Shown piece by piece: positions 1 through 64,000 of a stretch of 64,000 nucleotides of DNA (positions are counted from its first letter, which is position 1; each line of letters opens with the position of its first letter). The notes beneath the pieces were generated by a model, which saw nothing but the letters and a program-made list of their open reading frames with translations, was not told the origin of the DNA and ran no database searches. The DNA comes from Escherichia phage AV111, in the sequence record OR352941.1. One strand, written 5' to 3'. The translations under genes were made by a program, and so were the position numbers.

Positions 1-100
1 CAATAAACTCATCACGACGTTGCATGATGTCTTCACAATCCGTTTTAATTAAAATAGAAACAATAGTGGCAATTTCAGAAACGATTTCAATTTTAGTCAT
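1..100 (-). CDS. asiA: anti-sigma70 AsiA, N-terminal part (gene runs off the window edge)
   Basis: ATG at 98-100 (complement); translation MTKIEIVSEIATIVSILIKTDCEDI resembles the T4 AsiA N-terminus as recalled; position next to motA. Confidence 0.55.
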   Translation of the reverse strand, partial: MTKIEIVSEIATIVSILIKTDCEDIMQRRDEFI

Positions 101-148
101 TTTAATTTACTCAAGTATTCAATAGGACGTTCATTATTCAATAAGAAT

Positions 149-177
149 ATTGTAACACTATTCTTCTAGGTTGTACA
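149..177 (-). promoter_or_regulatory. early-type promoter (minus strand: -35 TGTACA, 17 nt, -10 TACAAT) upstream of asiA; -10 flanked by AAGAATA/TATTCTT inverted repeat
   Basis: hexamers read from sequence; same architecture as other early promoters in the window. Confidence 0.45.
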
Positions 178-411
178 TATGATTTTTCATCCGTACAACA
201 TATTCCTGATATATCTCTTCTACTGGTTCCTGGAACTTAAAATCAGCTCCCAGGAATTCCTCAAAGCACTCCTGCTCACGTGTACGCATACCTGATATAG
301 TATTCTCTAAGTTATGACTAATAGCCTTTACCCTTATGTTTCTGTTTACGCTTAGACTCTTTAAAGTTTTTCTTCTTGTCCTTATGGACAGACGCCTTAT
401 TGAAATCGTGC

Positions 412-693
412 TTAGCTACCAGATTGTTCATGCAATCTCCTTAATTGATATTCGAGAGAACTAATAATTTCTTTATTAGTTGCGATATACATATCACGCA
501 GGAAAGGCTTCAATCCTACCATGCTTTCATAAAATGTCTTAGAACTAATATCCTTTATATATTCATGGTCTAAAGCGTCCCATGCCGGTTGGTTAACATA
601 AGTACCCCAGTTATCTTCCATCATAGCATTCAGGCGTTTGATATGATTAATGTGGGCTTCGATTGCGTCAATTTGGAGTTGTTTAAGATTCAT
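412..693 (-). CDS. hypothetical protein (93 aa), asiA-motA interval
   Basis: ORF in track, tight packing with neighbours. Confidence 0.5.
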   Translation of the reverse strand: MNLKQLQIDAIEAHINHIKRLNAMMEDNWGTYVNQPAWDALDHEYIKDISSKTFYESMVGLKPFLRDMYIATNKEIISSLEYQLRRLHEQSGS

Positions 694-1154
694 TAGTAAA
701 GGTCCTCAGAGTAAAGTTCTTTTTCACTACCACCACGTTCAATACGAACTTGATTAGCATATGTTGCAATAATCATTGCTTCTTCACGCGTCCAGTAATT
801 AGAGTATTGGTCAATAAAACCTTGGTCGTCACCACAAACTTGTTGCGAGACTAATTGAGGACCAACTATATCAAGTACTTCAGCCATATCTTTAGAGTAA
901 TGACGAACTCCAGGAATAATCAGAGTTCCGCCGCTCTTCAATTTAAACCTATTAGCTGCACATACTATAACACGTTGAACTTTTTGGTCATTGTTCCAAT
1001 AGCACGTTTGCCAACAGATTTCAGGAACTTCATTCATTATATCATCAGCAGAATAATTATAACCGTAGGACTGGAATTTTTCTGCTAGACTTTCAGGAGT
1101 CTCACGAGACAAGGCCAAATCTAATAGCTCTAAACGTTCTTTAAATGATTTCAT
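693..1154 (-). CDS. hypothetical protein (153 aa)
   Basis: ORF in track; 4-nt overlap with downstream gene. Confidence 0.5.
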
Positions 1155-1480
1155 TTAAACCATTCCTTAATACGTTGCCAAATAGATTTTTGTGCTTGTT
1201 TATTTACACCAATCGAACGAATAACCGGTTGTGACTGCTGATATTCTTTATAATCTTCTTTATAGATTTCGTAAGCCGCATCAACAAATGAACTGATCGC
1301 TGCCATGTAGTTTTTACGAAGGCCAAATGGCGCATCATTATTTTCACGAATAACCATATATTGGCCTGCTTTAATCTTTACAATTGTCCCTAAATAAGCC
1401 CCGTGGTACCAAATATCCCATCCTTCCTGAGTAGGTTCTGCACATTTACGAAGTTCGTTAATAATATTCAGCTTATTCAT
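1151..1480 (-). CDS. hypothetical protein (109 aa)
   Basis: ORF in track; overlaps upstream stop. Confidence 0.5.
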
Positions 1481-1490
1481 TATGTATTCC

Positions 1491-2123
1491 TCACAGTACG
1501 TTAGTTACAAGGGTAATGATTTCTTTGGACACATTAGGGAAGTCAATGTAAGTATATTTACCACCGATCTTAATCTTAACATCATTTTCAAGAGAAGTAA
1601 ACAGCTTTGATTCAGTTTCTGACATGTTGTATGCAAAGATTCTAAGAGCACCATCTCGACGAATTTCGATCTGACGAATACCTAGAACTCGTTTTGCAAA
1701 TCGAACTTCTAAGTTACTACGGTTTTCACCAATTTCTTTAACTTCAACTTTATCTTTAATATTTTCAAAAACAAAGTTTGCTAATTCATGCATTTCAGGA
1801 GTAACTCCACGTGCTTTTCTGGTGTTACGTTTCTGAAGAAGTTCTGGAGCATTTTCTTGGGCAAATAGGTCTGCAGCTTTTTGGATAATATCCATTGCTT
1901 CGCCTGTTGCTATAAGTCCATCACCAGATTTTTCGACTAAACCTTTCTTAATCAATACACCAATGTTAGAGTTAACAACTGATGCATTGTATTCTGCTTC
2001 CAGAGCTTCACGGACATTGGCAGCAGTGGTGAAGTTGTTCTTAATGATATAAACCATTATTGCAGCAGTTTTTTCATTCAGAACGTTTTCAGAAGCTTTG
2101 ATGATGTAAGTAACTTTAGACAT
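1491..2123 (-). CDS. motA: middle-transcription activator MotA
   Basis: 210 aa; MSKVTYIIKAS...NSNIGVLIKKGLVEKSGDGLI closely matches T4 MotA as recalled; GGAG RBS. Confidence 0.9.
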   Translation of the reverse strand: MSKVTYIIKASENVLNEKTAAIMVYIIKNNFTTAANVREALEAEYNASVVNSNIGVLIKKGLVEKSGDGLIATGEAMDIIQKAADLFAQENAPELLQKRNTRKARGVTPEMHELANFVFENIKDKVEVKEIGENRSNLEVRFAKRVLGIRQIEIRRDGALRIFAYNMSETESKLFTSLENDVKIKIGGKYTYIDFPNVSKEIITLVTNVL

Positions 2124-2162
2124 TTTATTTCTCCAATTTGGTTGTTTTGTTTTGATAGGTCT

Positions 2163-2191
2163 ATAATATCATGTTTGAAGCACATGTAAAC
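2163..2191 (-). promoter_or_regulatory. early promoter upstream of motA (-35 GTTTAC, 17 nt, TGnTATTAT)
   Basis: plus-strand gtaaac at 2186-2191 and ataata at 2163-2168. Confidence 0.55.
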
Positions 2192-2219
2192 TGTTTTGTG
2201 AGGAAAAAAATGCACAAAA

Positions 2220-2235
2220 GGGAGCCGAAGCTCCC
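2220..2235 (-). terminator. intrinsic terminator-like hairpin GGGAGC-UUCG-GCUCCC followed by a U-rich tract, downstream of gene 52
   Basis: perfect 6-bp stem with UUCG tetraloop on the minus-strand RNA. Confidence 0.6.
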
Positions 2236-2311
2236 TAATCATGCATGTCCAACCAATACAGCCAAATCACTAGTGCAGCTATTGCACCGAGAAATCCTAA
2301 GGCTAGGGCAC

Positions 2312-3637
2312 TCAAAGTGCCTCCAAGTCTTTAGTGTACTCTGTCACAACATCAGTAGACTTCCAATACTCATTTTCTTCTTTCTTAGCTTTAGCTTCTT
2401 CTGCTAGTTTACGTGCTTCATCGGAAGTGATATGGAAGATGTTAAGACCTACCAGTTTATCGACATGTTCTTTATACATTTCGATTTGTGCTAGCTCTTC
2501 AGTCAAAGCTTTACGAGTCTTGCCCTGAATCACAATTTCGCCGCTGATAACTTTTTTGATGAAGTGTGCCTTAGCAAAAGCAAGTTTAAATGCTTTTTCA
2601 GATTCAATGATTTTGTTATCAATACGTTTCTGAACGTAAGTCTTACGGACTTCAACAAAATCTTTGATTAAGTCCACTACGTTATCATAGACCGCTAATT
2701 TACCCTTTTCATTAATCACTGTGATGTTTTGTGAACGACGTTCTATGAGACTAAAATCTTTCATGATTTTTTCATGACGTAGCTCTTCATCATCAGGAAG
2801 CGAGTACTCTTTACGGAACTTCACCTTAAACCCAAAGCCGTGTTCACCGCAATCATCTTCCCATGAGATTAGACCTTTGTCTTCCAACGGGTCAAGAACC
2901 TTACTCACATACGTTTCACGGTCGAATTTATATGGGATTTCAGTTATCTGCATTTGAGTGCGAGATGTGAACTTATATGTTCCGTGAATCTCATAACGCC
3001 CATCAACTTCATGTACTTCACCACGGAATTCCGGGAATTCAACTTTTGGCTTAGTGACATTTTTACCTTGAAGAGCTTGTAATACAGCCTTTTTTACCGA
3101 TTTAAAACTATGAGGCAGAATATTTGTTGCGTAACCGGTTGCAATACCAGAGACGCCATTCAAAAGAACTGTCGGAATAATAGGAAGATAGAATTTTGGT
3201 GGAATGTGTTCTTTATCTTCATGAGCTGGAGCATATTCAGTATCTTTATATACGTTATAGAAATTTTTACTTACACGAGCAAAAATATAACGAGATGCTG
3301 CAGCTTTTTGGACTGTTCGAGAACCAAAGTTGCCTTGGCCATCTAACAGTGGATAGTTGTTGTTCCATGTGTTAGCCATCAATGCACCTGCATCTTGTGC
3401 AGAAGATTCACCATGGTGATAACCTAAATCTGCAACACCGCCTGCAATTGACGCAAGTTTATGAAATTTTTCTTTATTGCCACGAGCCAAATCTAACGCA
3501 CGATGAACCACAAAACGTTGAACCGGCTTAAATCCATCAATCATGTTTGGGATTGCACGGTTTTCAACGGTGTACATCGCATATGCTAAGGCTTCGTTAT
3601 CAATAATACTTTTTAGATTACGAGAATTCAATTGCAT
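2312..3637 (-). CDS. 52: DNA topoisomerase II medium subunit gp52
   Basis: 441 aa; GyrA-like; matches T4 gp52 length and synteny. Confidence 0.9.
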   Translation of the reverse strand: MQLNSRNLKSIIDNEALAYAMYTVENRAIPNMIDGFKPVQRFVVHRALDLARGNKEKFHKLASIAGGVADLGYHHGESSAQDAGALMANTWNNNYPLLDGQGNFGSRTVQKAAASRYIFARVSKNFYNVYKDTEYAPAHEDKEHIPPKFYLPIIPTVLLNGVSGIATGYATNILPHSFKSVKKAVLQALQGKNVTKPKVEFPEFRGEVHEVDGRYEIHGTYKFTSRTQMQITEIPYKFDRETYVSKVLDPLEDKGLISWEDDCGEHGFGFKVKFRKEYSLPDDEELRHEKIMKDFSLIERRSQNITVINEKGKLAVYDNVVDLIKDFVEVRKTYVQKRIDNKIIESEKAFKLAFAKAHFIKKVISGEIVIQGKTRKALTEELAQIEMYKEHVDKLVGLNIFHITSDEARKLAEEAKAKKEENEYWKSTDVVTEYTKDLEAL

Positions 3638-3641
3638 ATTT

Positions 3642-3782
3642 TCACCATATTAATGAACGAATAACCATTATAACATCCGAAATGAAAAGCACTACTTGGA
3701 TTAGTCCAAACATCACACCGTAGTACAGAACCGTAAGCAACAACAAGAGCCCGAAGGCTCCTGCTAAGATTTTCTTAATCAT
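3642..3782 (-). CDS. small hydrophobic protein (46 aa), ac/52.1-like position
   Basis: ATG at 3780-3782, ends 3 nt before gene 52 ATG; below ORF-track length cutoff. Confidence 0.4.
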   Translation of the reverse strand: MIKKILAGAFGLLLLLTVLYYGVMFGLIQVVLFISDVIMVIRSLIW

Positions 3783-3928
3783 TACTCGCCTTTTAACACG
3801 TTAAAAAGAGCTAAGACCGCTAAGGTGCCTTGTGATACGGCCTGTTGAAATACCGTTGTTTCGCCTGTAACTAAAGTGTTAACGAATAAAAACGACCAAC
3901 ACAACAATGCAATAATCCATGATACCAT
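3782..3928 (-). CDS. small hydrophobic protein (48 aa)
   Basis: GAGGT RBS; stop overlaps the next ATG (TAATG). Confidence 0.4.
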   Translation of the reverse strand: MVSWIIALLCWSFLFVNTLVTGETTVFQQAVSQGTLAVLALFNVLKGE

Positions 3929-3980
3929 TTTAATTACCTCAAAAATAAATTAAAGGCCCAACTTAATAGGCCTGTATAAA

Positions 3981-4427
3981 TTAGTAACTCTGCAGAATGA
4001 ATTTGAAATTATCTGCCAGAAGACGGTTCATTTCAGTGAGTGTTTGATATTCTGATGTATGGTTGCGAGTGAATGCCAGAGCCAATTGACCTTTACCATA
4101 ACCAGTGGTCAGTGGTTTCATGTTCTTAGCTGCAACAAAGATTACATCATATTCAATATTGTTAGTGCCCATGGTACGGGCTAGTTGTGAACGGCCTTGA
4201 CGAATGTGAGAAAGAATTGCATCCAACCCTTGTTTAGAACGTTGACGTCCTACAAAGAATCGTGCTGCTACTTGTCGCCAATCAGATGAACCTTTAACAA
4301 AGAAGTAAAAACCTTCACGAGAACGAAACTCTTTAGAAACTTCAGAACCGTATTCGCCATTACGAACTACTGCAACAACTTCACCACCAACTGCCAGAAG
4401 GTCTTTACGAGTTAAATATTTGGACAT
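3981..4427 (-). CDS. ndd: nucleoid disruption protein Ndd
   Basis: 148 aa; RQRSKQG...[20 protein letters not shown]...[17 protein letters not shown] matches T4 Ndd as recalled. Confidence 0.9.
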
Positions 4428-4471
4428 GCTAATTTCCTCAATTGATTAATGTTTTTGTAATCCATGAGAGC

Positions 4472-4500
4472 ATTATACTCTGCTCTCAAGAGTTTGTACA
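4472..4500 (-). promoter_or_regulatory. early promoter upstream of ndd (-35 TGTACA, 17 nt, -10 TATAAT)
   Basis: hexamers read from sequence. Confidence 0.55.
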
Positions 4501-4503
4501 ATT

Positions 4504-4704
4504 TTATTCGGCTATATCAGAACGTTCAAAAAGCTCTTCAACAGTTAAACATTCAGTGTCATCTTCAATAAAGAATCGAGTCCAACACGTTGGGGCGATA
4601 CAGTTATGAGTTTGTCCGGCTATAGAAGCTACACGAATAAGCTGCTGGCCATTATTCAGGACAAATTTTTCACCAATTTCAACATCTTTAAAAAGCTTAG
4701 CCAT
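4504..4704 (-). CDS. hypothetical protein (66 aa)
   Basis: ORF in track, ATG start, RBS, own promoter. Confidence 0.5.
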   Translation of the reverse strand: MAKLFKDVEIGEKFVLNNGQQLIRVASIAGQTHNCIAPTCWTRFFIEDDTECLTVEELFERSDIAE

Positions 4705-4732
4705 TTTGTTTTCCTCTTGATTTGATGTGATT

Positions 4733-4762
4733 ACTATACCATAATCCTATCGTGATGTAAAC
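4733..4762 (-). promoter_or_regulatory. early promoter (-35 GTTTAC, 18 nt, -10 TATAGT)
   Basis: read from sequence; -10 flanked by GATTA/TAATC repeat. Confidence 0.5.
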
Positions 4763-4764
4763 AA

Positions 4765-4875
4765 TTAAATTACATTAAAATATGTTAAAGCCAACCATGT
4801 TCCAGTGAACGAACATGCAATGTAAAAACCAGTATCACAAATTGTTCTTAGTACAATAAGAAGTGCATTTTTCAT
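4765..4875 (-). CDS. tiny hydrophobic protein (36 aa)
   Basis: ATGA overlap with upstream tiny ORF; GAGGT RBS. Confidence 0.3.
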   Translation of the reverse strand: MKNALLIVLRTICDTGFYIACSFTGTWLALTYFNVI

Positions 4876-4958
4876 AAGTACCTCAATGCAATTGAAAATA
4901 TTATACAAATCATAGGGATACTAAGCAACCATATTCCAATCCACATTTTAGAGCTCAT
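4872..4958 (-). CDS. tiny hydrophobic protein (28 aa)
   Basis: ATG overlaps stop of ORF 4955..5218 (ATGA). Confidence 0.3.
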   Translation of the reverse strand: MSSKMWIGIWLLSIPMICIIFSIALRYL

Positions 4959-5218
4959 ATCTCAACTTCCGCGAGTTCCATATATCCTTTGTTGATAACC
5001 TCTTTAAGGTCTTTAGAAAGAATGACATTAAAATGGTCGTTCATATGTCCATTAACTAAACGAGTTATTTCGGCTTCAGATGACATATAAGGCACGTCCG
5101 AGTCCCAATGAGATAGACCCAAATGGGTATAAATCATCCCTTCGTCGTCTGCAGTGTTGTACATTGAAACAAATTCGCCTGTTACTTTATGTTTTGCGTA
5201 GAAAAATTTAAATTTCAT
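4955..5218 (-). CDS. hypothetical protein (87 aa)
   Basis: ORF in track, ATG start, own promoter. Confidence 0.5.
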   Translation of the reverse strand: MKFKFFYAKHKVTGEFVSMYNTADDEGMIYTHLGLSHWDSDVPYMSSEAEITRLVNGHMNDHFNVILSKDLKEVINKGYMELAEVEI

Positions 5219-5244
5219 GATGTTATCCTCTTTTAGATAGGACT

Positions 5245-5274
5245 ACTATATCATAGTCCTACTTAGTTGTAAAC
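5245..5274 (-). promoter_or_regulatory. early promoter (-35 GTTTAC, 18 nt, -10 TATAGT) with AGGACTA/TAGTCCT repeat around the -10
   Basis: read from sequence. Confidence 0.5.
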
Positions 5275-5286
5275 ACTTTTATGAAA

Positions 5287-5844
5287 TTAAAGATGAAGAT
5301 ACCACCCGTTGTAGTTGCTCTTGCGGACGATTTTCTTTAGGTCTTCATGGTCTCCCACGAACTTTATAGAATAGGAGAAGACGTCAGGTGAGGTTTCTTT
5401 GACATCTAATATAATAATGCAATCTGCGACTCGATGGTTCAAGAAGGGCCCTATATTGATTCCATTACCACCAGGATAATCACCACTGTATCCTGTGGTA
5501 ACCGAAATCCATTTAGAATCTATCTGGTGCGTCTTGACTTCGACACGCAACCCGCAATATTTAGGATGAGCTAACACGTCCCATGCATACGTGTACGGGT
5601 CTTCTACGTCTTCAATACCTTTATTAACATATCCATCTAGCCAATTTGCTACTACATACTCTGCAAAGACCGCAACCTTACAACGTCGAACAACGTCTTC
5701 TTTTATTTGACCTGGATCTTGTTTCAACGAGTACCGAGCAGTATCAGCGATCTTAACCTTCATTTCGCTAGTCAAAAACTCATTCGACAGGATAAATGTC
5801 GGAAGACTCTTCAGCCTCAACAGCCCCAAGTTCGTCTTTACCAT
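5287..5844 (-). CDS. denB: endonuclease IV DenB-like
   Basis: track ORF is 206 aa; internal ATG at 5844 with AGAGG RBS gives 185 aa, the T4 DenB length; synteny between ndd and rIIB. Confidence 0.7.
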   Translation of the reverse strand: MVKTNLGLLRLKSLPTFILSNEFLTSEMKVKIADTARYSLKQDPGQIKEDVVRRCKVAVFAEYVVANWLDGYVNKGIEDVEDPYTYAWDVLAHPKYCGLRVEVKTHQIDSKWISVTTGYSGDYPGGNGINIGPFLNHRVADCIIILDVKETSPDVFSYSIKFVGDHEDLKKIVRKSNYNGWYLHL

Positions 5845-6067
5845 AGATACCTCTGATGTGTAGTTCGCCAAAATAAATGCGGTCACCTTCTTCAAGATAT
5901 TCTGCATCTACAGGCGGAATTTCAATAACAACTTCGTCGCATTCTAACCAGCCGTAGTGTGCATCACCAGGATGTTTTACCAATTTAGCGCAATAAACTG
6001 ATTTACACTTATGATGACCACGAAGATTAGCAATTTTGGATTCTGATACGTCAAATGGATGAATCAT
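5780..6067 (-). CDS. hypothetical protein (95 aa), overlaps denB 5' end
   Basis: ATG at 6067 with RBS; overlap makes it uncertain. Confidence 0.3.
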   Translation of the reverse strand: MIHPFDVSESKIANLRGHHKCKSVYCAKLVKHPGDAHYGWLECDEVVIEIPPVDAEYLEEGDRIYFGELHIRGIYGKDELGAVEAEESSDIYPVE

Positions 6068-6087
6068 AATTACCCCTAAAGAAAAAA

Positions 6088-6103
6088 GGGGACCGAAGTC
6101 CCC
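6088..6103 (-). terminator. intrinsic terminator GGGGAC-UUCG-GUCCCC plus U6 tract, downstream of rIIB
   Basis: perfect 6-bp stem, UUCG loop, UUUUUUCUUU tail on minus RNA. Confidence 0.65.
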
Positions 6104-6108
6104 AATTA

Positions 6109-7044
6109 TTATTCTGCAAATAATTCAGTAACGTCTGAAATTACTTCATAACGACAAGTACGCATCTTAGCATCACCATAGTCAACTGGGATAGATACAA
6201 CATCACGTGGATGAACTTTAACCTTAACAACTTTATCTGAGCTAGAACCAAAGTAACGAATATATGATTTAGCACAAACATGTAGACCACGGGAGCAGGT
6301 TTGAGTATCATCATCGTTAACACGAGTACGAGGCATTGAAACAACTTTACCAGGCGAGTTATCAAATGTGCCGCTATAGCAATCTAAATAGTCTTTACGA
6401 ACTACTTTCCACGCATAGAAATGCCCATCTTCAGTGATTTCAATATCGTTTGCAACCAAGAAGTCGAATAAACGTTGTACAGCTTTTTCGCTTGGGTTTT
6501 CTAACAGGTTTTCAAGGAACGGCAGATAGAATTTAAAGTCTTCGCCTTTTTCCATGGAATCAATAATACGATTAACCAGTCCTGAACGAATCTCTATACC
6601 TTGATAAAATAAACTACCACCTTCAATAGTAACATTACCATCAACAAACTTAGTAATAGCTTTCTTGATGTTAATAAGTTCGACAGCTTTACTAAGGTTT
6701 CCTGCGACCAGATTAGCTTTAATTTCTTCAAAATTTGCATGACTTGATGGGGTCGCATTGTATGCTACGCGTCCTTCAATAATTGAAATAAATTTAGATG
6801 ACGCGTTCCATACGATTTCAGGACGATGTCCGCCGATAATAGGTTCATCATTTTCTGGGACCTGTTCTTCGTCTTCAAATTCAGCTGCTTTCTCTTCAGC
6901 TTTAAAATTCTTAACAATCTTACGAAGAGTATCTGTTGAAATGTCAAAGTAATCGGCAATTTCTTTACGGGTCCATTTGCCTGATTTAACCAGGCCATAA
7001 GCTTCTAACTGTTCTTCTTGGGACAAGCATTTGATATTGTACAT
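6109..7044 (-). CDS. rIIB: rIIB protein
   Basis: 311 aa; MYNIKCL... N-terminus and length match T4 rIIB; coupled to rIIA. Confidence 0.9.
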   Translation of the reverse strand: MYNIKCLSQEEQLEAYGLVKSGKWTRKEIADYFDISTDTLRKIVKNFKAEEKAAEFEDEEQVPENDEPIIGGHRPEIVWNASSKFISIIEGRVAYNATPSSHANFEEIKANLVAGNLSKAVELINIKKAITKFVDGNVTIEGGSLFYQGIEIRSGLVNRIIDSMEKGEDFKFYLPFLENLLENPSEKAVQRLFDFLVANDIEITEDGHFYAWKVVRKDYLDCYSGTFDNSPGKVVSMPRTRVNDDDTQTCSRGLHVCAKSYIRYFGSSSDKVVKVKVHPRDVVSIPVDYGDAKMRTCRYEVISDVTELFAE

Positions 7045-7053
7045 AATGTTTCC

Positions 7054-9267
7054 TTATTTGGCCGCTTCCACGGCCTTCATGAATTTAACGATTTGAGCGA
7101 CCTGTTCTTTGGAAAGAGTACCACGTCGTCCCATGTATTCTGACACAATATGATAATTGGTTTCGAATTCAATAACCATTTTATCATCATTATCGTAAGC
7201 ATTATCTTTAAGCTTATCGAAAATTTTAGCACACAATTCTAACTTCCTGTTCAGGTCTCTGTTATCAGCGCCTGCGAATCGATTCCATCCCCAGCGATTA
7301 TTTACTGTTGAGAGTTTTGCAAAGTCTTTACTGATTTCTTTGTTCTTAGAGCTAAAATACTTACTAAGGAAGTTAAGCTCTTCATTACGAGTAATATGAT
7401 TCAAATAAGGCTGTGCTCTACGACTTGGTGATACATACTCATCATAATCTACTTTATCGATTAGCATAATATAGTCATTAATTGATTTTTCAAACAAGCA
7501 TTCTACTTCACCAAGTTTACGAACTTTCTTAGCAATCTGTGGGCGAACTACAGTGAACTCTTTAATACCTGACAAATCGGCAATACGAGTCAAGAAACTA
7601 GAATCATAGTTCAACCAACCTTTATCTGCGTCAAGACATTCGGCGTTAGAACGATTACGAATTACAACATAACCTTGAATCTCATCAGCTTTACCGGCCG
7701 GAATAAAGAGATCTTCTGATACCCAAACATCGTTTTCATTCTTAAAGAACCGATGAGCACTTGGGGATTTAGGACGAGGTTGCGATGAACGTTCTTTAAC
7801 TTCAATCCACGGTTTAACTAATGCAAGAATTTCAGAGGTCTTATAAAATTTAAGGCTATCACCAGCGAAAATAACCTTTAATCGTTCCAGAAGTTTCATT
7901 GCAACTTCATCTTCCGGGTTAATGAATAATACGCTACTACCCCGTCCGGAAGGAACCTTATCAACGAGTGTTGATGCATCTGTGGAAGTCAAAGCATCGT
8001 TCAGAGCACGCATCATGGGTACGCGGCCTTTCACATCGTCAATAACAATATCAATATGCTTACGACTAATACCTAGCAGGCTATTAATTGAAATAGTTGC
8101 AGACGAGCTTCCGCTTTCACGAATACGACGAAGTCGTGGGTCTGAAACGATATCGTATACAACACCAAGGTTGCACCATTCAGGTCCCATTTTAAAACGT
8201 TTGTACAACTCGGAATAAGTTAGTTGTTCTTTAGAGTATTTCAGTGATTCAATATTAGACCCGGCTTTTTCCATGTATTTACGAGCAGAGTAACCAAGAG
8301 AATCGATTTCACGGAATACATGACGTGGATATTCACAATCAATCCATTTCTTAGAATCTTCAGCAAATAATTTTGCATCGATTTCTGCAACGCGTTTATG
8401 GATATTTGCTACTGTACGTTTATCAAATGACAATGCTTCACGAGACGGGGCTACATCTAGTTCACCCATAGGGAATTTAATATAAGCTGTAGTGCATCGC
8501 GTCATCATCCATGTTTGTTCTTTAATAACACTTCCAATTGGATATACAATACCACCGTAAACAGCCATGATATTACCACGTTCACCCCATGGAGCTTCCT
8601 TGGCCAAATATACATCGTCAAATTCAGGGAAGTATTTAATATCTTTAACACCACGAACTTCTGCAATATCACCTAGAGGACGCATAACATATGCAATTTC
8701 GGATGCGAACTTTTCAAAATCTTCTGGGTTAACAGGCACAACTACTTCAACGCCGGTCCGGTCATCAGGACCCATCTTATCTACAAAGGTCGGCTTAATT
8801 TGTGGACCCGTGTCATCTTGGTAGATTACGTAACCACGAACTTCGCCGTTGTGATAAGACGTAAGGTTAAACGTATCGGTATATGCTAGCGGAGCTTTAG
8901 AGCCGAGTCCGAATCCACCAATGAAATCGTTACTCGATGTTTTAGTTGAAGCAAAATATGAGTTATAGATTCCTGGCTCTTCGTCATTACCTCGAATGGT
9001 GAAATCACTCATACCAGGACCAAAGTCTCGAACTACAAAACGTGGGTCTAAACGACCTGGAGCCTGAACAATAAACTTATCAGTGCAACCATTAAGAATT
9101 TGTCCATCAATACAGTTTGTGATTAATTCACGTACACAAGCCAATTCTTTGTTTGTATAAAGGTCGTTAGACAAAATCTTATAAACTTTGCTATTGCCTT
9201 GAATAGTGAATGCTGTGCTCTTACCGCCTGAACCAATAATCGTTTCTTTAGCCGTTTCAATAATCAT
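7054..9267 (-). CDS. rIIA: rIIA protein (GHKL ATPase-like N-terminus)
   Basis: 737 aa; synteny and N-terminal similarity to T4 rIIA. Confidence 0.92.
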   Translation of the reverse strand: MIIETAKETIIGSGGKSTAFTIQGNSKVYKILSNDLYTNKELACVRELITNCIDGQILNGCTDKFIVQAPGRLDPRFVVRDFGPGMSDFTIRGNDEEPGIYNSYFASTKTSSNDFIGGFGLGSKAPLAYTDTFNLTSYHNGEVRGYVIYQDDTGPQIKPTFVDKMGPDDRTGVEVVVPVNPEDFEKFASEIAYVMRPLGDIAEVRGVKDIKYFPEFDDVYLAKEAPWGERGNIMAVYGGIVYPIGSVIKEQTWMMTRCTTAYIKFPMGELDVAPSREALSFDKRTVANIHKRVAEIDAKLFAEDSKKWIDCEYPRHVFREIDSLGYSARKYMEKAGSNIESLKYSKEQLTYSELYKRFKMGPEWCNLGVVYDIVSDPRLRRIRESGSSSATISINSLLGISRKHIDIVIDDVKGRVPMMRALNDALTSTDASTLVDKVPSGRGSSVLFINPEDEVAMKLLERLKVIFAGDSLKFYKTSEILALVKPWIEVKERSSQPRPKSPSAHRFFKNENDVWVSEDLFIPAGKADEIQGYVVIRNRSNAECLDADKGWLNYDSSFLTRIADLSGIKEFTVVRPQIAKKVRKLGEVECLFEKSINDYIMLIDKVDYDEYVSPSRRAQPYLNHITRNEELNFLSKYFSSKNKEISKDFAKLSTVNNRWGWNRFAGADNRDLNRKLELCAKIFDKLKDNAYDNDDKMVIEFETNYHIVSEYMGRRGTLSKEQVAQIVKFMKAVEAAK

Positions 9268-9279
9268 ATTTTTCTCTCA

Positions 9280-9480
9280 TCACAAGTTACGTTTAAAAAT
9301 TTCTGCTACTTCAAGAAGTTCTTCTTTAGTAGCTGTATCGGTTTGTATTTTATATCGAATTTCCTTAAAGCGTTCTTTAAAGGCTTCAGCTGATTCGATA
9401 TCAAAAAATCTTTGGATAAGCCGGAATTCCCGGAGCACTGCTTTATCAAAAAGTTCCAAGTCCACGTTATACGTTCTCAT
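9280..9480 (-). CDS. hypothetical protein (66 aa), rIIA.1 position
   Basis: ORF in track, GAAGAG RBS. Confidence 0.5.
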   Translation of the reverse strand: MRTYNVDLELFDKAVLREFRLIQRFFDIESAEAFKERFKEIRYKIQTDTATKEELLEVAEIFKRNL

Positions 9481-9505
9481 AATATTCTCTTCAGTAGATT
9501 CCTAG

Positions 9506-9556
9506 GGCACTATTACTAAAGACCATATAATTTATCATCTTATGTGTAATAGTGCC
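9506..9556 (-). promoter_or_regulatory. perfect 11-bp inverted repeat GGCACTATTAC/GTAATAGTGCC with a 29-nt loop containing a TATAAT-like element
   Basis: seen in sequence between glycosyltransferase gene stop and ORF 9280..9480 start. Confidence 0.4.
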
Positions 9557-9572
9557 TCAGGCGATTCAGGAT

Positions 9573-10673
9573 TTACGCTGTGAAGATTTTATCCCACATC
9601 GCAACAACTGCATCTCGATTATACTTCTTCCATACTGCTTCAGCACGTTTAACTCGAGCTTCGTATGTGTCAGTGAATTCTAATACAGCTTTTGTGTAAA
9701 GCGCAACTACTTCTTTCTTAGGAGTAGAGGAATCAATTTCTACACGCACAGTATCTGGGTCGTATTCGAATGTCGCATGAGGATAATCCTTAAAAACTAA
9801 CTGGATTACAGGGACACCTTTAGAAATGGCTTCAATAGAACTATTCTCTACCGTACCTGTGTCAGGACACGTATTAATAAGTGCTTTAGCTGTTTTAAGA
9901 CGTTCCATGATTTCACTGTGTGGAGCATCAATAATAACAGGATATTTAGCTGGTGGTGCCCATTTGCTTGGACAATAACCAATACCATTTTCGCCTAGTG
10001 CTTTAATTGCTTCAAGAGCAACATCAGTGCGACGCATCTTAGTGTCATAACGTTGAGCACTAATAATCAAATCAGTTGCCGGGAGAACTTCTGGCTTTTC
10101 AGACAAACAAATAACCGGGTAGTCATCAGGTTCAAATAATGGATTTTCGCGCCAGTAGTCATAATCAATTTTGTCAGTCAGACCTGAAGTCATATAACAA
10201 TATTTGCGTTCAAATTCACGGAAGGCTTTAGTAGGAGCATAGCTCTTCCCGCCGTTCTTGTGAATCTGGATAGTCTGATCCCAAATTTGAACAATACCAC
10301 GAGACACCGGTTCAAACGGCGTAGCCATAAAATTCTTATGAACTTTAGAGAGTCCAGCATCTTTAATTGCCTGAACGGTTAGTTTAGTCGGTTCCATAGT
10401 AACAACAAAATCGTATTCATGGATGCCGGCTAGTTCAACAATCTTACGAGCCATAGTATAACTCATACCTAGACTGAATTTAGTCAGATGACCAACAGGA
10501 TGATGATTAACCTTCCAATCACCAAACGTGTCATTATCAAAGCCGATATAATCAATATCAGCACCGATGGACACAAGATATTTCAACACATTTAAATGTA
10601 CTGCTTCAAGACCACCTTGTACACGGTCAGGATTAAATGGGACTGCACGAGATGGGATAAACATAACTTTCAT
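9573..10673 (-). CDS. GT-B fold glycosyltransferase-like protein; candidate DNA (hydroxymethylcytosine) glycosyl/arabinosyl-transferase
   Basis: 366 aa; C-terminal motif TGTVENSSIEAISKGVPVI resembles the GT4/GT-B donor-binding motif; lies next to rIIA where the proposed RB69 arabinosyltransferase maps (recollection). Confidence 0.55.
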   Translation of the reverse strand: MKVMFIPSRAVPFNPDRVQGGLEAVHLNVLKYLVSIGADIDYIGFDNDTFGDWKVNHHPVGHLTKFSLGMSYTMARKIVELAGIHEYDFVVTMEPTKLTVQAIKDAGLSKVHKNFMATPFEPVSRGIVQIWDQTIQIHKNGGKSYAPTKAFREFERKYCYMTSGLTDKIDYDYWRENPLFEPDDYPVICLSEKPEVLPATDLIISAQRYDTKMRRTDVALEAIKALGENGIGYCPSKWAPPAKYPVIIDAPHSEIMERLKTAKALINTCPDTGTVENSSIEAISKGVPVIQLVFKDYPHATFEYDPDTVRVEIDSSTPKKEVVALYTKAVLEFTDTYEARVKRAEAVWKKYNRDAVVAMWDKIFTA

Positions 10674-10699
10674 AATTAAGCCTTATTAAAATTAAAATG

Positions 10700-10717
10700 A
10701 AGCTCCCGAAGGAGCTT
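10700..10717 (-). terminator. terminator-like hairpin AAGCUCC-UUCG-GGAGCUU overlapping the HNH gene stop
   Basis: 7-bp stem, UUCG loop, U-rich tail. Confidence 0.55.
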
Positions 10718-11513
10718 AGGACATCCAACACATTTTATAACCTTTGCAGGTTCTGTTAGGATTATTTAATGCTTTCAATATATTAGAAGACCCTATATCT
10801 AAATACTCTCTTAATTCATAAAGATAGTTAAAATCAATAGTTTCACCTGTTTTTACACTTGTGATTCTTATAGGCCTTCTTTCATATTTAGATTTATACA
10901 ACTCTCTAGTCTTAGCTTTAGTTTCTTCTGACCTAGGAGTGTATGGTTTAAATCCTTTTGTTTTAAATGTTTCCATTCTTGATTTAGTTATTTTATCCCG
11001 GTGTTCTTTTGTTTTTACAGGTGCTTTTCGCCCATTCTCCCGAGATAACTTGTTGGCCTGTATTATTTTATCTATTGCTTCTTGCGTATGAGTTTTACCA
11101 TAAAATGGATTTAATTCGCCTATACGTTGTGAAGCAATATGTGACATTAATTCTCTTGTTGCTTTAGTATGTTTTTTACCTTTAAATGGGTTGCCATTTT
11201 TAGCAATCCATTCTTTCATAAATCTAGAGTGCTCTTTAGAGAATTCTTGTTTAAGCCAATCATAATCTCTAGAATTTCTAGCTCCCATGTAAAAAGCTCT
11301 AATAGCCATAAGCATAGAACGGTTCTTATGAATTTTATAAAGCAATAAATGGGCGATAAAATGCTCTCTAGGGGTCATTTTAACTAGATTTGATTTAGCA
11401 TTACTCCCGCCCATAGATTTAGGCAAAATATGGTGAGTTTCAGTATAATTAGGAATAGTGCTGCGGTTTTTAGCCGCAGCGATAAGTTTATCATAAATTT
11501 TACGATAATTCAT
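10716..11513 (-). CDS. HNH homing endonuclease (Mob-like, NUMOD repeats)
   Basis: HHILPKS...NLV..T..EH HNH motif; ATG at 11513 overlaps gene 39 stop (TAATG); track ORF start is an upstream alternative codon. Confidence 0.8.
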   Translation of the reverse strand: MNYRKIYDKLIAAAKNRSTIPNYTETHHILPKSMGGSNAKSNLVKMTPREHFIAHLLLYKIHKNRSMLMAIRAFYMGARNSRDYDWLKQEFSKEHSRFMKEWIAKNGNPFKGKKHTKATRELMSHIASQRIGELNPFYGKTHTQEAIDKIIQANKLSRENGRKAPVKTKEHRDKITKSRMETFKTKGFKPYTPRSEETKAKTRELYKSKYERRPIRITSVKTGETIDFNYLYELREYLDIGSSNILKALNNPNRTCKGYKMCWMS

Positions 11514-13333
11514 TATCCTAGCATCCAATCTTTACGGAGTTCAGGGTCGTTACCCATGAGCATTTCAAATAGTTCTTTCCAATTTTCAGGAAGTTTAACT
11601 ACGTCGTACACAGGGTTTTGAATCATTTCTTTATATTCATCTCGCTGAAGTGAGCCCAATCCCTTGATGTATCGAATACTATGCTTAGGCAGTGTATCTT
11701 TAACTTCTTCATACTCAGCTACAGTATAAAACCATTTTTGAGTTTTGCCAATTTGTGCAATAATTACAGGCGTTTTAACAAAGCGAATACGTCCTTGTTC
11801 AAACAATTCAGGCCAATTACTAAAGAAAGCAAGCAAAGCCGGATAAATGCTTCCAAGACCGTCATGATCGGCATCGGTCATAATTGCAATATTACGATAG
11901 TTCGTATTCTCTGCCTTTTCACCAAGAATAAGACCTGTGATAGCACAGATATCAAAGAGCTCTTTGTTCTTCATCATATCAGCATATGACATACCCCAGC
12001 TATTCATCACCTTACCACGTAATGGGAATCCGCCGTGTAGTTCACGGTCACGAACATCAATGAGATAACCAATTGCCGAATCACCTTCTGTTAAGAACAA
12101 TGTTGTATCTGCATCTTTACCACATTGGTTAGCTTTAATATGCTTATGAACCTTAGCTTTAGTTGCCTTTTTAGCTGCTTTAGTTTCTGCAGCCTTTTCT
12201 GCTGCCAATTTACGAGCTAATGCTGCTTCAACAATAGGCATAATCAAGGCTTCGTTTTTAAGAAGTGCCTGAGCAATTTTCTTAGCATCTAATTGGATAT
12301 GATTACGAATATCACCATACGTTGACGTTAAACGTTCTTTAGTCTGAGAATCAAAACGCATGTTGCTCATGTCTCTAATAAACATCAACATTGTGAGACA
12401 TTCTTTAACACGAGCTTTAGTGACTTCAATACCCTTATATTTCTTTTTAATACCTGGCAAAAGATGTTCGCAGATATCATCCATTACGCATTCAACATGA
12501 TGACCGCCGTTTTTAGTATGGATGTTATTCACATAAGTTAAATGACGGAAGCCATCTGGTGATGTTGTGAATGCTATAGAGACTTTATCATTTTCTTGAA
12601 TGATGTTATCTTCACCAAATTGTTTAGCAAATCGTTTAAAATTACCATCAACCTTTTTACCATTAAATGTGAACTTGATATCAGGATAAACGACTGCCAA
12701 TGTTTGAAGTCGATCTAAAGTAATATCTAAATAAATTTGAGATAAATTATGCTCTTCAAATGAAGAGAAATCAGGAGTGAAGATTACTTTAGTGCCTTTA
12801 CATTTAGATTTCTTAGAAGACCATGATTTGTTTTCCATTCCGTTTGAACAGTTAACAGTGATTTCATTTTCGCCATCTGACGTGATGCCTGTAAACAACG
12901 TAGAGAAGATATTAGTTAAACTACTCCCGACGCCGTTCATACCACCAGTCTTGCGTTCAGAATCATCACCAAAGTTACCACCAGCCTTTGGAATAGTCCA
13001 GGCTGCTACAGGCCCAGGAATTTGTTCACCTGTTTGGTCGGTAACTAAACCTTGAGGAATACCACGTCCGTTATCTTCCACCGAAACTTGATTATTTTTA
13101 ATTTGCACGTCAATTTTATTTGCAAACTTAAATGATGTACGAATAGCTTCATCAACCGAGTTGTCAATAATCTCATCGATTAATTTAACCAGACCAGGAA
13201 CATATTCAACTTGTTGATATTTACCAAACAAAAAACGCTCGTGGGCTTCTTTGGCCGAAGAACCAATATACATGCCACTACGTTTCTTAATATGTTCTAC
13301 ATCTGACAGTACCTTAATTTCATTTTTAATCAT
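11513..13333 (-). CDS. 39: DNA topoisomerase II large subunit gp39 (fused 39+60 ORF)
   Basis: 606 aa GyrB-like; MIKNEIKVLSDVEHIKKRSGMYIGSS matches T4 gp39; single ORF covers the region split into 39 and 60 in T4. Confidence 0.93.
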   Translation of the reverse strand: MIKNEIKVLSDVEHIKKRSGMYIGSSAKEAHERFLFGKYQQVEYVPGLVKLIDEIIDNSVDEAIRTSFKFANKIDVQIKNNQVSVEDNGRGIPQGLVTDQTGEQIPGPVAAWTIPKAGGNFGDDSERKTGGMNGVGSSLTNIFSTLFTGITSDGENEITVNCSNGMENKSWSSKKSKCKGTKVIFTPDFSSFEEHNLSQIYLDITLDRLQTLAVVYPDIKFTFNGKKVDGNFKRFAKQFGEDNIIQENDKVSIAFTTSPDGFRHLTYVNNIHTKNGGHHVECVMDDICEHLLPGIKKKYKGIEVTKARVKECLTMLMFIRDMSNMRFDSQTKERLTSTYGDIRNHIQLDAKKIAQALLKNEALIMPIVEAALARKLAAEKAAETKAAKKATKAKVHKHIKANQCGKDADTTLFLTEGDSAIGYLIDVRDRELHGGFPLRGKVMNSWGMSYADMMKNKELFDICAITGLILGEKAENTNYRNIAIMTDADHDGLGSIYPALLAFFSNWPELFEQGRIRFVKTPVIIAQIGKTQKWFYTVAEYEEVKDTLPKHSIRYIKGLGSLQRDEYKEMIQNPVYDVVKLPENWKELFEMLMGNDPELRKDWMLG

Positions 13334-13355
13334 GTTGTCTCCTCGTTATGAAGGT

Positions 13356-13380
13356 ATTCTATCATCCGAAATCTAAAGCA
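13356..13380 (-). promoter_or_regulatory. MotA-dependent middle promoter for gene 39 (MotA box TGCTTTA, 12 nt, -10 TAGAAT)
   Basis: read from sequence; fits the T4 middle promoter pattern. Confidence 0.55.
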
Positions 13381-13384
13381 AAAA

Positions 13385-13395
13385 GGGCCGAAGCC
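13385..13395 (-). terminator. short GGC-UUCG-GCC hairpin plus U5, downstream of ORF 13397..13822
   Basis: seen in sequence; weak stem. Confidence 0.4.
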
Positions 13396-13396
13396 A

Positions 13397-13822
13397 TTAT
13401 TTAAATTTAATTTTCTGAAGTGCATCAATTGCAGCCAGGCGCCCTTGTTCACTTTTAACTGTAATGACCACATCGCCTGATACGATCACCGAACCATCAA
13501 CAAATTCTATAGAGCCTTTTTTGAAATCGACAGCTGTATCTGGTTCCTGAACTTCTTCAAAGAATTTAAATTCTGCACCATAAAGCATAATATCACCTTG
13601 CATACTATGAATAGTTCGGCCATAATCGCCTACGGCTTCTACAGCAATAACCGAAACACCGTAACCAATCATCTCTTCCACAATAAAATCTTTGGACAAT
13701 AAAGTAGTATGCAGATTAGTATTAAGACGTTTACCAGTTGTATTAAGAATTCTCAAGAAATTATCTTCCTGCCCTTTGATAATACGATATTTCTTACCAA
13801 CTTCAAAACCTTTAAAAGCCAT
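13397..13822 (-). CDS. hypothetical protein (141 aa)
   Basis: ORF in track, ATG start. Confidence 0.5.
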   Translation of the reverse strand: MAFKGFEVGKKYRIIKGQEDNFLRILNTTGKRLNTNLHTTLLSKDFIVEEMIGYGVSVIAVEAVGDYGRTIHSMQGDIMLYGAEFKFFEEVQEPDTAVDFKKGSIEFVDGSVIVSGDVVITVKSEQGRLAAIDALQKIKFK

Positions 13823-13824
13823 AA

Positions 13825-14004
13825 TTAACCCTTCTTAAGTAAGTCGTAAAAACCACCGTTCACATGTTTAGGAGCAGAAACCCGACGAGTAGACAGACGA
13901 TGACATTCAGGGCAAACATCGTTTTCTCGTTCAGAAATCCTTTTAATTTTTTCATATTCATGTCCGCAATCTTCAGATTGGCATTTATAGTCGTATAACG
14001 GCAT
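13825..14004 (-). CDS. FmdB-like zinc-ribbon protein (59 aa)
   Basis: [18 protein letters not shown]...CPEC; ATG overlaps upstream stop (TAATG); below ORF-track cutoff. Confidence 0.55.
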   Translation of the reverse strand: MPLYDYKCQSEDCGHEYEKIKRISERENDVCPECHRLSTRRVSAPKHVNGGFYDLLKKG

Positions 14005-14435
14005 TATTGTTCCTTAAAGTGAGCTTTCAACATTTGATACAAAGACCATGCCTGGTCGCTATTTTCGATAGTAATCGACATCACAGGAAATTCAGACAAT
14101 TCATCAAGTTCTCCAGAGTCTTGCTCTTCAGACGCTTGATATGGATTTCCTACTTCATCGAAGAACTCAGCTTCGCATGTAGAAAGCCAGATAAAGTTTT
14201 CATCAAGGATATCACCACCTGTAGCGTATCCGACCATGCCAGTAGATGTCACAATTTTAGTAGGACGTCCAAGATGGTCAACATCTAATACTTTAAACGG
14301 TTCCATGCCAAGACGTCGTGCATAAATCCCATTATCAGTGTGGTCTTTAATAAACTCTTCTTGGGCACGTTTATCTATAAATTGATACCATGAGTTAACG
14401 CGGAATTTATTAGCCATTAGTAAGTTTCCTTCCAA
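14004..14435 (-). CDS. hypothetical protein (143 aa; start may be internal)
   Basis: ORF in track. Confidence 0.5.
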
Positions 14436-14644
14436 TAAGTTGTACCGTTTTCAGTGATTTCACGGAAGATACCATAGATAGGCATTTCATCGCCGAGTTT
14501 TTCGTAAACGTAAACCACTTCTGTGTAGCATAAAAATTCGGTCCAGTTTTTCTGTACAACAACTAAATCAGGATTAAACAGAACATCTTCAAACTCATCG
14601 ATGTTTGAATCAGTAGTTACGTTTTTAATGATTTGACGTTTCAT
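14417..14644 (-). CDS. hypothetical protein (75 aa)
   Basis: ATG at 14644 with AAGAGGAG RBS; track ORF over-extended into the promoter. Confidence 0.5.
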
Positions 14645-14672
14645 AATATTCTCCTCTTGTTTTGATAGGTCT

Positions 14673-14701
14673 ATAGTATCATAGACCATAGTTGTTGTAC
14701 A
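14673..14701 (-). promoter_or_regulatory. early promoter (-35 TGTACA, 17 nt, -10 TACTAT) inside hairpin GGTCTAT-N6-ATAGACC
   Basis: read from sequence. Confidence 0.5.
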
Positions 14702-15226
14702 TCATTTTAGCAAAATAAAATCAACTTGTTCTGCCAATGAACGTCTAAACATTAATTGACATCTTCCGAGGATGAAATCAGGTGCTTCATAGACCGCTAT
14801 GTAGTATCCTTTGGCTTTCAGGAGTTCAACATCCACCTGGTCATCAAACCATGCATAAACCGCGACAACACTTTCAAATCCAAAATAGAACTCTTGAGCC
14901 CAATCTTCGTTCAATTCAAATGTGTGCTCAACTCTATAGTATCTTAAGATATTTTGTTCAAGGAGTTTGTCTTCATTTACTGTAGGACGATTAGGGACAT
15001 TATAGTTGTCGCCGTGATGGTAGAAGTTACCTGAGAGTATTCCATGCTTATCAAGGAACTCCCATGTTTCTTCAGAGTTGTCGGTGCCTGACCAACCGTA
15101 CGGCGAGCGAGGTTCTTTATTCCAAGAGGTTTCCCAAATTCTGACGGCTTTACCATCTTCGATAGCAATTCCTGGTAATGATTCACGTTGAGTACAAAAA
15201 CTACGTTCTACGCGGTAAACTAACAT
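14702..15226 (-). CDS. hypothetical protein (174 aa)
   Basis: ATG start; promoter and RBS upstream. Confidence 0.55.
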   Translation of the reverse strand: MLVYRVERSFCTQRESLPGIAIEDGKAVRIWETSWNKEPRSPYGWSGTDNSEETWEFLDKHGILSGNFYHHGDNYNVPNRPTVNEDKLLEQNILRYYRVEHTFELNEDWAQEFYFGFESVVAVYAWFDDQVDVELLKAKGYYIAVYEAPDFILGRCQLMFRRSLAEQVDFILLK

Positions 15227-15252
15227 ATTATTCTCCTCTGGTTGATGTGGTT

Positions 15253-15281
15253 ATAATATCAAAACCAGAGGAGAAGTAAAC
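15253..15281 (-). promoter_or_regulatory. early promoter (-35 GTTTAC, 17 nt, -10 TATTAT); spacer arm pairs with the RBS
   Basis: 11-bp perfect inverted repeat TTCTCCTCTGG/CCAGAGGAGAA spanning 15231..15275. Confidence 0.55.
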
Positions 15282-15285
15282 AACT

Positions 15286-15705
15286 TTATGCAAAAGATGC
15301 TGGACAATATTTTTTGATTTGGAACTCAGGAACTACCATGAACTGTCCAGCGAAAACGATGTTATAAAGCTTAACACCATCTTCTACCCATTGGTCCGAA
15401 ATAAAACCAGCAACTTGATTCGTTGTCCACGGTGTTCCATCTGTTGCCGCAGCAATGGTGAACTCGTGGTCTTTTACAACTAAAACCGATCTGCACAGTT
15501 TCCATTTGAACGCGCGTTCTTCTGGCTCGATGAATTGGCTTTTAACGTAACCAATGTTACCATCAGCGTCACGAACTTTAACTTCGTTACGTCCAAAAAC
15601 CGGATCACTCACAGAAAGAACTTCGACCAACTTACCAGCAACTTTAGAGCGAGAAGCATCTGATACGTGTACATAATCACCAATAGAGAGATTTGCAATA
15701 TTCAT
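15286..15705 (-). CDS. hypothetical protein, DQW(V/I)EDG paralog family member A (139 aa)
   Basis: shares N-terminal and C-terminal motifs with the next two genes. Confidence 0.6.
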   Translation of the reverse strand: MNIANLSIGDYVHVSDASRSKVAGKLVEVLSVSDPVFGRNEVKVRDADGNIGYVKSQFIEPEERAFKWKLCRSVLVVKDHEFTIAAATDGTPWTTNQVAGFISDQWVEDGVKLYNIVFAGQFMVVPEFQIKKYCPASFA

Positions 15706-15714
15706 AATAATTCC

Positions 15715-16212
15715 TTAAGCTTTACGAGGAGACACATAGCGAGTGATTTCAGATTCTTCAACAACTCGGAAGTCACCTAAGAATACAATATTGTATAACT
15801 TTTTACCATCTTCAACCCATTGGTCACTAATGAAGCCGCACATAGTATCAGTTTTGCTTGGATAACCGTATTCGTCGATGTAATCAAATTCTTTATCGGT
15901 TATAAATTCAACGCCTTTGCAAAGGGCCCATTTGAACTGTGTAGTAGGCTCAACGATATCGTTTGAAGCAAAGTGTGCAGGTGCAACTTCTTCGCTTGAA
16001 GCAAATTGGACTCGTATATGTTTTTCCAGGAATTTAGGACTTACGTAAGCATACTGGGCATCTTGTCCGCCAAAACTCGGGATGATTCGAACTTTAACTT
16101 CTTTAACACGTCCCATGCCATTAGTACGAAGCCCTGCTACTTCAACCAGACGACCTGCAGCTTTAGAACGAGAAGCAGGAGATACACGAAGGATTTCACC
16201 AATAGTAATCAT
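15715..16212 (-). CDS. hypothetical protein, paralog family member B (165 aa)
   Basis: start moved to ATG at 16212 (MITIGEILRV...) by alignment with paralog A. Confidence 0.6.
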   Translation of the reverse strand: MITIGEILRVSPASRSKAAGRLVEVAGLRTNGMGRVKEVKVRIIPSFGGQDAQYAYVSPKFLEKHIRVQFASSEEVAPAHFASNDIVEPTTQFKWALCKGVEFITDKEFDYIDEYGYPSKTDTMCGFISDQWVEDGKKLYNIVFLGDFRVVEESEITRYVSPRKA

Positions 16213-16242
16213 AATTTCTCTCTCTTTGTTTAAATTGAATTC

Positions 16243-16271
16243 ACTATACTCCATCCATCCTTGGATGTACA
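16243..16271 (-). promoter_or_regulatory. promoter (-35 TGTACA, 17 nt, -10 TATAGT) with spacer palindrome CATCCA-TCCT-TGGATG
   Basis: read from sequence. Confidence 0.5.
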
Positions 16272-16274
16272 ACA

Positions 16275-16769
16275 TTAATTAAGGATATTAACCACAGCAC
16301 TACGTGGAACTACACTAAAATCACCTGCATGAACAACGTTCAGAAGTTCAACGCCGTCTTCAATCCATTGGTCAGTTACCCATCCACTCACTGGTCCTGC
16401 GAACGGACGTCGAATTGAAACAGCTTTACACAACAAATCAGTAGGCTCAATAGGCTTAATCAGAGTACCGTACATACAAGCGATATCCATATCAAAGTGG
16501 AGACCATCTTTAACAGGTGCTTCTTCAATCAACAGTTCAAAGTCTGTGCTTGGAAGGGCGGTAGTAGAAATTGTACCGTATGAATTTTTAATTTCTAAGA
16601 ATAACCAAGGGCCTTCCGTTTGTTTGATGAAGTTAACAATAGTGAAACTATTACCTTGAGTGGCACCTAAAATTTCACAAAACTTTTCATAAGCTCGCAC
16701 TGAAGCACCATACCAGTTAATTTGTTTTTCGTCTTTCAGGATGTAAGTAGCCGTAGTATTGATATTCAT
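16275..16769 (-). CDS. hypothetical protein, paralog family member C (164 aa)
   Basis: C-terminal GWVTDQWIEDG...AGDFSVV motif shared with A and B. Confidence 0.6.
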   Translation of the reverse strand: MNINTTATYILKDEKQINWYGASVRAYEKFCEILGATQGNSFTIVNFIKQTEGPWLFLEIKNSYGTISTTALPSTDFELLIEEAPVKDGLHFDMDIACMYGTLIKPIEPTDLLCKAVSIRRPFAGPVSGWVTDQWIEDGVELLNVVHAGDFSVVPRSAVVNILN

Positions 16770-16800
16770 AATGTTTTTCCTGTTTAGTTAAGATAAAAAG

Positions 16801-16830
16801 ATTATACTACAACCAAGGATGGTTGTAAAC
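16801..16830 (-). promoter_or_regulatory. promoter (-35 GTTTAC, 18 nt, -10 TATAAT) with spacer palindrome CAACCA-AGGA-TGGTTG
   Basis: read from sequence. Confidence 0.55.
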
Positions 16831-16835
16831 TGGTT

Positions 16836-17513
16836 TTATCGCTGTTTTACACTTAACGGGTCAGGATTCTCAGGGACATCTTCAAGGCCAAGCGCATAAC
16901 GCTGAGCATATTTTAACATCAAAATATCTTTAGCACAATCATGAATACTATCATGGGCAACGAATCCTTTTAGCGTACCCATCGGTAATGGACACATACT
17001 TAATCCTCGTGTCAACGAGTAAGCTTCGATTGCCGTACGAATATCACGTTGAGCCCAGAATTTAACCGGTTCTAATTTATCAGTATCAATATCTGGTTCA
17101 AGAACACCTTCATCACGATAGAGGTCACGAATCAAATCGACCAAGATCGGGAAGTCAAAGCTCATACCACGGCACCACATCTGTGATTTCCATTGGTCAA
17201 CTTTATTAGCTCGACAATAATCTAAAAAGATTTTAATGCCTTCAAGCGTAGTGACATCGTCTTCAGACGGGGCCAAGTTTTTACGTGCTTCTGCTGATTG
17301 TTCTTTCCACCATTTCATAGTGGATTTAGCGAAAACTCGCTTCCCTTTCTGAGAAGCTAAATTAAATTTAATTCGCTTACCTCGTTGAACAAGTTCTTCA
17401 AATGATTCAACAACTTCAGGGTCGGAATTATATGCAATAACCGCAAGGTCAATAACAGCCGCTTTTGATGTATTGCCGAATGTTTCAAAATCTATAATAA
17501 CATCAGTGCTCAT
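16836..17513 (-). CDS. dexA: exonuclease A (DEDD 3'-5' exonuclease)
   Basis: 225 aa; IIDFETFG motif; synteny with dda. Confidence 0.85.
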   Translation of the reverse strand: MSTDVIIDFETFGNTSKAAVIDLAVIAYNSDPEVVESFEELVQRGKRIKFNLASQKGKRVFAKSTMKWWKEQSAEARKNLAPSEDDVTTLEGIKIFLDYCRANKVDQWKSQMWCRGMSFDFPILVDLIRDLYRDEGVLEPDIDTDKLEPVKFWAQRDIRTAIEAYSLTRGLSMCPLPMGTLKGFVAHDSIHDCAKDILMLKYAQRYALGLEDVPENPDPLSVKQR

Positions 17514-17522
17514 AATTTTCTC

Positions 17523-18836
17523 TCAAATAAAATGGACGTCAAAACGACCACGAGTCGTGCCGACATATAGTAATTGTTTGGCTAATTCTGAATCGGCATA
17601 ATGGATACACGGTGTATAAACAAAGGCCGTGTCAACAGATATACCCTGGGCCTTATGGAAGGTTGATACAGGTAGTGCCTTCACCTTAGTGAACATGCGT
17701 TTAGCATCCCAGAATTCGCTCCATGGAGCTTTACCGCCTTTATTCCAGAATTTGTATGTTTCTGCGGTCTTAGCCAAAAACAAATTGAATTTATAAAGCT
17801 CTTCTTCAGAAGAAATAACCTTTATATCCTCTCGGACGTATTCCTCATCATCACCATATGTTTCTACTGTAAGATTCCAGTATCGTATCATATATTCGCC
17901 TGAAACACCACGTGCTTTAACGAATGTAGACGTTTCTACAGCATCTCGAATACGAACGAATTGCCCATTATTGAAAAGCATTTCGGTCATATTTTTACCG
18001 TCTAGCTTATATGTCTTAGTAAATGGCTCTTGTAGAACAATGACTTCGTCTTTAATAAATGGTTTTTCTGTTTCAAGAAGTTTTCGGCGAATAATTGAAT
18101 TTAACTTGTCCACCGACTTATTTGTGAATGCCATCATTCGATTTTCGAAAAGGTCTTCAGGAGTTTTAACGACGTTAAAATAGTTCATCATATACGATTT
18201 AAGGTCTGTATATCCATGAACGCCGTGCCCATCAACTACTTTATCGTAAATCCATTTGCCATTACGAATATCAGTCGCAACATCAATAATTGGTGCATTG
18301 CTACGTTTAACTTCTGTAAGGTTGCATTGCACGAAGTCTTTGTGAGTGAAGAAAGGACTTAGATACGCAGTTGATTCGCCTGGGTCTACCGGACGAATCT
18401 GGCATCGGTCGCCGATTCCAATTACTGTACACCATTTAGGGATACTAGCTAACATTATTTTAAACAGAGAACGGTCGCACATTGACGCTTCATCAAATAA
18501 CAGTACACGACACAAGGCTAAGTCGGGAACCTTTTTCTGTTCAAACAATACGTTTTCTTCGTATGTAGTTGGGTTGATTTTAAGAATGCTATGAATAGTC
18601 GATGCTTCTTGACCCGCAAGTTTGCTTAGAACCTTTTTAGCGGCATGTGTAGGGGCTGCTAAAATAATACCTGATTCTCCTGAAGAAATAAGAGCTTCAA
18701 CAATAAATCTAGTAAGGGTTGTTTTACCTGTACCAGCCGGTCCATTAATAGTTACATGATGTTTCTTTTCTTTAATAGCTTCCATAACAACGTTGAAGGC
18801 GTTTTTCTGGCCTTCAGTCAAATCATCAAATGTCAT
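17523..18836 (-). CDS. dda: Dda DNA helicase (SF1)
   Basis: 437 aa; Walker A GPAGTGKTT; length and synteny match T4 Dda. Confidence 0.9.
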   Translation of the reverse strand: MTFDDLTEGQKNAFNVVMEAIKEKKHHVTINGPAGTGKTTLTRFIVEALISSGESGIILAAPTHAAKKVLSKLAGQEASTIHSILKINPTTYEENVLFEQKKVPDLALCRVLLFDEASMCDRSLFKIMLASIPKWCTVIGIGDRCQIRPVDPGESTAYLSPFFTHKDFVQCNLTEVKRSNAPIIDVATDIRNGKWIYDKVVDGHGVHGYTDLKSYMMNYFNVVKTPEDLFENRMMAFTNKSVDKLNSIIRRKLLETEKPFIKDEVIVLQEPFTKTYKLDGKNMTEMLFNNGQFVRIRDAVETSTFVKARGVSGEYMIRYWNLTVETYGDDEEYVREDIKVISSEEELYKFNLFLAKTAETYKFWNKGGKAPWSEFWDAKRMFTKVKALPVSTFHKAQGISVDTAFVYTPCIHYADSELAKQLLYVGTTRGRFDVHFI

Positions 18837-19144
18837 CGTAAAGTCCCTGCAATTGGAATACTAACAATACGGCCAGTGTCCAGGATTCGTTGATACAATC
18901 TTTGCGTCTCCGCATCTAGTTTAATGTGTTTCATTTCAAGCTTATTAAACCAGAACTTACGCGGAGTTTCGACCATTCTTAGAACTCCCATTTTTAAATC
19001 TGTTTTATACTGTGTTTTCAAAGTATCGAAAACTTTATCTGCAATATCCTTTCTAAAAAATACTGCAGGACGATGCTCATCAAGTGGAACCGGGACAGTA
19101 AATCCTTCCATATCTCGATAAACTATTGCATATACATAAACCAT
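18833..19144 (-). CDS. hypothetical protein (103 aa), dda.1 position
   Basis: ORF in track; ATGA overlap with dda. Confidence 0.5.
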   Translation of the reverse strand: MVYVYAIVYRDMEGFTVPVPLDEHRPAVFFRKDIADKVFDTLKTQYKTDLKMGVLRMVETPRKFWFNKLEMKHIKLDAETQRLYQRILDTGRIVSIPIAGTLR

Positions 19145-19146
19145 AA

Positions 19147-19893
19147 TTAACCTTTAATCAGTTGGAATAATGATGCGCTAAGTGGTAAGCCACGTTTCAA
19201 TTTTAATTTACCAATGAAACCAATCTTTTCAAAACGTTGCAGACCTTGGATAACTTTATCATATGTATCGAAAAGCGATTCAGCGTCAGTTAATTTAGTT
19301 TTAGTTTTCCAGTCAGAGCCTTTAAGAAGAACGTTGAGTTTAGTAAGTTCATGGCCTTCTGCTTGATGTGAGCCATTAATGCGTGCTTTCAAAGCAACAA
19401 TTCTAAGTTTAGATTCGTTAGATAAAGGTTGATTTTTCATCATGTTCGCCATATGCTTAACACGATTTTCACGTTTTGCTCGGATTTTTAAAATAGTATC
19501 ATAAACCTTTTTAATTTGGGCCCATTTCTTCTCGTCGAGATTAAGTTTCTCTACTTTACGGGCAGAAGGATTAGCAATACGTCTTGCAACAGCGTCACGT
19601 TTCTCAATAAGTTCTTCTAATGTTAAATCAGAACGAGCCGTGTTATATTTTTTCTTAACTGGGATAACATTACCTTTAATGTAGCCGATATCGTTATTAA
19701 AACGTTCTAAGGATAATTTCTCACCTTCAACAGAGTTATTAAAGGATTCGCCTGAGTAAGCGCAGACCTTTTGATCAAGAATGTTTTTAAGGTAATTAAA
19801 GTCTAAGTTAAAATCCTTAGAGCGTCTCTTCGCAGAAGCTCTGGTGTGGTCAAGACGACGATTGATTTTGTTAATTTTATTATTTGATAACAT
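19147..19893 (-). CDS. srd: Srd-like protein
   Basis: 248 aa; position between dda and modA as in T4; sequence not independently recognised. Confidence 0.5.
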   Translation of the reverse strand: MLSNNKINKINRRLDHTRASAKRRSKDFNLDFNYLKNILDQKVCAYSGESFNNSVEGEKLSLERFNNDIGYIKGNVIPVKKKYNTARSDLTLEELIEKRDAVARRIANPSARKVEKLNLDEKKWAQIKKVYDTILKIRAKRENRVKHMANMMKNQPLSNESKLRIVALKARINGSHQAEGHELTKLNVLLKGSDWKTKTKLTDAESLFDTYDKVIQGLQRFEKIGFIGKLKLKRGLPLSASLFQLIKG

Positions 19894-19944
19894 AATATTT
19901 TCCTCTGTCTTACGGACGTTAAGGTCATTTAGCTGATAAGTCTA

Positions 19945-19970
19945 TAATATCATGCCCTCAGGTAGTGTAC
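19945..19970 (-). promoter_or_regulatory. early promoter (-35 GTGTAC, 17 nt, TGnTATTAT) upstream of srd
   Basis: read from sequence. Confidence 0.5.
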
Positions 19971-20046
19971 ACTCTTTTTTCGTAAAATGCTTTAATTTTT
20001 TATGTGTTATAATGGTTCTGAGTTCCATCCGGTTATTCCAATTCAG

Positions 20047-20655
20047 TCAGTAACTGACAATAGACAGATTCCAGATTGTATAACGTCCATCTTGAATAAT
20101 AGAATCTACACGCAGTGTAGTCCCTATAGGGAGCATAAATTCACATTCGTCAGATATAAGTCTAGCATTAGACCGTCTTGTCGCTTCAGGGAAAGCTCCA
20201 TTGAACTCACAAGATGGCGCAGCCAGAATCATGTTAAGCATATGTTCACGGAAGTTGAAAGCAAATGGTGCATCTTTGATGCAGAACATATTAAATGTTC
20301 CGTAAAAATTATACGAAGCAAAGTTACGTGCTACACCGAACACTGGGCTGAAGCTCATTACTCTGTCAAATTTAATAATACTACCAATGCCTTTATCATC
20401 AAGTGTGGCCATAGTTTTCTTAGAGATTCCACGATACATTGTCTCAGGAACAGAAGACGTCCAATTTCTACGAACGATTGAACTTAACTCCTGTTGAATA
20501 CAGTCTGGCTTGTTTTCCATACACTGCCAAAGGATGCTTTGTTCATTATCGTTGAATTGACTATCAATTTCGTACTGCAATACATCTTGATATTCGGGGG
20601 TTTGAGCACGACGAACCATTTCTTCAATTTCACACTCGTTATACGGCATAAACAT
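20047..20655 (-). CDS. modA: ADP-ribosyltransferase ModA-like
   Basis: 202 aa; YRG motif; paralog of the adjacent gene; synteny. Confidence 0.7.
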   Translation of the reverse strand: MFMPYNECEIEEMVRRAQTPEYQDVLQYEIDSQFNDNEQSILWQCMENKPDCIQQELSSIVRRNWTSSVPETMYRGISKKTMATLDDKGIGSIIKFDRVMSFSPVFGVARNFASYNFYGTFNMFCIKDAPFAFNFREHMLNMILAAPSCEFNGAFPEATRRSNARLISDECEFMLPIGTTLRVDSIIQDGRYTIWNLSIVSY

Positions 20656-20683
20656 TTAGGTTTCTCCTGTGGTTGATAGAGGT

Positions 20684-20712
20684 ATAGTATCATCATCGGA
20701 AGAGTTTGTACA
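20684..20712 (-). promoter_or_regulatory. early promoter (-35 TGTACA, 17 nt, -10 TACTAT) upstream of modA
   Basis: read from sequence. Confidence 0.5.
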
Positions 20713-21294
20713 CTAAAAATTCAACATTTTCAAATGAATGATTTTGTATAATCGAGATAAAGGGTCATATTCTAAGTCTTCAATTTCCACAATCTCAAAT
20801 CTAGAGATACCTGAGACCATGTACTCTTGTTCAGATTCAATCATATCTAGGACGTCAACACGCTTTTCTTCCATAATATGCTTAGGGTTCTTTCCGGCGA
20901 GTACAATGTTAACCATGTTTTGGTAGTAATCAAAAATGAATGGAGCATTCCTGAGACTAAGAATAGTGTACGTCTGATACTCCCAACTCCCAGAGAATTG
21001 ACGAGCTGTACTGAAATCAGTTGTGAACGATGTTACTCGTCCAGGAGACCAATGACATCCAACAGAAAGAAGTGAAAGACGTTCTACTTCTTCTGGAGTT
21101 ACACCACGGTAGAGTTCTACTGGTACTGTAGAAGTCATATGCTTACGAACAAGATGGTCTAATTCATAGTGGAAATCCGGGTCTTCCTTAGAATCGGTGC
21201 AAGCCCAGAGAATGTTTTGTTCTTGTTTAGTGAATTTGCTATCAATCAGATTTGTTAGGTATTCACGTTCTTGAAGTTCAGATTGACATGTCAT
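20713..21294 (-). CDS. modB: ADP-ribosyltransferase ModB-like
   Basis: 193 aa; YRG motif; paralog of modA. Confidence 0.7.
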   Translation of the reverse strand: MTCQSELQEREYLTNLIDSKFTKQEQNILWACTDSKEDPDFHYELDHLVRKHMTSTVPVELYRGVTPEEVERLSLLSVGCHWSPGRVTSFTTDFSTARQFSGSWEYQTYTILSLRNAPFIFDYYQNMVNIVLAGKNPKHIMEEKRVDVLDMIESEQEYMVSGISRFEIVEIEDLEYDPLSRLYKIIHLKMLNF

Positions 21295-21321
21295 GATAGA
21301 CCTCCATTTAAAGATAAGCCT

Positions 21322-21350
21322 ATCATAACACGAGAGGAGGGAATGTAAAC
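21322..21350 (-). promoter_or_regulatory. early promoter (-35 GTTTAC, 17 nt, -10 TATGAT) upstream of modB
   Basis: read from sequence. Confidence 0.5.
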
Positions 21351-21514
21351 TACTTTTTAAGCTTTCCTACTAAAGGTCCATCAGGGCCAGGTTGTTCTAA
21401 CATGAATAACGATGCTTTAAAAAGCAATGTTAACCCTTTCACCATTCGATACCATGTCTCAAAGTCTTTTTCCTTGATTTCTAGTAAAAATTTCTCTTTC
21501 AATTTATCTTTCAT
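21350..21514 (-). CDS. small protein (54 aa)
   Basis: ATG overlaps stop of ORF 21511..21699 (ATGA); below ORF-track cutoff. Confidence 0.3.
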   Translation of the reverse strand: MKDKLKEKFLLEIKEKDFETWYRMVKGLTLLFKASLFMLEQPGPDGPLVGKLKK

Positions 21515-21699
21515 TTCCAAGGACTCCATGGTGGAGGGTCGTCATAATAAGAGGCAAGGTCTTTCAGGGCTTCAACAGGTAAACTAAAGCCGTGTCGTTG
21601 TATAATACTATCTAGTTCATCAACAAGTTCACTACGATGCACTTTAGGAGCCTCAACTTCAGGCTCGTCAAACATACTCATAAGGTCCATATTATTCAC
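21511..21699 (-). CDS. hypothetical protein (62 aa)
   Basis: ORF in track. Confidence 0.45.
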   Translation of the reverse strand: MNNMDLMSMFDEPEVEAPKVHRSELVDELDSIIQRHGFSLPVEALKDLASYYDDPPPWSPWK

Positions 21700-22156
21700 C
21701 TAAATAAAAACTAGGCTGCTCGGAGAATGTTTCTAGCGCTACACCTTTTGTCTTAAAAAATTTCCAAATAGCTCGTTGCAAATGGATTAAATCTGCTAAT
21801 GATGTAATAAAGTATTTTTTGGCAAAATACTTATGGTCTCGATTTTCAAACAAGTCTAAACGCTTTTCAGGATTCACATAAACGGCATTTTCCGTAGATT
21901 CATAACCTAAGTCCTTTATGCCTTCTTCAAGACTAAACGGAGAATTTTTAGAATGAGTAATAGCTCCAACTCGCTCTACACGAATTTTGTAACCTTTAGG
22001 AATCTGCAATTTGCAGAATTCTTCTACGATATATTGCGGATTATTTAGACTTTTGTTAATGAGAATAGCTATTTCTAGTGGAGTCTTATCTTCTACTGGT
22101 ATATGTTTAAATGACTTGGCTTCAAGCAAATACATTTTAAATAACATAGCATCCAT
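21692..22156 (-). CDS. hypothetical protein (154 aa), mrh position
   Basis: ORF in track. Confidence 0.5.
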   Translation of the reverse strand: MDAMLFKMYLLEAKSFKHIPVEDKTPLEIAILINKSLNNPQYIVEEFCKLQIPKGYKIRVERVGAITHSKNSPFSLEEGIKDLGYESTENAVYVNPEKRLDLFENRDHKYFAKKYFITSLADLIHLQRAIWKFFKTKGVALETFSEQPSFYLGE

Positions 22157-22331
22157 TATAATTTCCTCGATGGTTCACCCATATAAAGTTTTACAATACG
22201 TTCGCCTTCATCTTCGACGAGCTTTTCTTCATGTTTCTGGAATTCTTTAGCCATATTCTCTTCAAGAACATCCAGCCAATCTTCTGGTCCGACACCATCA
22301 TTCCAGCTTTTAAACCATTTTACTATTCTGT

Positions 22332-22520
22332 TCATTCGCAGCTCCCTGAGTCCGAACTACAATCGGAATAACTTGAACCAGAATCTCCAGACCAGGATGA
22401 TACGTAAGAATGATTATAACTTGAAGAGTTTGAAGCAGACTTAGGACGAATAACTTCTTCCATCATGCCGTCACCAATGTATTCCCAACTTTTTTCATGT
22501 GTATCAGGAATAGGCATCAT
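22332..22520 (-). CDS. hypothetical Ser-rich protein (about 62 aa)
   Basis: internal ATG at 22520 downstream of the stop of ORF 22534..22761; track ORF over-extended. Confidence 0.35.
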   Translation of the reverse strand: MMPIPDTHEKSWEYIGDGMMEEVIRPKSASNSSSYNHSYVSSWSGDSGSSYSDCSSDSGSCE

Positions 22521-22533
22521 ACCTTCGCCTGGT

Positions 22534-22761
22534 TTAGCAGCAAACAACTTCTTCAGCATCGTAAGCATTAATTGTTCCTCGAACAAAACGAACACCACCA
22601 TCATCCCAACGGATTTCGGCATTAAATTTGACGTCTTCACCATCCATCATGAATGAGTGTACGACTACGTCATCATAATATCCAAGACCGTATTTCAACG
22701 AAACTTCTTGTGCAATCAAAGCGCCTAATGTGTTATTAGGTTTAATCCAACGATTTAACAT
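22534..22761 (-). CDS. hypothetical protein (75 aa)
   Basis: ATG start, AAGAGGAA RBS, promoter upstream. Confidence 0.5.
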   Translation of the reverse strand: MLNRWIKPNNTLGALIAQEVSLKYGLGYYDDVVVHSFMMDGEDVKFNAEIRWDDGGVRFVRGTINAYDAEEVVCC

Positions 22762-22789
22762 ATTGTTTTCCTCTTGAGTAAGTAAGAAT

Positions 22790-22819
22790 ATCTTAACACA
22801 GTTTTTAGTGGATGTAAAC
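22790..22819 (-). promoter_or_regulatory. early promoter (-35 GTTTAC, 18 nt, -10 TAAGAT)
   Basis: read from sequence. Confidence 0.45.
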
Positions 22820-22835
22820 TCTAGAAACGAAAAAA

Positions 22836-22853
22836 GGAATCCCGAAGGATTCC
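22836..22853 (-). terminator. intrinsic terminator GGAAUCC-UUCG-GGAUUCC plus U6, downstream of soc
   Basis: perfect 7-bp stem, UUCG loop, U-run. Confidence 0.65.
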
Positions 22854-22862
22854 TTAAATTAT

Positions 22863-23099
22863 TTAACCACCTACTTCCGTGGGTGTGAACATTGCTTTGT
22901 TCTTAGTACGCCAATCTGCTGCGTCAGTCACCACAGTAGTGTAAGCAGCTTTTTCAGACGGGAAAGTCTGATAATGAGCATCAGCAATTCGGTGCTCATT
23001 TGAGTAAATCTCAAACGGTACAGAAACTTCCATACCTTTAACTTCTTTACCTTCACCAGCAGGATGCGTAAAGGTTTTGATGTTTACATAACCACCCAT
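22863..23099 (-). CDS. soc: small outer capsid protein Soc
   Basis: 78 aa; GYVNIKTF...AHYQTFPSEKAAY matches T4 Soc as recalled. Confidence 0.9.
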   Translation of the reverse strand: MGGYVNIKTFTHPAGEGKEVKGMEVSVPFEIYSNEHRIADAHYQTFPSEKAAYTTVVTDAADWRTKNKAMFTPTEVGG

Positions 23100-23130
23100 A
23101 ATTAACTCCTTTGTTGTTTAATTACAGGTG

Positions 23131-23138
23131 TATTTATA
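23131..23138 (-). promoter_or_regulatory. late promoter TATAAATA (minus strand) about 32 nt upstream of the soc ATG
   Basis: exact T4 late consensus octamer. Confidence 0.6.
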
Positions 23139-23144
23139 ACTTAA

Positions 23145-23666
23145 TTAGTAACCATTATCCTGACGTTCAAAGTTGTGTTGGTTTTTCAAGTAGTAAAGTT
23201 TAAAGATTTCTTCTGCTGTAAGACCAAGACCCTGGAACATATTCAGAACGAAATGAAGAATATCAATCATCTCAAATTTAATTTCAAGCTGGTCTTCAGG
23301 AGACAGTTCATCGATACGACGATTTCGATATTCAGCATGTTGTGCTTTCCATGGCTTCCATACAGAGCTAGCGGCTTTTTCACCATTGCTCATACCGCCA
23401 AGTGAAGTCAGCAGTTCACGGAATTCGTCATCAATATAATCTTTCTGATTACGCAGCCAATCAACAACATCGCCTGCAGTGGCCAATTCATCAGGATGTT
23501 TGTTATGTTCAGGCTTGTCATTTGCCAGACGAACCTGTAAAGATTTCTGCATATCAAGCATTACCTGCAGTGGGTCTTTATCTTCGTGAATCAGAGCATT
23601 AAAATAAGCTTCTTCTGCTTTATCAACGCCTTCGATCAGTTGACTACATTCGTTGAAATGTGGCAT
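23145..23666 (-). CDS. 56: dCTP pyrophosphatase gp56 (MazG-like)
   Basis: internal ATG at 23666 with AAGGAA RBS; MPHFNECSQLIEG...WKPWKA...LEIKFEMIDILHFVLNMF matches T4 gp56 as recalled; about 173 aa. Confidence 0.85.
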   Translation of the reverse strand: MPHFNECSQLIEGVDKAEEAYFNALIHEDKDPLQVMLDMQKSLQVRLANDKPEHNKHPDELATAGDVVDWLRNQKDYIDDEFRELLTSLGGMSNGEKAASSVWKPWKAQHAEYRNRRIDELSPEDQLEIKFEMIDILHFVLNMFQGLGLTAEEIFKLYYLKNQHNFERQDNGY

Positions 23667-24317
23667 GTTATTTTCCTTTCTTATGAAGTTTTCTATCATA
23701 TGTCTATAGCAGATATTAGGATAACCTGCCTTGACAGCTATTTTATTAAATTTTGTGCGCTTAGGTCTATTATTATAAACCCATAATTCATAAAGCGCAT
23801 CATAACTATTCCATATTTCTCCTCGCCTAGGATTTGGTAAACCATATCGAGGCGAATTTTTACCGCTAAATCTTCCTTTTCGGGCTTTACTCATATTAGC
23901 CTTGGCTTCATCGGATATAATTTTACCTTTATGAGCTAGACGCATTTTAGCTTTAGTTTCTTCTGGAGTCTTTTTACCTTTAATCCATGACGGCTTGCCA
24001 TATCTAGGATTATTTTCACCCGAGAAAAGAACAGAGTTTTGGATTTTAAGGGTTTCTATTAATCTACTTGTTAATTTAACACCTTTATTATATCGCATTA
24101 AATTTACAGCATAATGCAATCCTCTCACATCTGGATATATTTTAGTTAATAATCTATGAGCTATAAAATGCTCACGCGCAGTTAACTCAACAAGATTGTT
24201 TTTGCCATCTGCTCCTCCCATACATCTAGGAATTATATGATGGCGTTCTTTATATCCGCAAAGCCGCCGGCATTTAGCTTTTGTAATTAAAGCAGAGTAA
24301 ATTTTTTGGTAATTCAC
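23667..24317 (-). CDS. HNH homing endonuclease, in frame with gene 56 (no stop before 56)
   Basis: N-terminus MNYQKIY...HHIIPRCMGG..NLVELTAREH is paralogous to HNH 10716..11513; initiates at GTG 24317; the adjacent ATG at 24319 is out of frame. Confidence 0.6.
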
Positions 24318-24405
24318 ATATATCCTTTCAATTCAGTATAAAAGAGTTTAATTCTAACATTAATTTTATAAAGCGTAATAAATAATAGGTAACTAAGGAG
24401 ATATT

Positions 24406-24603
24406 ATGTTTAAACTTCCGTCGTTAATCAACGCTATTAAAGGCAATAAAAAGAAAACTGCTATCGCTGCAATAGTTGTAGGTGGCATTATTTCATGGAA
24501 CTTCGGGATTGCACCATTGTTAGTTGCCCATGGTATTATAGTTCCTTCCGTTCCATTGGATACTGTAGTTGATTTGGCCTTTGCTATTATAGGGCTTGTT
24601 TAA
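24406..24603 (+). CDS. small hydrophobic protein (65 aa) on the plus strand
   Basis: AAGGAG RBS 5 nt before the ATG; intergenic between 56 and 61; convergent with gene 61. Confidence 0.45.
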   Translation: MFKLPSLINAIKGNKKKTAIAAIVVGGIISWNFGIAPLLVAHGIIVPSVPLDTVVDLAFAIIGLV

Positions 24604-25622
24604 ATCTTCGAATAACGAGATAATCTCATTTTAGCATGCAACCCACTTGAAATATTCTGTTTCATATATTCTAAAATTTCTTGTGGTGTTGCATTTTCTT
24701 TCATTACCATATCATTCACATCCTTTGATCTCCATGGAGCTAGGTCCCAGAACATGACACGTTCGCCTGCATCAACTAATCGCTTCATGCGAGCTATAGT
24801 ATCCGGATGCCTAGGTTCATTATCCATTACCCATACCCGACGTTCTTTAAATGGTACCACATCTAAATCTATTGAGCCGCCTGTAATAGCGATTGCATTG
24901 GGTATGAATAAACTATCAATAGGGCCTTCCATTACCCAGACGTCTCCTTCCTTAACACGTTCAACACCATAAATTTTTGTTGCAGACTCAAACGCTTTAA
25001 TAGTGATATATTTCTGAGGAGCATCTTTGCGAAGTGCACGTCCTTGAAATGACTCGGCCTTCCCATCTTTATTAAAAATAGGAATCACTAAACGTGGTTC
25101 AGGAATCTCTTTCTTATACGTACCCGGTTGAATCTTGTTGACCAATTTGGGCCATTCTAATGTGAACCATAATCTGTTCCATGATTCTTTAGGAATACAC
25201 CGAGACTTAACATATTTCACAATAGGATGCTCTTCAGGCAACTTGTCTAGACGAGAACAAGACGGCAAAGAATTTATAGTCTTTTTCTCTGGCTCCGGTT
25301 TAGCTTCAGGAACCTTTTCAATCTTTGGTTCCATTCTAGCTTTTTCTTTACGAACTTCCATTAGATATTCGCGATAAAGCTCTTCATCATACTCTTTTAA
25401 GTATCCGGAAATTGTATTGTGGTATTGACAGTTATAGCAATGCACATTACCAGGAGTACCGCCATAATACCATCCGCGAGCTTTCATTGCATCTGTCTGG
25501 GAGTCGCCACAAACTGGACATCGAAATGTTAATTTAAATGTGCTTGAATTATTGATTTGTCTAAAACGAGGTAGGTGAGAAAACGCACGATAAGCAAATT
25601 CATTATCTATCCATTCAGCCAT
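24600..25622 (-). CDS. 61: DNA primase gp61
   Basis: 340 aa; zinc ribbon CPVCGDS...CYNC plus TOPRIM; matches T4 gp61. Confidence 0.9.
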   Translation of the reverse strand: MAEWIDNEFAYRAFSHLPRFRQINNSSTFKLTFRCPVCGDSQTDAMKARGWYYGGTPGNVHCYNCQYHNTISGYLKEYDEELYREYLMEVRKEKARMEPKIEKVPEAKPEPEKKTINSLPSCSRLDKLPEEHPIVKYVKSRCIPKESWNRLWFTLEWPKLVNKIQPGTYKKEIPEPRLVIPIFNKDGKAESFQGRALRKDAPQKYITIKAFESATKIYGVERVKEGDVWVMEGPIDSLFIPNAIAITGGSIDLDVVPFKERRVWVMDNEPRHPDTIARMKRLVDAGERVMFWDLAPWRSKDVNDMVMKENATPQEILEYMKQNISSGLHAKMRLSRYSKI

Positions 25623-25635
25623 AGTATTCTCCAGA

Positions 25636-25655
25636 GGCCTTAAATTAATAAGGCC
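25636..25655 (-). promoter_or_regulatory. hairpin GGCCUUA-N6-UAAGGCC in the gene 61 leader, just upstream of its GGAG RBS
   Basis: 7-bp perfect inverted repeat seen in sequence. Confidence 0.4.
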
Positions 25656-25661
25656 ATCTTA

Positions 25662-26156
25662 TCACAACTTATTAATATTTACTTTAATTCGCTTTCTTTT
25701 CTTGGAAGGAATTTGTTCGGGACCTTTATTTACGACTGCACCTGTAGTTGTTCCTGATGCAATAGCTTGAGGGCTGCCACCTGAATCGCCAGCAACCATA
25801 TCCTCAAATAAAGGGAGCTCTTTAAATATTTCTTTCTGTTGTTCTTCCGTAATGTTATAGCGTGAAGCTACAGCACTCCAGGCAGACATCATTGAGGCCA
25901 TTCCATTAAGACCTGGAACAGTGCTCATCATTCGCTTCATTGAACGAACTGAAGCATGAAAAGGTGTATACGCCGCTTTTTCTTCGGGAGTAGAAGGACG
26001 TTTAAGAACACTTCCACGTTCATCGATGATTTTGGCTTCGTATGCTTTCCATTCGGTAAAAGGTTTTTGCATTAGTCGAATAAACTTATATGCGTAAACA
26101 GAATCTATTGCAGTGTTAATAATACCCATAGGTACCTCCTGAGTATATTTAATCAA
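25662..26156 (-). CDS. hypothetical protein (164 aa)
   Basis: ORF in track. Confidence 0.5.
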   Translation of the reverse strand: MIKYTQEVPMGIINTAIDSVYAYKFIRLMQKPFTEWKAYEAKIIDERGSVLKRPSTPEEKAAYTPFHASVRSMKRMMSTVPGLNGMASMMSAWSAVASRYNITEEQQKEIFKELPLFEDMVAGDSGGSPQAIASGTTTGAVVNKGPEQIPSKKRKRIKVNINKL

Positions 26157-26347
26157 TTACAAAGATTGCTTTGTCACCATTTATATCTGTGACTTCATAT
26201 GTAGTGCCTTCATACTGTGGAATATTCCAAATTACACCGTCATTAGCTTTTACGCTAATATGGCATTAGTGTTTTGAAACAACTTCATAATCTTCAAAAC
26301 TTGTAAAAACACTAATTTTAGAACCAGTGCAAATTGCAGTAGTCATT

Positions 26348-27007
26348 TTAACCTCGATTCATAAATGCATTAAATATTTGGTCATCAACAGAAATTTCTA
26401 ATTCAACTTCAATTGCTTCAGCCTTTTCTTCAGGTGGTAATTCGTATCCACACACTACAATTTTTTCATCGATATCAAAATATACAGAAGCAATACGATT
26501 AATGTTACTTTCAGTTAAGTCTAAATCAACATCAACATCTTTTTGACCTACGCTTAAAGGATAACTAATACGAGTTATTTTATTATCTTTAACAAAGAGT
26601 CCACCAACATACTCTGTGCTACGTTTGAAGTTTACACGTTTCCGAATTGAAAGATATGATACATCTTTACCGTGAGCTCGGCTCATAGGACATAATGAAT
26701 AGCTAGAATAAGAGATGTCAAATCCTACACCTTCAATATGAGCCAACGTGTCATGATTAAACCAATTATAATCATATGCCAAATCCATTATATTGTAATA
26801 TGTGAAAGGCACAGGATTAACATCATATGTTGTACCTTTAAAATCTGCCCAGGCAACGATTTCGTTATCTTTAACAATTACAAAAATTACACCAATATGG
26901 TATCCGTTATTATTTTCATTCGGCGTTATATTATAACATTGTGCATTAGGAAATTTACCATATTTAAATGGCGCGTTTTTGTGCATATAATAAATCATAT
27001 TATTCAC
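26348..27007 (-). CDS. hypothetical protein (219 aa)
   Basis: ORF in track. Confidence 0.5.
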   Translation of the reverse strand: MNNMIYYMHKNAPFKYGKFPNAQCYNITPNENNNGYHIGVIFVIVKDNEIVAWADFKGTTYDVNPVPFTYYNIMDLAYDYNWFNHDTLAHIEGVGFDISYSSYSLCPMSRAHGKDVSYLSIRKRVNFKRSTEYVGGLFVKDNKITRISYPLSVGQKDVDVDLDLTESNINRIASVYFDIDEKIVVCGYELPPEEKAEAIEVELEISVDDQIFNAFMNRG

Positions 27008-27293
27008 CTGTGATTTCGGTTACGATATCTTTGTTATCGAAATTAGGGTCACAATACAAAACATAGTTGTACTGCATGATACCGCCAGACTTAAGTTGTT
27101 CAACAACTTTATTAACCATATTAGGACGGTCTCGTTTAGTGATGTTCATGATATCAGAGAAGATTTGTTGTTCAACATCTTCTTGATTTGCAGTCATTGA
27201 CCACTCACAGAGGTCTTTATCATAACCTGCCGTAACTGGAGCCGGTGCACATGATACTGCAAGTAAGATTGCTGCCAATGATAACTTTTTCAT
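27000..27293 (-). CDS. sp: periplasmic spackle-like protein (signal peptide)
   Basis: 97 aa with N-terminal signal peptide; position between 61 and 41; T4 Sp is 97 aa. Confidence 0.55.
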   Translation of the reverse strand: MKKLSLAAILLAVSCAPAPVTAGYDKDLCEWSMTANQEDVEQQIFSDIMNITKRDRPNMVNKVVEQLKSGGIMQYNYVLYCDPNFDNKDIVTEITGE

Positions 27294-27322
27294 TTTAACT
27301 CCTTAGTTGATTTGATAGGACT

Positions 27323-27352
27323 ACTATACCATAGTCCATCTATAATGTAAAC
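27323..27352 (-). promoter_or_regulatory. early promoter (-35 GTTTAC, 18 nt, -10 TATAGT) with AGGACTA/TAGTCC repeat
   Basis: read from sequence. Confidence 0.5.
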
Positions 27353-27356
27353 AAGT

Positions 27357-27605
27357 TTATTCTTTTTCGCGAATAATAATTACTTGTTGAGGCTGCTGAG
27401 CAGATTTCTTTTCGGCGACGATAGACCAAATTAAAGTTCCAATCCAACCAATCATCGTCCAGTTAAAGAGTAAAGATACAAAGAAGATTGCTGTTGTGCT
27501 TTTTGTGCCACGAATAAGTGCGATTACCCAAGGCAACATGTAAATGATGATTGAACCAATACCTGCGATTAAAACTGCTACTGAACTAGCTACGAATAAT
27601 TCCAT
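27357..27605 (-). CDS. small membrane protein (82 aa)
   Basis: two hydrophobic segments. Confidence 0.5.
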   Translation of the reverse strand: MELFVASSVAVLIAGIGSIIIYMLPWVIALIRGTKSTTAIFFVSLLFNWTMIGWIGTLIWSIVAEKKSAQQPQQVIIIREKE

Positions 27606-27666
27606 GTTAATTTCCTCTTGATTTGTTATGTTTATAGTATCTTGTTTTAACTTTGGTGTAAACCAA

Positions 27667-28035
27667 TTAATTAAATTTGTTTAAACGTTCAATACACTGG
27701 ACGTAGTTATTCGCGATTTGTTTCTGGGTAGGCTCTTTACCAGTTGTTTCAACATAGCGAATGAATGCGATTTCAGTAGCCTGTAGACAATGTTCTTTAA
27801 CGCGTTGTTCTTTTGACAATGCTACGGTATCAGAGTCACGATAACGTTGAGCATGGGCATCAGCTTGAATCATTCGATTACCTACAGTAACCGGGTCTTC
27901 CACTTCAACTTTAGGTTGGTCGTACTGTTTAACATTCGGATTGTAAATCAATTGGCCGACGTTATTAGGGATAAAGCCATGGGCACCACATCCGGTTAAT
28001 CCAAATACCATTGCTAAAGCGATTAATTTTTTCAT
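27667..28035 (-). CDS. putative lipoprotein (122 aa)
   Basis: signal peptide with lipobox LTGC. Confidence 0.55.
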   Translation of the reverse strand: MKKLIALAMVFGLTGCGAHGFIPNNVGQLIYNPNVKQYDQPKVEVEDPVTVGNRMIQADAHAQRYRDSDTVALSKEQRVKEHCLQATEIAFIRYVETTGKEPTQKQIANNYVQCIERLNKFN

Positions 28036-28063
28036 TTCAATTTCCTCTGTAGTTGATAGAAAG

Positions 28064-28093
28064 ATAGTAACACAGTATGTGGTGCTTGTAAAC
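28064..28093 (-). promoter_or_regulatory. early promoter (-35 GTTTAC, 18 nt, -10 TACTAT)
   Basis: read from sequence. Confidence 0.5.
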
Positions 28094-28095
28094 AG

Positions 28096-28308
28096 CTATT
28101 TTAAACTTTTTCGAAATTTGCGTTTTTCTTGACGAATCTGTCGTTTAGTCGGACGTACAGCAAATTTAACGAAGTCTACTTTGCCGTGTGGAAACTTTTC
28201 AGATGCTTCGCAGTCCATCATTAGTTCCCATCCTTCCAGAATAAGAGCTTTCCATTGTGTAGTTGATGCAAATTCGTATGTTGATGGTTTAAACACAGTT
28301 GAATACAT
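28096..28308 (-). CDS. small basic protein, RPTKRQ-tail family (70 aa)
   Basis: ATG at 28308 with GAGGA RBS; C-terminal VRPTKRQIRQEKRKFRK. Confidence 0.5.
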   Translation of the reverse strand: MYSTVFKPSTYEFASTTQWKALILEGWELMMDCEASEKFPHGKVDFVKFAVRPTKRQIRQEKRKFRKSLK

Positions 28309-28309
28309 A

Positions 28310-28501
28310 TTATCCTCTGAAATCAGCTTCAAAAACTTTCTCGTCATTAATAAATGCTTTAACTAATGCATTGTTCACTTCAGCAAGTTGTACCGTAACC
28401 CACTCGATTTCTTCGCGATCACCTGATAACATGATATCTTTAGTGAACATCTCACCGCTTTTAAACCAACCGATAAAAGTAACTTTAGTTAATTTGCTCA
28501 T
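28310..28501 (-). CDS. dmd: Dmd-like protein (63 aa)
   Basis: ATG at 28501; position upstream of 41 region; recollection of T4 Dmd is weak. Confidence 0.45.
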   Translation of the reverse strand: MSKLTKVTFIGWFKSGEMFTKDIMLSGDREEIEWVTVQLAEVNNALVKAFINDEKVFEADFRG

Positions 28502-28815
28502 ATTTCCTCGCAAAAGGCCCATTCAGCGTGATAAACTGTAGCACCTTTAGTATTATTCATTTGAACTACGTCTACCGGAGAAATTACTCGATAGAGACGT
28601 GGTTCACCTCCATAAGAGCGTGCTGCTCGTCCTGCATAAATCTTTGCTAAACCGATATCTTCAGTAAAGAATACACGATCCAAGTTTTTCTTACGTCCAG
28701 TTTCAGACAGAACTCCTGTTTCTTCAGGAGGACAAAGCATGTTTTCGATGTTAGCTGAACTACTTGAACCGTGATAAAAAATCTTAAATTCTGCTTTACA
28801 ATCGATGGTTTTCAT
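28498..28815 (-). CDS. hypothetical protein (105 aa)
   Basis: ATG start, GGAG RBS. Confidence 0.5.
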   Translation of the reverse strand: MKTIDCKAEFKIFYHGSSSSANIENMLCPPEETGVLSETGRKKNLDRVFFTEDIGLAKIYAGRAARSYGGEPRLYRVISPVDVVQMNNTKGATVYHAEWAFCEEI

Positions 28816-28841
28816 TTTGTTCTCCAGTAGTTGATAGGTCT

Positions 28842-28870
28842 ATAATAACACAACTACTGGAGAAGTAAAC
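28842..28870 (-). promoter_or_regulatory. early promoter (-35 GTTTAC, 17 nt, -10 TATTAT) inside a 14-bp inverted repeat that pairs the spacer with the RBS
   Basis: TTCTCCAGTAGTTG/CAACTACTGGAGAA perfect repeat spanning 28820..28864. Confidence 0.55.
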
Positions 28871-29245
28871 TTAAAAACGTAATTTAGATATATCCGCGTT
28901 GATTTCGTTTTGGTTTGCGTCGTATGCAATTAAACGAACCGCTTTAGATGGGTCATTCAATGCATAGAAATGATGGAACATTGCTCGAACGATATCACCA
29001 TTTACGAGTTCTACCTGGATAGGAGAACCTTTTTCGAGTTGGAAATGTTCATAAGCTTTGATGGTTCGTAGATAATCAAGTTTTTGATTTCCAGCTCCAA
29101 CTATTTGTACGATACGTTTGCCTGTGTTTTCCATATGAGATACAATAGTTTTAGGAGCAAGAATAACGTAGGTTGCCAGCGGAGAAACTACTTCAACAGT
29201 TGTGTTTTCGGTGATTGCAGTAAAAATTGCTTGAGACATATTCAT
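28871..29245 (-). CDS. hypothetical protein (124 aa)
   Basis: ORF in track, ATG start. Confidence 0.5.
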   Translation of the reverse strand: MNMSQAIFTAITENTTVEVVSPLATYVILAPKTIVSHMENTGKRIVQIVGAGNQKLDYLRTIKAYEHFQLEKGSPIQVELVNGDIVRAMFHHFYALNDPSKAVRLIAYDANQNEINADISKLRF

Positions 29246-29274
29246 AATGTTTTCCTCTTGGTTTGTGTAAGTAC

Positions 29275-29304
29275 ATCATATCATGCCTAGAGGAAGATGT
29301 AAAC
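29275..29304 (-). promoter_or_regulatory. early promoter (-35 GTTTAC, 18 nt, -10 TATGAT) with imperfect spacer/RBS inverted repeat
   Basis: TTCCTCTAGG vs CCAAGAGGAA, 9 of 10 pairs. Confidence 0.5.
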
Positions 29305-29311
29305 CCCGAAA

Positions 29312-29327
29312 GGAGACCGAAGTCTCC
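29312..29327 (-). terminator. hairpin GGAGAC-UUCG-GUCUCC immediately downstream of gene 41
   Basis: perfect 6-bp stem, UUCG loop; short U tail. Confidence 0.5.
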
Positions 29328-29333
29328 TTTTTA

Positions 29334-30776
29334 TTAAAATTTTAACTCATTGGCTAAGCTATCTAGGTCAGCACGTGTTGCTTTGGCTTTACCTACGCGT
29401 TCCGTACGATTCACCTCTGCCTGACGCATCTGAGCACCTGCGTTTTCATTTACTGTGTTAGGTGTGTTCATGCCTTCTTGCTCAATCTCAACCCATTTCT
29501 GATTGCCTTTACGTACACCCATCAGGAATTTATTCCACTTATTCTTATCGCCGTATCGTGATTTGATTTGTTTGATAAGTTGTTGTTCAGCTTGTGCAAG
29601 TTCTTCGGTTTCAATTACAGCCAACATGAAATCTGCCGTTGCTGGTAAACCTGCTGATTCTGCGATATCACTCATGTTCATGTCTGAAGCATCCCATGCT
29701 GCACGTCCTACTTGAGCTGCAGTCCATAGAACTGTTTCAGATTCTACTGCTAATGCACGAAGTTCTTCTGCGATAGCTTTAACTAATGTGTAGCTATTTT
29801 CAGTGTAAACTCTGATACGACAAGACCCACAAATACCTAAGTAATCAACCATGATTACAGACGGCACAAAGTTCTTCTTAAGTTTTAACTCATTAAGCAA
29901 TGCACGAAATGTATTAGCATTAGCTCCACCAGTAGGATACTGTTTAACTACTAAACGTCCTAATGTGGATTTTGAACGCCATTTTTCCATCTTGGCTTTA
30001 TATTCAGCATAAGATACGTTACCATCATCGATATCATCGAGTGATACGTCAAGCATGTTTGCATCTATACGCTTAGCACAAACTTCTTCAGCCATTTCCA
30101 TGGAAATATAAAGAACATTATGACCTGTTTGAAGATAATCTGCAGCAAGTGAACAAAGGCCTAAAGATTTACCGACGTTAACACCAGCCATTAAAACGTT
30201 TAGTGTACCTGTTTCAGCACCACCTTTGGTGATTTTATTCAAAATGTTTAATTTGAACGGGACCTTACGTGCTTTATTTAGATAAGAAAGCCAGCGTGCT
30301 TCGTAGTCTTCCATCCAGTCGTGTCCAACATAACTATCGAACGAAATTGAAAGTGCTTGACGCATAATATCAGGAATAGCTCCTACGTCAGGCATTTTCT
30401 TGTTACGTTGTTCTGGAGGTAGTTCAGCATTAGACTGAATCTCAATGATTTTGGATGTAGCATTATACATCGCTTTTTGCTGGACATATTTCTCAGTTTC
30501 TTTAACCAACCATTCGTGGTCTTCAGGAGTATCAGCCAATTTTTCAATTAGGTCTGAAGTTCCTTTATATTCGGCTTCAGTTAAAGAACTGTTATCTAAA
30601 GCCACCTTTAACGCATTGATAGATGGCATTGCATTATATTCGTTAACGTGGCTCTTTATAATTTTAAAGACATTTTTTGCCGGTCCACGCTCAAAATACT
30701 CAGAATCCATATAAGGCCAGACCTTAGAAAAATAAGCCTGGTCATATACGAGATGAGACAAAATAATTTCTACCAC
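29334..30776 (-). CDS. 41: replicative DNA helicase gp41 (DnaB-like)
   Basis: 480 aa; strong match to T4 gp41 throughout as recalled. Confidence 0.95.
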   Translation of the reverse strand: MVEIILSHLVYDQAYFSKVWPYMDSEYFERGPAKNVFKIIKSHVNEYNAMPSINALKVALDNSSLTEAEYKGTSDLIEKLADTPEDHEWLVKETEKYVQQKAMYNATSKIIEIQSNAELPPEQRNKKMPDVGAIPDIMRQALSISFDSYVGHDWMEDYEARWLSYLNKARKVPFKLNILNKITKGGAETGTLNVLMAGVNVGKSLGLCSLAADYLQTGHNVLYISMEMAEEVCAKRIDANMLDVSLDDIDDGNVSYAEYKAKMEKWRSKSTLGRLVVKQYPTGGANANTFRALLNELKLKKNFVPSVIMVDYLGICGSCRIRVYTENSYTLVKAIAEELRALAVESETVLWTAAQVGRAAWDASDMNMSDIAESAGLPATADFMLAVIETEELAQAEQQLIKQIKSRYGDKNKWNKFLMGVRKGNQKWVEIEQEGMNTPNTVNENAGAQMRQAEVNRTERVGKAKATRADLDSLANELKF

Positions 30777-30785
30777 GATAACTCC

Positions 30786-31127
30786 TTAAAAGAATTTAAA
30801 TTTTTTCTTGGTTCGTTCATTAAAAGCTTGTTGTACTTGCATTGTAACACATTTTTCAACATGTGGTGCAAGTTCTGCTTTTCTGTCCTGGTCAAGAACT
30901 GCAAAGTCCATTACGATTTTACCACCAACCCAGTCTAGTTTTGTAATATAGACTATATGATGGGAACCGTCTTCAAGTGTAATCAGAATCTCTTGAATGA
31001 CATTTTCCATTGCTGAACGGATAATTTTAAGAGATTCATTAAACACTCGTTCTTTGCGAATGTCCTCCCCTTCCGAAGAAGGGGATTCATCAACGATTTC
31101 TAGATTTAAATCATCGAGATTATTCAT
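30786..31127 (-). CDS. 40: gp40-like protein
   Basis: ATG at 31127 overlaps uvsX stop (ATGAATAA); about 113 aa; synteny. Confidence 0.6.
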   Translation of the reverse strand: MNNLDDLNLEIVDESPSSEGEDIRKERVFNESLKIIRSAMENVIQEILITLEDGSHHIVYITKLDWVGGKIVMDFAVLDQDRKAELAPHVEKCVTMQVQQAFNERTKKKFKFF

Positions 31128-32292
31128 CGAAATCTTCCATTTCGTCAAGGTCGTTTTCAATATCTGCTGCAGACGGAGCATCAGAAGTTTTAACCGGAAC
31201 TTTAGTTGTTGCTTTGCAATTAATAAGGTCATTAACAGCGTCATCAACTTCTTTAATAGAAGAGATAGCACCTAGTTTATATTTAGTTTCAATTGCATCT
31301 CGGAAAGGCTTATGTTTAAACAACGGCCCCCAGAATTCTACACAATCAGTAGCTTTAGCACGCCATGATTTCTCTTCACGAATCATTTCGCCTGTTTCTT
31401 CGTCAAGGAATTCGCGAGCATACCAACCGGCTTTAGGCTTAACCACAAAACCGATTTCAGTTGCCATTTCTAGCAAGCCGCTGAATGGGTCGATACCACC
31501 ATCAAAATTAACCGTGATCGGGAAAGTAGATTTCTCTTTAACTGTACGAGATTTTTCTGCTTTCAACGTGAAGTCATAACCGGTCAATTCTGTACCTTCT
31601 TTAACCTGACGTTTAGAGATAAAAAATACCGTGTTGGCAGAATAAAGAATACCTGTACCACCACCCATAATCTCTTTAGGATATAGTCCGCCGATTTCCA
31701 TTGCTGTATGGTTGATTGCAACACATGGAATATCTTTAATAGTCAGATAAGGAGTCACAATGCGGAACAGAGATTTAAGTGCCTTAGCACGAGACATATC
31801 ACCTACAACTTTCTCGTTCAACGCATCTTCGGTTTCTTTCTTAGATGCAGTATTACCGATTGAATCGATAAAGATAATAACTTTATCACCGCGTTCAATC
31901 GCGTCAAGCTGATTAGTCATATCAACTTTAAGTTGTTCGACAGATTGAATCGGAGTATGAACTACACGGTCTAAATCAACACCCATTGAACGAAAATAAG
32001 ATTCTGAAGCACCAAATTCTGAATCATAGAACAAACAAATTGCATCTTTATATTTCTTCATATATGCTGCAACCATGGTCAGTCCAAACAACGTTTTAAA
32101 GTGTTTAGAAGGAGCAGCAAAAATAGTCAAGCCTGATTGCAATCCTGCATTCAGAGCACCACCTAGTGCAATATTCAACATCGGAATACGAGTAGGGACT
32201 TCATCACGATTATTAAACAGCTTAGACTTAGTCAAGTCTGCAGTCATTTTAGAAGTAGAAGCTTTAATCAGACGAGATTTTAAATCAGACAT
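31120..32292 (-). CDS. uvsX: UvsX recombinase (RecA-like)
   Basis: 390 aa; matches T4 UvsX length and N-terminus. Confidence 0.95.
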   Translation of the reverse strand: MSDLKSRLIKASTSKMTADLTKSKLFNNRDEVPTRIPMLNIALGGALNAGLQSGLTIFAAPSKHFKTLFGLTMVAAYMKKYKDAICLFYDSEFGASESYFRSMGVDLDRVVHTPIQSVEQLKVDMTNQLDAIERGDKVIIFIDSIGNTASKKETEDALNEKVVGDMSRAKALKSLFRIVTPYLTIKDIPCVAINHTAMEIGGLYPKEIMGGGTGILYSANTVFFISKRQVKEGTELTGYDFTLKAEKSRTVKEKSTFPITVNFDGGIDPFSGLLEMATEIGFVVKPKAGWYAREFLDEETGEMIREEKSWRAKATDCVEFWGPLFKHKPFRDAIETKYKLGAISSIKEVDDAVNDLINCKATTKVPVKTSDAPSAADIENDLDEMEDFDE

Positions 32293-32345
32293 TGTATTTT
32301 TCCATAGGCATCATTATATTTTACTCATGTTTAAAAGATAAGATG

Positions 32346-32370
32346 ATTATATACTAAGAGTTATACAGCA
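32346..32370 (-). promoter_or_regulatory. middle-type promoter upstream of uvsX (MotA-like box TGCTGTA, 12 nt, -10 TATAAT)
   Basis: read from sequence; box deviates from TGCTT by one base. Confidence 0.45.
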
Positions 32371-32390
32371 TTTAAAACTTTAAATGGCTC

Positions 32391-32939
32391 TTAACGAGCC
32401 CATTTAATGATTTCTGTAATCAAATTATTACGTTCGCTTGCATTAAATCCTATAACTTTGTTAGAACCATCATGATTAAGTAATTGATACGTTTGGATTT
32501 TGTTATGAATTGCAAACTCTTCAAAATGTGAAATGACTGTATTAAAACCGAATGAAGACAAAGTAATAAGGTCGTCTTCAAAACTTTCAGACATTTCGTT
32601 ACGTGTTAAAATAATTGTGAACACATCATGGTTTTGGCAAAGACGAACATAATCCTGTTCATAAACGTCAAGAACCGAGTCCGCATCTTGTCGAATACGT
32701 CCATAAACCCAGTTACTAATATATCCACGGTCTAACAGATAAATCTTAGTAGGGTCTAAATAATTCAACATCGTTTCGAAACAGCCAACTTCATTTCGAG
32801 ACTTAACATCGAAACGTCCATCAACTGTTCGTTTAGGGAAATCAATCTTTACATATCTTTCACTAATTTCCATTATGTCATTAATGAAAGTTGTTTTACC
32901 AGCATTATCTGGGCCATCTACTAAAATAATTTTAGCCAT
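32391..32939 (-). CDS. P-loop kinase-like protein (182 aa)
   Basis: Walker A DGPDNAGKTT at the N-terminus; sits where T4 has beta-gt. Confidence 0.55.
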   Translation of the reverse strand: MAKIILVDGPDNAGKTTFINDIMEISERYVKIDFPKRTVDGRFDVKSRNEVGCFETMLNYLDPTKIYLLDRGYISNWVYGRIRQDADSVLDVYEQDYVRLCQNHDVFTIILTRNEMSESFEDDLITLSSFGFNTVISHFEEFAIHNKIQTYQLLNHDGSNKVIGFNASERNNLITEIIKWAR

Positions 32940-32940
32940 T

Positions 32941-33840
32941 TTATTCCTCGATTACGACATCTTCATATTTAGGTATATTATACGGCGAAGAAATTAAAGC
33001 GTTAAAGTAGATGAACTCACCAAGACCTGGATGGAATACTTCTTCAGGATTTTCGAAATATTGAATCTTCGGACGTCCTTTAAGAATTTGATAGTACTCA
33101 GTTTTAGTTGGATTAAAAATTCGAATCAGCGCTTCTTCAGGATACTTATTTCTGTCGAAACTATTATTTGGATCAGTTATATAAAGCGGTTGACCTAATT
33201 GAATTGCGCATTCAACCACTTGTTCAAAACGATAGCATGGGTCACTAATTCGAAATGGATGAAAAATACCATCTAGATGAATAGGAGCCAAATCACCTAC
33301 AAGACGCTGCATGACGGAAGGACGTATAACTTTCTGCGTTACGATAATCTTATTACCATCTGCACCTGCGTTAACCAGCACTTCTTTTTGACGTTCATTC
33401 AACACAGTAGTTTGAAGTGAACGATTAACAGACAACATGTCGGTTTTTAAGAATTCATCAATATAAAAACGTGGTTTATTAGGGTCTGCAGTGATATTGA
33501 AATTGAATTCTACATCAAAAGCGCCGTCATATCCAGTGATATCTGTGATTAGAAAATCGCAATCATAATAAGCAATTAATGAATCAACTACAAATTCATT
33601 TTCAGACCAGAAATATTTACGAGTGTTATACGCGTTATCTTTATACCATAATGGAACAAACTTAAATTCTGGAAAAAGACGTTCGCATTCTTTAATATCA
33701 GATGCATTACGTGGATATGTAATCACATCACCCGGATTAGCACGGTGCAAATGAAGTTGGAAGTTGCCATCCTTAAGGATAGCATACTGTCCAGTTTCAT
33801 AAGACCGCATACTCAAGATAGGTACGCGGAAAATAGCCAT
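32941..33840 (-). CDS. hypothetical protein (299 aa)
   Basis: ORF in track; part of the cassette between uvsX and gene 43. Confidence 0.5.
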   Translation of the reverse strand: MAIFRVPILSMRSYETGQYAILKDGNFQLHLHRANPGDVITYPRNASDIKECERLFPEFKFVPLWYKDNAYNTRKYFWSENEFVVDSLIAYYDCDFLITDITGYDGAFDVEFNFNITADPNKPRFYIDEFLKTDMLSVNRSLQTTVLNERQKEVLVNAGADGNKIIVTQKVIRPSVMQRLVGDLAPIHLDGIFHPFRISDPCYRFEQVVECAIQLGQPLYITDPNNSFDRNKYPEEALIRIFNPTKTEYYQILKGRPKIQYFENPEEVFHPGLGEFIYFNALISSPYNIPKYEDVVIEE

Positions 33841-34556
33841 TAGTCAAGGAATCCTTTAACATAATCAAAATCACGTTCAAACACATGGGCACTTACCATG
33901 GTATGAGTATAATCACCAACTTCTACACCACATTCGTTAGCGATATAATGAAGTAATTTTCCTTGGAGATAAAAATCCAACTGCATAACAACAGCACAGT
34001 TCTGAGAACGCATATGACAGTGGGTATAAAGCTTACCATCACGAATATAATAAGTCACTGAGTCAGTACATGGATATTCAAGCGTTTCGTCTGAATCAAG
34101 CAAAGCCTGATCAGAACTTTCTAGAATTTGGAACACAACTCTTCGAGAGTTAGGCTTCTCTTTAAGTTCTTTTAGAAGAGCTGGTAATTGAGCCGCAATG
34201 CGAGGACCATAGAAAGTGTTGAAGTTCGCCGGCAAAACATCTGATTTTGGTTTAGAAATAAATTTAGCGACATTAGGATATGCCTTAAACGCTTCTTCTG
34301 CGTTGGTACCACCAGAAATCATAAACTTCCAGAAGTCTTCGGCATATTCATAAGAGATGCGGTTAATACGTGGGTCGGTCATTTTGAATGATGACGGAGT
34401 GTCAACAACTACTGTCATAGACCCAATTTCATTACAACGTCCAATACGAGAATCAGTTACGAATTCCGGGTTTTCTAAAATTTCACGATTGACTGCTTTA
34501 AATGCGGTTTGAAAATCTGCGGCTTTGATATATTTCATTGTGTTATGTTTTCCCAT
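33840..34556 (-). CDS. thymidylate-synthase-family pyrimidine hydroxymethylase, divergent gp42-like
   Basis: motifs NSRR, EYPCT (catalytic Cys), YYIRDGK, HMRSQN align with T4 gp42 DSRR, FMCT, YLIRDKK, MRSND but overall identity is low. Confidence 0.65.
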   Translation of the reverse strand: MGKHNTMKYIKAADFQTAFKAVNREILENPEFVTDSRIGRCNEIGSMTVVVDTPSSFKMTDPRINRISYEYAEDFWKFMISGGTNAEEAFKAYPNVAKFISKPKSDVLPANFNTFYGPRIAAQLPALLKELKEKPNSRRVVFQILESSDQALLDSDETLEYPCTDSVTYYIRDGKLYTHCHMRSQNCAVVMQLDFYLQGKLLHYIANECGVEVGDYTHTMVSAHVFERDFDYVKGFLD

Positions 34557-34597
34557 GTTTACCTCAATACAATTATTATATACTCAATTCGTAAAGC

Positions 34598-34837
34598 TTA
34601 TTTGAATTTCTTGGCAGTGTTGATATAACGTAAAGCTTCAGCATCGATACTTCCAAGAACACTATGAAGAAATGCATCAGCGTAGTATTCCAATTGAACA
34701 GATTCTTTAATCACTTTAGCCGCTTTAGTTTCAAACAGGCCCATCAGGGCCTTTTTAAGAATTTGTTCATTAGTGTTCAGTTTCATAGTCAAAATCTCTT
34801 CATTAAGTTGGTGGTTAAAAGTTTTTCTAGAAATCAT
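34598..34837 (-). CDS. hypothetical protein (79 aa)
   Basis: ORF in track. Confidence 0.4.
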   Translation of the reverse strand: MISRKTFNHQLNEEILTMKLNTNEQILKKALMGLFETKAAKVIKESVQLEYYADAFLHSVLGSIDAEALRYINTAKKFK

Positions 34838-35994
34838 TCCGGGTACCTCAAAGCGTCATCAGAGTTAGTTATATCAATAATAGATATAGAGTTTTCTGCT
34901 AACCCGTTTTTAGATAATTGACGTTTATAATATCTTTCACAATATGTACACGTCGTCCCGCAGATTTCATTAGCACAATCGAAATCTGGATGTCTGAACC
35001 ACCTTTTTTCTAAAAAGCCATCTAACAAAGAGGTTTCAATATTTACTGTATGTGAAAACTCAGTTTCGTTTTCAAGAGTGAAAATAGTCTCTAAAGGCTT
35101 CCACAGTTCTAACAAATTACCTTCAAACTTTTCAGAAGCGTATGCTTCAAGAACTTTCAAAATGTAGTCTGTGCTACCTGTACGTCCTGAAACTTTGAAT
35201 TGAGTGATACCAATATCATTATAAAGTTTCAAATCTTGAGGACGAACAAAACGAGTTCTCAACCAGTTAAATGGGTCTGTATCACGAGCTTTAATACAGT
35301 GCTGCATAGGATATCCGTTTAAGGATTTAGCATCATCAGCTGTAACATCAGTACTATGGAAAATATAGCAAGAGTCACGATAGCTACAATGTGTTGTATA
35401 CCCTTTACCAGCATTAGAACAGAACTCATTTACAAGAACTTCAAATATTATATTGTTCTTATTGCAAAACTCTGCTGCACGCTTCAGGAAAGAAACTGAA
35501 CGGTTCTTATGAATTCCACAGCAGACCTTTTTGATATTATATTGGTCATGCAAGTATTTGATTTGAGTTACAGCATCGACATGTAGAATTGTTGAAACTT
35601 CAATCTCAATGTCTTTATTGACTTCACGAACAATTTCCATAACAACAGGGTTAGCGATAGTAATACGCCATACGCCTATTGACCAAAGATACTGAACATA
35701 ATCCTGAATAGCTTTCTTCTTCCACTCAACTAGTTCTCTTTTTGAACCAGGATTTATCGTGTTGAGTGTATAGTTAAAGCAAATACCTAATTCGTTACAA
35801 CGTTTAACGTAATCTTCTAACATCTTTTTGTCAACGTCAGGAAGCCTAAAATCAGGTCTGGCTGCTACAAAAGCCATTTCTCTTGTAGAGCCGTATACTT
35901 CGTTTATCAAGCTATTAGGATAGGTTTTATTGAGCTCTACGATTTTATCAAGAAGAGCTAAATCAAAATTCGTTCCGATTTTAAAAGTATTCAT
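34834..35994 (-). CDS. Cys-cluster protein (386 aa), possible Fe-S enzyme
   Basis: C-terminal CX4CX3CX2C cluster and an EFCSNAGKGYTTHCS segment reminiscent of the peptidase U32 signature. Confidence 0.5.
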   Translation of the reverse strand: MNTFKIGTNFDLALLDKIVELNKTYPNSLINEVYGSTREMAFVAARPDFRLPDVDKKMLEDYVKRCNELGICFNYTLNTINPGSKRELVEWKKKAIQDYVQYLWSIGVWRITIANPVVMEIVREVNKDIEIEVSTILHVDAVTQIKYLHDQYNIKKVCCGIHKNRSVSFLKRAAEFCNKNNIIFEVLVNEFCSNAGKGYTTHCSYRDSCYIFHSTDVTADDAKSLNGYPMQHCIKARDTDPFNWLRTRFVRPQDLKLYNDIGITQFKVSGRTGSTDYILKVLEAYASEKFEGNLLELWKPLETIFTLENETEFSHTVNIETSLLDGFLEKRWFRHPDFDCANEICGTTCTYCERYYKRQLSKNGLAENSISIIDITNSDDALRYPE

Positions 35995-36056
35995 TTTTTT
36001 TGCATCTCGCGTTAATTGATGCGATGGTTTTTTTTTTGCAGGTCTTACTTAAATTA

Positions 36057-36458
36057 TTATAGATTCGGTTTATATGATTTAAATGTTTCGAATTCGCCTT
36101 TATTCATAAGAGCTTTGAATTCATCAGGACGCATAGCTTTGTCGTCGATAATCCAATCATATACTGGTTTATGTGTTAGCAAATTATGGTACTTCAAACC
36201 AATGTTTTCCAAGTTCTGAATAAGACTTGGGAGAATGTCAATTGCTATACGACCAGGACCTACTGACTTCATACCACGAGCAGTGTAAAGCGTTATGGTA
36301 TGCCCTGCATCATACAGGGCATTAATGGCAGACACCATTTCGACGTCTGGTTTGAAGTTCACGTAATCACGATTGTTATTCCATTCCGTGATGCAATCAT
36401 CGACATCAAAACAAAGATTAAGCATGTTTTCTACACAGTGCATTAGATTCGTTCCCAT
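36057..36458 (-). CDS. HAD-superfamily phosphatase (133 aa)
   Basis: motif I FDVDDCIT (DxDxT), motif II TARG, motif III WIIDDK. Confidence 0.65.
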   Translation of the reverse strand: MGTNLMHCVENMLNLCFDVDDCITEWNNNRDYVNFKPDVEMVSAINALYDAGHTITLYTARGMKSVGPGRIAIDILPSLIQNLENIGLKYHNLLTHKPVYDWIIDDKAMRPDEFKALMNKGEFETFKSYKPNL

Positions 36459-38128
36459 TGATGAGTGATATCGCCACCGATTGGACGATAAGAAACACCA
36501 GTTTCTTTATCAGTTAGTACCCATTTACCAGGATTTTTTGTAATCAGAGTAGCCGTTACAGGTTCTGCTACGTCATAACTAATAGAGCCGTCTTGAAGTA
36601 CACGGCCCATGTTACGTAATTGCTTAGTCAGAAGTTCCATACCTTTATAATATGCTGCTACCGCTTTAAGTGGATTATTCTTGAAATAACCACCTAATGC
36701 AATCCAGATAATTGCTACAGCCAAATGATGATACTCGTTAAACGAACTCATCTTTCCATATTTGTAAACTAATGGATTGATGTTAATAGTCACATTACAA
36801 GTTGTTTCATCAATAGTAAACTGTCCCCAGGCCGGATTAGCATTGAATTCATCATAACCTGAAACAGCATAAAGCACTTTAGCTTCATCATACAATTTTG
36901 GCCCGTAAATCTTGGTTTCGCCAAAATATCCACGAGGGTCGATAAACTTGACTTCGCCGTTATCAGTAATCATAGTATTACTGAAGTTCGGGTCACCATG
37001 AATAACAGAGTACTGTCCCTGAGAACGGTTATGATAACGAATAAGGTGTTCTAAAGCTTGTTTCAGCATTGGCTTCAGACGTCCAATCTTAGTGTAGTTC
37101 ACATGTGTGATTTTACCAAATGAATCAATCAATGGTTGAATACTTTCACAACGATCAATAACTTTCGTATAGAATTCTTTAGTGAAATCACGACGAACAG
37201 TTTCAGGACTTACAAAATAAGTGTCTGTGCTGAATTTCAGTGCATCTAAAATTGCATCAACAATTTGTGGACGAGCAAGACTTGATTTGGATTTAATATA
37301 TTCAAATGCCGGCTTACCTTTAATGCGTTCCATTTCAAAGTTATTTTCATTAACAGAAACTAACTGAGGAACTGAATCTGATTTCACTTTAAGATACCAC
37401 GAAATCTCATCTTTCTGAAGAGCTCGACCCTGTTCGGTTAATGCGAATTTAGTTACAGTTTCTTCACCAATTTCAACTGCATTAAAACTACGATTAAGTT
37501 CACGAACTTCATGAGCTTTTTCAAGTTTAGGCATATCACCTAAATCAATTAGATTCATAAGCTCTGATTTATTGAATGCGCTGCCGTAAAGGAATTCTAC
37601 GAAATCACGTCCTTTGCAGTATTCATGAATTTCCTCATCGGTAGAACCCATATAGAATTCCCAGTCTTTGAACTGATAAATTCCTACAACATTACCACCT
37701 GTTGAACCTACGTTAGTGATATTTTCACCGTCGAAATTATATCGACATTCATCACCCTTAACATAGATTGCGTTAACATTCCAAGACCATGAACCAAAAT
37801 CAGGAATAATATCACACCAGTTAACAATTACGTTATGGCCGTCTAAATCTTTGTGTAATTTAGCAAGAGCATAAGCAGAACCATACGCTTCATCAACTGT
37901 ACGAATAGTCACATTGAACCCTTCTTGCTCACAATAAGCTCGAACAGTTTCAGCAAATTTTGAATGAACTACTACAATAATTTCATCTGCGCCAAGGTCA
38001 GAATAAATTGTATACAAATTGCTCAGAATAGTGTCTTGTTTATAGTTAACAAGCACCTTAGGAATATGATGCGTTATTGGATACAAACGAGTTGCCAGTC
38101 CAGCACCAAGAATAACAGCTTTTTTCAT
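36443..38128 (-). CDS. bifunctional sugar-1-phosphate nucleotidyltransferase / kinase (561 aa)
   Basis: N-terminus MKKAVILGAGLATRLYPIT (GxGTRLxPxT); C-terminal HGDPNFSN (HxDxxxxN) kinase motif. Confidence 0.7.
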   Translation of the reverse strand: MKKAVILGAGLATRLYPITHHIPKVLVNYKQDTILSNLYTIYSDLGADEIIVVVHSKFAETVRAYCEQEGFNVTIRTVDEAYGSAYALAKLHKDLDGHNVIVNWCDIIPDFGSWSWNVNAIYVKGDECRYNFDGENITNVGSTGGNVVGIYQFKDWEFYMGSTDEEIHEYCKGRDFVEFLYGSAFNKSELMNLIDLGDMPKLEKAHEVRELNRSFNAVEIGEETVTKFALTEQGRALQKDEISWYLKVKSDSVPQLVSVNENNFEMERIKGKPAFEYIKSKSSLARPQIVDAILDALKFSTDTYFVSPETVRRDFTKEFYTKVIDRCESIQPLIDSFGKITHVNYTKIGRLKPMLKQALEHLIRYHNRSQGQYSVIHGDPNFSNTMITDNGEVKFIDPRGYFGETKIYGPKLYDEAKVLYAVSGYDEFNANPAWGQFTIDETTCNVTININPLVYKYGKMSSFNEYHHLAVAIIWIALGGYFKNNPLKAVAAYYKGMELLTKQLRNMGRVLQDGSISYDVAEPVTATLITKNPGKWVLTDKETGVSYRPIGGDITHQWERI

Positions 38129-38156
38129 GTTGAAGTCCTCATTGGTAAGTAGGAGT

Positions 38157-38181
38157 ATTGTACACTATTCTAGTTAAAGCA
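38157..38181 (-). promoter_or_regulatory. MotA-type middle promoter for the nucleotidyltransferase/kinase gene (TGCTTTA, 12 nt, -10 TACAAT)
   Basis: read from sequence. Confidence 0.5.
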
Positions 38182-38313
38182 TTCATACTTTGCTTGTAGT
38201 CCAATCATAATCCATCCAATTACAAGTGTTGGAATCATTACCGGAGCCGTTAAGCTCCAGTAGATAGTCATGACAAGCATCAATAGTAAAAGTCCTATTG
38301 TTATTGCTTTCAT
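38170..38313 (-). CDS. small hydrophobic protein (47 aa)
   Basis: ATG overlaps SIS gene stop (ATGA); below ORF-track cutoff. Confidence 0.35.
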   Translation of the reverse strand: MKAITIGLLLLMLVMTIYWSLTAPVMIPTLVIGWIMIGLQAKYECFN

Positions 38314-38945
38314 TGTTCGCCTCGTAACATGGCACCTAGTGCACCGCCTGGATGGAACTTAAGGAAATCATTAGAGGTAAATCCACGTTCAGACGAAAGG
38401 TTGATAGCAAACGTATCGATAAGCGCTAACAACAATGTAGTGGACATTGTCGGAGCTAAAGAGTTCTCGTCAACTTCTACCGCGATACCGGTACAGAACG
38501 TATAATCAAAAAGAGCTTCGTATTCTTGTGGAATGTCAGGGTTACAATGTAACAGAATCTGTTTAACCTGAGGACGAATCATACGAAGATGTTTAGCAAC
38601 ACCTATCATTTCTTCAGTCTTACCAGAACGACTGATGTGAACTAATACATCATTAGGTGCAATAAATCCTGCGTCACCATGAGAATAATGCCCAGTGTTC
38701 AAGTACATACTCGGGATACCGAGTGAAGCAAATGTCTCAGAAGCTTTAGTTGCGATATTAGCATTCTTACCAACACCTGTAATAATTACCCGGCTTTCAT
38801 AATTGCTAAGTCCGGGGCGTCGAAGAGTTTCTAGAATAGCATTATAACGAGCAGGGTTTTGACTAATTACTTTGGCCATAGCGGCCAAAGAAGAAGCTTG
38901 TTTTATGATTGCGTCAATAGCGATAGTAATAGGAGTAGTTTTCAT
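38310..38945 (-). CDS. SIS-domain sugar-phosphate isomerase, KdsD/GutQ-like (arabinose-5-phosphate isomerase-like)
   Basis: ITGVGKN, HISRSGKTEE, APTMSTT, HPGGALG motifs align with the KdsD SIS domain as recalled. Confidence 0.75.
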   Translation of the reverse strand: MKTTPITIAIDAIIKQASSLAAMAKVISQNPARYNAILETLRRPGLSNYESRVIITGVGKNANIATKASETFASLGIPSMYLNTGHYSHGDAGFIAPNDVLVHISRSGKTEEMIGVAKHLRMIRPQVKQILLHCNPDIPQEYEALFDYTFCTGIAVEVDENSLAPTMSTTLLLALIDTFAINLSSERGFTSNDFLKFHPGGALGAMLRGEQ

Positions 38946-38985
38946 ATTTCTCTCATTTAATTAGTTTACCGTCCATGACATTATA

Positions 38986-41697
38986 TCAAAAATCGAACAT
39001 ATCGAACAGAGATGCTTTCTTCTCATAATCGAGTTTCGCTGCTGATGTGAATCCTTCAAGTGGTTTAATAAATGTCTTCTCAAGGAGAACAGTGTAGTCC
39101 ATCCAATGAAGTACATCGTCTTTAATTAAATCTGTGATTTCAGTACCAGAAGGCCATGCGATACATTTATCACCGAATGGGTTTCCTTCACGTAAAGGCA
39201 GAACATATACTTTTTCACCTTCTACAACTTGCGGCGCATCAATATTACCTTTGATAGCTCGGTTATATGTCAGAATTCCACGAATATGGAACGGGCATTT
39301 GGGGCCAGGGAATCCACCGACATCATATTTAGCAATGTTATTCGCAGAAGATACCGACGCGATGCTAATATAATTCAATTGACGGAATTCTTTTTCAAAC
39401 TCTTTAAAATATTCTTGTAATGATTCTTCACCTTCTTGAAGCATACGACGAATACATTCTTTAAGAGCTTTCTGTACTGCTTTAGGGGTCGAAGATTTCT
39501 GAGTCTCTAGACCCATGATTTTGAGTTTAGGCTCAGCGTAACGAGTGCCTTCCATATCCCACACGTTTAATGCATAACGTTTCTTACCAGTCCAGAATCC
39601 ACCAATACCTTTAGAACCGAGCGGAGGGCCAGCAATAGCTTCTCGGTCCATGAACATCAAATGTTGCTTATTATTCATGTATTCACACATTTCACGGAAA
39701 CCTCTATCAATAGCTGGTTCCATACGTTCACGTGCAAACTTATCTAAGAAGTCTACCCAATGGTTGGTATCACGGAATTTAGATTCACCAACCTTATCAA
39801 TAATTTTATCTGCAGATACGTAAATGGAGTCTGTATCACCATATAGAACGAAAGCTTCGCCTTCTGTACCACAAACTTCATTCAGATATTCATTAACTTT
39901 ACGTTCAATCCACTGTAAAGCCATTTGCCCAAATGTTGTGATTGCAGTTGCATTACGCAAATCGTAATAACGGAACCAAACGTTTCCAAGTGCACCATAA
40001 AGTGAGTTGATAAGCAATTTACGGTTAATCTGTGCAGTCATACCTGCAACTTCAGTACGTTGAGCTCTAAACAACATTTCATTAAGAGATTTAGCAGACA
40101 ACTTTTTAATCTTTTCTTTAATCTCATCACTGAAGTCGAAACGATAATCAACATCTAATGGTTCGTCAACAGAAAGATTAGGATTATGCAATGCCTCTTT
40201 AATTATTTCGCCATTACGTTGAGCTGCAAGCATGTAACCTTTATGTTCTTTACGTTGATTAAAGACCTTAGTGATTTCAGTTGGAACTACACCATCACGG
40301 TCTTTATAATACATCATGCCGTTAGGAGAGCAACTGTACACATCTGAAGGACGTTCAGCGATTGCGTTAATATAATCATGCAGTGGAGCTACTTTAAACG
40401 TTCCTGCTATTGTTTCAGGGCTAATATTCACTTGGCGAATAATACTTGGATACAGAGATGTAAGGTCGAAACTCATTACATATTTGTATCGATTTGGAAT
40501 AGGTTCCTTAACAAAAGCGCCAGGATAAGGTTGAACCGGGTGAGAACGACCTTGTGGAATCACCTTGTTCTGCTCTTTAAGGCTATTAAAAATAATAGCA
40601 TCCCATGTTTTAATTGGACTGAACACAGATTGAATCTGAATTTTAGCATAATAACCCATGTCCAAGCTCAAGTTAATGAACTGGCGTTTAGCATCAATTT
40701 GCAATACACGATATACGTCGATAATGTTATAAGAAATATATCGTTGGTGATTGCTTTCACGAAGCTTAGAAATAGGGCCGTCATATTTCAGTTTACCAAC
40801 GTTCAATTCAAATTCTGAAATGTAATCCAGAGAATACGACGGTTGGTTCGTGAAAGAGAACTTTTTGTAAAGGTCAATGTAATCAAGAACAGAGATACCG
40901 AACAATGTAATGATTTCACGAGAACCATACATGTTTTCGATAACTTTAACACGAGTTTTACGATGTGGTGATAAACGTTTCGCAGTAGATTCGCCAAAAA
41001 TATTCTTGATTCGGTTATACACATATGGAATATCAAATGACTCAACGTTCCATCCAGTCAAAATGACAGGAGTTTTCTGTTGCCAGAAGTTGAGATATTC
41101 CATCAACAATTCTTTTTCGTTATCGAACGGCATATAAATGATTTTATCGATAATTTCGGATGGAACTTCATCACCGCCTTGTTCTTGAAGCTTAGCAGCG
41201 ATTTCAATAGACCATTCTTCTACATTACCATATGGAGAATTCAATAGATCAAATACGTAGAACCTGTCGTCAATTGAGTCATAATGGGTGATAGCATCAA
41301 TCGGATGTTTTGCTTGTGACGGCTCAGGGAACCCATCCGGAGATGTTACTTCGATGTCGAAGTTAGCCACACGAATTTTTGTATGGTCGTATTTGATTTC
41401 ATAGTTATAAGTGTCAGACAAATACGCCAATTTGAAATCGTCCATGCCAAGTGCTTCAAGTCCGATATCTTCCATGCGTTTAATCCATTGAGACGCATCG
41501 CGCATATTAGCGAACAACTTACGAGTACACGGCTTACCGTAGATATCGAAATATTTCGTAGCCTGACTTTCTGGACAATGAGCAAACAGTGATGGTTTAT
41601 ATTCTACTTCACGAGTACGTTCACGGCCATTAGAATCGATGTAACGTTCAAAAATTGAATCACCAATCTGTTCAACCGTTAAGTAAAATTCTTTCAT
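38986..41697 (-). CDS. 43: DNA polymerase gp43 (family B), RB69-type
   Basis: 903 aa; N-terminus MKEFYLTVEQIGDSIFERYID and C-terminus LFDMFDF match the RB69 polymerase as recalled. Confidence 0.97.
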   Translation of the reverse strand: MKEFYLTVEQIGDSIFERYIDSNGRERTREVEYKPSLFAHCPESQATKYFDIYGKPCTRKLFANMRDASQWIKRMEDIGLEALGMDDFKLAYLSDTYNYEIKYDHTKIRVANFDIEVTSPDGFPEPSQAKHPIDAITHYDSIDDRFYVFDLLNSPYGNVEEWSIEIAAKLQEQGGDEVPSEIIDKIIYMPFDNEKELLMEYLNFWQQKTPVILTGWNVESFDIPYVYNRIKNIFGESTAKRLSPHRKTRVKVIENMYGSREIITLFGISVLDYIDLYKKFSFTNQPSYSLDYISEFELNVGKLKYDGPISKLRESNHQRYISYNIIDVYRVLQIDAKRQFINLSLDMGYYAKIQIQSVFSPIKTWDAIIFNSLKEQNKVIPQGRSHPVQPYPGAFVKEPIPNRYKYVMSFDLTSLYPSIIRQVNISPETIAGTFKVAPLHDYINAIAERPSDVYSCSPNGMMYYKDRDGVVPTEITKVFNQRKEHKGYMLAAQRNGEIIKEALHNPNLSVDEPLDVDYRFDFSDEIKEKIKKLSAKSLNEMLFRAQRTEVAGMTAQINRKLLINSLYGALGNVWFRYYDLRNATAITTFGQMALQWIERKVNEYLNEVCGTEGEAFVLYGDTDSIYVSADKIIDKVGESKFRDTNHWVDFLDKFARERMEPAIDRGFREMCEYMNNKQHLMFMDREAIAGPPLGSKGIGGFWTGKKRYALNVWDMEGTRYAEPKLKIMGLETQKSSTPKAVQKALKECIRRMLQEGEESLQEYFKEFEKEFRQLNYISIASVSSANNIAKYDVGGFPGPKCPFHIRGILTYNRAIKGNIDAPQVVEGEKVYVLPLREGNPFGDKCIAWPSGTEITDLIKDDVLHWMDYTVLLEKTFIKPLEGFTSAAKLDYEKKASLFDMFDF

Positions 41698-41701
41698 TTA
41701 A

Positions 41702-41725
41702 TTTCCTTTAGACGAGTTATTGTCT
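41702..41725 (-). promoter_or_regulatory. gene 43 translational operator candidate: hairpin AGAC-AAUAACUC-GUCU next to the AGGAAA RBS
   Basis: 4-bp stem with 8-nt loop directly upstream of the RBS, as described for T4 gp43 autoregulation. Confidence 0.5.
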
Positions 41726-41755
41726 TTTGTTTGTTGATGAACTTATTATACTCCA

Positions 41756-41775
41756 AATGGGACCGAAGTCCCATT
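41756..41775 (-). terminator. hairpin AAUGGGAC-UUCG-GUCCCAUU between regA and gene 43
   Basis: perfect 8-bp stem, UUCG loop; no strong U-run. Confidence 0.5.
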
Positions 41776-41778
41776 GCT

Positions 41779-42156
41779 TTAATTACCAATTGTATATTTT
41801 GCTTTCAAAGTCCAGTCATCTTTCTGTTTAAAAGAGATAACACGGAAGTTATTAGTCAGGCCAAACAGATCTTCACGAGCAGAGTCTTCAATAACAATCA
41901 ATCCCCAGTCTTCAAGCAACTGGGCAATCGAATCACGTCGCTGATAGTCTTCACCGTCAATATCAACCTGACGTCCATCCATACGCAACATTTCTTTAAA
42001 GTGGACGATGTAGTATTTACCTTGCTTTTGGAGGATATGACAGGACTGATAAAGAACTTTATCCTTGTTATTAGCGATGCCCATACGGGTCAAAGTCTCT
42101 TTGACTTTCAGAAAATCTTCGGGGTTCTTCAATTTAATTTCAATCATTTTTACCAT
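41779..42156 (-). CDS. regA: translational repressor RegA
   Basis: [25 protein letters not shown]...[11 protein letters not shown] matches T4 RegA as recalled; true start may be the ATG at 42147. Confidence 0.88.
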
Positions 42157-42713
42157 TCCAATGCTAATTTTTTAAATTGTTTTTGTTCTTTCACATTTTT
42201 TGTAACTTCTTTGAGAAACTCATCAGTGACCATGGCCTTCAGTTCTTTAAGGACTATTGGCAACTTGTTATTTTTTTCAAGGAGCCGCTTATACTCGGTA
42301 GCATCATTCATGTTGATTGTGTAACGTTTCATCAACAGTTTGATAACTAGTAACTCTGAAGTGTCTTCGACTAGTTTAGCCCATTTAGAGAATCGACGAC
42401 CACGTGGAATTGCCGCCATCATATAGTTGAAGTGCGCTTCATCACTTAATTCAGAACCGACTAAGTTCATCATGTAAACGGCTGGCATACATTCCGGGAA
42501 CTGGGATAATGAGTTCTCAACCATAAATTTTGAGTAGTCGACCTGAGCAATTGACATAGATTTCTTTTCATTAATAGCATTAATGATTTTAAAGAATTCA
42601 TTCTCAGGTTTTTCTTTAAACATGTCAGCACATTTTTGAATCGCATCAGCGTCATTAGACTTCCATGCAATTTGGTGCTCGTTAAGTTGGACGTCATCAT
42701 CAAATAAGTTCAT
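42150..42713 (-). CDS. 62: clamp loader small subunit gp62
   Basis: 187 aa; matches T4 gp62 length and sequence. Confidence 0.92.
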
Positions 42714-42714
42714 A

Positions 42715-43677
42715 TTATTTCCAAGTCAGTTCGCAGGTCAGTTGAAGAAGCATATACATAACATGTAATTCAATATTACTTGCTAATCCATGAAATTTAT
42801 TATTTTCGCCTGCGATTTCATAAAGCGAAATAATACTTTTACCAGGTGCAACTTGGTCATAACATTCTGAAACTAATTTATCGATGAACCATGAATAATC
42901 TGCGGCATATTTTGGAGCTAATGCACGAAGCTGTTTGATATCTTTGTTCTTCATTGCTTCGATAACATCATCTACCGTGCCACGATCATTGGTTACAATC
43001 GACAAAATACCTGCATCAAGAACACCTTTAGACGAGTACCTGTCTAATTGACCAATTGTACGTCGAAAGTCCGGGAAGTTCTTTTTAACCAGAGCTGCAA
43101 CAACTTTCATATCAGCGATTTCGATATTTTCGTTCTTACAGATTTCAACCATGCGATGAATCATTTTCTTCATCATTGAGATTTTATCTTCTTCGGTTGG
43201 ACGTCCGAATTCGATAACTCGACAACGACTACGTAATGGTTCAATAATTCCATCGATGTTGTTGGCAGTAATAATAATAGAACAGTTACTAGAGAATTCT
43301 TCCATGAATGTACGAAGGTGACGTTGTGATTCAGCGAGGCCACTACGGTCAAATTCATCGATAACAATAACTTTAGGCTTGCCTTCCATTGAGACTGAAC
43401 GAGCAAATGCAGTTAACGGACCGCGTACAAAATCAATTTTACAATCAGAACCGTTGACGAACATCATTTCAGCGTTGATATCGTTACATAGTGCTTTTGC
43501 CACGGTTGTTTTACCGGTACCAGGAGATGGAGAGTGTAAAATAATATGAGGAAGTTTTCCTTTAGATACTAAAGACTTGAATGTTTCATGGTCATACGCA
43601 GGCAGAATACATTCGTCAATGGAAGAAGGACGATATTTCTGTTCTAGAATGTGCTCTTTGGAATTGATAGTAATCAT
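42715..43677 (-). CDS. 44: clamp loader large subunit gp44 (AAA+)
   Basis: 320 aa; Walker [11 protein letters not shown]; matches T4 gp44. Confidence 0.95.
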
Positions 43678-43702
43678 GTAATTTTCCTCATTATCATTAA
43701 AC

Positions 43703-43720
43703 TGGAGGATTTCTCCTCCA
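43703..43720 (-). promoter_or_regulatory. gene 44 leader hairpin GGAGGA-GAAA-UCCUCC (GNRA loop) upstream of the AAUGAGGAAA RBS region
   Basis: 6-7 bp perfect stem seen in sequence. Confidence 0.4.
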
Positions 43721-43752
43721 TAATCGTACTACATTAAACGTAAAGCTTTGAC

Positions 43753-44439
43753 TTAGAAGTCGTGAGTAGAATCGGCTTCCATTGCAATAACATAACTTAC
43801 TTGAGAGCTTTCAAACTTGGCTGCAACTTTATCACCAGCTCCCCACAACATTACTTTATAGTTACCTGGCTGGATTTTCATATTAGCCATATTGATTACG
43901 AAGTTAAAGTTGTTAGAACCATCATAATCGGTAAGAGTCAAAGAATACTTAGGACGAGTTAGTCCGGAATCTTCAACTTTATTATAGCCATTGATAACAA
44001 TTTTACCATCTTTATTTGTAATAGCAATTATATCAATCTGAAGACCACGTGAAACTCGAAGCAATTGTTGAAGGTCTTCAGCTTTAATTTCAGTAATCAC
44101 AGAAGCCACTGGGAATTGAATTGGCTTATTAGGAAAAACAATGGTGCTCTTGTCAGCGGCAGGCCAATAAACTGTGGAACGTGTATCTGCAATTTTAATA
44201 TTGCCATCGGTGTGCATTGAAATTTCAGCATCATCGGACACTAGACTCAAAATGCTTAAGAAGCTATTCAAATCATAAAGTGCTACGTCAAAATCAATTT
44301 CATCAGAGATATTTGCTTCCGCATAAGTGGTGCCATTAACTGCACGAGTCATAATAAATTTACCTTGACTAAGCAGAATGCCAGAGTTAATAGAAGCGAA
44401 GTTTTTCAGAATATTTACGGTTTCACGGCTAAGTTTCAT
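43753..44439 (-). CDS. 45: sliding clamp gp45
   Basis: 228 aa; near-identical to T4 gp45 as recalled. Confidence 0.95.
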   Translation of the reverse strand: MKLSRETVNILKNFASINSGILLSQGKFIMTRAVNGTTYAEANISDEIDFDVALYDLNSFLSILSLVSDDAEISMHTDGNIKIADTRSTVYWPAADKSTIVFPNKPIQFPVASVITEIKAEDLQQLLRVSRGLQIDIIAITNKDGKIVINGYNKVEDSGLTRPKYSLTLTDYDGSNNFNFVINMANMKIQPGNYKVMLWGAGDKVAAKFESSQVSYVIAMEADSTHDF

Positions 44440-44711
44440 TTAGGTTTCCTATTAGCATAATAATTTGTCCAAGACCGGATAGCACCTTGGTATGATTCAT
44501 CATTAAAACCATGCTGAATTGCATGTTTTCTAAATGTAATATAACTTGGTTTTCCTAAAGCAATCCACAATTCCTTTAATTTTTGTTCATGAAATATCCA
44601 TGTACCTCTAGCTTTAGATTTTCTGAATTTATCCTTAAATTCTTTGGTTGCATTTCTTTTCGAAGCTGCGATAGAGGCCTTTGCTCTATTTTCAGGTTTA
44701 GACCAATACAA
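44436..44711 (-). pseudogene. ORF without any ATG; resembles a Seg endonuclease C-terminal module; possible frameshifted remnant (or rpbA-region gene)
   Basis: track start is TTG and there is no internal Met; by-eye similarity to the C-terminal part of the Seg protein at 56441..57262. Confidence 0.3.
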
Positions 44712-45325
44712 TGTTTTAGATATTTTATTTTATCTTTAACATTAGGAGAATTCATTATATCTTTAAATTTTAAAGCAAAATCTCTATCGCTAAACATTTT
44801 TTTAGAACGAATAGAAACTTTCTCTCTTCGTTCTTTGGTCCAATATGTTTTTTGAAATTCTCTAATTGCGTTTAAATGATTCTCCGACAATTTGCAATTT
44901 TTTCTAACACCGACGTAATCTTCATTTATTTCGTTTTTAGAAAGTTTTACTATTTTGCCTGTTTTTAAATTTTTATACGGTGCATATCCTTTAGCTGATA
45001 TTCTAGACTTCTCGTTAGCATAAGCCTTATTAAAATATTTTTCATTTGAAACGGCTTTAACATTGAGTTGGAATAGTCTTTCTATTCTTCTAGGGTCTAA
45101 TGTGGTTTCGCCTAAAATTTTTACAGAATATTCGCCTTGGTCTATTAATCTGTTATATAAAGGAGAATACGAGGAATTAACACTACCGGTATATATTTTA
45201 CCGGTAGAATCTTCAATAATATCCTTTCCATTAAAATGACACGAAACTTTAGAACCTATATAATAACACGGGTATTCATTTTTAATCTCACGATTATAAA
45301 AGGTTATAAGATATATTAAATTCAT
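44576..45325 (-). CDS. Seg-like GIY-YIG homing endonuclease
   Basis: N-terminal YYIGSK...NGKDII...YTGS motif; ATG at 45325; inserted between 45 and 46 regions. Confidence 0.6.
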   Translation of the reverse strand: MNLIYLITFYNREIKNEYPCYYIGSKVSCHFNGKDIIEDSTGKIYTGSVNSSYSPLYNRLIDQGEYSVKILGETTLDPRRIERLFQLNVKAVSNEKYFNKAYANEKSRISAKGYAPYKNLKTGKIVKLSKNEINEDYVGVRKNCKLSENHLNAIREFQKTYWTKERREKVSIRSKKMFSDRDFALKFKDIMNSPNVKDKIKYLKHCIGLNLKIEQRPLSQLRKEMQPKNLRINSENLKLEVHGYFMNKN

Positions 45326-45330
45326 AATTA

Positions 45331-45747
45331 TCAAGCAGCAACCATCTGCTTTTTAATAGCTTCAGGCAGTGATTCAATATATTCTGGAATTTTAGAAGCA
45401 ACAATTTCGCCAGCTGCAATTAGTTGTTCGTCGGCATCAACACAGTAAAAATCTTCAAGGCGTTCAGAACCGTCTTTATCAAGAACGATTTTAGCACCTG
45501 CTTCGATAGAATCTTTATAGTGCTTACGCATCAAATGAATCCACATATCAGACACATCGTTATCAATAAAACCATAAATCATAAAACGAGTTTCTTGTGG
45601 CAAAGATTGGAGTTTTTTAGCACTTGCGTCATCACAATGCAGGACCCATGCTTTACGAACACGATTATGGTTATGCGGGTTAGCGTCAGTACGGATAGAA
45701 GTAACTTTCAGATCAGCAGCGGTAAAACCTTTAGCAGTAGTAAACAT
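45331..45747 (-). CDS. hypothetical protein (138 aa)
   Basis: ORF in track. Confidence 0.5.
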   Translation of the reverse strand: MFTTAKGFTAADLKVTSIRTDANPHNHNRVRKAWVLHCDDASAKKLQSLPQETRFMIYGFIDNDVSDMWIHLMRKHYKDSIEAGAKIVLDKDGSERLEDFYCVDADEQLIAAGEIVASKIPEYIESLPEAIKKQMVAA

Positions 45748-45759
45748 ATTATTTCTCTC

Positions 45760-45960
45760 TTATTCGTAGAAGTCGGTAACTGTCCATGCGGAATTGCGAT
45801 TAGACATTATTTTATTATACTCATCTTTAAAAGCAGATTTGAGCATTTGTTCAGTGACAATATGTTCTTCACCTGAAAACGTATTGGTCAAAACATATTT
45901 TTTAATTTCAGGGACAACGAGAAGATGTTGTCCAGTTGAATACTCCATGTTGTTCTCCAT
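45760..45960 (-). CDS. hypothetical protein (66 aa)
   Basis: ORF in track. Confidence 0.4.
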   Translation of the reverse strand: MENNMEYSTGQHLLVVPEIKKYVLTNTFSGEEHIVTEQMLKSAFKDEYNKIMSNRNSAWTVTDFYE

Positions 45961-46002
45961 TTAATTTGATGTGGTCATTATAACCACATCGTGTTAAAGC
46001 GT

Positions 46003-47691
46003 TTATGAAACAGTCATTACAGTAAATCGTCCAACTTTGCTCATTTGCAAATGTTGTCCATAACGTTGAGGGTCATGGTCCCTATGAGAAATAATGAACA
46101 CGTTAGTATTTTGTAAACTTCCAAGAATGGTATCTATAGCCTTAACAGCTTCAGAATCAACTGCCCCATCAAAAACCTCATCAAGAATCAGAGTGTTGAT
46201 TTTAACACCAGAGACCTTTTCAGCAATATCTCGCCATGTAAACAACAACGCGATATCAATGCGTGCTTTTTCACCTTGACTAAATGAAGCATAACTAAAA
46301 TCTTCACGACCACGTGATTTTATAGATTCATTGAATTCTTCATCAATAGAAAACACGTAATCAGCTTCCATAATTTTAAGATAATGGTTAATCTGCTTGT
46401 TGAACAGAGGCACATATTTTTTAATGATAGCACCTTTAATACCAGAATCTTTTAACATATCTGTGATAATACCACGATGGTATTTTTCAAGAACGATATC
46501 CGATTTTGTTTTAATGATTTTATCAAGTTCTTTTTGAAGCAAAGCTATCTCATCGGCATGGTCGATAAATTCTGCTGAGGCTTGCTCTATTGCAGCTTTA
46601 ACTTTCTTAGCTTTATCAATAGTGGCAATCATTGCTTGTTTCTTGGTACGAATATCGGATGCAAGGTCCTGCTTAGTCTTAACATTAGCTCTATATTCGT
46701 CCACTAGGACACTCAGATTATCTCTGTGACAGGTAAGTTGCTCGAATGAGTGATTACATTCATGAAGCTTATCGGTAATCTTAGAGACAATAGGGTCACC
46801 CTGGTGCAATTGTGATGCACAAGTAGGACATGTGCCACCGTCATGATACATCTTAATAACTTTGTTATATGAGTCGATTTTAGATTTAATCAAGAATGCT
46901 TCTTGTCCTATCTTGTTGAATGCCTCAGTAGGGTCTTCATCAAGAACGATATTAAGTAGTCGCTCATTAGCTTCTTCGATTTCTGCTTTTAATGAACGAG
47001 CTTCTTTGGCTAGGTCGTCATACATATTCTGTAGACGCGCTACATTATCACCAGATAATTTCTTTTGACGTTCGATATTCTCGTTATAAATCTTAATTTG
47101 TTGGATAACACCATCTTTCTTGGCATCAAGAACTTGTCCCTGAGAATTAAGTTCGCGAACTTGAGACTTATTGATTTTATCCATTTCAGCGAGTGTGCCG
47201 ACTTCTAAAAGGTCTTCGACAAGTTTTCTACGAGCAGGGGTGCTAAGAGCCATGAAAGGGGTATACCCTGCCGTCCCAAGCACAACGATCTGTTTAAAAG
47301 ACGCGTATGACATTCCGATGCTACGTTCAAATTCTTCTTGGAAGTCACGACTGCTGGCAGATTCATCAAGACGAACACCGTCAACGGAGATTTCGAAAAT
47401 ATTGGGCTTTTGGCCTCGTTTAATGAAGTATTTTTTATCATCGAATTCCATCCAAAGCTCAACTAAGAGCTCTTTCTTGTTCGTGCTATTAATGATTTGT
47501 CCTTTCTTAACATCACGAAATGGTTTACCGAAAAGTCCGAAAGTAATGGCTTCTAACATCGTAGATTTACCACCGCCATTTTTACCGGTGATTAAGGTCT
47601 TTTGGACTTTATCTAATTGGATATCGATAGGATTCCCACCTACCGACATGATGTTTTGATAACGAACACGATTTAATTTAAATGATTTCAT
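46003..47691 (-). CDS. 46: recombination endonuclease subunit gp46 (Rad50/SbcC-like)
   Basis: 562 aa; Walker A GKNGGGKST; matches T4 gp46. Confidence 0.95.
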   Translation of the reverse strand: MKSFKLNRVRYQNIMSVGGNPIDIQLDKVQKTLITGKNGGGKSTMLEAITFGLFGKPFRDVKKGQIINSTNKKELLVELWMEFDDKKYFIKRGQKPNIFEISVDGVRLDESASSRDFQEEFERSIGMSYASFKQIVVLGTAGYTPFMALSTPARRKLVEDLLEVGTLAEMDKINKSQVRELNSQGQVLDAKKDGVIQQIKIYNENIERQKKLSGDNVARLQNMYDDLAKEARSLKAEIEEANERLLNIVLDEDPTEAFNKIGQEAFLIKSKIDSYNKVIKMYHDGGTCPTCASQLHQGDPIVSKITDKLHECNHSFEQLTCHRDNLSVLVDEYRANVKTKQDLASDIRTKKQAMIATIDKAKKVKAAIEQASAEFIDHADEIALLQKELDKIIKTKSDIVLEKYHRGIITDMLKDSGIKGAIIKKYVPLFNKQINHYLKIMEADYVFSIDEEFNESIKSRGREDFSYASFSQGEKARIDIALLFTWRDIAEKVSGVKINTLILDEVFDGAVDSEAVKAIDTILGSLQNTNVFIISHRDHDPQRYGQHLQMSKVGRFTVMTVS

Positions 47692-47942
47692 ATGTATTCT
47701 CTTCGAATGAAGTCCTCTACATATTTTAACATGTCATCTCTATCAGCAAAATATTCATCTAGTTCTGCATACATAACAACACCTGGTGCATACTCACAGG
47801 TAACATACATTGTTCCAAAGAAACGAGGAGTTGATTCCTCGTAATTCTCAGTCCATTCAACGATACCAATATAACCGTCACCAATACTAAATTCATGACG
47901 ATGGATTTCATAATCAGTCTTCGTCATTATACGCATCCTCAA
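47688..47942 (-). CDS. hypothetical protein (84 aa), 46.1 position
   Basis: ORF in track, coupled. Confidence 0.5.
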   Translation of the reverse strand: MRMRIMTKTDYEIHRHEFSIGDGYIGIVEWTENYEESTPRFFGTMYVTCEYAPGVVMYAELDEYFADRDDMLKYVEDFIRREYI

Positions 47943-48171
47943 TACACGCTTCAGCCATTTTAAGAATAGAGCCGGGAGTATCGTTGTCCATTATATTAAA
48001 GCTAAATTCAATAGCCCAGTCGGTGCAGACATGAACTGCTTTAACTTCATTGCCTTCAACGCGTAATGGCTCAATCCAATACTTGATAGTGTTCTCGAAT
48101 CCATCATCGTCTTTAACGTCCATTTCAACTTCAAGTCCAAGCCCAGCATTATTAAATTCATCTAAAGTCAT
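47914..48171 (-). CDS. hypothetical protein (85 aa), 46.2 position
   Basis: ORF in track, coupled. Confidence 0.5.
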   Translation of the reverse strand: MTLDEFNNAGLGLEVEMDVKDDDGFENTIKYWIEPLRVEGNEVKAVHVCTDWAIEFSFNIMDNDTPGSILKMAEACIEDAYNDED

Positions 48172-49187
48172 TGTGTTGCCTCAATATAAAGTTCGTTGGA
48201 ATATTTGACCAGCGCTTCTCTGTCTTCGTCTGAGATATCTGGAATCGCGTCAATATATTCTTTAATGATATCTTGAAGTGATTTAATCTCGATTTCCTGG
48301 TCGTCATCAGATTCAACACTGTTATCAACTTTAGAAACCATGCGAAGAGAGTGAACTACTTTTTCAAGTTCAGATTCAAACTTAGTCAACTCTGAATCAA
48401 TTTCTGATACTATAACACGTAAGGCTAGATTAGTATAATCAGAATAATTGATTTTGCCTTTAAACGGATAAGTGATTCGTCGATGCCATGTTGTTTCATT
48501 AGGAATAAATTCCATACGTTCAACATCAGTGTCAAATACCCAGAATCCGCGCGGGTCATTCTCATCACCTGCAGTAAGGGTCCATGGTGTCCCAATATAT
48601 TTGACGTTAGCAGCTTCAGAGATTGTGTGGAAGTGGCCGGACCAGACTTGTTTATAGGTCTTTAAGAAATCAGGTTCAAGCCCATGAGACTTCATTCCTT
48701 TATAGAAATAAAAGCCGTTAAGTTCCCAGTGACCAACACAATACGCAGCAGAAGAAGTCTTGATGTGCTCTAAGATTTCACCTGTATTTTCTTCACACAT
48801 CCATGGAACGATATCAATCAGACATCCGTCAAAATCTACAGTAGTCGGATGCTCGTAAATAGTAAAGTTTTCAAATTGAGTTAACAATTCAGAAACAGTG
48901 TTAGGTGTTATTGTATTCTTAAACGCCATGTCATGGTTTCCTATCGTGACATGAACGTGAATGCCTGCTTTAGAAATCATATCAACGATTTCACGATTGA
49001 ATTCCATTGTACGATGTGTTATTGCTTTACGGACGTCAAACCAATCACCGTACTGAATCCAAGTTTTAATCCCGTGTTTCTTAGAGTATTCAATTGCTTG
49101 TTGAATACCATCACGTTGAATATCTTGAACCCATGGGTCGTCTTGTTTGACTCCGATATGGAAGTCGCCTAAGTGCAAAATTTTCAT
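48168..49187 (-). CDS. 47: recombination nuclease subunit gp47 (Mre11/SbcD-like)
   Basis: 339 aa; phosphoesterase motifs GDFH, GNHD; matches T4 gp47. Confidence 0.95.
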   Translation of the reverse strand: MKILHLGDFHIGVKQDDPWVQDIQRDGIQQAIEYSKKHGIKTWIQYGDWFDVRKAITHRTMEFNREIVDMISKAGIHVHVTIGNHDMAFKNTITPNTVSELLTQFENFTIYEHPTTVDFDGCLIDIVPWMCEENTGEILEHIKTSSAAYCVGHWELNGFYFYKGMKSHGLEPDFLKTYKQVWSGHFHTISEAANVKYIGTPWTLTAGDENDPRGFWVFDTDVERMEFIPNETTWHRRITYPFKGKINYSDYTNLALRVIVSEIDSELTKFESELEKVVHSLRMVSKVDNSVESDDDQEIEIKSLQDIIKEYIDAIPDISDEDREALVKYSNELYIEATQ

Positions 49188-49210
49188 ATTATTTCCTCAT
49201 TAGTTAATTC

Positions 49211-49234
49211 ATTCTATCATCCGTTTATAAAGCA
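49211..49234 (-). promoter_or_regulatory. MotA-dependent middle promoter for gene 47 (TGCTTTA, 11 nt, -10 TAGAAT)
   Basis: read from sequence. Confidence 0.55.
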
Positions 49235-49239
49235 AAAAA

Positions 49240-49257
49240 GGAACTCCGAAGAGTTCC
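49240..49257 (-). terminator. intrinsic terminator GGAACUC-UUCG-GAGUUCC plus U6
   Basis: perfect 7-bp stem, UUCG loop, U-run; abuts the stop of the small ORF upstream. Confidence 0.65.
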
Positions 49258-49430
49258 TATCCACATAGTACACCGTACAGAGGCTCATTTGAACTTTTAA
49301 ATCGAATGGGCTTGTACGTAATAGTTCCTTCGGCTTTAGCTTTATCATAAGACTCTTTAAAACGTCTCATTCTTTCTGCTTTGCCTTTACGGATTTTATC
49401 GAAATTTTCAGAAGTCGGGATGTTCGTCAT
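49257..49430 (-). CDS. small protein (57 aa)
   Basis: ATG with GAGAGG RBS; below ORF-track cutoff. Confidence 0.35.
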   Translation of the reverse strand: MTNIPTSENFDKIRKGKAERMRRFKESYDKAKAEGTITYKPIRFKSSNEPLYGVLCG

Positions 49431-49469
49431 GCATAAGCACCTCTCAGAAAATGCCTAAATCGATTTCTC

Positions 49470-49676
49470 TCATCGTTTCCACCATTTCTTAACTTGAAAT
49501 GAATCAACCCACACGAGTTGTTTTGGGTCTGCCTTTACAATAGGCGGACAAATTTCTGTAATAGAACCGTCGTGATATTCCTTTTCAGAAATTTTAACAC
49601 AAAGAGGACCACCCAATTTAACGGTGAACCCTGCGTTCAGCTTCAGACGTTTAAACTTTGTTTGAACTAGCGCCAT
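49470..49676 (-). CDS. hypothetical protein (about 68 aa)
   Basis: track ORF starts at TTG; first ATG at 49676. Confidence 0.4.
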   Translation of the reverse strand: MALVQTKFKRLKLNAGFTVKLGGPLCVKISEKEYHDGSITEICPPIVKADPKQLVWVDSFQVKKWWKR

Positions 49677-49974
49677 TAATGATGTCCTCAATAGCCTGTC
49701 GAGTAGTAACCCATTGGATTTTAATTAACTTGTCATTGTATGGTTGTCGTAGAATATCCCGAGATTTCTTAATAGCATATTCGTAAGCTTCGAAGTTGTT
49801 TTTAATTGCTGCTTCTTGAGCATGGGCATAAAGACGGTTTAGTTCAAAACGATTCTTTTTAAGAATCTTTTCGGATTTTTTACGTGCTTCAGCTTCATTT
49901 TTCTTTTGGATTTCTTGTAGCATTTTAGCTACTGCATCTTCTGCTTCTTTATTTTCAATAATCTCGGTAGTCAT
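49651..49974 (-). CDS. hypothetical protein (107 aa)
   Basis: ORF in track. Confidence 0.5.
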   Translation of the reverse strand: MTTEIIENKEAEDAVAKMLQEIQKKNEAEARKKSEKILKKNRFELNRLYAHAQEAAIKNNFEAYEYAIKKSRDILRQPYNDKLIKIQWVTTRQAIEDIINGASSNKV

Positions 49975-49975
49975 A

Positions 49976-50191
49976 TTATCTCATTAAATTAAAATAAAAA
50001 CGTCCATCCTCTTCAATACAGAACTCATATTCAACTGGAGTCCCGTTTATCGAAAATGACACGTCATGTGGGTTCAAAGGGTCGATGTCAAAATTAATTT
50101 TAAATTCACGACCCAACAGTTTTACCAAATAAGGGATTGCTTCGTCAAAAGGTTCTTCTAAGTAGTTAGAGATGTCAATTGTCATCCTCAT
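49976..50191 (-). CDS. hypothetical protein (start uncertain)
   Basis: track ORF 49976..50269 overlaps gene 55 3' end; internal ATG at 50191. Confidence 0.4.
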
Positions 50192-50732
50192 ATAAAAAAT
50201 CCAAACTAGGCGAATCGCTAACAACTTCCTTCTTTTCAGCCCCAGGAGCTTTATAAGCGGATTCTTCATAATGCGTCATTTTATCGTAGATGTCTTGAAT
50301 AAATGTTTCATCTACCAACGCTACCATATCATCGTCATGACTGTCGTAGACATTATGAACGAAGTAACTATATTTCTTTGCAACTTCCTTACGTTCTTTT
50401 TTGATACGTTGGACAAAAGCATTAAAACAAGCTCGAGTTATGTATGCATGTGGGTTATTGTACTTAGTTTCGTCGAAATTATGAAGTCCCTTAATAGAGG
50501 CTTCAATCCCATCTGCAATCATCTCCTGCTTCCAAGACTGGGTATATCCTGAAAAGTTGAAACGTTTGGACAGGCCTTCGGCGATAAGCATAATTGCTAA
50601 ACCGATGGTATCATTCTGACGAATAATTTTGTTTGGGTCTTTATTATTTAAGAGCTCCTTTTTCCACTCGATTATAGCGGCGAGAAGCTCTTTATTATTC
50701 ACATAGTTATTTTTAGGTTTTTGTTCAGTCAT
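50175..50732 (-). CDS. 55: late sigma factor gp55
   Basis: ATG at 50732 with AAGAGG RBS (track start is TTG); near-identical to T4 gp55 as recalled. Confidence 0.92.
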
Positions 50733-50760
50733 AAGTACCTCTTGGCTCAATTCATAGGTC

Positions 50761-50800
50761 TATTATATCATAATATTTAGAGACCTATCTTAAAGCACGA
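50761..50800 (-). promoter_or_regulatory. promoter region upstream of gene 55 with TATAAT, MotA-like box GTGCTTTAA and inverted ATAGGTCT/AGACCTAT elements
   Basis: read from sequence; exact promoter type unresolved. Confidence 0.4.
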
Positions 50801-50804
50801 GATA

Positions 50805-51074
50805 CTATCGGAGCAAACAATAAGCCTGAAACACTTTTTCCATTAAACGTTTGAACTCATGGATATCGATATAAAGCTCAGTAAGACCGGCATTATAAAG
50901 AAAATCTAAAAAGTTCTCATGTGTTTCGTTATAGACGCCTTCGTTTAATTGAGATACATGAGTTTCCCAAAAACCAACACCTTTAACGAATGGAAAATAC
51001 GTGACTTTCATGTATTCGTCAACATAAAATTCGCCCAGCTTTTCTTCAGTTATACTGATTCGAGTTAATTTCAT
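50805..51074 (-). CDS. hypothetical protein (89 aa)
   Basis: ORF in track. Confidence 0.5.
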   Translation of the reverse strand: MKLTRISITEEKLGEFYVDEYMKVTYFPFVKGVGFWETHVSQLNEGVYNETHENFLDFLYNAGLTELYIDIHEFKRLMEKVFQAYCLLR

Positions 51075-51298
51075 TCTAGTTCCTTTGCTGCTTCAAGAGC
51101 AACATCCAGCGAATCAAATTGGTCAACGAAATCAATATTCAACGCATCGTCAACCGTAGCATATAACCACCATTGTTTGAATTCGTATTCTAGAATAAAT
51201 CCAGGACCTTCAATCTGAGGAAGACCTAGACTATTTGTACCAACTTCGTAACCAGCTAGACGCAGGTCATTAATCAAAGTTTCTGTTAATACGCTCAT
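51071..51298 (-). CDS. hypothetical protein (75 aa)
   Basis: ORF in track. Confidence 0.5.
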   Translation of the reverse strand: MSVLTETLINDLRLAGYEVGTNSLGLPQIEGPGFILEYEFKQWWLYATVDDALNIDFVDQFDSLDVALEAAKELE

Positions 51299-51627
51299 TT
51301 TACCGCCTTAACAATTTTAAGGTCAACGAATTTTTTCTTACGTTGATTTTTCATACGACGGATAGTCTTTTCAGAGATTTCATGTTTCTGATAAGCTTTA
51401 GATTCAACACCAAATGCAGCAACGTCAAATTCAGAAAGAATATATTGTACTAGAATTTCACGAATAGAATTACGTCCAATTTTCTGGTCGTGTTTTTGCA
51501 TGATTTCATAAAGACGGAATTCCCACGCATCAAGAACTTGAGGAGTAACAATATTGCCAGATTCCAGAAGAGCAACAACTTTATCGAAAGCGAAAGAATT
51601 AACTACGTTTTTGATTTTAGTAGACAT
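51295..51627 (-). CDS. hypothetical protein (110 aa)
   Basis: ATG at 51627 with GAGGAAAA RBS; track ORF extends into the promoter. Confidence 0.5.
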   Translation of the reverse strand: MSTKIKNVVNSFAFDKVVALLESGNIVTPQVLDAWEFRLYEIMQKHDQKIGRNSIREILVQYILSEFDVAAFGVESKAYQKHEISEKTIRRMKNQRKKKFVDLKIVKAVK

Positions 51628-51664
51628 ATTATTTTCCTCGGTTATTTTATTATCCAACGAGAGA

Positions 51665-51693
51665 ATTATACTCATCTCTCAAGAGTTTGTATA
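51665..51693 (-). promoter_or_regulatory. early promoter (-35 TATACA, 17 nt, -10 TATAAT)
   Basis: same CTCTCAAGAGTTTGTA element as the ndd promoter. Confidence 0.5.
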
Positions 51694-51933
51694 CTATTTT
51701 TTAAGCATGAAAAGTAAGTAATTTGTATCACGTGGAGTAATATCAACACCCATATCAAAGATGCCTTTATAGATTGGGTATTTGTTTTCGGTTGTATCGA
51801 AGCTGAAACTATTTCCATCACAACTAACAGTAATAGCATCTGTTAAAATGTCATACTCAATCCTAACAATTGAATCCCCAATTTTAACGTCGAGGTGTTT
51901 TTTGAATTTGATAAAATCTAATTCTTGGGCCAT
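51694..51933 (-). CDS. hypothetical protein (79 aa)
   Basis: ORF in track. Confidence 0.45.
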   Translation of the reverse strand: MAQELDFIKFKKHLDVKIGDSIVRIEYDILTDAITVSCDGNSFSFDTTENKYPIYKGIFDMGVDITPRDTNYLLFMLKK

Positions 51934-51996
51934 GATATTTTCCTCATTTTAAGACGATAGGAAGATAATAACATGTCTTCCTATCATTGTACATTA

Positions 51997-52197
51997 TTAA
52001 CCGAACTTTTTAGCGCCTTTCCAGCCTTCGTACATAACTGCACAAGTCAGTAGTACAGCTTGCTGGCATTCTTTGTATTTGTAAATCCAGAACCAGCGTA
52101 AGAAGTCTTCATCCTCAACGCCGTTGAGTTTCATATTGGCAAAGAATTCGGCACGTTCTTCACGAAGCTTTTGCGATAACATAGATTCAGGATTCAT
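51997..52197 (-). CDS. hypothetical protein (66 aa)
   Basis: ORF in track. Confidence 0.45.
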   Translation of the reverse strand: MNPESMLSQKLREERAEFFANMKLNGVEDEDFLRWFWIYKYKECQQAVLLTCAVMYEGWKGAKKFG

Positions 52198-52328
52198 TTT
52201 GTGTTCCAGGCCCCATTTTCATCGATGAACTTAATCCAGTCATTTACAGACCATTTAGTTGTATCACCCTTTGGATTAACATTTAAAGTATATAATCCCT
52301 GCTTAAAAAGCATTCGTTTGATATTCAT
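52194..52328 (-). CDS. small protein (44 aa)
   Basis: ATG at 52328 with GAGGAAATT RBS; track ORF over-extended. Confidence 0.4.
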   Translation of the reverse strand: MNIKRMLFKQGLYTLNVNPKGDTTKWSVNDWIKFIDENGAWNTK

Positions 52329-52335
52329 AATTTCC

Positions 52336-52656
52336 TCAACTGTAACGATAACATTCGTTAGCTTTACGTTTGGCTTCAGTATGAGAAGTATTATAATCAT
52401 ACTCTTCTTTACTGTAAACATCTTTTTTCAACTTATGAACTTCTTTGCGGAGTTGTCGATTCATTTCATTCTTGACTTCAGAATCAACGCCTTTCATACG
52501 TTTCCATTTATCTGAGCGGAAAATGTTTTCAACCATGTCTTTGTGGCTAACACCGTCAGGAGCTTTACGCTTACCAAAATAGTCATAATCGCGAACTTTC
52601 AAATCTTTACGACGATACGTTTTACCCATAAGTACCTCAGAGGTTGATTGATACAA
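52336..52656 (-). CDS. hypothetical basic protein (106 aa)
   Basis: ORF in track. Confidence 0.45.
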   Translation of the reverse strand: MYQSTSEVLMGKTYRRKDLKVRDYDYFGKRKAPDGVSHKDMVENIFRSDKWKRMKGVDSEVKNEMNRQLRKEVHKLKKDVYSKEEYDYNTSHTEAKRKANECYRYS

Positions 52657-52885
52657 CGCGTTTGATAAAATTCACTTCACTTACTGAAAGGTCTTTAAGA
52701 CCGATTGATTCTAAACGCTGAGTAAGCGTCAACATCGGGATATAATCCCAATGAGTTTTAGTTGCTTGATAAGTACGAACTCCATTAGCAATTTCAACGT
52801 TCAAATCGGAAATGGTAATGAATATCGGACGTTCGTTATTTACATTAAGAGATAGAACAACTTTCTTTGAATCTAAACTAATCAT
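52637..52885 (-). CDS. hypothetical protein (82 aa)
   Basis: ORF in track. Confidence 0.45.
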   Translation of the reverse strand: MISLDSKKVVLSLNVNNERPIFITISDLNVEIANGVRTYQATKTHWDYIPMLTLTQRLESIGLKDLSVSEVNFIKRVVSINL

Positions 52886-53064
52886 GGCTTAATTTCCTTC
52901 GCAATTGAACAGAAGATACCACGGTCACAAAGCATTTCACCAATTTCTGGATATTTGATTGAACGGTACCAAACATCCAGGCTTGAAACTCTGGTTATCT
53001 GTACGGCATTACCATTGACAGAATAGTACTGGTCAACCTTAATTTCTTTATCTTCAATTGTCAT
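52882..53064 (-). CDS. small protein (60 aa)
   Basis: ATG at 53064 with GAGGAAAA RBS; track ORF over-extended. Confidence 0.45.
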   Translation of the reverse strand: MTIEDKEIKVDQYYSVNGNAVQITRVSSLDVWYRSIKYPEIGEMLCDRGIFCSIAKEIKP

Positions 53065-53092
53065 TTTATTTTCCTCTATAGCAGATGGTTTA

Positions 53093-53121
53093 ATCTTAAC
53101 ACATCTATTGAGGATGTAAAC
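53093..53121 (-). promoter_or_regulatory. early promoter (-35 GTTTAC, 17 nt, -10 TAAGAT)
   Basis: read from sequence. Confidence 0.45.
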
Positions 53122-53213
53122 TGTTTTATGAAAATATTTTTTGATTTGAGAGGGGCACAAGGAGATAGTGAAGTGAAGATTCCAATGGATTATATTAGAA
53201 ATGAGATAAAGAA

Positions 53214-53232
53214 GACCAGGCGGCACCTGGTC
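53214..53232 (-). terminator. GC-rich hairpin GACCAGG-N5-CCUGGUC overlapping the nrdH stop codon
   Basis: 7-bp perfect stem; stands out in AT-rich context. Confidence 0.45.
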
Positions 53233-53554
53233 AATCTTCTATGATATCAGAGTCATATCCTAATGAAATCAAGGACTTTTTAAACTCTGCAATATTCTTT
53301 TGTTTCTTATCATTTAAAAATATGACAGGATAACGAATATTAAGTGAAGTGAATCCTGCACGTTTAGCAAGAGATACGATTAAAGGACGGTCATATTCAA
53401 TCTTACCATTATTAGTGAGGACTTTATAAAATGTATAAGGAGCATTGAGCTCCTTTAAAAGTTTTGTAACAGTATAACATCCTGGACAACGTCCAACTTC
53501 TTCAGGGATGCCATAAATTTCAATCTTGTTCTTTAAGTTCGAGTTTTGTTCCAC
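53231..53554 (-). CDS. nrdH: glutaredoxin-like protein NrdH-like
   Basis: CPGC active site preceded by KIEIYG; probable GTG start at 53554 with AAGGA RBS. Confidence 0.6.
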   Translation of the reverse strand: MEQNSNLKNKIEIYGIPEEVGRCPGCYTVTKLLKELNAPYTFYKVLTNNGKIEYDRPLIVSLAKRAGFTSLNIRYPVIFLNDKKQKNIAEFKKSLISLGYDSDIIED

Positions 53555-53837
53555 GAGAAATAATTCCTTGGTAAGCCCAATAAGGAGGATTAACAGAATC
53601 CTCACCAGAGTTTTCTTCAGGAAAATAAACCTGGATAACGAAGCCGGATTCATCAAAGGTAAAATAAACCGTAGGCAGTTCACCTAACAAATCGGCACGA
53701 GCGTTGATTTCTTCGAGGTCTTGTTCACGTCCAGCCCAGAAGCTTGGGTTCAGACTACATTCATAGAAATAATAGTCATTACCGAACATATCAAAACCAT
53801 TCCAACTCTCTACTACATACCGCTCAAAACTAATCAT
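53520..53837 (-). CDS. hypothetical protein (105 aa)
   Basis: ORF in track. Confidence 0.45.
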   Translation of the reverse strand: MISFERYVVESWNGFDMFGNDYYFYECSLNPSFWAGREQDLEEINARADLLGELPTVYFTFDESGFVIQVYFPEENSGEDSVNPPYWAYQGIISRGTKLELKEQD

Positions 53838-53839
53838 AA

Positions 53840-54055
53840 TTAAGCCTTTTTATCAAGAACAGAATTCAGTTTATTAGTAATTTTGTCCAAACGTTCATTG
53901 AATTCGCTGGAGGATAAACCCTTTTCTGGAGAAATTAAACTAATCACGAAAAATACACCAGTAAAAGGAATAAGAAAAATAGCTCCAACTGCCATAAACA
54001 AAAAGAACGTTACAGTTGTAAGAAAATCAGCTAAACCTTTACGAAATTTGTACAT
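53840..54055 (-). CDS. small membrane protein (71 aa)
   Basis: single hydrophobic span. Confidence 0.5.
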   Translation of the reverse strand: MYKFRKGLADFLTTVTFFLFMAVGAIFLIPFTGVFFVISLISPEKGLSSSEFNERLDKITNKLNSVLDKKA

Positions 54056-54165
54056 ATTTACCCTTAATTAACTAAGCATTGATAATCATTAAACTATATT
54101 GCGAATAAAATTCTGGACCAAAACGAAAAATCATATCATTTATAGTATCCATAATGTAATTCAAT

Positions 54166-54636
54166 TTAATCATGTTTCCACACCCCATCGGTATTTGACC
54201 AAAGTCGCTGATTATCTGATCCTCGCCACAGCTTTTTAGTCGGAAGATTTTTCTCATACTTCCCATCAATAATAACATCAACATATTTAAGCATTTCTAG
54301 TTGTTTAATATCTTCAAACTTATATCCTGTCCACAACCAAATGCTTTTATTGGGATAAAGATTTTTTACTGTTTGAACAATGCAATGAATAACATCTCGA
54401 TTATCAGGATAGAGAGGGTCTCCTCCGGTTATAGTCAATCCTTCTATATAATCGTTATTCAAACATTCAATTAATTGTTCTAGTGTTTCACCAGTGAATG
54501 GAATACCATTTCTAGCATTCCATGTTGATTTATTATAGCACCCTTCACATTTATGCAAACAACCTGTAACGAAAAGAACGACCCTGCATCCAGGGCCATT
54601 CACAAAATCGCAAGGATAAAATCTATCATAATTCAT
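54166..54636 (-). CDS. nrdG: anaerobic ribonucleotide reductase activating protein NrdG (radical SAM)
   Basis: 156 aa; CX3CX2C motif CLHKCEGC near the N-terminus; synteny with nrdD. Confidence 0.9.
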   Translation of the reverse strand: MNYDRFYPCDFVNGPGCRVVLFVTGCLHKCEGCYNKSTWNARNGIPFTGETLEQLIECLNNDYIEGLTITGGDPLYPDNRDVIHCIVQTVKNLYPNKSIWLWTGYKFEDIKQLEMLKYVDVIIDGKYEKNLPTKKLWRGSDNQRLWSNTDGVWKHD

Positions 54637-56450
54637 TGGTGTTTAACCCTATGCATGATTTCTTTATTTTTGCCGAGATTAAATCCGCGTTCGTTCGGGT
54701 TTCCCAAATAACCGCATGTTCTTCTTATGGTGTTCATCTTTTTAGGATCAGTTTCTCCGCAAACTGAACAAACAAATCCGTTTTCAGTAGGAGTCATTTC
54801 ATGGGTACTTCCACATGTAAAACATTTATCTACTGGCATATTAACACCAAAATAATCTAAATGTTGTGCAGCATAATCCCACACGGCCTCAAGTCCTTTT
54901 AAGTTATTTTTCATATCAGGAAGTTCAACATAAGAAATGTGACCACCTGTCGCAATGAAATGATATGGCGCTTCACGAGAAATCTTTTCAAACGGAGTAA
55001 TATTTTCTTCTACTGAAACGTGGAAACTGTTAGTGTACCAGCCTTTATCGGTAACATCTTTTACACTTCCATATTTTTCTGTATCGAGTTTACAGAAGCG
55101 ATAACAAAGGTTTTCAGCAGGAGTAGAATACAAACTAAAAGCAAAACCAGTTCTTTCAGTCCACTGCTTAAGATGAGCATTCATTTTAGTTAAAATTTCT
55201 TGCCCAATATCACGGCCGACAAGAATATTCAATTCGTGAATACCAATGTATCCTAAAGACACTGAACTTCTACCGTTTTTAAATAACTCAATTATGTCGT
55301 CATCAGGTTTAAGACGAACCCCGAATGCACCTTCTTGGTAAAGAATAGGAGCTACAGTTGCTTTAACTCCTTTTAAGGAACTAATTCTACACATCAAAGC
55401 TTCAAAACACAGGTCCATTCGTTCGTTAAATAGCTCAACAAATTTCTGTTCATTGAACTGTGTTCCAATATAAGAATCTAACGCAATACGAGGAAGATTC
55501 AGTGTTACAACACCAAGATTATTACGTCCATCAAGAATTTCATTACCAGTCGAATCTTTCCATACGCTCAAGAAACTACGGCAACCCATTGGAGAAACTG
55601 GAACTGAAGAACCGGTAATAGCTTTATTATTCTTAACCGAAATAATGTCAGGATACATTCTTTTGCTTGCACATTCTAACGCAAGTTGTTTAATATCATA
55701 GTTTGGATCATCTTTATAAAGATTAACACCTTCTTCAACAAACATAACAAGTTTAGGAAAAATAGGAGTTATTCCATCACGACCAAGACCTTTAATGCGG
55801 TTTTTAAGAATTGCCTTCTGAATCATTCGTTCAGTCCAATCGGTTCCCGTACCAAATGTAATTGTTACAAAAGGAGTTTGTCCGTTTGAACTAAAGAGAG
55901 TGTTTACTTCATATTCATAAGCTTGGAATGCATCGTATACGTCTTTTTCTGTTTTAGATTGAGCATAATTCAACGCGTCAGCGATTTGCCATTTTTCTGC
56001 ATCTTCAACATGTTTAGCGTATGTACGTTTAACATAAGGAGAAAGAACTTTATCGACATTCGCAAAAGTCGTTCCGCCGTATTGGTGTGAAGCAACTTGT
56101 GCAGTAATTTGTGCCATAATTGCAGTAGCAACACCAATCGATTTAGGCGTTTCAATTTGAGCATTGCCTAATTTAAATCCGTTCTCAAGCATCCCTTTTA
56201 AATCTACTAAACAACAATTAGTAAAAGGCAATGATATACTGTAATCTAAATCATGAAAATGAATTAACCCGGCATTATGAGCATTTACAATATGGCTTGG
56301 AAGAATACTGCAAGCGATATGTTTAGAAACAATACCGGCCATTAAATCTCTTTTTGTTGGAAAGACACGAGAATCTTTGTTGGCGTTTTCGGTATTTAAT
56401 TCTTTATCTTTATTTGAAATAAAATTTAAAACATCTTTCTCTAAAGACAT
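54633..56450 (-). CDS. nrdD: anaerobic ribonucleoside-triphosphate reductase NrdD
   Basis: 605 aa; C-terminal glycyl-radical motif RTCGYLG; uninterrupted ORF. Confidence 0.95.
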   Translation of the reverse strand: MSLEKDVLNFISNKDKELNTENANKDSRVFPTKRDLMAGIVSKHIACSILPSHIVNAHNAGLIHFHDLDYSISLPFTNCCLVDLKGMLENGFKLGNAQIETPKSIGVATAIMAQITAQVASHQYGGTTFANVDKVLSPYVKRTYAKHVEDAEKWQIADALNYAQSKTEKDVYDAFQAYEYEVNTLFSSNGQTPFVTITFGTGTDWTERMIQKAILKNRIKGLGRDGITPIFPKLVMFVEEGVNLYKDDPNYDIKQLALECASKRMYPDIISVKNNKAITGSSVPVSPMGCRSFLSVWKDSTGNEILDGRNNLGVVTLNLPRIALDSYIGTQFNEQKFVELFNERMDLCFEALMCRISSLKGVKATVAPILYQEGAFGVRLKPDDDIIELFKNGRSSVSLGYIGIHELNILVGRDIGQEILTKMNAHLKQWTERTGFAFSLYSTPAENLCYRFCKLDTEKYGSVKDVTDKGWYTNSFHVSVEENITPFEKISREAPYHFIATGGHISYVELPDMKNNLKGLEAVWDYAAQHLDYFGVNMPVDKCFTCGSTHEMTPTENGFVCSVCGETDPKKMNTIRRTCGYLGNPNERGFNLGKNKEIMHRVKHQ

Positions 56451-57262
56451 AATTCTAATTTATCCTTTTGAAATTCTTCGTCTAAATATGGGTTCCAACC
56501 CATTTTAAACCTTTTGATGAAATTATCAATTCTAAATTTCGGTAAGTTTAAATCCGCAAAAATAGATGATTTACTTTTAAAATCTGGACCTAAATAATCA
56601 TATAAAATTTCTGCGTATTTTAACCATAATATATAAGTACCAGATTTAATTGCTCTCGGAGTTTTCCAAGGTTTTACACCATACATCGGATTTCCACTTC
56701 CTTTATGCCTGATAGAAGATGAAATTCCAATTTTAATTTTAGCTTCCTCTGTATGCGAAAATCCATGATGTGGATTTTCTTTCCAGTATTTTTTAGAAGC
56801 TTCTGATATTTTCTTTCTGGCTAAATTAGTATGATGCTTTCCATAAAATCCATGATTTTTACCTTTATTACGATTTCTTTTAATCATGGTTATTGATTGC
56901 TTTTTTCTAGTTTCTTTAGAAGGAGAAACACCATACGTTGTAAATTGACCATTAGCATATGCTAAATTAAAATACTCTTTATTCCATATATCTTTTTCTA
57001 TATTCTTTTGAAATTCAGCTTCAATGCTAGTTATTTGCTCATCTCCGACTAATTGAAAATATAATATTTCAACTTTCGGCGTTTCTTTCAACAGGGCTTT
57101 TTGAAATTCGGAAGATGACGAAGACGAATAATAAAATTTACCATTTTTATCAATAATATTCGTTCCGTCAAAAGTGCAATTAGTTTTACTTCCAATGTAA
57201 TAATATGGCGGGGTTTTAGCATTAATTCTATTAATAAATGATAGTTTATATACTACATTCAT
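56441..57262 (-). CDS. Seg-like GIY-YIG homing endonuclease
   Basis: YYYIGSK...NGKFYY N-terminal motif, NUMOD-like repeats; ATGA overlap with gene 49 stop and overlap with nrdD start. Confidence 0.7.
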   Translation of the reverse strand: MNVVYKLSFINRINAKTPPYYYIGSKTNCTFDGTNIIDKNGKFYYSSSSSSEFQKALLKETPKVEILYFQLVGDEQITSIEAEFQKNIEKDIWNKEYFNLAYANGQFTTYGVSPSKETRKKQSITMIKRNRNKGKNHGFYGKHHTNLARKKISEASKKYWKENPHHGFSHTEEAKIKIGISSSIRHKGSGNPMYGVKPWKTPRAIKSGTYILWLKYAEILYDYLGPDFKSKSSIFADLNLPKFRIDNFIKRFKMGWNPYLDEEFQKDKLELCL

Positions 57263-57732
57263 TTTAAACTCTTTCTAAGCTGCTTTTTGAATGAAGCTAT
57301 TAATTGTGTTTTAGTATCAGATTCATTATATTCAAATCCTCTTTGAAGCATCTCAGCCATCATTTCCTCTTTGCCTAGTCTTGAGAACTCTTTAGTTTTG
57401 TCTGGAACAAAATTAGGATGGATATTATTATCAGAATAATCTTGTTTCAAATAAGCAAGAAGAGCTTCAAGCCATTCGAGGTAGTCAACATCACGTCCTT
57501 TAAGACCGGAACGATTGAACTTATGCTTCATTTGGCCTTCTGCTGCGTTGCACAGAGAACAGAGTAACCCACGAACTCTACCGGCTTTTGGCCCGTTTAA
57601 TTCGTGGTCGTGGTCAAGATGGTTACCTTGAACATCAGGGTCTAATTCACGGTGGCAAATAGGACACTTACCATTCTGTGCATCATAAAATTTTTGTTTT
57701 TCTTCTTTGTATAATTTGCCAGATAATAACAT
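57259..57732 (-). CDS. 49: endonuclease VII gp49 (Holliday junction resolvase)
   Basis: 157 aa; near-identical to T4 gp49 as recalled. Confidence 0.95.
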   Translation of the reverse strand: MLLSGKLYKEEKQKFYDAQNGKCPICHRELDPDVQGNHLDHDHELNGPKAGRVRGLLCSLCNAAEGQMKHKFNRSGLKGRDVDYLEWLEALLAYLKQDYSDNNIHPNFVPDKTKEFSRLGKEEMMAEMLQRGFEYNESDTKTQLIASFKKQLRKSLK

Positions 57733-57762
57733 AATAAACCCTTACCATATATAAGATAAGGG

Positions 57763-57770
57763 TATTTATA
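57763..57770 (-). promoter_or_regulatory. late promoter TATAAATA (minus strand) about 31 nt upstream of the gene 49 ATG
   Basis: exact late consensus octamer. Confidence 0.55.
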
Positions 57771-57772
57771 AT

Positions 57773-57952
57773 TTAGTAAACGTTATAAAAGTCTCGATGA
57801 AAACGTTTATACTGTCGAATCATTCTTTTAGTAGGACGTGTTACCGAAATGATTGAAGTCCTCATGTTCGGATTGTTTGGAGCCCCAATCATAATAAATT
57901 TCCAGGATTTTTGGCCGTTTGTTCTTTCGCCATAAAATAGTTCAGTTTTCAT
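57773..57952 (-). CDS. small basic protein, RPTKRQ-tail family (59 aa)
   Basis: C-terminal VTRPTKRMIRQYKRFHRDFY; below ORF-track cutoff. Confidence 0.4.
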   Translation of the reverse strand: MKTELFYGERTNGQKSWKFIMIGAPNNPNMRTSIISVTRPTKRMIRQYKRFHRDFYNVY

Positions 57953-57961
57953 AATAAACCT

Positions 57962-58375
57962 TTAACTTAAACGTCTTTCTAAATATTCAATGTATTCCGC
58001 TGCGGCTTGCATCAGATTACCTTCATAACCGTCATTATTTTCTTGGGCGGCTAATTTAGCTAAAGCATAAGAAATACGTTCACCTTCGAATTCGCCAAGT
58101 CCACCATCACAAACTACTTGGTCAATTTCTTCGAGTTCATCTATTGAATGGGATTCCCAGAAGCACCAAAGAGAAGTATCACGGTCATAGATGCAAAGTT
58201 TCTCACCTGTGTTCAACATCACTTCAATAATGCCATGGTCGCCATAACCATCTTCGGTAGTAGTGCCAATTACCTTGATGATTGTTCCTTTCTTTAATTC
58301 AGGAAACTTATCTTGGAGTTCTTCGTCATCTTTAACAATCTTGAACCACTTACCACGTGTGTCAGAAATATTCAT
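57962..58375 (-). CDS. hypothetical protein (137 aa)
   Basis: ATG at 58375 with GAGGA RBS; track ORF over-extended. Confidence 0.5.
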   Translation of the reverse strand: MNISDTRGKWFKIVKDDEELQDKFPELKKGTIIKVIGTTTEDGYGDHGIIEVMLNTGEKLCIYDRDTSLWCFWESHSIDELEEIDQVVCDGGLGEFEGERISYALAKLAAQENNDGYEGNLMQAAAEYIEYLERRLS

Positions 58376-58376
58376 A

Positions 58377-58547
58377 TCAATATCCTCTATAAAAGTTGCG
58401 ATGCGTGCGTTTCGCTTTGCGAAGCTGACGTTTAGTTGGTCGAACCGTAAATGGTCGTCCGGAGAAAAAATTCGGATCGGTTTTAATAAGCAAATACCAA
58501 TCATGCTTGCCATTTTTTAATAAACGGTACAATAATTTAACTTGCAT
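58377..58547 (-). CDS. small basic protein, RPTKRQ-tail family (56 aa)
   Basis: ATG at 58547; C-terminal TVRPTKRQLRKAKRTHRNFY. Confidence 0.4.
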   Translation of the reverse strand: MQVKLLYRLLKNGKHDWYLLIKTDPNFFSGRPFTVRPTKRQLRKAKRTHRNFYRGY

Positions 58548-58675
58548 AATAATCTCTTCCCATCTCCATATCAATTAATTCATTTATTGAAGGTTCATCA
58601 TAACACGTTTCTTCGTCGTTGTAAACTGTTTCGACGTCTGGCTCGACTGTCTCCCATCGAGCCGAATACCATGGC

Positions 58676-59032
58676 TTAACCCCGGAGTTTATTGAGCTCT
58701 TCATAATCAATCCAGGATTCTAGCCCTGACGGCAGGTCACATTCAATGTTCCACAGAAGCTCTTCAATGGCTTGCAGGCGATTATATTCTTCAACGGTAA
58801 TGGTAACCATTGGTGCAACCGGTTCTGCCTTTTTAACCATCATGTCGTTCATCAGGACGTAAAGGTCATCACGAACGACAGTGTCGTTCCATCCCCATGA
58901 TTTGGCTTCGTAAGCTAATGATGAAGGGAGCACATTTAAAACTTCAATAATAGTTGGAGCATCAGGACCAAGTTCATTGGCACAAACTTCGTATACATCT
59001 TGGAAATCTTTAAGATTTAATGAATATGTCAT
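58676..59032 (-). CDS. hypothetical protein (118 aa)
   Basis: ORF in track. Confidence 0.5.
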   Translation of the reverse strand: MTYSLNLKDFQDVYEVCANELGPDAPTIIEVLNVLPSSLAYEAKSWGWNDTVVRDDLYVLMNDMMVKKAEPVAPMVTITVEEYNRLQAIEELLWNIECDLPSGLESWIDYEELNKLRG

Positions 59033-59050
59033 TTAAAATTTTCTCGCAGG

Positions 59051-59347
59051 TTATTGTTCTACCCATGAACAAGAGACTTCAAAATCAGGACCACCGTATT
59101 CCCAGTGATATTCACCAACAGGAATCCAGTCACCGTGCTCGTTTTCTTCATAGTCCTCAGGCTCAAGGCCAACGAATCGCCATTGGACACCGATGATTCG
59201 ATTACCCATCATTACTCGAAATTCGCCCCATGGATTATCGATAGCATACTGAATATCGTTCTTGGCACGAGAGCACATTTCTTGATATAATAAAGCTTCT
59301 AATTCACCCTGGTCATAAGGGCCAGGGAAAGTTAAATCAATACTCAT
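59051..59347 (-). CDS. hypothetical protein (98 aa)
   Basis: ORF in track. Confidence 0.5.
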   Translation of the reverse strand: MSIDLTFPGPYDQGELEALLYQEMCSRAKNDIQYAIDNPWGEFRVMMGNRIIGVQWRFVGLEPEDYEENEHGDWIPVGEYHWEYGGPDFEVSCSWVEQ

Positions 59348-59607
59348 TTAAAATATTCTCGCAGTTGATCAAATCCGCCAATGTGACTTCCGTCAGGAGC
59401 AAACACTTGAGGCATAGTCAATCCAACTTGTGATTCACGTCCAAGCTTAACCAGAAGCTCAGTAATTTTCTCATCATCGAACACACCTTTTTCTGGCATA
59501 ACATTAATGAATTCGAATGGCTGTTTCTTAACAGTCAGCAATCGTTTCGCATTATCACAATAAATGCATTTATGAATAGTAGAGTCATAACCGTACACTT
59601 TAAACAT
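59344..59607 (-). CDS. nrdC: thioredoxin/glutaredoxin NrdC
   Basis: ATG at 59607 with AAAGGA RBS; MFKVYGYDSTIHKCIYCDNAKRLL matches T4 NrdC as recalled. Confidence 0.9.
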   Translation of the reverse strand: MFKVYGYDSTIHKCIYCDNAKRLLTVKKQPFEFINVMPEKGVFDDEKITELLVKLGRESQVGLTMPQVFAPDGSHIGGFDQLREYFK

Positions 59608-60013
59608 TATTTTTCCTTTCATCGATTAAATATGCAACACCAAATACAATACATGTAATAAAACCTGTGATACCGATAGAGAACATCAACACTGTACCAA
59701 AGAACCAAATCAAGTTATCTTTGGTAGTTTGTTTGATATCCATCTCACGAATTTCTATAGCTATCGTATCACCTTTATTCAGAAGCGTATAAAACGATGG
59801 CGATACACGCCTGTCAAAAACTCGTCCTTGTTCATCTTTATAAACTGCAATAAATTCCAGTTTAGAATATTTTCCTGTAGATTGGCCTGAGATTAATTCT
59901 ACTACCTCCACAGGAATTACTTTAGTTTCCATGTAAGTATTCTGGCTGTTCCAAATGAATGGAATGATGGCAAAAACTAAAGCTGCAATAAAACAACGAA
60001 GGCTATATCTCAT
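59600..60013 (-). CDS. membrane protein (137 aa)
   Basis: two hydrophobic segments. Confidence 0.5.
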   Translation of the reverse strand: MRYSLRCFIAALVFAIIPFIWNSQNTYMETKVIPVEVVELISGQSTGKYSKLEFIAVYKDEQGRVFDRRVSPSFYTLLNKGDTIAIEIREMDIKQTTKDNLIWFFGTVLMFSIGITGFITCIVFGVAYLIDERKNNV

Positions 60014-60318
60014 TATAATGTTCTCTCAAATTTGTGGAAGCATTTACGGCATTTCAATTTCAAGTTATCAGTGGTCCAGTTAACCAGTTGGACTTGGATA
60101 GTTCCACATTCCGGGCATGGATGTTTTGCTGCCGATTTGGCAGCATTTTCACGTCGTTCAACCATTTTCATTATTTCGTTCCATGCCGGAGGAACGAACT
60201 CTTCTTCACCGTGGATTTTATCTCGCTGAACAAATTCAATCTTTGAACTATCGTCAATAAACTTAACCAAGCCATGATTAGTGCTCATATCAATATCCTC
60301 TAAAAGACGTAGTTTCAT
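60013..60318 (-). CDS. zinc-ribbon protein (101 aa)
   Basis: CPECG...CRKC cysteine pairs. Confidence 0.5.
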   Translation of the reverse strand: MKLRLLEDIDMSTNHGLVKFIDDSSKIEFVQRDKIHGEEEFVPPAWNEIMKMVERRENAAKSAAKHPCPECGTIQVQLVNWTTDNLKLKCRKCFHKFERTL

Positions 60319-61268
60319 TATAACACCTCAATGGCATTTCGTAAACCGTCCGCTTTCGCATTCAGAGCTTTTAACGATTTAGTTTGTTCTGCAATCTGGG
60401 CTTCGACTTCTTTCAGACGAGATTTGAGGTACTCACGTTCTTCGCTCAAGTTGTCAACTTTTTCTACTTTAGGTTCTTTAATAGTCTTAAGTTTATACTC
60501 GTTAGGGTTCTTCAACTTAATTCGGGTACGAGAACTATATAACATTGAACCGTTATCTTCGGATTCGTCGAACGTTTCAACAACATCCATAGTCTCTAAC
60601 AATGTAATAAGTTTATAAGACAACGAACGAATAGTTTTGTTGTGCTTATTAATTTCTTCGGCTTTCATAGTACCGAGATTACGTGAGTAGTAATAAGGAA
60701 CCTGGATATCAATTGACAATGATGCGTTACCATTACCAGTTGGTTTGAATACTGCAGTAACCCAATCTTTAACATGAACTTTATTTGTACGGCCATCACC
60801 GCCAGTGAATAATTTACGAGAATGTTTAAAAAGCATATTCACTTGTTTATTGAATTCACAAGCAAATTTATCAGCAAATTTAGTTTCAGGAATGGTAGAT
60901 AACCAATCAGCCAAATGAGTCTTTTTAACATCATTAACAATAGTGAATTCAACCAAATCGGTTTTAGATGTCACAGATTTAATAAAGCTCGGTTTCATAA
61001 AGTTTTTAATGTTATCGCGAGCTACAGTAGAAGATAATAAACGAGAACGTTTGAACCATTGAAGCAGCGTCCCTAGTGAATGAGAATATGCATTTTGAGT
61101 ATCTTTACAGATATGATTTTCTTGGCCTGTGTATGTACCAAAATCGCGAAGAATACCACTTACTACATCTCGGTGTGGAACATCAAATCCTAGTGCACCA
61201 ACAGCGCGCTGGGCACGAACGTTAGCGATAAGACCGGCAAAGTATTCAATGTAATGTGAACGTGTCAT
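60318..61268 (-). CDS. hypothetical protein with C-terminal coiled coil (316 aa)
   Basis: ORF in track; own promoter carrying the shared palindrome. Confidence 0.5.
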   Translation of the reverse strand: MTRSHYIEYFAGLIANVRAQRAVGALGFDVPHRDVVSGILRDFGTYTGQENHICKDTQNAYSHSLGTLLQWFKRSRLLSSTVARDNIKNFMKPSFIKSVTSKTDLVEFTIVNDVKKTHLADWLSTIPETKFADKFACEFNKQVNMLFKHSRKLFTGGDGRTNKVHVKDWVTAVFKPTGNGNASLSIDIQVPYYYSRNLGTMKAEEINKHNKTIRSLSYKLITLLETMDVVETFDESEDNGSMLYSSRTRIKLKNPNEYKLKTIKEPKVEKVDNLSEEREYLKSRLKEVEAQIAEQTKSLKALNAKADGLRNAIEVL

Positions 61269-61296
61269 AATATTTTCCTCTCGTTAAGATAGATTC

Positions 61297-61326
61297 ATTA
61301 TACTCCAACCATCCTTGGTTGTAAAC
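61297..61326 (-). promoter_or_regulatory. promoter (-35 GTTTAC, 18 nt, -10 TATAAT) with spacer palindrome CAACCA-TCCT-TGGTTG
   Basis: read from sequence. Confidence 0.55.
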
Positions 61327-61330
61327 CGTT

Positions 61331-62287
61331 TTATGATTTTAATGCATTCATTGCGTTAAAAAGTTTAGAATACTGCAACTGGAGATTCGTTACAACACTT
61401 TGAGCATCACGAAGCTTAGCTTGTGCTTTGTCAAGTTCAACGGACAGTTGGTCTACAGTAGCCTTGATTTGGTTGTAATAATAATCTTCGGCCGGAAGAA
61501 GGTCATTAGAAACATTTAGTTTTACTGCCGACAGTTTGCACACATTTGGCAAACCTTTAAACATATCGGGTTGTGCCGGAGAATATGCGCTTAGAACCTC
61601 TGCATTACCGACTGGTGTTGCTGTGATATTGCCTTCGAACGTTGCATTTTCCTTTTTAAGATTTTGATAGTATTCAGAGTCTTTGTGCCACCATGGCGCA
61701 GGAACCTTTTTACCAATAGATACACGAGCCTGGATAGCGATATGGCCCTTATTCTTGATAATGTCGATAATATTAAGCTCACGAGAATAAATCGCTTTAA
61801 TCTGGTGGATATTATCACCTAAAACTTCCAACGCTTGGTGGAATACACGAGCAACGTTATCATTCTTAGGTTTATACGTAAGAGTGAACTCATTCTCACT
61901 GATAACCATGATTTCCAACTTATCGTAAGTATATTTCAAATGTTTCATGTTAATTGCTTGAGGACGAATACGAGAAGCAATGGCCATCAAATTGTTAAGG
62001 TTATTTCTGAACTGTTTAGCAAAATATTGTCCGGTGCCGCCGATACAAAAATTACGAAGTTTCTGTTTGGCTAATAAACGGCTGAACTCACCATTTTTAA
62101 TGAACTCTTTAACGGGTGTGTTGGTAACGCATTCAAATTGAGTAAACTTACGAGAAGTAATCCCATAATATGAACAGATTTCCTCAATCTCTTCAGGAGT
62201 CTTTACAGGCATACGGATAGGATTAGGTCCTGGAGTATATGCGTTCGAGGTAAATTCTTTAATAAGTTCTCTACGTGTAATAGCCAT
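61331..62287 (-). CDS. hypothetical protein with C-terminal coiled coil (318 aa)
   Basis: ORF in track; own promoter carrying the shared palindrome. Confidence 0.5.
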   Translation of the reverse strand: MAITRRELIKEFTSNAYTPGPNPIRMPVKTPEEIEEICSYYGITSRKFTQFECVTNTPVKEFIKNGEFSRLLAKQKLRNFCIGGTGQYFAKQFRNNLNNLMAIASRIRPQAINMKHLKYTYDKLEIMVISENEFTLTYKPKNDNVARVFHQALEVLGDNIHQIKAIYSRELNIIDIIKNKGHIAIQARVSIGKKVPAPWWHKDSEYYQNLKKENATFEGNITATPVGNAEVLSAYSPAQPDMFKGLPNVCKLSAVKLNVSNDLLPAEDYYYNQIKATVDQLSVELDKAQAKLRDAQSVVTNLQLQYSKLFNAMNALKS

Positions 62288-62313
62288 TTTATATTCCTCA
62301 TGTTGAAAAATTT

Positions 62314-62342
62314 ATTATACTCCAACCATCCTTGGTTGTACA
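62314..62342 (-). promoter_or_regulatory. promoter (-35 TGTACA, 17 nt, -10 TATAAT) with the same spacer palindrome CAACCATCCTTGGTTG
   Basis: read from sequence. Confidence 0.55.
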
Positions 62343-63338
62343 TCATTCCTTAAGAAGTTTTACTACCTGAATAAGATTAGCTCGTTCTGTTTTATTTTTA
62401 CCGTTTAAGCCTGCTAATCGTGAGATTTCATCGTCAGTCTGCTGAATAGTTACATTAAGTTCGTTAATCAAAGCTTCAAAGTATTTGATTTGCTCAGCAT
62501 GTTTTGATTCAAATTTCTGAACCGGAATAACGTCTTGGTTTAGTTCATCAATAAGGTCTTTAAGAGCATCTTCTTGGTTGATATCATATTCAACTTCTTT
62601 TATTTCTTCAACGAGCTCGTCTTTATATCTAACGTCTTTTAGTCCTGGTGCGGGTCCCGAAATCTCTTCTTTAAGAGTACAAACATATCCAATACGATAT
62701 CCAATGCCATCTCGCTTGATATCAACTTCGTCGATAAATCCACAATGTTTAAGTCCAGAGCCGATTATGTCAAAATATCCTTGACGTCGCCCTTCAAACG
62801 TTACACGAACTACTAAGACGGTTTTACCTGCAACCTTTTGAAGCTCACATTTATAAAAGTCAGTTGAACCTGAATAACGTGGATGAGTTTTAAAGTTCAT
62901 CTGACGATCTAGGCCCATTTGTAAACGTGCTGATACAGCCAGAAAACGTGTTTGGTTCTCGTTAAGATGAGCAACAATCTGTTTCAAAGGCATTTTACCC
63001 TGTTCACGACCGAACAAATCGGTACGTCCTAAATTACGCAGGATATTGTTAGAGTTAATCATCGACAGAACGTTAAGTTTATTCAGCGCGCTGAAGATTC
63101 CATCAGCCATTGATTTTCCATAACCTTTACACGCTTTAATAAGTGCTCGCGGCAGATTAGTATAAATTTCAGACGGCATATGAAAATCAAATTTTCTAAC
63201 CAATAATTGATGAACTTGGATAGCAATTTGCTCATAATTAAGTGCTCTGCGATCGTTATGGTCTTTAAACCACACTTTAATCTGTGAAGCACATAAACCG
63301 TTAATTTCATGTTTTACCGCATCAGATGTAATGCTCAT
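62343..63338 (-). CDS. hypothetical protein with C-terminal coiled coil (331 aa)
   Basis: ORF in track. Confidence 0.5.
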   Translation of the reverse strand: MSITSDAVKHEINGLCASQIKVWFKDHNDRRALNYEQIAIQVHQLLVRKFDFHMPSEIYTNLPRALIKACKGYGKSMADGIFSALNKLNVLSMINSNNILRNLGRTDLFGREQGKMPLKQIVAHLNENQTRFLAVSARLQMGLDRQMNFKTHPRYSGSTDFYKCELQKVAGKTVLVVRVTFEGRRQGYFDIIGSGLKHCGFIDEVDIKRDGIGYRIGYVCTLKEEISGPAPGLKDVRYKDELVEEIKEVEYDINQEDALKDLIDELNQDVIPVQKFESKHAEQIKYFEALINELNVTIQQTDDEISRLAGLNGKNKTERANLIQVVKLLKE

Positions 63339-63373
63339 AACTATTTCCTCAGATTGAATTGGAACTCAAAACC

Positions 63374-63397
63374 ATTATAACCCGTCCTTGGGTAAAG
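63374..63397 (-). promoter_or_regulatory. TATAAT -10 preceded by degenerate palindrome ACCC-AAGGAC-GGGT; no clear -35
   Basis: read from sequence. Confidence 0.35.
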
Positions 63398-63400
63398 CGT

Positions 63401-63928
63401 TTATGCGTGAACCGTCTTTAAACGTTCTTCAAATTTCCGAAGAGTACTAATACGTTCTGCTTTCTGTTTTGTATAGTTTGCAATACGTTCTGAAGTGAGA
63501 GCGTATCGTTCGTTTACTGTTTCTTTCATGAAGTCAGGGATTTCACGAGAAGCTTTAATTTCATCAAACTTATCGAGTACCGCCTGGTCTTCAGCGATTA
63601 AATTTTCGTACATCTCGATATCTTTCTTGATAAACTCGATATCTTCCTGGGTTACTTTGGATAAACGAGATGCTTTATCCTTTTTGTACTGATCGTTAGT
63701 TTCACGAGACCAGAATAATGTACGTTTTTTGTTAGTGTTTTTGTAGACTTCCACAATTCCAACTGAATCGATGATAGCAATCCAATTCCAGCGAGATTTG
63801 AAAATCTGACCTCCGTCCACGGTAATCTCGTTACCATAAGCAATGTCATTAAAGAACTTACTTTGTGCTTCAGATTTAAATTTACCGTCGTTATAATTTA
63901 CCAGGTTGAAAATATCTTTAGCGTTCAT
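63401..63928 (-). CDS. hypothetical protein (175 aa)
   Basis: ATG start, GGAGG RBS. Confidence 0.5.
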   Translation of the reverse strand: MNAKDIFNLVNYNDGKFKSEAQSKFFNDIAYGNEITVDGGQIFKSRWNWIAIIDSVGIVEVYKNTNKKRTLFWSRETNDQYKKDKASRLSKVTQEDIEFIKKDIEMYENLIAEDQAVLDKFDEIKASREIPDFMKETVNERYALTSERIANYTKQKAERISTLRKFEERLKTVHA

Positions 63929-63955
63929 GTTTTACCTCCAGTAGTTGATAGGTCT

Positions 63956-63984
63956 ATAATAACATAACCATAGACCTTGTAAAC
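63956..63984 (-). promoter_or_regulatory. early promoter (-35 GTTTAC, 17 nt, TGnTATTAT) with AGGTCTAT/ATAGACCT repeat
   Basis: read from sequence. Confidence 0.5.
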
Positions 63985-64000
63985 AACTAAAAGAAACTTT

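Follow-up and report, generated by a model that had tools for sequence, protein, structure and literature searches.

The interval between uvsX and gene 43 of Escherichia phage AV111 (positions 32391-38945 of the window, by which we mean the whole 64,000-nucleotide stretch of OR352941.1 that was analyzed) very probably constitutes the Mosigvirus (RB69-type) cluster for arabinosyl-5-hydroxycytosine DNA. The assignment draws on DNA identity, orf-by-orf correspondence with RB69, family and motif matches, the residue signature of the hydroxylase, and published chemistry and enzymology. The RB69 module was described by Thomas et al. 2018 and its pathway has been worked out by Lee et al. (NAR 2026), He et al. 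(Nat Chem Biol 2026) and Mahler et al. (2025); the cluster itself is thus already published. On balance we lean towards the view that its U32-family protein, together with relatives of that protein, would hydroxylate C5 of deoxycytidylate or of cytosine in DNA, in a reaction that depends on prephenate and not on O2.

Genome position and gene content

The window belongs to a Mosigvirus and is ~98% identical to many RB69-like phages. The interval 32391-38945 shares 98.7% DNA identity with RB69-like phages along its entire length, 151 records span 80% or more of it, and the orfs match RB69 ORF045c-055c one-to-one. The flanking genes are uvsX (31120-32292) and gene 43 (38986-41697). Comparison with T4, where b-gt, gene 42 and imm separate uvsX from gene 43, bears out the earlier sequence-only reading of this DNA, in which the cassette takes the place of these three genes; in the GT7 record the 42 slot is unannotated and has an in-frame stop.

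All nine orfs of at least 40 aa in the gap lie on the minus strand (182, 299, 238, 79, 386, 133, 561, 47 and 211 aa), and the count of eight given by the sequence-only reading is obtained if the 47-aa orf is left out. The three orfs that it had named, 38310-38945 (211 aa), 36057-36458 (133 aa) and 36443-38128 (561 aa), were recovered at exactly these coordinates and on the minus strand; the glycosyltransferase at 32941-33840, the kinase at 32391-32939 and the U32 protein had not been recognized. ORFs 046/047 and 052/053 are each a single orf in the window, in agreement with published corrections of RB69 sequencing errors. The features, including two genes outside the cassette, are as follows.

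9573..10673, minus strand: predicted second arabinosyltransferase (RB69 ORF003c equivalent), outside the cassette; 98.9% identical to Bas47 'putative hmC-arabinosyltransferase'
23148..23666, minus strand: dCTPase/dCDPase (gene 56 equivalent); 96% identical to Bas47 dCTPase
32391..32939, minus strand: thymidylate-kinase-like P-loop kinase (RB69 gp45); phrog_761 'thymidylate kinase', E 3.1e-45
32941..33840, minus strand: predicted base-proximal arabinosyltransferase 1, 299 aa (RB69 gp46:47, one ORF here); phrog_3891, E 1.1e-155
33840..34556, minus strand: probable 5-hydroxy-dCMP synthase, a thymidylate-synthase homolog (RB69 gp48 equivalent); Thymidylat_synt, 56.9 bits
34557..34597, minus strand: spacer with a near-consensus middle-promoter-like motif, aGCTTTA-N11-TATAAT, before the hydroxylase gene; one mismatch in the MotA box
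34598..34837, minus strand: 79-aa helical orf (RB69 ORF049c); homologous (E 3e-14) to a 57-aa orf of PM2 situated between U32 and chorismate mutase
34834..35994, minus strand: U32-family Fe-S protein, 386 aa (RB69 gp50), proposed O2-independent, prephenate-dependent cytosine C5 hydroxylase; Peptidase_U32, 42.2 bits against a GA of 22.4
36057..36458, minus strand: HAD-type phosphatase, 133 aa, predicted to remove the 5-phosphate (AfhF / RB69 gp51 equivalent); TIGR01689 capsule-biosynthesis phosphatase, E 1.9e-13
36443..38128, minus strand: predicted bifunctional arabinose-5-P 1-kinase (C-half) and arabinose-1-P uridylyltransferase (N-half), 561 aa (AfhE / RB69 gp52:53 equivalent); profiles and motifs
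38157..38181, minus strand: MotA-type middle-promoter-like site, TGCTTTA-N12-TACAAT, before the kinase/nucleotidyltransferase gene; motif match alone
38170..38313, minus strand: 47-aa hydrophobic orf (RB69 ORF054c) overlapping the isomerase stop codon; phrog_3610, E 6.8e-27
38310..38945, minus strand: predicted arabinose-5-phosphate isomerase, 211 aa (RB69 gp55 equivalent); Pfam SIS, 38.8 bits against a GA of 25

Phages PM2 and CBH8 have orfs of 46-47 aa in the slot equivalent to that of the 47-aa orf.

A middle promoter was scored as TGCTT(T/C)A followed after 11-13 bp by TAnnnT in a genome encoding MotA, and MotA is encoded at 1491-2123 (MotA_activ, 137 bits). Where 1.58 instances of the pattern would be expected, the window has 13. 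The site at 38157-38181, upstream of a GAGGA Shine-Dalgarno sequence and the ATG at 38128, had been read as the cassette's own promoter; the motif is there, but it is internal to the cassette, with the isomerase gene upstream of it, and so cannot drive the whole.

The base branch

As read from its sequence, the modified base of this phage is very probably arabinosyl-5-hydroxycytosine and not hydroxymethylcytosine, which follows from the residue signature of the enzyme encoded at 33840-34556 together with its 98% identity to the crystallised PDB 9iqc (E 7.9e-161, 233 of 238 residues identical; five of the 238 differ from 9iqc/9ir2). Aligned to E. coli ThyA and T4 gp42, the protein keeps Cys146 and carries L143E, D169N, N177D and W80A. 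D169N, N177D and L143E with Cys146 form the published diagnostic signature of 5-hydroxy-dCMP synthases, and D169N enzymes have given 5-hydroxy-dC in every case tested. T4 gp42 has Asp169 and Trp80 where the window enzyme has N169 and A80, which argues against a dCMP hydroxymethylase of the gp42 type.

The published chemistry agrees. NMR of RB69 DNA shows arabinose in ether linkage to 5-hydroxycytosine, with the bridging oxygen attached to C5 itself, and label from 18O2 is incorporated; for RB69 gp48, activity, flavin and 18O2 data have been reported, with the oxygen taken from O2. Arabinosyl-5-hydroxy-dC has been shown in the virion DNA of RB69, Bas46 and others. The sequence-only reading, a pentose on 5-hydroxymethylcytosine from a gp42-type dCMP hydroxymethylase, can draw on the ara-hmC assignment for RB69 made by Thomas et al. 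2018 from HPAEC and MALDI, and on the dCMP hydroxymethylase annotation in many GenBank records, but is extremely improbable, because that assignment has been superseded, published NMR refutes it for RB69, and the 18O2 incorporation, the N169/A80 residues, the match to 9iqc and the uniform product of D169N enzymes all point elsewhere.

In the pathway that we envisage, the dCTPase would empty the dCTP pool and the thymidylate-synthase homolog would add a C5 hydroxyl to dCMP via flavin and O2, as shown for RB69 gp48 and, according to a paper that cites the HY126 work, for the near-identical HY126 enzyme. Kinases would then raise 5-hydroxy-dCMP to the triphosphate for incorporation by the polymerase. 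Other profile matches of the 32391..32939 kinase are weak P-loop matches; for RB69 gp45 the literature gives thymidylate kinases as structural matches.

The sugar branch and sugar transfer

The published route runs from ribulose-5-P through arabinose-5-P, arabinose-1,5-bisphosphate and arabinose-1-P to UDP-arabinofuranose. The sequence-only reading had proposed a ribulose-5-P to NDP-arabinose route with four sugar-nucleotide activities arranged as in heptose activation, and both its logic and its activities match this pathway. The sugar enzymes of RB69, its isomerase included, are themselves predictions.

The SIS isomerase, predicted to convert ribulose-5-P to arabinose-5-P, is of the KdsD/GutQ type, as had been recognized: it matches KpsF/GutQ (E 8.9e-32), KdsD (E 3.9e-30) and phrog_5670 'arabinose 5-phosphate isomerase' (E 2.6e-116), and has a GVGKN motif at residue 57. 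It falls below the full-length KpsF/GutQ and KdsD cut-offs because it consists of the SIS domain only.

Also as described earlier, a nucleotidyltransferase and an HxDxxxxN sugar kinase are joined on a single 561-aa polypeptide. NTP_transferase matches residues 3-99 (39.1 bits, GA 21.2), the kinase-family matches at residues 308-409 are all sub-threshold, and PDB 1jyk is matched with E 2.1e-5; the motifs are GAGLATRL (8-15), HGDPNFSN (377-384) and FIDPRG (395). The phosphatase has no Pfam match and owes its HAD assignment to TIGR01689; the family call made earlier stands, and the DxDxT motif given with it does not, as motif I in the window reads DVDDC (DIDDT or DIDNT in relatives). The DVD (DxD) nucleophile motif is conserved across eight phages.

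From orthology with HY126 AfhE and AfhF we infer that the C-terminal half of the 561-aa protein phosphorylates arabinose-5-P at C1, that the phosphatase strips the 5-phosphate from arabinose-1,5-bisphosphate, and that the N-terminal half yields UDP-arabinofuranose; as cited in that same paper, kinase and uridylyltransferase activities were shown for HY126 AfhE, and AfhF is a Mg-dependent phosphatase.

The 299-aa glycosyltransferase and the enzyme at 9573-10673 are predicted to add the first and second arabinose, respectively. Neither protein has a Pfam match; they are orthologs of RB69 gp46:47, for which a GT-B fold is reported, and of RB69 gp3 (ORF003c), for which the second-arabinosyltransferase role has been proposed in the literature. 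A homolog of the first enzyme was given a different activity in a Thanatos study.

The U32-family protein

An AF2 model of the U32 protein (pLDDT 93.6) has as its top PDB fold match the U32 structure 5d88 (E 4.9e-7), and nine cysteines are invariant in 113 sequences. Invariant C203, C209 and C233 align with C169, C176 and C193 of UbiU and with C169 and C176 of RlhA; three of the four UbiU 4Fe-4S ligands (C169, C176, C193 and C232) are thus matched, the fourth is unplaced, and six more cysteines are invariant in the phage protein. RlhA, which makes 5-hydroxycytidine, needs prephenate and has C169 and C176 as essential residues, is the best E. coli match, and profile scores to the E. coli paralogs are weak. 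The phage proteins form a separate subfamily, with an insert of ~14 residues carrying an extra invariant Cys and a C-terminal CX4CX3CX2C motif. They are also the most conserved proteins of the cluster, with 81-87% identity across genera versus 43-73% for AfhE and 26-66% for chorismate mutase (CM).

The gene neighborhood points indirectly to prephenate. In six of six other genera a gene for chorismate mutase, the source of prephenate, follows U32 directly or after one small orf, scoring above the Pfam GA and with all AroQ catalytic residues; such a U32-adjacent gene was found in 51 phage records, and in Thanatos the pair moves as a unit. The 79-aa orf, whose homologs by protein search are confined to Mosigviruses, was rejected as an AroQ chorismate mutase, defined by a CM_2 domain and the catalytic residues Arg, Arg, Lys, Glu, Ser and Gln: it has no CM_2 match at E up to 10, and its hhalign probability of belonging with the phage CM family is 0.13%.

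In uncultured phage contigs, genes for U32 homologs (47-58% identity) come immediately behind those for homologs of two cluster proteins, the kinase (E 4e-12 by hhalign) and the glycosyltransferase (E 4e-27 by hhalign, 1e-17 to 1e-29 by hmmsearch). These two partners are kept and the arabinose enzymes are not. No ThyA-superfamily gene lies within 6-10 kb in these contigs, and a thymidylate-synthase homolog may be present elsewhere in those genomes. One contig has a TAGT DNA glycosyltransferase and a UDP-galactopyranose mutase alongside the U32 group.

The U32 module is optional in arabinosyl-5-hydroxycytosine clusters: it is absent from those of Acinetobacter phage DLP1 and Dhakavirus Bp7, which are otherwise complete. 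DNA is mono-arabinosylated in Thanatos and LC53, which have U32, and tri-arabinosylated in DLP3, whose published cluster has no U32 gene; its presence therefore leaves the reported product unchanged. Dhakaviruses infect E. coli and lack U32, so that any correlation with host lifestyle rests on few independent clades. Against a hydroxylase we counted the lack of U32 in Dhakaviruses, the label of gp50 as a 'sugar or heterocycle reductase' in Table 1 of Lee et al., and the window's lack of a chorismate mutase, which was searched for in any frame.

A role for the U32 protein in the sugar branch or as such a reductase, and not in base hydroxylation, is unlikely. The Lee et al. label, the BASEL annotation 'putative enzyme involved in UDP-arabinose biosynthesis' and the position of the gene between those of the phosphatase and the hydroxylase would fit, yet the three sugar enzymes cover all steps from ribulose-5-P to UDP-arabinofuranose, phages without U32 build arabinose chains of equal or greater length, and distant homologs dispense with the arabinose enzymes. 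Moreover, no U32 member is known as a reductase, the characterised members being linked to hydroxylation, and the adjacent chorismate mutase would be left unexplained.

We regard as quite unlikely, too, a prephenate-dependent hydroxylase (with chorismate mutase in other genera) of another substrate, for example phage or host tRNA or rRNA, that is merely a neighbor of DNA-modification genes. Known U32 nucleic-acid hydroxylases do act on RNA, and RlhA is the nearest E. coli protein, but the DUF3656 and C-terminal parts of RlhA are missing, only the TIM-barrel core (residues 54-284) aligning; all 10 contexts sampled place the gene among those of dNMP metabolism and replication, and in five of them the U32 start overlaps the stop of a glycosyltransferase homolog.

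A C5 hydroxylase of cytosine is the reading that we retain. U32 would provide a second route to 5-hydroxylated cytosine without O2, with prephenate as oxygen donor (compare RlhA, TrhP and UbiU/V), and in RB69-like phages would back up the O2-dependent thymidylate-synthase-type hydroxylase. As the window also encodes the anaerobic reductase NrdD/NrdG, such a route would allow DNA modification under anoxia. If this is true, the DNA of RB69-like phages could stay fully modified in the anoxic gut, and a large set of uncultured low-GC phages would have the kinase, glycosyltransferase and U32 trio as their only means of making a glycosylated hydroxypyrimidine. A small soluble substrate would be new for a U32 hydroxylase, as would a role in DNA modification; reconstitution of a U32 hydroxylase in vitro has not been reported so far.

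Comparison with known systems

The closest system is that of RB69 (gp45-55 and gp3) and HY126 (Afh), which the window resembles in genes, gene order, DNA identity (~98%), hydroxylase signature, bifunctional enzyme and HAD phosphatase; the differences are strain-level only.

The heptose pathway (GmhA, HldE/HddA, GmhB, HldE/HddC) has the same four-step logic: isomerization by a SIS enzyme, phosphorylation of a sugar phosphate by an anomeric kinase, removal of the distal phosphate by a HAD enzyme, and nucleotidyl transfer. In the window, however, a pentose takes the place of the heptose, the isomerase falls in the KdsD/GutQ branch and not in that of GmhA, the kinase is of the APH/choline-kinase type, and the HddC profile scores 22 bits against a 300-bit cut-off. 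The cluster works like the heptose pathway and is not a member of it.

With the T4 glucosyl-hmC system (gp56, gp42 and the alpha- and beta-glucosyltransferases) the window shares the genomic slot and the strategy of a dCTPase, a thymidylate-synthase-family enzyme acting on dCMP, and glycosylation. It differs in the predicted use of a hydroxyl in place of a hydroxymethyl group, of flavin and O2 in place of folate, and of phage-made UDP-arabinofuranose in place of host UDP-glucose, and its glycosyltransferases are unrelated.

RlhA, TrhP and UbiU/UbiV have in common with the phage U32 protein the U32 core, the cysteines of Fe-S ligands and, via the chorismate mutase of related phages, a link to prephenate; the proposed phage substrate differs in being a deoxynucleotide or DNA. 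TrhP has an O2-dependent partner enzyme for the same product in TrhO, and UbiU,V in UbiI,H,F, as the proposed U32 hydroxylase would have in the thymidylate-synthase-type enzyme.

Finally, 5-hydroxycytosine carries phage-activated furanose sugars in Rhizobium phage RL38J1, as predicted here. Metagenomic contigs with U32 (L024/L029 and L028/L030) resemble RL38J1 in having a UDP-galactopyranose mutase near a glycosyltransferase; RL38J1 has a D169N thymidylate-synthase homolog, whereas the contigs carry U32 and, over 6-10 kb, lack any homolog of that kind.

Gene organization of the interval

The interval from uvsX to the DNA polymerase gene holds nine orfs, and the whole region is coded on the minus strand. 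Orf calling returned exactly the coordinates proposed in the sequence-only reading, which overlooked the 299-aa predicted arabinosyltransferase orf and the 182-aa thymidylate-kinase-like orf.

Features of the interval, with its flanking genes and related genes elsewhere in the window
31120-32292, minus strand: uvsX
32391-32939, minus strand: thymidylate-kinase-like protein, 182 aa
32941-33840, minus strand: predicted first arabinosyltransferase (RB69 gp46:47), 299 aa
33840-34556, minus strand: thymidylate-synthase homolog, 5-hydroxy-dCMP synthase, 238 aa
34598-34837, minus strand: small orf, 79 aa
34834-35994, minus strand: U32 protein, 386 aa
36057-36458, minus strand: HAD phosphatase, 133 aa
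36443-38128, minus strand: nucleotidyltransferase/kinase protein, 561 aa
38170-38313, minus strand: hydrophobic orf, 47 aa
38310-38945, minus strand: SIS-domain isomerase, 211 aa
38986-41697, minus strand: DNA polymerase gene
1491-2123: MotA
9573-10673: predicted second arabinosyltransferase, outside the cassette
23148-23666, minus strand: dCTPase

Base composition is even throughout the interval, which many Mosigviruses (RB69-like coliphages) match over its full length at 98.1–98.7% identity; at least 80% of it is covered in 151 phage records. RB69 ORF045c–055c are one-to-one counterparts of its genes, and RB69 ORFs 046/047 and 052/053 each correspond to one orf in the window, in agreement with the published account of these splits as sequencing errors. 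In T4 the equivalent position is taken by b-gt, gene 42 and imm, as had been proposed from the sequence; the gene 42 copy of T4 GT7 has an in-frame stop.

The 47-aa hydrophobic orf (phrog_3610) overlaps the isomerase stop codon, and PM2 and CBH8 have orfs of 46–47 aa in the same slot. An HNH/NUMOD3 homing-endonuclease-like sequence (~23670-24317, minus strand) precedes the dCTPase gene in the same frame and with no intervening stop (region 23145-24317); the relative Bas47 is without it at the corresponding spot.

A MotA-type promoter of the cassette's own had been placed at 38157-38181, where the coding strand reads TGCTTTA-N12-TACAAT, followed by GAGGA and then the ATG of the 561-aa gene. The motif match is good, and the window holds 13 copies of the pattern where 1.58 are expected, an eight-fold enrichment, but the site cannot act for the whole cassette: it is internal and cannot serve the isomerase gene. 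The 41-nt spacer before the 5-hydroxy-dCMP synthase gene (34557-34597, minus strand) contains aGCTTTA-N11-TATAAT, one mismatch from the MotA-type motif; in other genera a gene for chorismate mutase runs into the start of the synthase gene at this place.

The sugar pathway and the modified base

Profile searches back the sugar-enzyme families assigned earlier. In the 211-aa protein the SIS domain belongs to the KdsD/GutQ branch; the 561-aa protein, which contains the motifs GAGLATRL, HGDPNFSN and FIDPRG, is a sugar-1-phosphate nucleotidyltransferase in its N-terminal part and has kinase-family matches below threshold in the C-terminal half; and for the 133-aa protein the match is to a HAD phosphatase family of capsule biosynthesis. 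The DxDxT motif ascribed to this phosphatase is absent, motif I being DVDDC, with Cys at the canonical Thr position; Entb_45 and PM2 also have DVDDC, and CBH8, F48, Bp7 and DLP1 have DIDDT or DIDNT.

The published pathway—isomerase, C1 kinase acting on arabinose-5-phosphate, 5-phosphatase, uridylyl transfer—runs in the same order as the heptose scheme that the sequence-only reading invoked. The activities are reported to have been demonstrated for HY126 AfhE and AfhF (equivalents of the 561-aa and 133-aa proteins) and predicted for RB69, and the eight-gene module had already been picked out by Thomas et al. (2018). The identity of the cluster and its sugar pathway are secure, and already known. 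The 32941-33840 product is assigned, with its Thanatos homolog TH1_063, to a family that Lee et al. regard as the first arabinosyltransferase, single enzymes having given no activity; the Thanatos paper describes TH1_063 as a UDP-xylose pyrophosphorylase, and the two accounts of the family's biochemical role disagree.

The DNA modification is very probably arabinosyl-5-hydroxycytosine, as in RB69, with 5-hydroxycytosine as the target base and not the hydroxymethylcytosine assumed earlier. Aligned with E. coli ThyA and T4 gp42, the 238-aa thymidylate-synthase homolog retains Cys146 and carries L143E, N177D, D169N and W80A; T4 gp42 has Asp169 and Trp80. D169N is the published diagnostic of 5-hydroxy-dCMP synthases (all tested D169N enzymes yielded 5-hydroxy-dC), and only 5 of the 238 residues differ from PDB 9iqc/9ir2. 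RB69 gp48, the counterpart of this enzyme, is flavin-binding and takes up 18O from O2, and NMR shows an ether link of arabinose straight to C5. The ara-hmC assignment of 2018 is superseded.

A candidate oxygen-independent hydroxylase

On balance we lean towards the 386-aa U32 protein being an O2-independent, prephenate-dependent cytosine hydroxylase, on the grounds of its family membership, conserved ligands, link to chorismate mutase and strong conservation, together with its optional presence and its occurrence, in a gene trio, in phages with no thymidylate-synthase-type hydroxylase found nearby. Lee et al. give the gene in a table only of their NAR paper, as 'sugar or heterocycle reductase', with no discussion. 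Its Pfam U32 match scores 42.2 bits (GA 22.4), and AF2 models it with confidence (pLDDT 93.6). The best match in a fold search with this model is 5d88, the only solved U32 structure, the others being generic TIM barrels; a sequence search against the PDB gave no match.

Nine cysteines are invariant in 113 family members: C158, C192, C203, C209, C233 and the four of a C-terminal CX4CX3CX2C motif at 340-352. C203, C209 and C233 align with UbiU C169, C176 and C193, and the first two also with RlhA C169 and C176, residues indispensable for 5-hydroxycytidine formation in rRNA. Profile comparison with the four U32 paralogs of E. coli puts RlhA on top (E 1.9e-5), although all scores are weak because every target is a single sequence. 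The characterised family members (RlhA, TrhP and UbiU/V) are Fe-S proteins needed for O2-independent hydroxylation; all are prephenate-dependent, and for UbiU/V prephenate is the oxygen donor.

The U32 gene is associated with chorismate mutase in other phages. An orf overlapping the U32 stop codon in Enterobacter phage Entb_45 is annotated as chorismate mutase, and in all six non-Mosigvirus genera tested (Kanagawavirus, Mosugukvirus, Winklervirus, Marfavirus, Bragavirus and Shewanella phage Thanatos) a CM_2 domain above the Pfam threshold (33–47 bits) follows U32, directly or one small orf on. The AroQ catalytic residues do not vary among these proteins, and chorismate mutase 1ybz is what they match best in the PDB (E 1.4e-17). 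Mutases of this type occur in 51 phage records; among the matches listed, nearly all have a thymidylate-synthase homolog or U32 annotated alongside. The U32–mutase pair lies elsewhere within the Thanatos cluster, indicating that it moves as a unit.

No chorismate mutase was found anywhere in the 64-kb window, a point against the proposal; a Mosigvirus would therefore have to draw on host prephenate. The 79-aa orf was considered as a degenerate mutase and rejected: it has no CM_2 match, hhalign gives 0.13%, and the other frames are without signal. It is homologous to a small PM2 orf that exists alongside PM2's chorismate mutase, and its AF2 model is of low confidence (pLDDT 68).

Conservation and distribution of the U32 gene

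U32 is present in 221 phage records, with at least 81% identity in every one. Across genera, identity to the window is 81–87% for U32, 68–90% for UvsX, 67–84% for the hydroxylase and 43–73% for the AfhE-like enzyme, and the U32-adjacent mutases are 26–66% identical among themselves; from sequence comparison, purifying selection accounts better for this pattern than recent transfer does.

Records with the AfhE-like gene number 373, 57 of them Acinetobacter phages, and no Acinetobacter phage is among the 221 U32 records. The clusters of DLP1 (Acinetobacter) and Bp7 (Dhakavirus) are complete but for U32 and chorismate mutase, and the module is therefore optional. The reported DNA modification products do not follow its presence, which suits a redundant route better than an additional chemical step. 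A correlation with host lifestyle is faintly suggested by the Acinetobacter phages, yet the Dhakaviruses infect E. coli and likewise lack U32, which also counts against the hydroxylase proposal. In other respects the phage is prepared for anoxia, encoding an anaerobic ribonucleotide reductase pair (54166-56450, minus strand; NrdD, 571 bits; NrdG activase with Fer4_12, 164 bits). The Bas46 transposon-mutagenesis preprint gives no gene-level essentiality for the cluster genes.

Distant relatives in metagenomes

Metagenomes are rich in U32 relatives of ~360 aa that are 47–58% identical. All ten sampled contexts are phage-like replication and nucleotide modules, with genes including DnaE polymerase, RecA, primase, thymidylate-kinase-like genes, dCMP deaminase, dUTPase, NT5C and dNK. 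In five of them a kinase gene comes first, then a gene for a ~330-aa protein and then U32, its start overlapped by the stop of the gene before it. Both hhalign (99.7%, E 4e-27, 260 columns) and hmmsearch (1e-17 to 1e-29) relate the ~330-aa family to the predicted first arabinosyltransferase, glycosyltransferase 1, as a homolog, and the kinase family is homologous to the kinase of the cluster (97.6%, E 4e-12). No ThyA-superfamily gene or chorismate mutase was found within 6–10 kb of these loci. For the predicted glycosyltransferase 1 family the acceptor would have to be a hydroxylated base, and in the uncultured phages with this trio U32 is the only candidate found at these loci for making it.

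Three contigs have further gene arrangements. L024/L029 (Logan SRR33454321, 61 kb) carries a candidate new hypermodification cluster (L029 7777-16179) in the order glycosyltransferase, kinase, glycosyltransferase-1 homolog, U32, TAGT DNA glycosyltransferase (match above threshold), dUTPase/dCTP deaminase, two orfs and UDP-galactopyranose mutase, with no thymidylate-synthase homolog found within 10 kb. In L022 (Logan SRR13394437, 80 kb; 4545-8804) four genes stand in a row, for a choline-kinase-like protein of 484 aa, for U32, for a DAHP_synth_1 protein (150 bits) and for an epimerase; the DAHP_synth_1 protein could supply shikimate/prephenate, or could equally be a KDO8P-type synthase using arabinose-5-phosphate. 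In L004 (ENA ERZ28598223, 86 kb; 8001-15428) a U32 homolog has as neighbours NT5C, a deoxynucleoside kinase, a nucleoside deoxyribosyltransferase, a radical SAM enzyme, an NMN transporter and another U32 protein of more distant relationship; the flanks hold bacterial-looking genes, including a dockerin-bearing GH43 enzyme.

Relation to known systems

The cluster as described in the sequence-only reading is not new, having been outlined in 2018 and its chemistry settled in 2025–2026. Many database records call for correction: in them the U32 protein is entered as a peptidase, and the hydroxylase as thymidylate synthase or dCMP hydroxymethylase. Full-text searches of the library covered turned up nothing that ties the U32 protein, with chorismate mutase and prephenate, to phage or to 5-hydroxycytosine; the idea may have been published earlier. 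If the proposed role is correct, U32 would account for how an obligately modified phage manages without oxygen, and DNA hypermodification would gain a new enzyme family, present in many uncultured phages. An in vitro assay is still wanting in the field of U32 hydroxylases, and the enzymology of this family could gain a tractable nucleotide substrate.

Follow-up and report, generated by a model that had tools for sequence, protein, structure and literature searches.

Two adjacent genes of Escherichia phage AV111, encoding proteins of 299 and 182 amino acids, are probably the second and third genes of a three-gene core in a pathway that replaces cytosine by arabinosyl-5-hydroxycytosine. Somewhat more likely than not, the kinase would act first and the DNA would be glycosylated later, as in T4. 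The genes lie in a window of 64,000 nucleotides (OR352941.1), which is the whole stretch of DNA that was analyzed. Both had been listed in 2026 among the genes of the arabinosyl-5-hydroxycytosine pathway, itself published in 2025–2026, and they do not constitute a new system. What is new here is the conserved and closely packed order of the triad, the tracking of the kinase with the N169 signature of the synthase, and the existence of at least nine clusters of transferase/kinase fusions.

The DNA of RB69 and of the Acinetobacter phage DLP3 contains mono- and poly-arabinosylated 5-hydroxycytosine, and not arabinosyl-hydroxymethylcytosine (Lee et al., NAR 2026, PMC13326640). In both phages the arabinosylated forms fully replace cytidine; the bridging oxygen is kept from 5-hydroxycytosine (5hoC), and the final DNA carries no phosphate on base or sugar (PMC13326640). 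Arabinosyl-5-hydroxy-dC has been shown in the virion DNA of RB69, NP and HY126-type phages (PMC13326640, PMC13390438). RB69 gp48, a thymidylate synthase (TS) homologue, makes 5-hydroxy-dCMP (5hodCMP) using O2 and flavin, the T4-gp1-type dNMP kinase gp159 phosphorylates 5hodCMP, and 5hodC enters DNA upon expression of the synthase and the gp1-type kinase (PMC13326640). It was proposed that the first arabinose is added by gp46:47 and the second by gp3, with ORF045c listed as 'nucleotide kinase' and ORF046c:047c as 'arabinosyltransferase 1' (PMC13326640). In DLP3 a third arabinose is added on DNA. When the DLP3 transferases were purified and tried individually in vitro, 5hoC-DNA was not arabinosylated (that paper does not display the data), and its authors cannot tell whether a mononucleotide or DNA receives the first sugar (PMC13326640). 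The sugar donor is made by an arabinose-5-P isomerase, AfhE (kinase and pyrophosphorylase) and AfhF (phosphatase), according to He et al. 2026 as cited in PMC13326640.

The locus and its neighbors

On the minus strand, the 182-aa ORF occupies positions 32391–32939 and the 299-aa ORF positions 32941–33840, confirming the two ORFs described in the earlier note. Upstream lies a TS homologue of 238 amino acids (33840–34556, minus strand), and its stop codon overlaps the start codon of the 299-aa gene in the sequence TAATG. A single base separates the stop of the 299-aa gene from the ATG of the 182-aa gene (TAAaATG). Downstream of the 182-aa gene we find uvsX (31120–32292), with gp41 beyond it. The order here is 42-homologue, 299-aa gene, 182-aa gene, uvsX. 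In T4 it is 42, b-gt, segA, uvsX, so that the 299-aa gene, coming right after the gene-42 homologue, stands where T4 has beta-gt. The location upstream of uvsX proposed earlier is therefore correct.

The region 31000–38200 has 98.5% DNA identity to many Mosigvirus (RB69-like) genomes, such as APCEc01 and JK45, and on sequence the window is assigned to Mosigvirus, of the RB69/HY126-like kind. The 182-aa kinase has 98% amino-acid identity to RB69 ORF045c, and the 299-aa protein 98% identity to RB69 ORF047c and ORF046c taken together; the same genes are present in HY126, Bas46/47 and NP. The window also shares the neighbors and their order with RB69, from ORF045c through ORF055c and gene 43. It differs in that the deposited RB69 sequence has one extra T that splits the transferase into ORF046c and ORF047c, whereas the window carries one intact ORF.

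Both ORFs are real genes, and not chance ORFs, because homologues are widespread and the AlphaFold2 models are confident. In tblastn searches the 299-aa transferase has homologues in 348 phage records and the 182-aa kinase in 343. Among 1.84 billion representatives, 164 clusters (50% identity) belong to the 299-aa family at E <= 1e-10, and a profile search of these representatives identified 230 transferase family members.

The 238-aa TS homologue differs little from the crystallized HY126 enzyme (PDB 9iqc/9ir2/9iqu; E 8e-161). The sequence of the window protein reads MRSQN where T4 gp42 has MRSND, placing asparagine at the position of residue 169 of E. coli ThyA (the D169N signature). From the PDB match and this signature it is predicted to be the flavin-dependent dCMP 5-hydroxylase, or 5hodCMP synthase, the activity having been shown for RB69 gp48 (PMC13326640). 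The route through hmdCMP that had been considered in the earlier note is not upheld, given N169 in the homologue and the formation of 5-hydroxy-dCMP by the RB69 enzyme (PMC13326640).

The genes for UDP-arabinofuranose supply (isomerase, kinase/nucleotidyltransferase and HAD phosphatase) are all present, on the minus strand and in RB69 gene order. The first of these is a homologue of the arabinose-5-phosphate isomerase RB69 ORF055c (38310–38945), matching NCBIfam KpsF/GutQ (E 9e-32) and KdsD (E 4e-30). The second is a bifunctional nucleotidyltransferase and kinase of 561 amino acids (36443–38128), the homologue of AfhE and RB69 gp52:53, which matches Pfam NTP_transferase (E 8.5e-10) and, weakly, kinase families; its function in UDP-arabinofuranose synthesis is taken from PMC13326640. 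The third is an HAD-type phosphatase (36057–36458), the AfhF/RB69 gp51 homologue, identified by PHROG 1238 (E 4.5e-43) and by its position as RB69 ORF051c, with a function in sugar-donor synthesis that comes from PMC13326640 citing He et al. 2026. The afh gene names are absent from the HY126 GenBank record. Between the phosphatase and synthase genes lies a peptidase-U32-family protein of 386 amino acids (RB69 ORF050c; 34834–35994, minus strand; Pfam PF01136, E 7e-11), for which a sequence search of the PDB gave no match. The U32-family gene is kept in the cluster in Thanatos, and is also found in locus L011 (48% identity). A second glycosyltransferase of 366 amino acids, the RB69 gp3 homologue, is encoded elsewhere on the minus strand (9573–10673) and matches PDB 9iqz/9ir0, 'phage HY126 glycosyltransferase' (E 1e-247). 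Taken together, the N169 signature, the supply genes and the 98% orthology to RB69 place both ORFs, by sequence, in the arabinosyl-5-hydroxycytosine DNA-modification cluster (RB69 gp45-55 / HY126 afh).

A thymidylate kinase-like protein

The 182-aa protein, the orthologue of RB69 ORF045c and HY126 XAN60473, has the N-terminus MAKIILVDGPDNAGKTTF. Residues 9–16 (GPDNAGKT) fit the Walker A consensus GxxxxGK[ST], in agreement with the earlier assignment of this motif to the start of the protein. The AlphaFold2 model (pLDDT 87.6) has the Tmk fold, with a P-loop, a P-loop acidic residue and a dNMP-phosphate-binding Arg in a DR(Y/H) motif, and the nearest folds are true thymidylate kinases. PF02223 gave no match to the window kinase at E <= 0.1, and searches of Pfam and NCBIfam gave sub-threshold P-loop/Tmk matches only; TIGR00041 scored 16.7 bits against a cutoff of 83, far under the level of a dTMP-kinase equivalog. 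PF02223 is nonetheless the Pfam family touched by most members of the kinase family (12 of 18), all matches being sub-threshold with a best E of 3e-5. When the family profile was compared with the PDB, weak matches to the vaccinia, yeast, human and M. tuberculosis Tmk were found, spanning the P-loop and an FPK(R) motif that is aligned with vaccinia FPQR. The top PDB matches were the P-loops of RecA, and these were dismissed as motif-only matches of 27 residues.

Residues G9, D11, G14, K15, F34-P35-K36 and G41 are invariant in the 18 members of the family, which extend down to 28% identity, as are D70-R71, S75, N76, V78, Y79, R113, F120, D122-D123, I125, F132 and N133. In Tmk structures the P-loop Asp, the FPxR Arg and the DR Arg touch the 3'-OH and 5'-phosphate of the dNMP. 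Conservation of the P-loop Asp, FPK(R) and DR motifs therefore fits with a deoxynucleoside-monophosphate substrate. From model and motifs, we infer for the 182-aa protein the role of a dNMP kinase, with a 5-substituted dCMP as its substrate. It would in this be like the T4 gp1 deoxynucleoside monophosphate kinase (RB69 gp159), a phage enzyme that likewise phosphorylates dNMPs and supplies modified dCMP for DNA synthesis. The earlier note had proposed a kinase for a modified nucleotide or a sugar. The dNMP motifs and the Tmk fold point to the nucleotide; the sugar is not supported, the pentose kinase of the cluster being the AfhE homologue at 36443–38128 (PMC13326640 citing He et al. 2026).

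The phage kinase differs from thymidylate kinases of the eukaryote and poxvirus type (PF02223) in more than its scores beneath the Pfam and NCBIfam thresholds. The lid (residues ~113–128) appears shortened, with a single invariant Arg (R113) after strand 4, in a segment that includes a low-confidence part of the model (block pLDDT 60). There is a family-specific FxDDxI motif, and the phage kinase invariably has a glycosyltransferase as neighbor or fusion partner.

A putative sequence-orphan GT-B glycosyltransferase

The 299-aa protein is the orthologue of HY126 XAN60474 and Thanatos TH1_063 as well as of the divided RB69 gene, and corresponds to 'arabinosyltransferase 1'. Pfam, NCBIfam and PDB sequence searches with it gave no match. 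None of the glycosyltransferase models of Pfam matched any of 60 family members at E <= 1, and a profile of 60 sequences found no match among PDB sequences. The AlphaFold2 model (pLDDT 95.3) is GT-B, with two Rossmann-like domains and a cleft between them. This is a sequence-orphan GT-B family. There is neither sequence nor close structural homology to T4 beta-gt (GT63), of which the 299-aa protein is a predicted functional analogue.

In structure the closest matches are enzymes of family GT4, whose acceptors are small and either phosphorylated or acidic. Compared with retaining GT-B enzymes of the GT4 type (sucrose-phosphate synthase 6kih, BshA, MshA/PimA), the phage transferase has no detectable sequence relationship, and an invariant HPG...E segment stands in place of EX7E. 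The EX7E motif is absent, and the corresponding segment is VFHPGLxEF, in which H270-P271-G272 are invariant. The invariant motifs of the family are SMRSYETGxYxIxKDGN, PFRxSD, TDPN and HPG. Some relatives are of 345–380 amino acids, with a C-terminal extension that is missing in the 299-aa forms. Published tests of the 299-aa orthologues have been negative or have used unsuitable acceptors (PMC13326640, PMC12838424).

A conserved triad and natural fusions

The second transferase is found in only 211 phage records, comprising Escherichia/Shigella Mosigvirus and Acinetobacter phages, whose records each match in two places. The 299-aa type is therefore, by sequence, the universal transferase of these clusters, which fits a role in adding the first sugar. 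Thanatos is mono-arabinosylated, and its TH1_063 (48% identical to the 299-aa protein) is its single ara-GT (PMC13326640).

We examined eight loci in which the genes are separate: the window, Thanatos (a Shewanella phage), RL38J1 (a Rhizobium phage) and the metagenomic loci L001, L003, L006, L007 and L008. These span Straboviridae, Pootjesviridae and uncultured phages. In all eight the order is TS homologue, transferase, kinase on one strand. The Thanatos triad is TH1_062/063/064 and that of RL38J1 is 216/215/214, where the transferase was recognized by hhalign at 99.3% and the kinase, against the fused-domain profile A4, at 96.4%. The RL38J1 synthase makes 5hoC (PMC13326640). Junctions abut or overlap in most of the loci. 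Small ORFs separate the TS homologue from the transferase in L001 and L006, and in L007 a NUMOD3 homing endonuclease lies between transferase and kinase.

Asparagine is found at ThyA position 169 in seven of seven kinase-bearing loci aligned, an alignment made without RL38J1. Serratia phage PS2 has D169 (the hydroxymethyl type), a distant transferase homologue adjoining beta-gt-type genes, and no kinase. Thus, as judged from sequence, the kinase tracks the 5-hydroxy (N169) signature of the synthase.

Transferase and kinase are also found as single polypeptides, in at least nine protein clusters. In eight the transferase precedes the kinase (P0334, P0345, P0347, P0355, P0362, P0375, P0380 and P0381), and in one the kinase comes first (P0353). 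The fusions recur in many independent assemblies, and one lies on a 281-kb human-gut contig, where its neighbors encode an isomerase, an AfhE-like protein and a U32 protein. With a plain HMM of the window kinase the fused kinase domains did not reach significance, and profile–profile comparison was therefore required; this showed their homology with the kinase of the window (hhalign 95.2%, E 2.5e-8, 137 columns). Six of the nine fused kinase domains touch PF02223, at best with 26.7 bits against a cutoff of 27. Fusions of an HAD phosphatase with the transferase are likewise found among family members.

The order of the reactions

In the mechanism that we propose, the synthase would hydroxylate dCMP at C5, a reaction demonstrated with its orthologues from RB69 and HY126. 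The 182-aa enzyme would use ATP to convert the modified dCMP to the diphosphate, as its fold and motifs suggest, and this would pass by way of the host NDP kinase and the phage polymerase into DNA. With UDP-arabinofuranose supplied by the neighboring AfhE, AfhF and isomerase genes, the 299-aa enzyme would transfer the first alpha-D-arabinofuranose from UDP-arabinofuranose to O5 of 5-hydroxycytosine, a role suggested by its fold, its universality and its synteny with mono-arabinosylated Thanatos. The 366-aa transferase (9573–10673) would then lengthen the sugar chain on DNA. The T4-like order, with the kinase first and the sugar placed on DNA after replication, is by analogy somewhat more likely than the reverse, at roughly an even chance, and is the least certain step. 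It is favored because of the T4 precedent and because 5hodC is incorporated into DNA.

Some observations do not sit well with this mechanism. The RB69 gp1-type kinase already takes 5hodCMP, so that a second 5hodCMP kinase looks redundant. The DLP3 transferase orthologue was inactive on 5hoC-DNA in vitro (PMC13326640), TH1_063 has been reported to form UDP-xylose (PMC12838424), and the window kinase misses the Pfam and NCBIfam thymidylate-kinase thresholds.

Alternatively, the sugar may be added before replication, which we regard as possible but doubtful. The 299-aa transferase would then arabinosylate 5hodCMP, or the corresponding di- or triphosphate, as a free nucleotide, the Tmk-like kinase would be dedicated to arabinosyl-5-oxy-dCMP, too bulky for gp1-type and host kinases to handle, and the polymerase would incorporate a glycosylated dCTP analogue. 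Only the second and third sugars would be put on DNA. The order of the synthase, transferase and kinase genes would be that of the reactions, with tight junctions among the eight separate-gene loci. Fusion of transferase and kinase in both orders in at least nine clusters points the same way, but the HAD::transferase fusions mean that fusion need not join consecutive steps, and the argument therefore weighs less. A dedicated kinase is consistent with the coexistence of a gp1-type kinase accepting 5hodCMP in RB69, and a gene annotated as gp1-type lies near the RL38J1 triad. The inactivity of the DLP3 orthologue on 5hoC-DNA, in a study that left the choice between mononucleotide and DNA acceptor undecided (PMC13326640), could be understood in the same terms, although the negative result in vitro may reflect inactive protein.

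The composition of the DNA bears on this too. Arabinosylated forms replace cytidine completely in RB69 and DLP3 (PMC13326640), the modified cytidines of phage NP are mono- and di-arabinosylated (1:4) with bare 5hoC unmentioned, and the AfhE homologue is essential in Thanatos; all are in accord with glycosylation of the nucleotide. The small phosphorylated or acidic acceptors of the closest GT4 structures agree with this. Proteins of the transferase family have a median pI of 5.1 and a net charge of about -11; this acidity is weak evidence, net charge being a poor discriminator of DNA from nucleotide acceptors because the PS2 beta-gt is also acidic (pI 5.85). Against this reading, the characterized phage DNA glycosylations, by the T-even glucosyltransferases and when the third arabinose is added in DLP3, to our knowledge all act on DNA. 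Moreover, 5hoC-DNA is a plausible intermediate, since expression of the synthase and gp1-type kinase puts 5hodC into DNA.

Other functions for the two proteins

It is improbable that the 182-aa protein is an ordinary dTMP kinase, raising the supply of dTTP with no direct part in cytosine modification. Such an enzyme may make up for a gp1-type kinase whose preference has shifted to 5hodCMP. The nearest folds are true thymidylate kinases, and the label 'thymidylate kinase' appears in many GenBank records and in PHROG 761. Yet the 182-aa type is found only beside the transferase of N169-type clusters, being absent from the T4 position and from PS2, at least nine clusters have it fused to the transferase, and its TIGR00041 score is far below the cutoff. 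Host Tmk and gp1 already serve dTMP in T4 biology.

Following the precedent of the 5-hydroxymethyluracil DNA kinases in phages that hypermodify thymidine, a P-loop kinase so tightly linked to a transferase might instead phosphorylate a pentose, or the 5-hydroxyl or sugar on DNA. We consider this very unlikely and reject both roles. The dNMP-binding features are conserved (the P-loop Asp, FPK(R) aligned with vaccinia FPQR, and DR...S...Y), and the pentose kinase step is assigned to AfhE by He et al. 2026 as cited in PMC13326640. Phosphate activation of O5 would be chemically pointless, because there is no base or sugar phosphate in the final DNA and the oxygen of 5hoC is retained as the bridge.

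That the 299-aa protein is a UDP-pentose pyrophosphorylase making the sugar donor, as the UDP-xylose peak obtained with TH1_063 from UTP and xylose-1-P in vitro might suggest (PMC12838424), is scarcely credible and is rejected on its fold, which is GT-B and not that of a nucleotidyltransferase; a nucleotidyltransferase domain is already provided in the cluster by the AfhE homologue, the Thanatos study offered no 5-hydroxylated acceptor (PMC12838424), and Thanatos, with TH1_063 as its single ara-GT (PMC13326640), would be left mono-arabinosylated without any transferase. The earlier note had named homology to unrelated T4 accessory proteins as evidence against its reading of the two genes; we looked for this and none turned up.

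Significance

RB69-type phages are common in therapeutic phage collections. The modification is reported to shield them from restriction enzymes, a DNA glycosylase and CRISPR-Cas (PMC13326640, PMC13216743). The points of interest are why a second, Tmk-like kinase is invariably tied to the transferase, and which acceptor the first arabinosyltransferase uses. The three-gene core and its natural fusions sharpen the question of whether the sugar is placed on the nucleotide or on DNA. They are also a reason to assay the two proteins in combination, and this association may account for the lack of activity of the transferase by itself in vitro.

We know of no earlier phage DNA glycosylation shown to be installed at the level of the nucleotide pool. 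If the sugar is indeed added before replication, this would be the first such case, with DNA built from a sugar-bearing dCTP.

Associations of the transferase and the synthase

In uncultured phages the transferase family occurs fused to a second activity, with a KdsC-like HAD phosphatase domain lying N-terminal to the transferase-family domain within one polypeptide (P0259, P0269, P0272, P0277, P0287, P0291, P0317 and P0341). Through these fusions the transferase also gains a physical link to the branch that supplies the sugar donor.

Distant relatives in four metagenomic loci carry a Flavodoxin_2 (PF02525) gene. It lies directly upstream of the 5hodCMP-synthase homologue in L003 (6739-7293) and L008 (2729-3259), upstream with one ORF between in L007 (1182-1706), and is also present in L001 (605-1123). 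The encoded protein is a candidate flavin reductase serving the flavin-dependent hydroxylase, the 5hodCMP synthase. No Flavodoxin_2 gene adjoins the 5hodCMP synthase in the window.

A peptidase-U32-family protein is encoded at 34834-35994 (-) in the window, and its RB69 counterpart, ORF050c, is labeled a 'sugar or heterocycle reductase' in PMC13326640. In Thanatos (L005 6927-8063) the gene is kept with the cluster, as it is on a phage contig of 281 kb from the human gut (L011 11642-12742; 48% identity), where no thymidylate-synthase homologue lies within 15.6 kb. The protein is rich in conserved cysteines, with a CX4CX3CX2C at the C-terminus among them, and its match to UbiU is weak. Among the members of the U32 family are hydroxylases that work independently of O2, one being RlhA, which generates 5-hydroxycytidine in rRNA, and for this reason the phage protein might provide an anaerobic path to 5-hydroxycytosine.

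Gene boundaries and homing endonuclease genes

The deposited RB69 sequence AY303349 reads GTAGTGTGA at about 6545 of the RB69 locus, where the window has GTAG-GTGA at about 33295. The extra T in the deposited sequence splits the RB69 gene into ORF047c and ORF046c. PMC13326640 gives 'sequencing error' for RB69 at this position, and the comparison of the window with RB69 confirms that explanation. The gp40 homologue, mechanically called as a 161-aa ORF with a GTG start (30786-31271 (-)), overlaps the end of uvsX; because the RB69 gene is annotated at 345 nt, the real start in the window is probably an internal ATG.

In unrelated phages, homing endonuclease genes lie within or adjoining the module. 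In metagenomic locus L007 (4097-5011) a NUMOD3 gene separates the transferase from the kinase, in T4 (L009 3571-4236) segA lies between b-gt and uvsX, and in RL38J1 (L015 16307-17122) a homing endonuclease gene adjoins the thymidylate-synthase homologue.

A distant homologue in Serratia phage PS2

Serratia phage PS2 encodes a distant homologue of the transferase (24% identity; L010 5001-5927) without the kinase. Its neighbors are beta-gt and a beta-glucosyl-HMC alpha-glucosyltransferase, and it follows a gene 42 of the hydroxymethyl type. The transferase family therefore extends beyond the 5-hydroxycytosine phages.

Follow-up and report, generated by a model that had tools for sequence, protein, structure and literature searches.

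A thymidylate-synthase-fold protein in the gene 42 position of Escherichia phage AV111 is very probably a dCMP 5-hydroxylase orthologous to RB69 gp48 and HY126 AfhB

RB69-like phages carry 5-hydroxycytosine in their DNA, which is subsequently arabinosylated (PMC13326640). The enzyme responsible in RB69, gp48, converts dCMP to 5-hydroxy-dCMP with a bound flavin and an oxygen atom taken from O2 (Lee et al., NAR 2026, PMC13326640). Together with its dNMP kinase, gp48 yielded 5-hydroxy-dC (5hodC; 243 Da) in Escherichia coli DNA, with a shift to 245 Da under 18O2, and the purified protein released FMN (PMC13326640). In the same assay T4 gp42 gave 5hmdC, whereas RB69 gp48 gave 5hodC and not 5hmdC. 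Nine further homologs with Asn at the position of ThyA Asp169 (D169N), the change regarded as diagnostic for 5-hydroxy-dCMP synthases, also produced 5hodC (PMC13326640). The position of ThyA Asn177 is an established determinant of cytosine versus uracil (references cited in PMC13326640). Structures of the corresponding protein of phage HY126, AfhB, have been deposited under the titles “phage HY126 dCMP hydroxylase-AfhB with substrate dCMP” (9IQU) and “Monooxygenase dependent on riboflavin with dCMP and FAD” (9IQC), such that the flavin named differs by source (FMN in Lee et al. [PMC13326640]; FAD and riboflavin in the PDB titles). HPLC-MS of NicPhage DNA identified 5-ara-dC and 5-ara-ara-dC, with the sugar directly on C5, and the same later work judged the previous assignment of hydroxymethyl groups to RB69 DNA erroneous (PMC13390438).

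The window analyzed here is a stretch of 64,000 nucleotides of phage AV111 (OR352941.1). On its minus strand, an open reading frame at 33840–34556 with an ATG start encodes a protein of 238 amino acids with a thymidylate synthase (TS) fold, which we interpret, with a probability of about 0.93, as a dCMP 5-hydroxylase (5-hydroxy-dCMP synthase) orthologous to RB69 gp48 and HY126 AfhB. The enzyme is already known, having been described in 2025–2026 for 98 to 99% identical proteins by product analysis, isotope labelling and crystal structures; the present analysis establishes orthology, signature residues, fold and gene context for the window protein. It is identical to RB69 ORF048c (gp48, NP_861738.1) at 236 of 238 residues (99%) and ∼98% identical to PDB 9IQC/9IQU. 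A model built with AF2 from an alignment (pLDDT 87.3) matched 9IQC with TM scores of 0.94/0.95 and an rmsd of 1.6; it was used instead of a single-sequence AlphaFold model, which was unusable (pLDDT 37). At the DNA level, identity to NicPhage across the hydroxylase gene was 99.7%. The gene is preceded by a GAGG Shine-Dalgarno sequence 5 nt upstream of its start, within a 41-nt intergenic leader (34557–34597, minus strand) that also holds a MotA-box-type site (GCTTTA-N11-TATAAT, 34575–34597). Judged by the T4 middle-promoter consensus, this site is a predicted middle promoter; the window has 27 occurrences of the pattern GCTTWA-N11-13-TANNNT, where 6.3 would be expected, and one of them is that in the hydroxylase-gene leader. 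A scan of the cluster for sigma-70 promoters and terminators stayed at chance level (24 sites versus 26.7 expected), and the window yielded no tRNA genes.

Membership of the TS superfamily with a nucleophilic cysteine, as the original prediction had proposed, was upheld by Pfam PF00303 (E = 2.3e-15; 56.9 bits against a cut-off of 24.3; residues 122–235 only) and by Cys163. PHROG 160 (“thymidylate synthase”) also matched the protein (E = 7e-47), and tblastn with T4 gp42 and E. coli ThyA recovered this open reading frame and no second TS-superfamily gene in the window. All motifs listed in the original prediction are present (SRR, residues 137–139; PCT, 162–164; IRD, 171–173; MRSxN, as MRSQN at 182–186). 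However, the last of these had been taken as a signature of dCMP hydroxymethylase; because T4 gp42 has MRSND at this place, MRSxN is instead a marker of the hydroxylase. Aligned to ThyA, C163 corresponds to C146, N186 to D169, D194 to N177 and E160 to L143, and none of the four varies among 43 homologs, the most distant being 52% identical. Asp194, occupying the established determinant at ThyA Asn177, is predicted to select cytosine, and the earlier view that the pyrimidine substrate could not be read from sequence was therefore too pessimistic.

Database names point to two other readings of the gene. Several records are named “dCMP hydroxymethylase” or “deoxycytidylate 5-hydroxymethyltransferase,” which was also how RB69 was read in 2018 and the chemistry originally predicted for AV111: the protein would be a diverged but conventional folate-dependent enzyme, a functional gp42 making 5-hydroxymethyl-dCMP. 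The TS fold, Cys163, Asp194 and the acidic residue at ThyA L143 are indeed common to T4 gp42, and the gene lies in the syntenic slot with a DNA glycosyltransferase gene next to it. Nonetheless, we regard this reading as very improbable, as RB69 gp48, 99% identical to the window protein, makes 5-hydroxy-dCMP and not 5-hydroxymethyl-dCMP, giving 5hodC where T4 gp42 gives 5hmdC (PMC13326640); the hydroxymethyl assignment of RB69 DNA is erroneous according to PMC13390438; and Asn186 stands in place of the Asp of T4 gp42 (D171) and ThyA (D169). Identity to T4 gp42 is 25% over 218 aligned positions (E = 3e-13), and with T4 gp42 as the query the match to 9IQC (E = 3.8e-6) is no stronger than that to bacterial ThyA. 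The strong divergence from gp42 noted in the original prediction is thus real; high identity on alignment, which would have made the protein the ordinary ortholog, was absent. Even less credible is a canonical thymidylate synthase making dTMP, as many phage records annotate the gene. GenBank names and the PF00303 and PHROG 160 matches agree with it, but the protein falls far below every NCBIfam thymidylate synthase cut-off (best model, 68.1 bits versus 174.55; others, 17 to 50 versus 108 to 427), carries Asp rather than Asn at ThyA-177 and Glu rather than Leu at 143, matches Pfam in the C-terminal half only and lacks ∼45 C-terminal residues of ThyA. The published product of RB69 gp48, 5hodC (PMC13326640), likewise argues against dTMP and for the dCMP 5-hydroxylase.

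Gene order supports the original placement of the hydroxylase in the gene 42 position, T4 having uvsX-segA-b-gt-42-imm-43 where the window has uvsX-kinase-glycosyltransferase-hydroxylase-orf79-U32-HAD-NTP transferase/kinase-small ORF-SIS isomerase-43. The hydroxylase belongs to a replaced nucleotide-modification module, in agreement with the original proposal that these enzymes were specifically diverged or replaced. The surrounding replication proteins had been put at 75 to 90% T4-like; measured values were 62% for gp43, 68% for UvsX and 86% for gp41. The region is syntenic with RB69 18000–36000 (97.9% DNA identity), and the hydroxylase gene lies inside the published arabinosylation cluster, flanked by isomerase, nucleotidyltransferase/kinase, phosphatase, glycosyltransferase and kinase genes. 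All cluster genes described here are on the minus strand. Downstream, the ATG of a DNA glycosyltransferase gene (32941–33840; 299 amino acids; PHROG 3891 and synteny) overlaps the hydroxylase stop codon (TAATG); its product is the predicted arabinosyltransferase 1 (RB69p046:47; role from Table 1 of PMC13326640). It is followed by a thymidylate-kinase-like nucleotide kinase (RB69p045; 32391–32939; PHROG 761 thymidylate kinase, E = 3e-45; RB69 annotation and Table 1 of PMC13326640). Upstream lie orf79, encoding a 79-amino-acid protein (RB69ORF049c; 34598–34837; PHROG 8601, function unknown; no Pfam or NCBIfam match), and a gene for a U32-family protein with conserved cysteines that is putatively Fe-S binding (RB69p050; 34834–35994; Pfam PF01136, E = 7e-11). 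Beyond these are a HAD-type sugar phosphatase (RB69p051; HY126 AfhF analog; 36057–36458, the annotated JK36 start corresponding to window position 36443), assigned from NCBIfam TIGR01689 (capsule biosynthesis phosphatase, E = 2e-13) and the JK36 and RB69 annotations; an intact bifunctional sugar-1-phosphate nucleotidyltransferase/kinase gene (RB69p052:53; HY126 AfhE analog; 36443–38128), with Pfam NTP_transferase and NCBIfam nucleotidyltransferase matches and weak Pfam matches to kinase families; and an arabinose-5-phosphate isomerase with a SIS domain (RB69p055; 38310–38945; Pfam SIS; NCBIfam KpsF/GutQ, E = 9e-32, and KdsD, E = 4e-30). The roles of the phosphatase and of the nucleotidyltransferase/kinase are those given in PMC13326640. 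Two further genes of the minus strand lie outside the cluster: a second DNA glycosyltransferase, the predicted beta-arabinosyltransferase 2 (RB69p003; 366 amino acids; 9573–10673; 96.4% DNA identity without gaps to RB69 2520–3620; role from Table 1 of PMC13326640), and the gp56 dCTPase (23145–23667; 88% DNA identity to RB69 gene 56; Pfam dUTPase_2 match in the C-terminal part), an enzyme that provides dCMP while clearing dCTP.

Product, origin of the oxygen in O2, bound flavin and crystal structure were shown by others for near-identical proteins and may be extended to the window protein by homology. On this basis, Cys163 would add to C6 of dCMP, a step common to all thymidylate-synthase-type enzymes, with Asp194 picking cytosine. 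The activated C5 would then take a hydroxyl from a flavin-derived oxygen species (reduced flavin plus O2), which would replace the one-carbon unit from methylene-tetrahydrofolate, and elimination of the cysteine would free 5-hydroxy-dCMP; the order of these chemical steps and the source of the reduced flavin are here inferred. Phage and host kinases would raise 5-hydroxy-dCMP to the triphosphate, gp56 would remove dCTP and gp43 would put 5-hydroxy-dC into DNA, where the adjacent glycosyltransferases would attach arabinose, as one unit or two, in ether linkage to C5. The NDP-arabinose donor would come from the neighboring isomerase, kinase/nucleotidyltransferase and phosphatase. Dependence of the enzyme on O2 sits uneasily with complete replacement of cytosine in a gut host living anaerobically; nrdD and nrdG, which are anaerobic reductase genes, are present in the phage.

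A tentative solution, which we consider clearly less likely than not, is that the TS-like enzyme may be the aerobic half only of a two-route supply of 5-hydroxycytosine, the U32 protein encoded two genes upstream (34834–35994) being an O2-independent route under anoxia. The U32 protein may act as a prephenate-dependent pyrimidine C5 hydroxylase on a deoxynucleotide or on DNA. Among its 30 homologs ten cysteines are invariant, and the family profile matched E. coli RlhA, which requires prephenate and Fe-S clusters (PMC5727448), with a probability of 72% in hhalign (E = 3.5e-5; UbiU, 4%). A genuine chorismate mutase gene (Pfam CM_2, E ∼1e-10) separates the U32 gene from the TS-like gene in 51 related phages. 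The TS-like gene was found in 373 phage records; the U32 gene occurred in 221 records, all from phages of Enterobacterales or Shewanella, and was not seen in 57 Acinetobacter and 20 Rhizobium phage records carrying the TS-like gene. On metagenome contigs, U32 homologs ∼50% identical adjoin genes for dCMP deaminase, deoxynucleoside kinase and 5′-nucleotidase. The invariant cysteines, RlhA-like profile, chorismate mutase neighbors, host distribution, metagenome neighbors and the phage's own nrdD and nrdG all favor an O2-independent route. Against it, E. coli Dhakavirus phages carry the TS-like gene without a U32 gene, the present Mosigvirus window has no detectable chorismate mutase, the Bas46 record labels the U32 gene a UDP-arabinose biosynthesis enzyme and Lee et al. 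list the RB69 U32 protein as “sugar or heterocycle reductase” (PMC13326640). The U32 protein had no sequence match in the PDB and matched NCBIfam UbiU only below threshold. A strict rule tying the U32 gene to facultatively anaerobic hosts was rejected because of these same Dhakavirus phages. The protein encoded by orf79, which occupies the slot used by chorismate mutase in other genera, was also considered as a diverged chorismate mutase and rejected: it gave no CM_2 match even at E = 10, shares 17 to 24% identity with phage chorismate mutases, and phages phiR1-RT and 92A1 carry an orf79 homolog plus a chorismate mutase. Such a route may be a new lead that complements the dCMP 5-hydroxylase explanation and replaces nothing in it; if real, it would allow full DNA modification in anoxic hosts. 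How an O2-dependent step serves phages of gut bacteria is a question made directly testable by the neighboring U32 and chorismate mutase genes.

The enzyme class is notable in that a folate-type TS fold has been turned into a flavin/O2 monooxygenase, seeding glycosylated 5-hydroxycytosine modifications of DNA. Database entries that name this protein “thymidylate synthase” or “dCMP hydroxymethylase” should read dCMP 5-hydroxylase, and phages with the hydroxylase gene are expected to contain arabinosyl-5-hydroxycytosine DNA, with consequences for restriction, CRISPR and sequencing behavior.

Among known systems, the U32-family enzymes RlhA (ho5C2501 of 23S rRNA) and TrhP (ho5U of tRNA) resemble the TS-like enzyme in giving a C5-hydroxylated pyrimidine product, but their fold is unrelated to it. 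E. coli ThyA (1AOB and others) has the same core fold and equivalents of C146, R126/R127, R166/S167, Y94 and H207; the window protein differs from it by D169N, N177D and L143E at ∼20% identity, ends ∼45 residues short of its C-terminus and is not matched by Pfam in its N-terminal half. Outside the hydroxylase clade, the closest solved structure is MilA, the CMP 5-hydroxymethylase of Streptomyces (5JNH, 5B6D; Foldseek TM 0.81–0.83; 24% identity), which is likewise a cytosine-specific TS homolog, but acts on the ribonucleotide CMP by folate-dependent hydroxymethylation and has a longer chain (∼318 residues). T4 gp42 (1B49, 1B5D, 1B5E) has in common with the window protein the TS fold, the SRR phosphate-binding motif, the Cys nucleophile (C148/C163), the cytosine-selecting Asp (D179/D194), an acidic residue at ThyA L143 (D145/E160) and a syntenic position followed by a DNA glycosyltransferase gene. 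It differs at T4 Asp171, which is Asn186 in the window protein, the Asp at T4 171/ThyA 169 being conserved in folate-dependent members; T4 gp42 uses methylene-tetrahydrofolate and water to make 5-hydroxymethyl-dCMP, whereas the hydroxylase clade uses flavin and O2 to make 5-hydroxy-dCMP. HY126 AfhB (9IQC, 9IR2, 9IQU) and RB69 gp48 have the same length, signature residues and gene neighborhood as the window protein. The latter differs from AfhB by five substitutions (S17T, Q31E, D85N, K87E, A107V) and from gp48 by two (D85N and A107V), no signature position being touched in either case. At least 90% of 43 homologs have Asp at position 85, where the window protein has Asn, and the identical N85 protein is encoded by many isolated phages, its sequence cluster (P0001) having 157 member sequences.

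The gene at 33840..34556 (−) encodes a 238-aa protein that is a dCMP 5-hydroxylase and, as such, is already known. The open reading frame (ORF) begins with ATG, preceded by a GAGG ribosome-binding site 5 nt 5′ of it, and its product is identical to RB69 ORF048c (gp48) at 236 of 238 residues, which establishes orthology. Three PDB entries are ∼98% identical to the protein; 9IQC is titled “Monooxygenase dependent on riboflavin with dCMP and FAD” and 9IQU “phage HY126 dCMP hydroxylase-AfhB with substrate dCMP” (both released 2025-07-16). In RB69 DNA, 5-hydroxycytosine bears one or two arabinose units, ether-linked at C5 (Lee et al., Nucleic Acids Res 2026, PMC13326640). When RB69 gp48 was expressed together with its phage dNMP kinase, 5-hydroxy-dC (243 Da) appeared in E. 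coli DNA, the nucleoside mass with gp48 moved from 243 to 245 Da under 18O2, and purified gp48 was yellow and released FMN (PMC13326640). As cited in that paper, He et al. (Nat Chem Biol 2026) report a crystal structure of the HY126 protein with flavin and reconstitution in vitro. Product, O2 origin of the oxygen and bound flavin have been shown by others for near-identical proteins; for the AV111 enzyme the present analysis shows orthology, signature residues, fold and gene context. An “arabosyl-hydroxymethyl-cytosine” assignment for RB69 was called erroneous in a later paper, where 5-ara-dC and 5-ara-ara-dC were detected by HPLC-MS in NicPhage DNA (PMC13390438). Near-identical DNA matches to the hydroxylase gene occur in 175 phage records, all RB69-like Mosigvirus, the best (99.7%) being Shigella phage JK36 and Escherichia phages moha and NicPhage. 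The original prediction of a divergent thymidylate-synthase-family hydroxymethylase was right on family, on the gene 42 position and on replacement of the modification module, but not on the chemistry.

The ORF is real, and all four motifs first noted in it were recovered (SRR, residues 137 to 139; PCT, 162 to 164; IRD, 171 to 173; MRSQN, 182 to 186). Pfam PF00303 (thymidylate synthase) matches residues 122 to 235 only (E = 2.3 × 10−15; 56.9 bits against a threshold of 24.3), the protein falls below every NCBIfam thymidylate-synthase cutoff, and in alignment its C terminus stops ∼45 residues short of that of ThyA; no second member of the superfamily was found in the window. The hydroxylase clade is defined by Asn at E. 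coli ThyA Asp169, Asp at Asn177 and an acidic residue at Leu143 (Lee et al., PMC13326640). Alignment with E. coli ThyA (sequence checked against PDB 1AOB), T4 gp42 and four family members placed Cys163 at ThyA C146 (T4 gp42 C148), Asn186 at D169 (D171), Asp194 at N177 (D179) and Glu160 at L143 (D145), and none of the four varies among 43 homologs with identity down to 52%. MRSxN, originally taken as a hydroxymethylase signature, is instead a hydroxylase marker, since T4 reads MRSND, and the pyrimidine substrate, held to be unreadable from sequence, could have been predicted as cytosine from Asp194. An alignment-based AlphaFold model (pLDDT, 87.3) superposes on 9IQC with a TM score of 0.94, followed by MilA (TM ∼0.82, 24% identity) and then ordinary thymidylate synthases. 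Codon 85 (34302 to 34304) encodes Asn where at least 90% of the 43 homologs, RB69 and HY126 included, have Asp; this is probably a tolerated polymorphism, since the same N85 protein is found in many Mosigvirus isolates.

In the proposed pathway, addition of Cys163 at C6 of dCMP would activate C5 for attack on a flavin-derived oxygen species, and elimination of the Cys would free 5-hydroxy-dCMP. The base would enter DNA via kinases, gp56 dCTPase (23145 to 23667) and gp43, and arabinose would be added from NDP-arabinose by the glycosyltransferases at 32941 to 33840 and 9573 to 10673, with NDP-arabinose presumably made by an isomerase (38310 to 38945), a kinase/nucleotidyltransferase (36443 to 38128) and a phosphatase (36057 to 36458). 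The glycosyltransferase start codon overlaps the hydroxylase stop codon (TAATG), and a MotA-box-type site (GCTTTA-N11-TATAAT; 34575 to 34597, −) immediately precedes the hydroxylase gene. T4 middle-promoter-like sites (GCTTWA-N11-13-TANNNT) number 27 in the window against 6.3 expected, 19 of them on the minus strand; some, such as those at 34575 to 34597, 32977 to 33000 and 38157 to 38180 (all −), sit just 5′ of genes for the hydroxylase, the kinase and the nucleotidyltransferase.

Two genes upstream of the hydroxylase lies a U32-family protein (34834 to 35994, −), which may offer a second path to 5-hydroxycytosine. It is only predicted to be a “sugar or heterocycle reductase” by Lee et al. 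(PMC13326640), and the Bas46 record labels it a putative UDP-arabinose enzyme. Ten Cys are conserved without exception in 30 homologs, and hhalign pairs the family profile with E. coli RlhA at 72% probability (E = 3.5 × 10−5) but with UbiU at only 4%. RlhA is the 23S rRNA 5-hydroxycytidine synthase, and prephenate is the product of chorismate mutase. Cytidine hydroxylation by RlhA needs prephenate and Fe-S clusters (PMC5727448). A genuine chorismate mutase gene sits between the U32 and thymidylate synthase (TS)-like genes in Enterobacter phage Entb_45 (L014:5158-5397; CM_2 E = 2 × 10−10) and Serratia phage LC53 (L015:3660-4004; CM_2 E = 2 × 10−11), and by tblastn at the same gap in 51 phage records. 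Among phages of Enterobacterales and Shewanella, 221 records carry the U32 gene at ≥82% identity, and it is more conserved across phage genera than the TS-like hydroxylase (68 to 80%); none was seen in phage record matches among Acinetobacter and Rhizobium phages carrying the TS-like gene, and one Acinetobacter cluster inspected directly is without it. Homologs ∼50% identical lie among nucleotide-metabolism genes on metagenome contigs (L006:8001-9086; L007:8001-9098), adjoining dCMP deaminase, deoxynucleoside kinase and 5′-nucleotidase genes: a 466-kb contig carries dCMP deaminase, thymidylate kinase, UDG, Pol III alpha and radical SAM/SPASM genes, the other NT5C, deoxynucleoside kinase, radical SAM/SPASM, a second U32 and a nucleoside deoxyribosyltransferase-like gene. 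AV111 also carries intact anaerobic ribonucleotide reductase genes, nrdG and nrdD (54166 to 56450, −). Together, the invariant Cys, RlhA-like profile, chorismate mutase neighbor, cofactor needs of RlhA, host range, nucleotide-gene neighbors and nrdD/nrdG suggest that the U32 protein is a candidate O2-independent hydroxylase on a prephenate-dependent path. Against such a route, Dhakavirus of E. coli has no U32 gene, and the 79-aa orf79 (RB69ORF049c; 34598 to 34837, −), in the chorismate mutase slot of other genera, is not detectable as that enzyme. Orf79 matched no detectable family, its sequence rejects a chorismate mutase assignment, and in phages phiR1-RT and 92A1 an orf79 homolog occurs alongside a chorismate mutase.

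Phage records with a tblastn match to the hydroxylase number 373 (Escherichia, 176; Acinetobacter, 57; Klebsiella, 26; Rhizobium, 20; others), and a protein database search returned 379 cluster representatives, the identical sequence representing a 157-member cluster. The same protein is variously named thymidylate synthase, thyA, dCMP hydroxymethylase, deoxycytidylate 5-hydroxymethyltransferase, peptidase and hypothetical protein; no name among the matched public records reflects the published activity.

The window differs from RB69 by several homing-endonuclease-like insertions. A 390-aa ORF (23145 to 24317, −) joins an HNH/NUMOD3 homing-endonuclease-like N-terminal part, not in RB69, in frame and without a stop codon to gp56 dCTPase, and DNA identity to RB69 drops to 88% in gene 56 beside it, from ∼96% elsewhere. 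Four other insertions relative to RB69 (10716 to 11528, 44576 to 45334, 56441 to 57262 and 59051 to 59347, all −) comprise one HNH/NUMOD3 ORF in the interval from the second glycosyltransferase to gene 39, two seg-like ORFs (YYIGSK motif) at the gene 45/rpbA and gene 49/nrdD gaps, and a 98-aa ORF without family. Beside a seg-like insertion, the first ∼70 residues of NrdD are unlike RB69, as expected from endonuclease-driven co-conversion.

Compared with T4, the hydroxylase is 25% identical to gp42 over 218 positions (E = 3 × 10−13), so the divergence from gp42 originally noted is confirmed, and the high identity that would have refuted it was not found; with gp42 as query, the closest solved relative of the AV111 protein scores E = 3.8 × 10−6, no better than bacterial ThyA. 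Synteny with gene 42 holds: T4 reads uvsX-segA-b-gt-42-imm-43, and the window uvsX, kinase, glycosyltransferase, hydroxylase, orf79, U32 protein, HAD phosphatase, nucleotidyltransferase/kinase, small ORF, SIS isomerase and gene 43. Neighbors were expected to be 75 to 90% T4-like, which is true of gp41 (86%) but not of UvsX (68%) or gp43 (62%). The 18 kb around the hydroxylase gene are 97.9% identical to RB69. The glycosyltransferase (32941 to 33840, −; 299 aa) and the nucleotidyltransferase/kinase (36443 to 38128, −; 561 aa) are each one intact ORF in the window, while the RB69 reference splits them into p046/p047 and p052/p053. Lee et al. put these splits down to sequencing error (PMC13326640), a view that the intact AV111 reading frames support.
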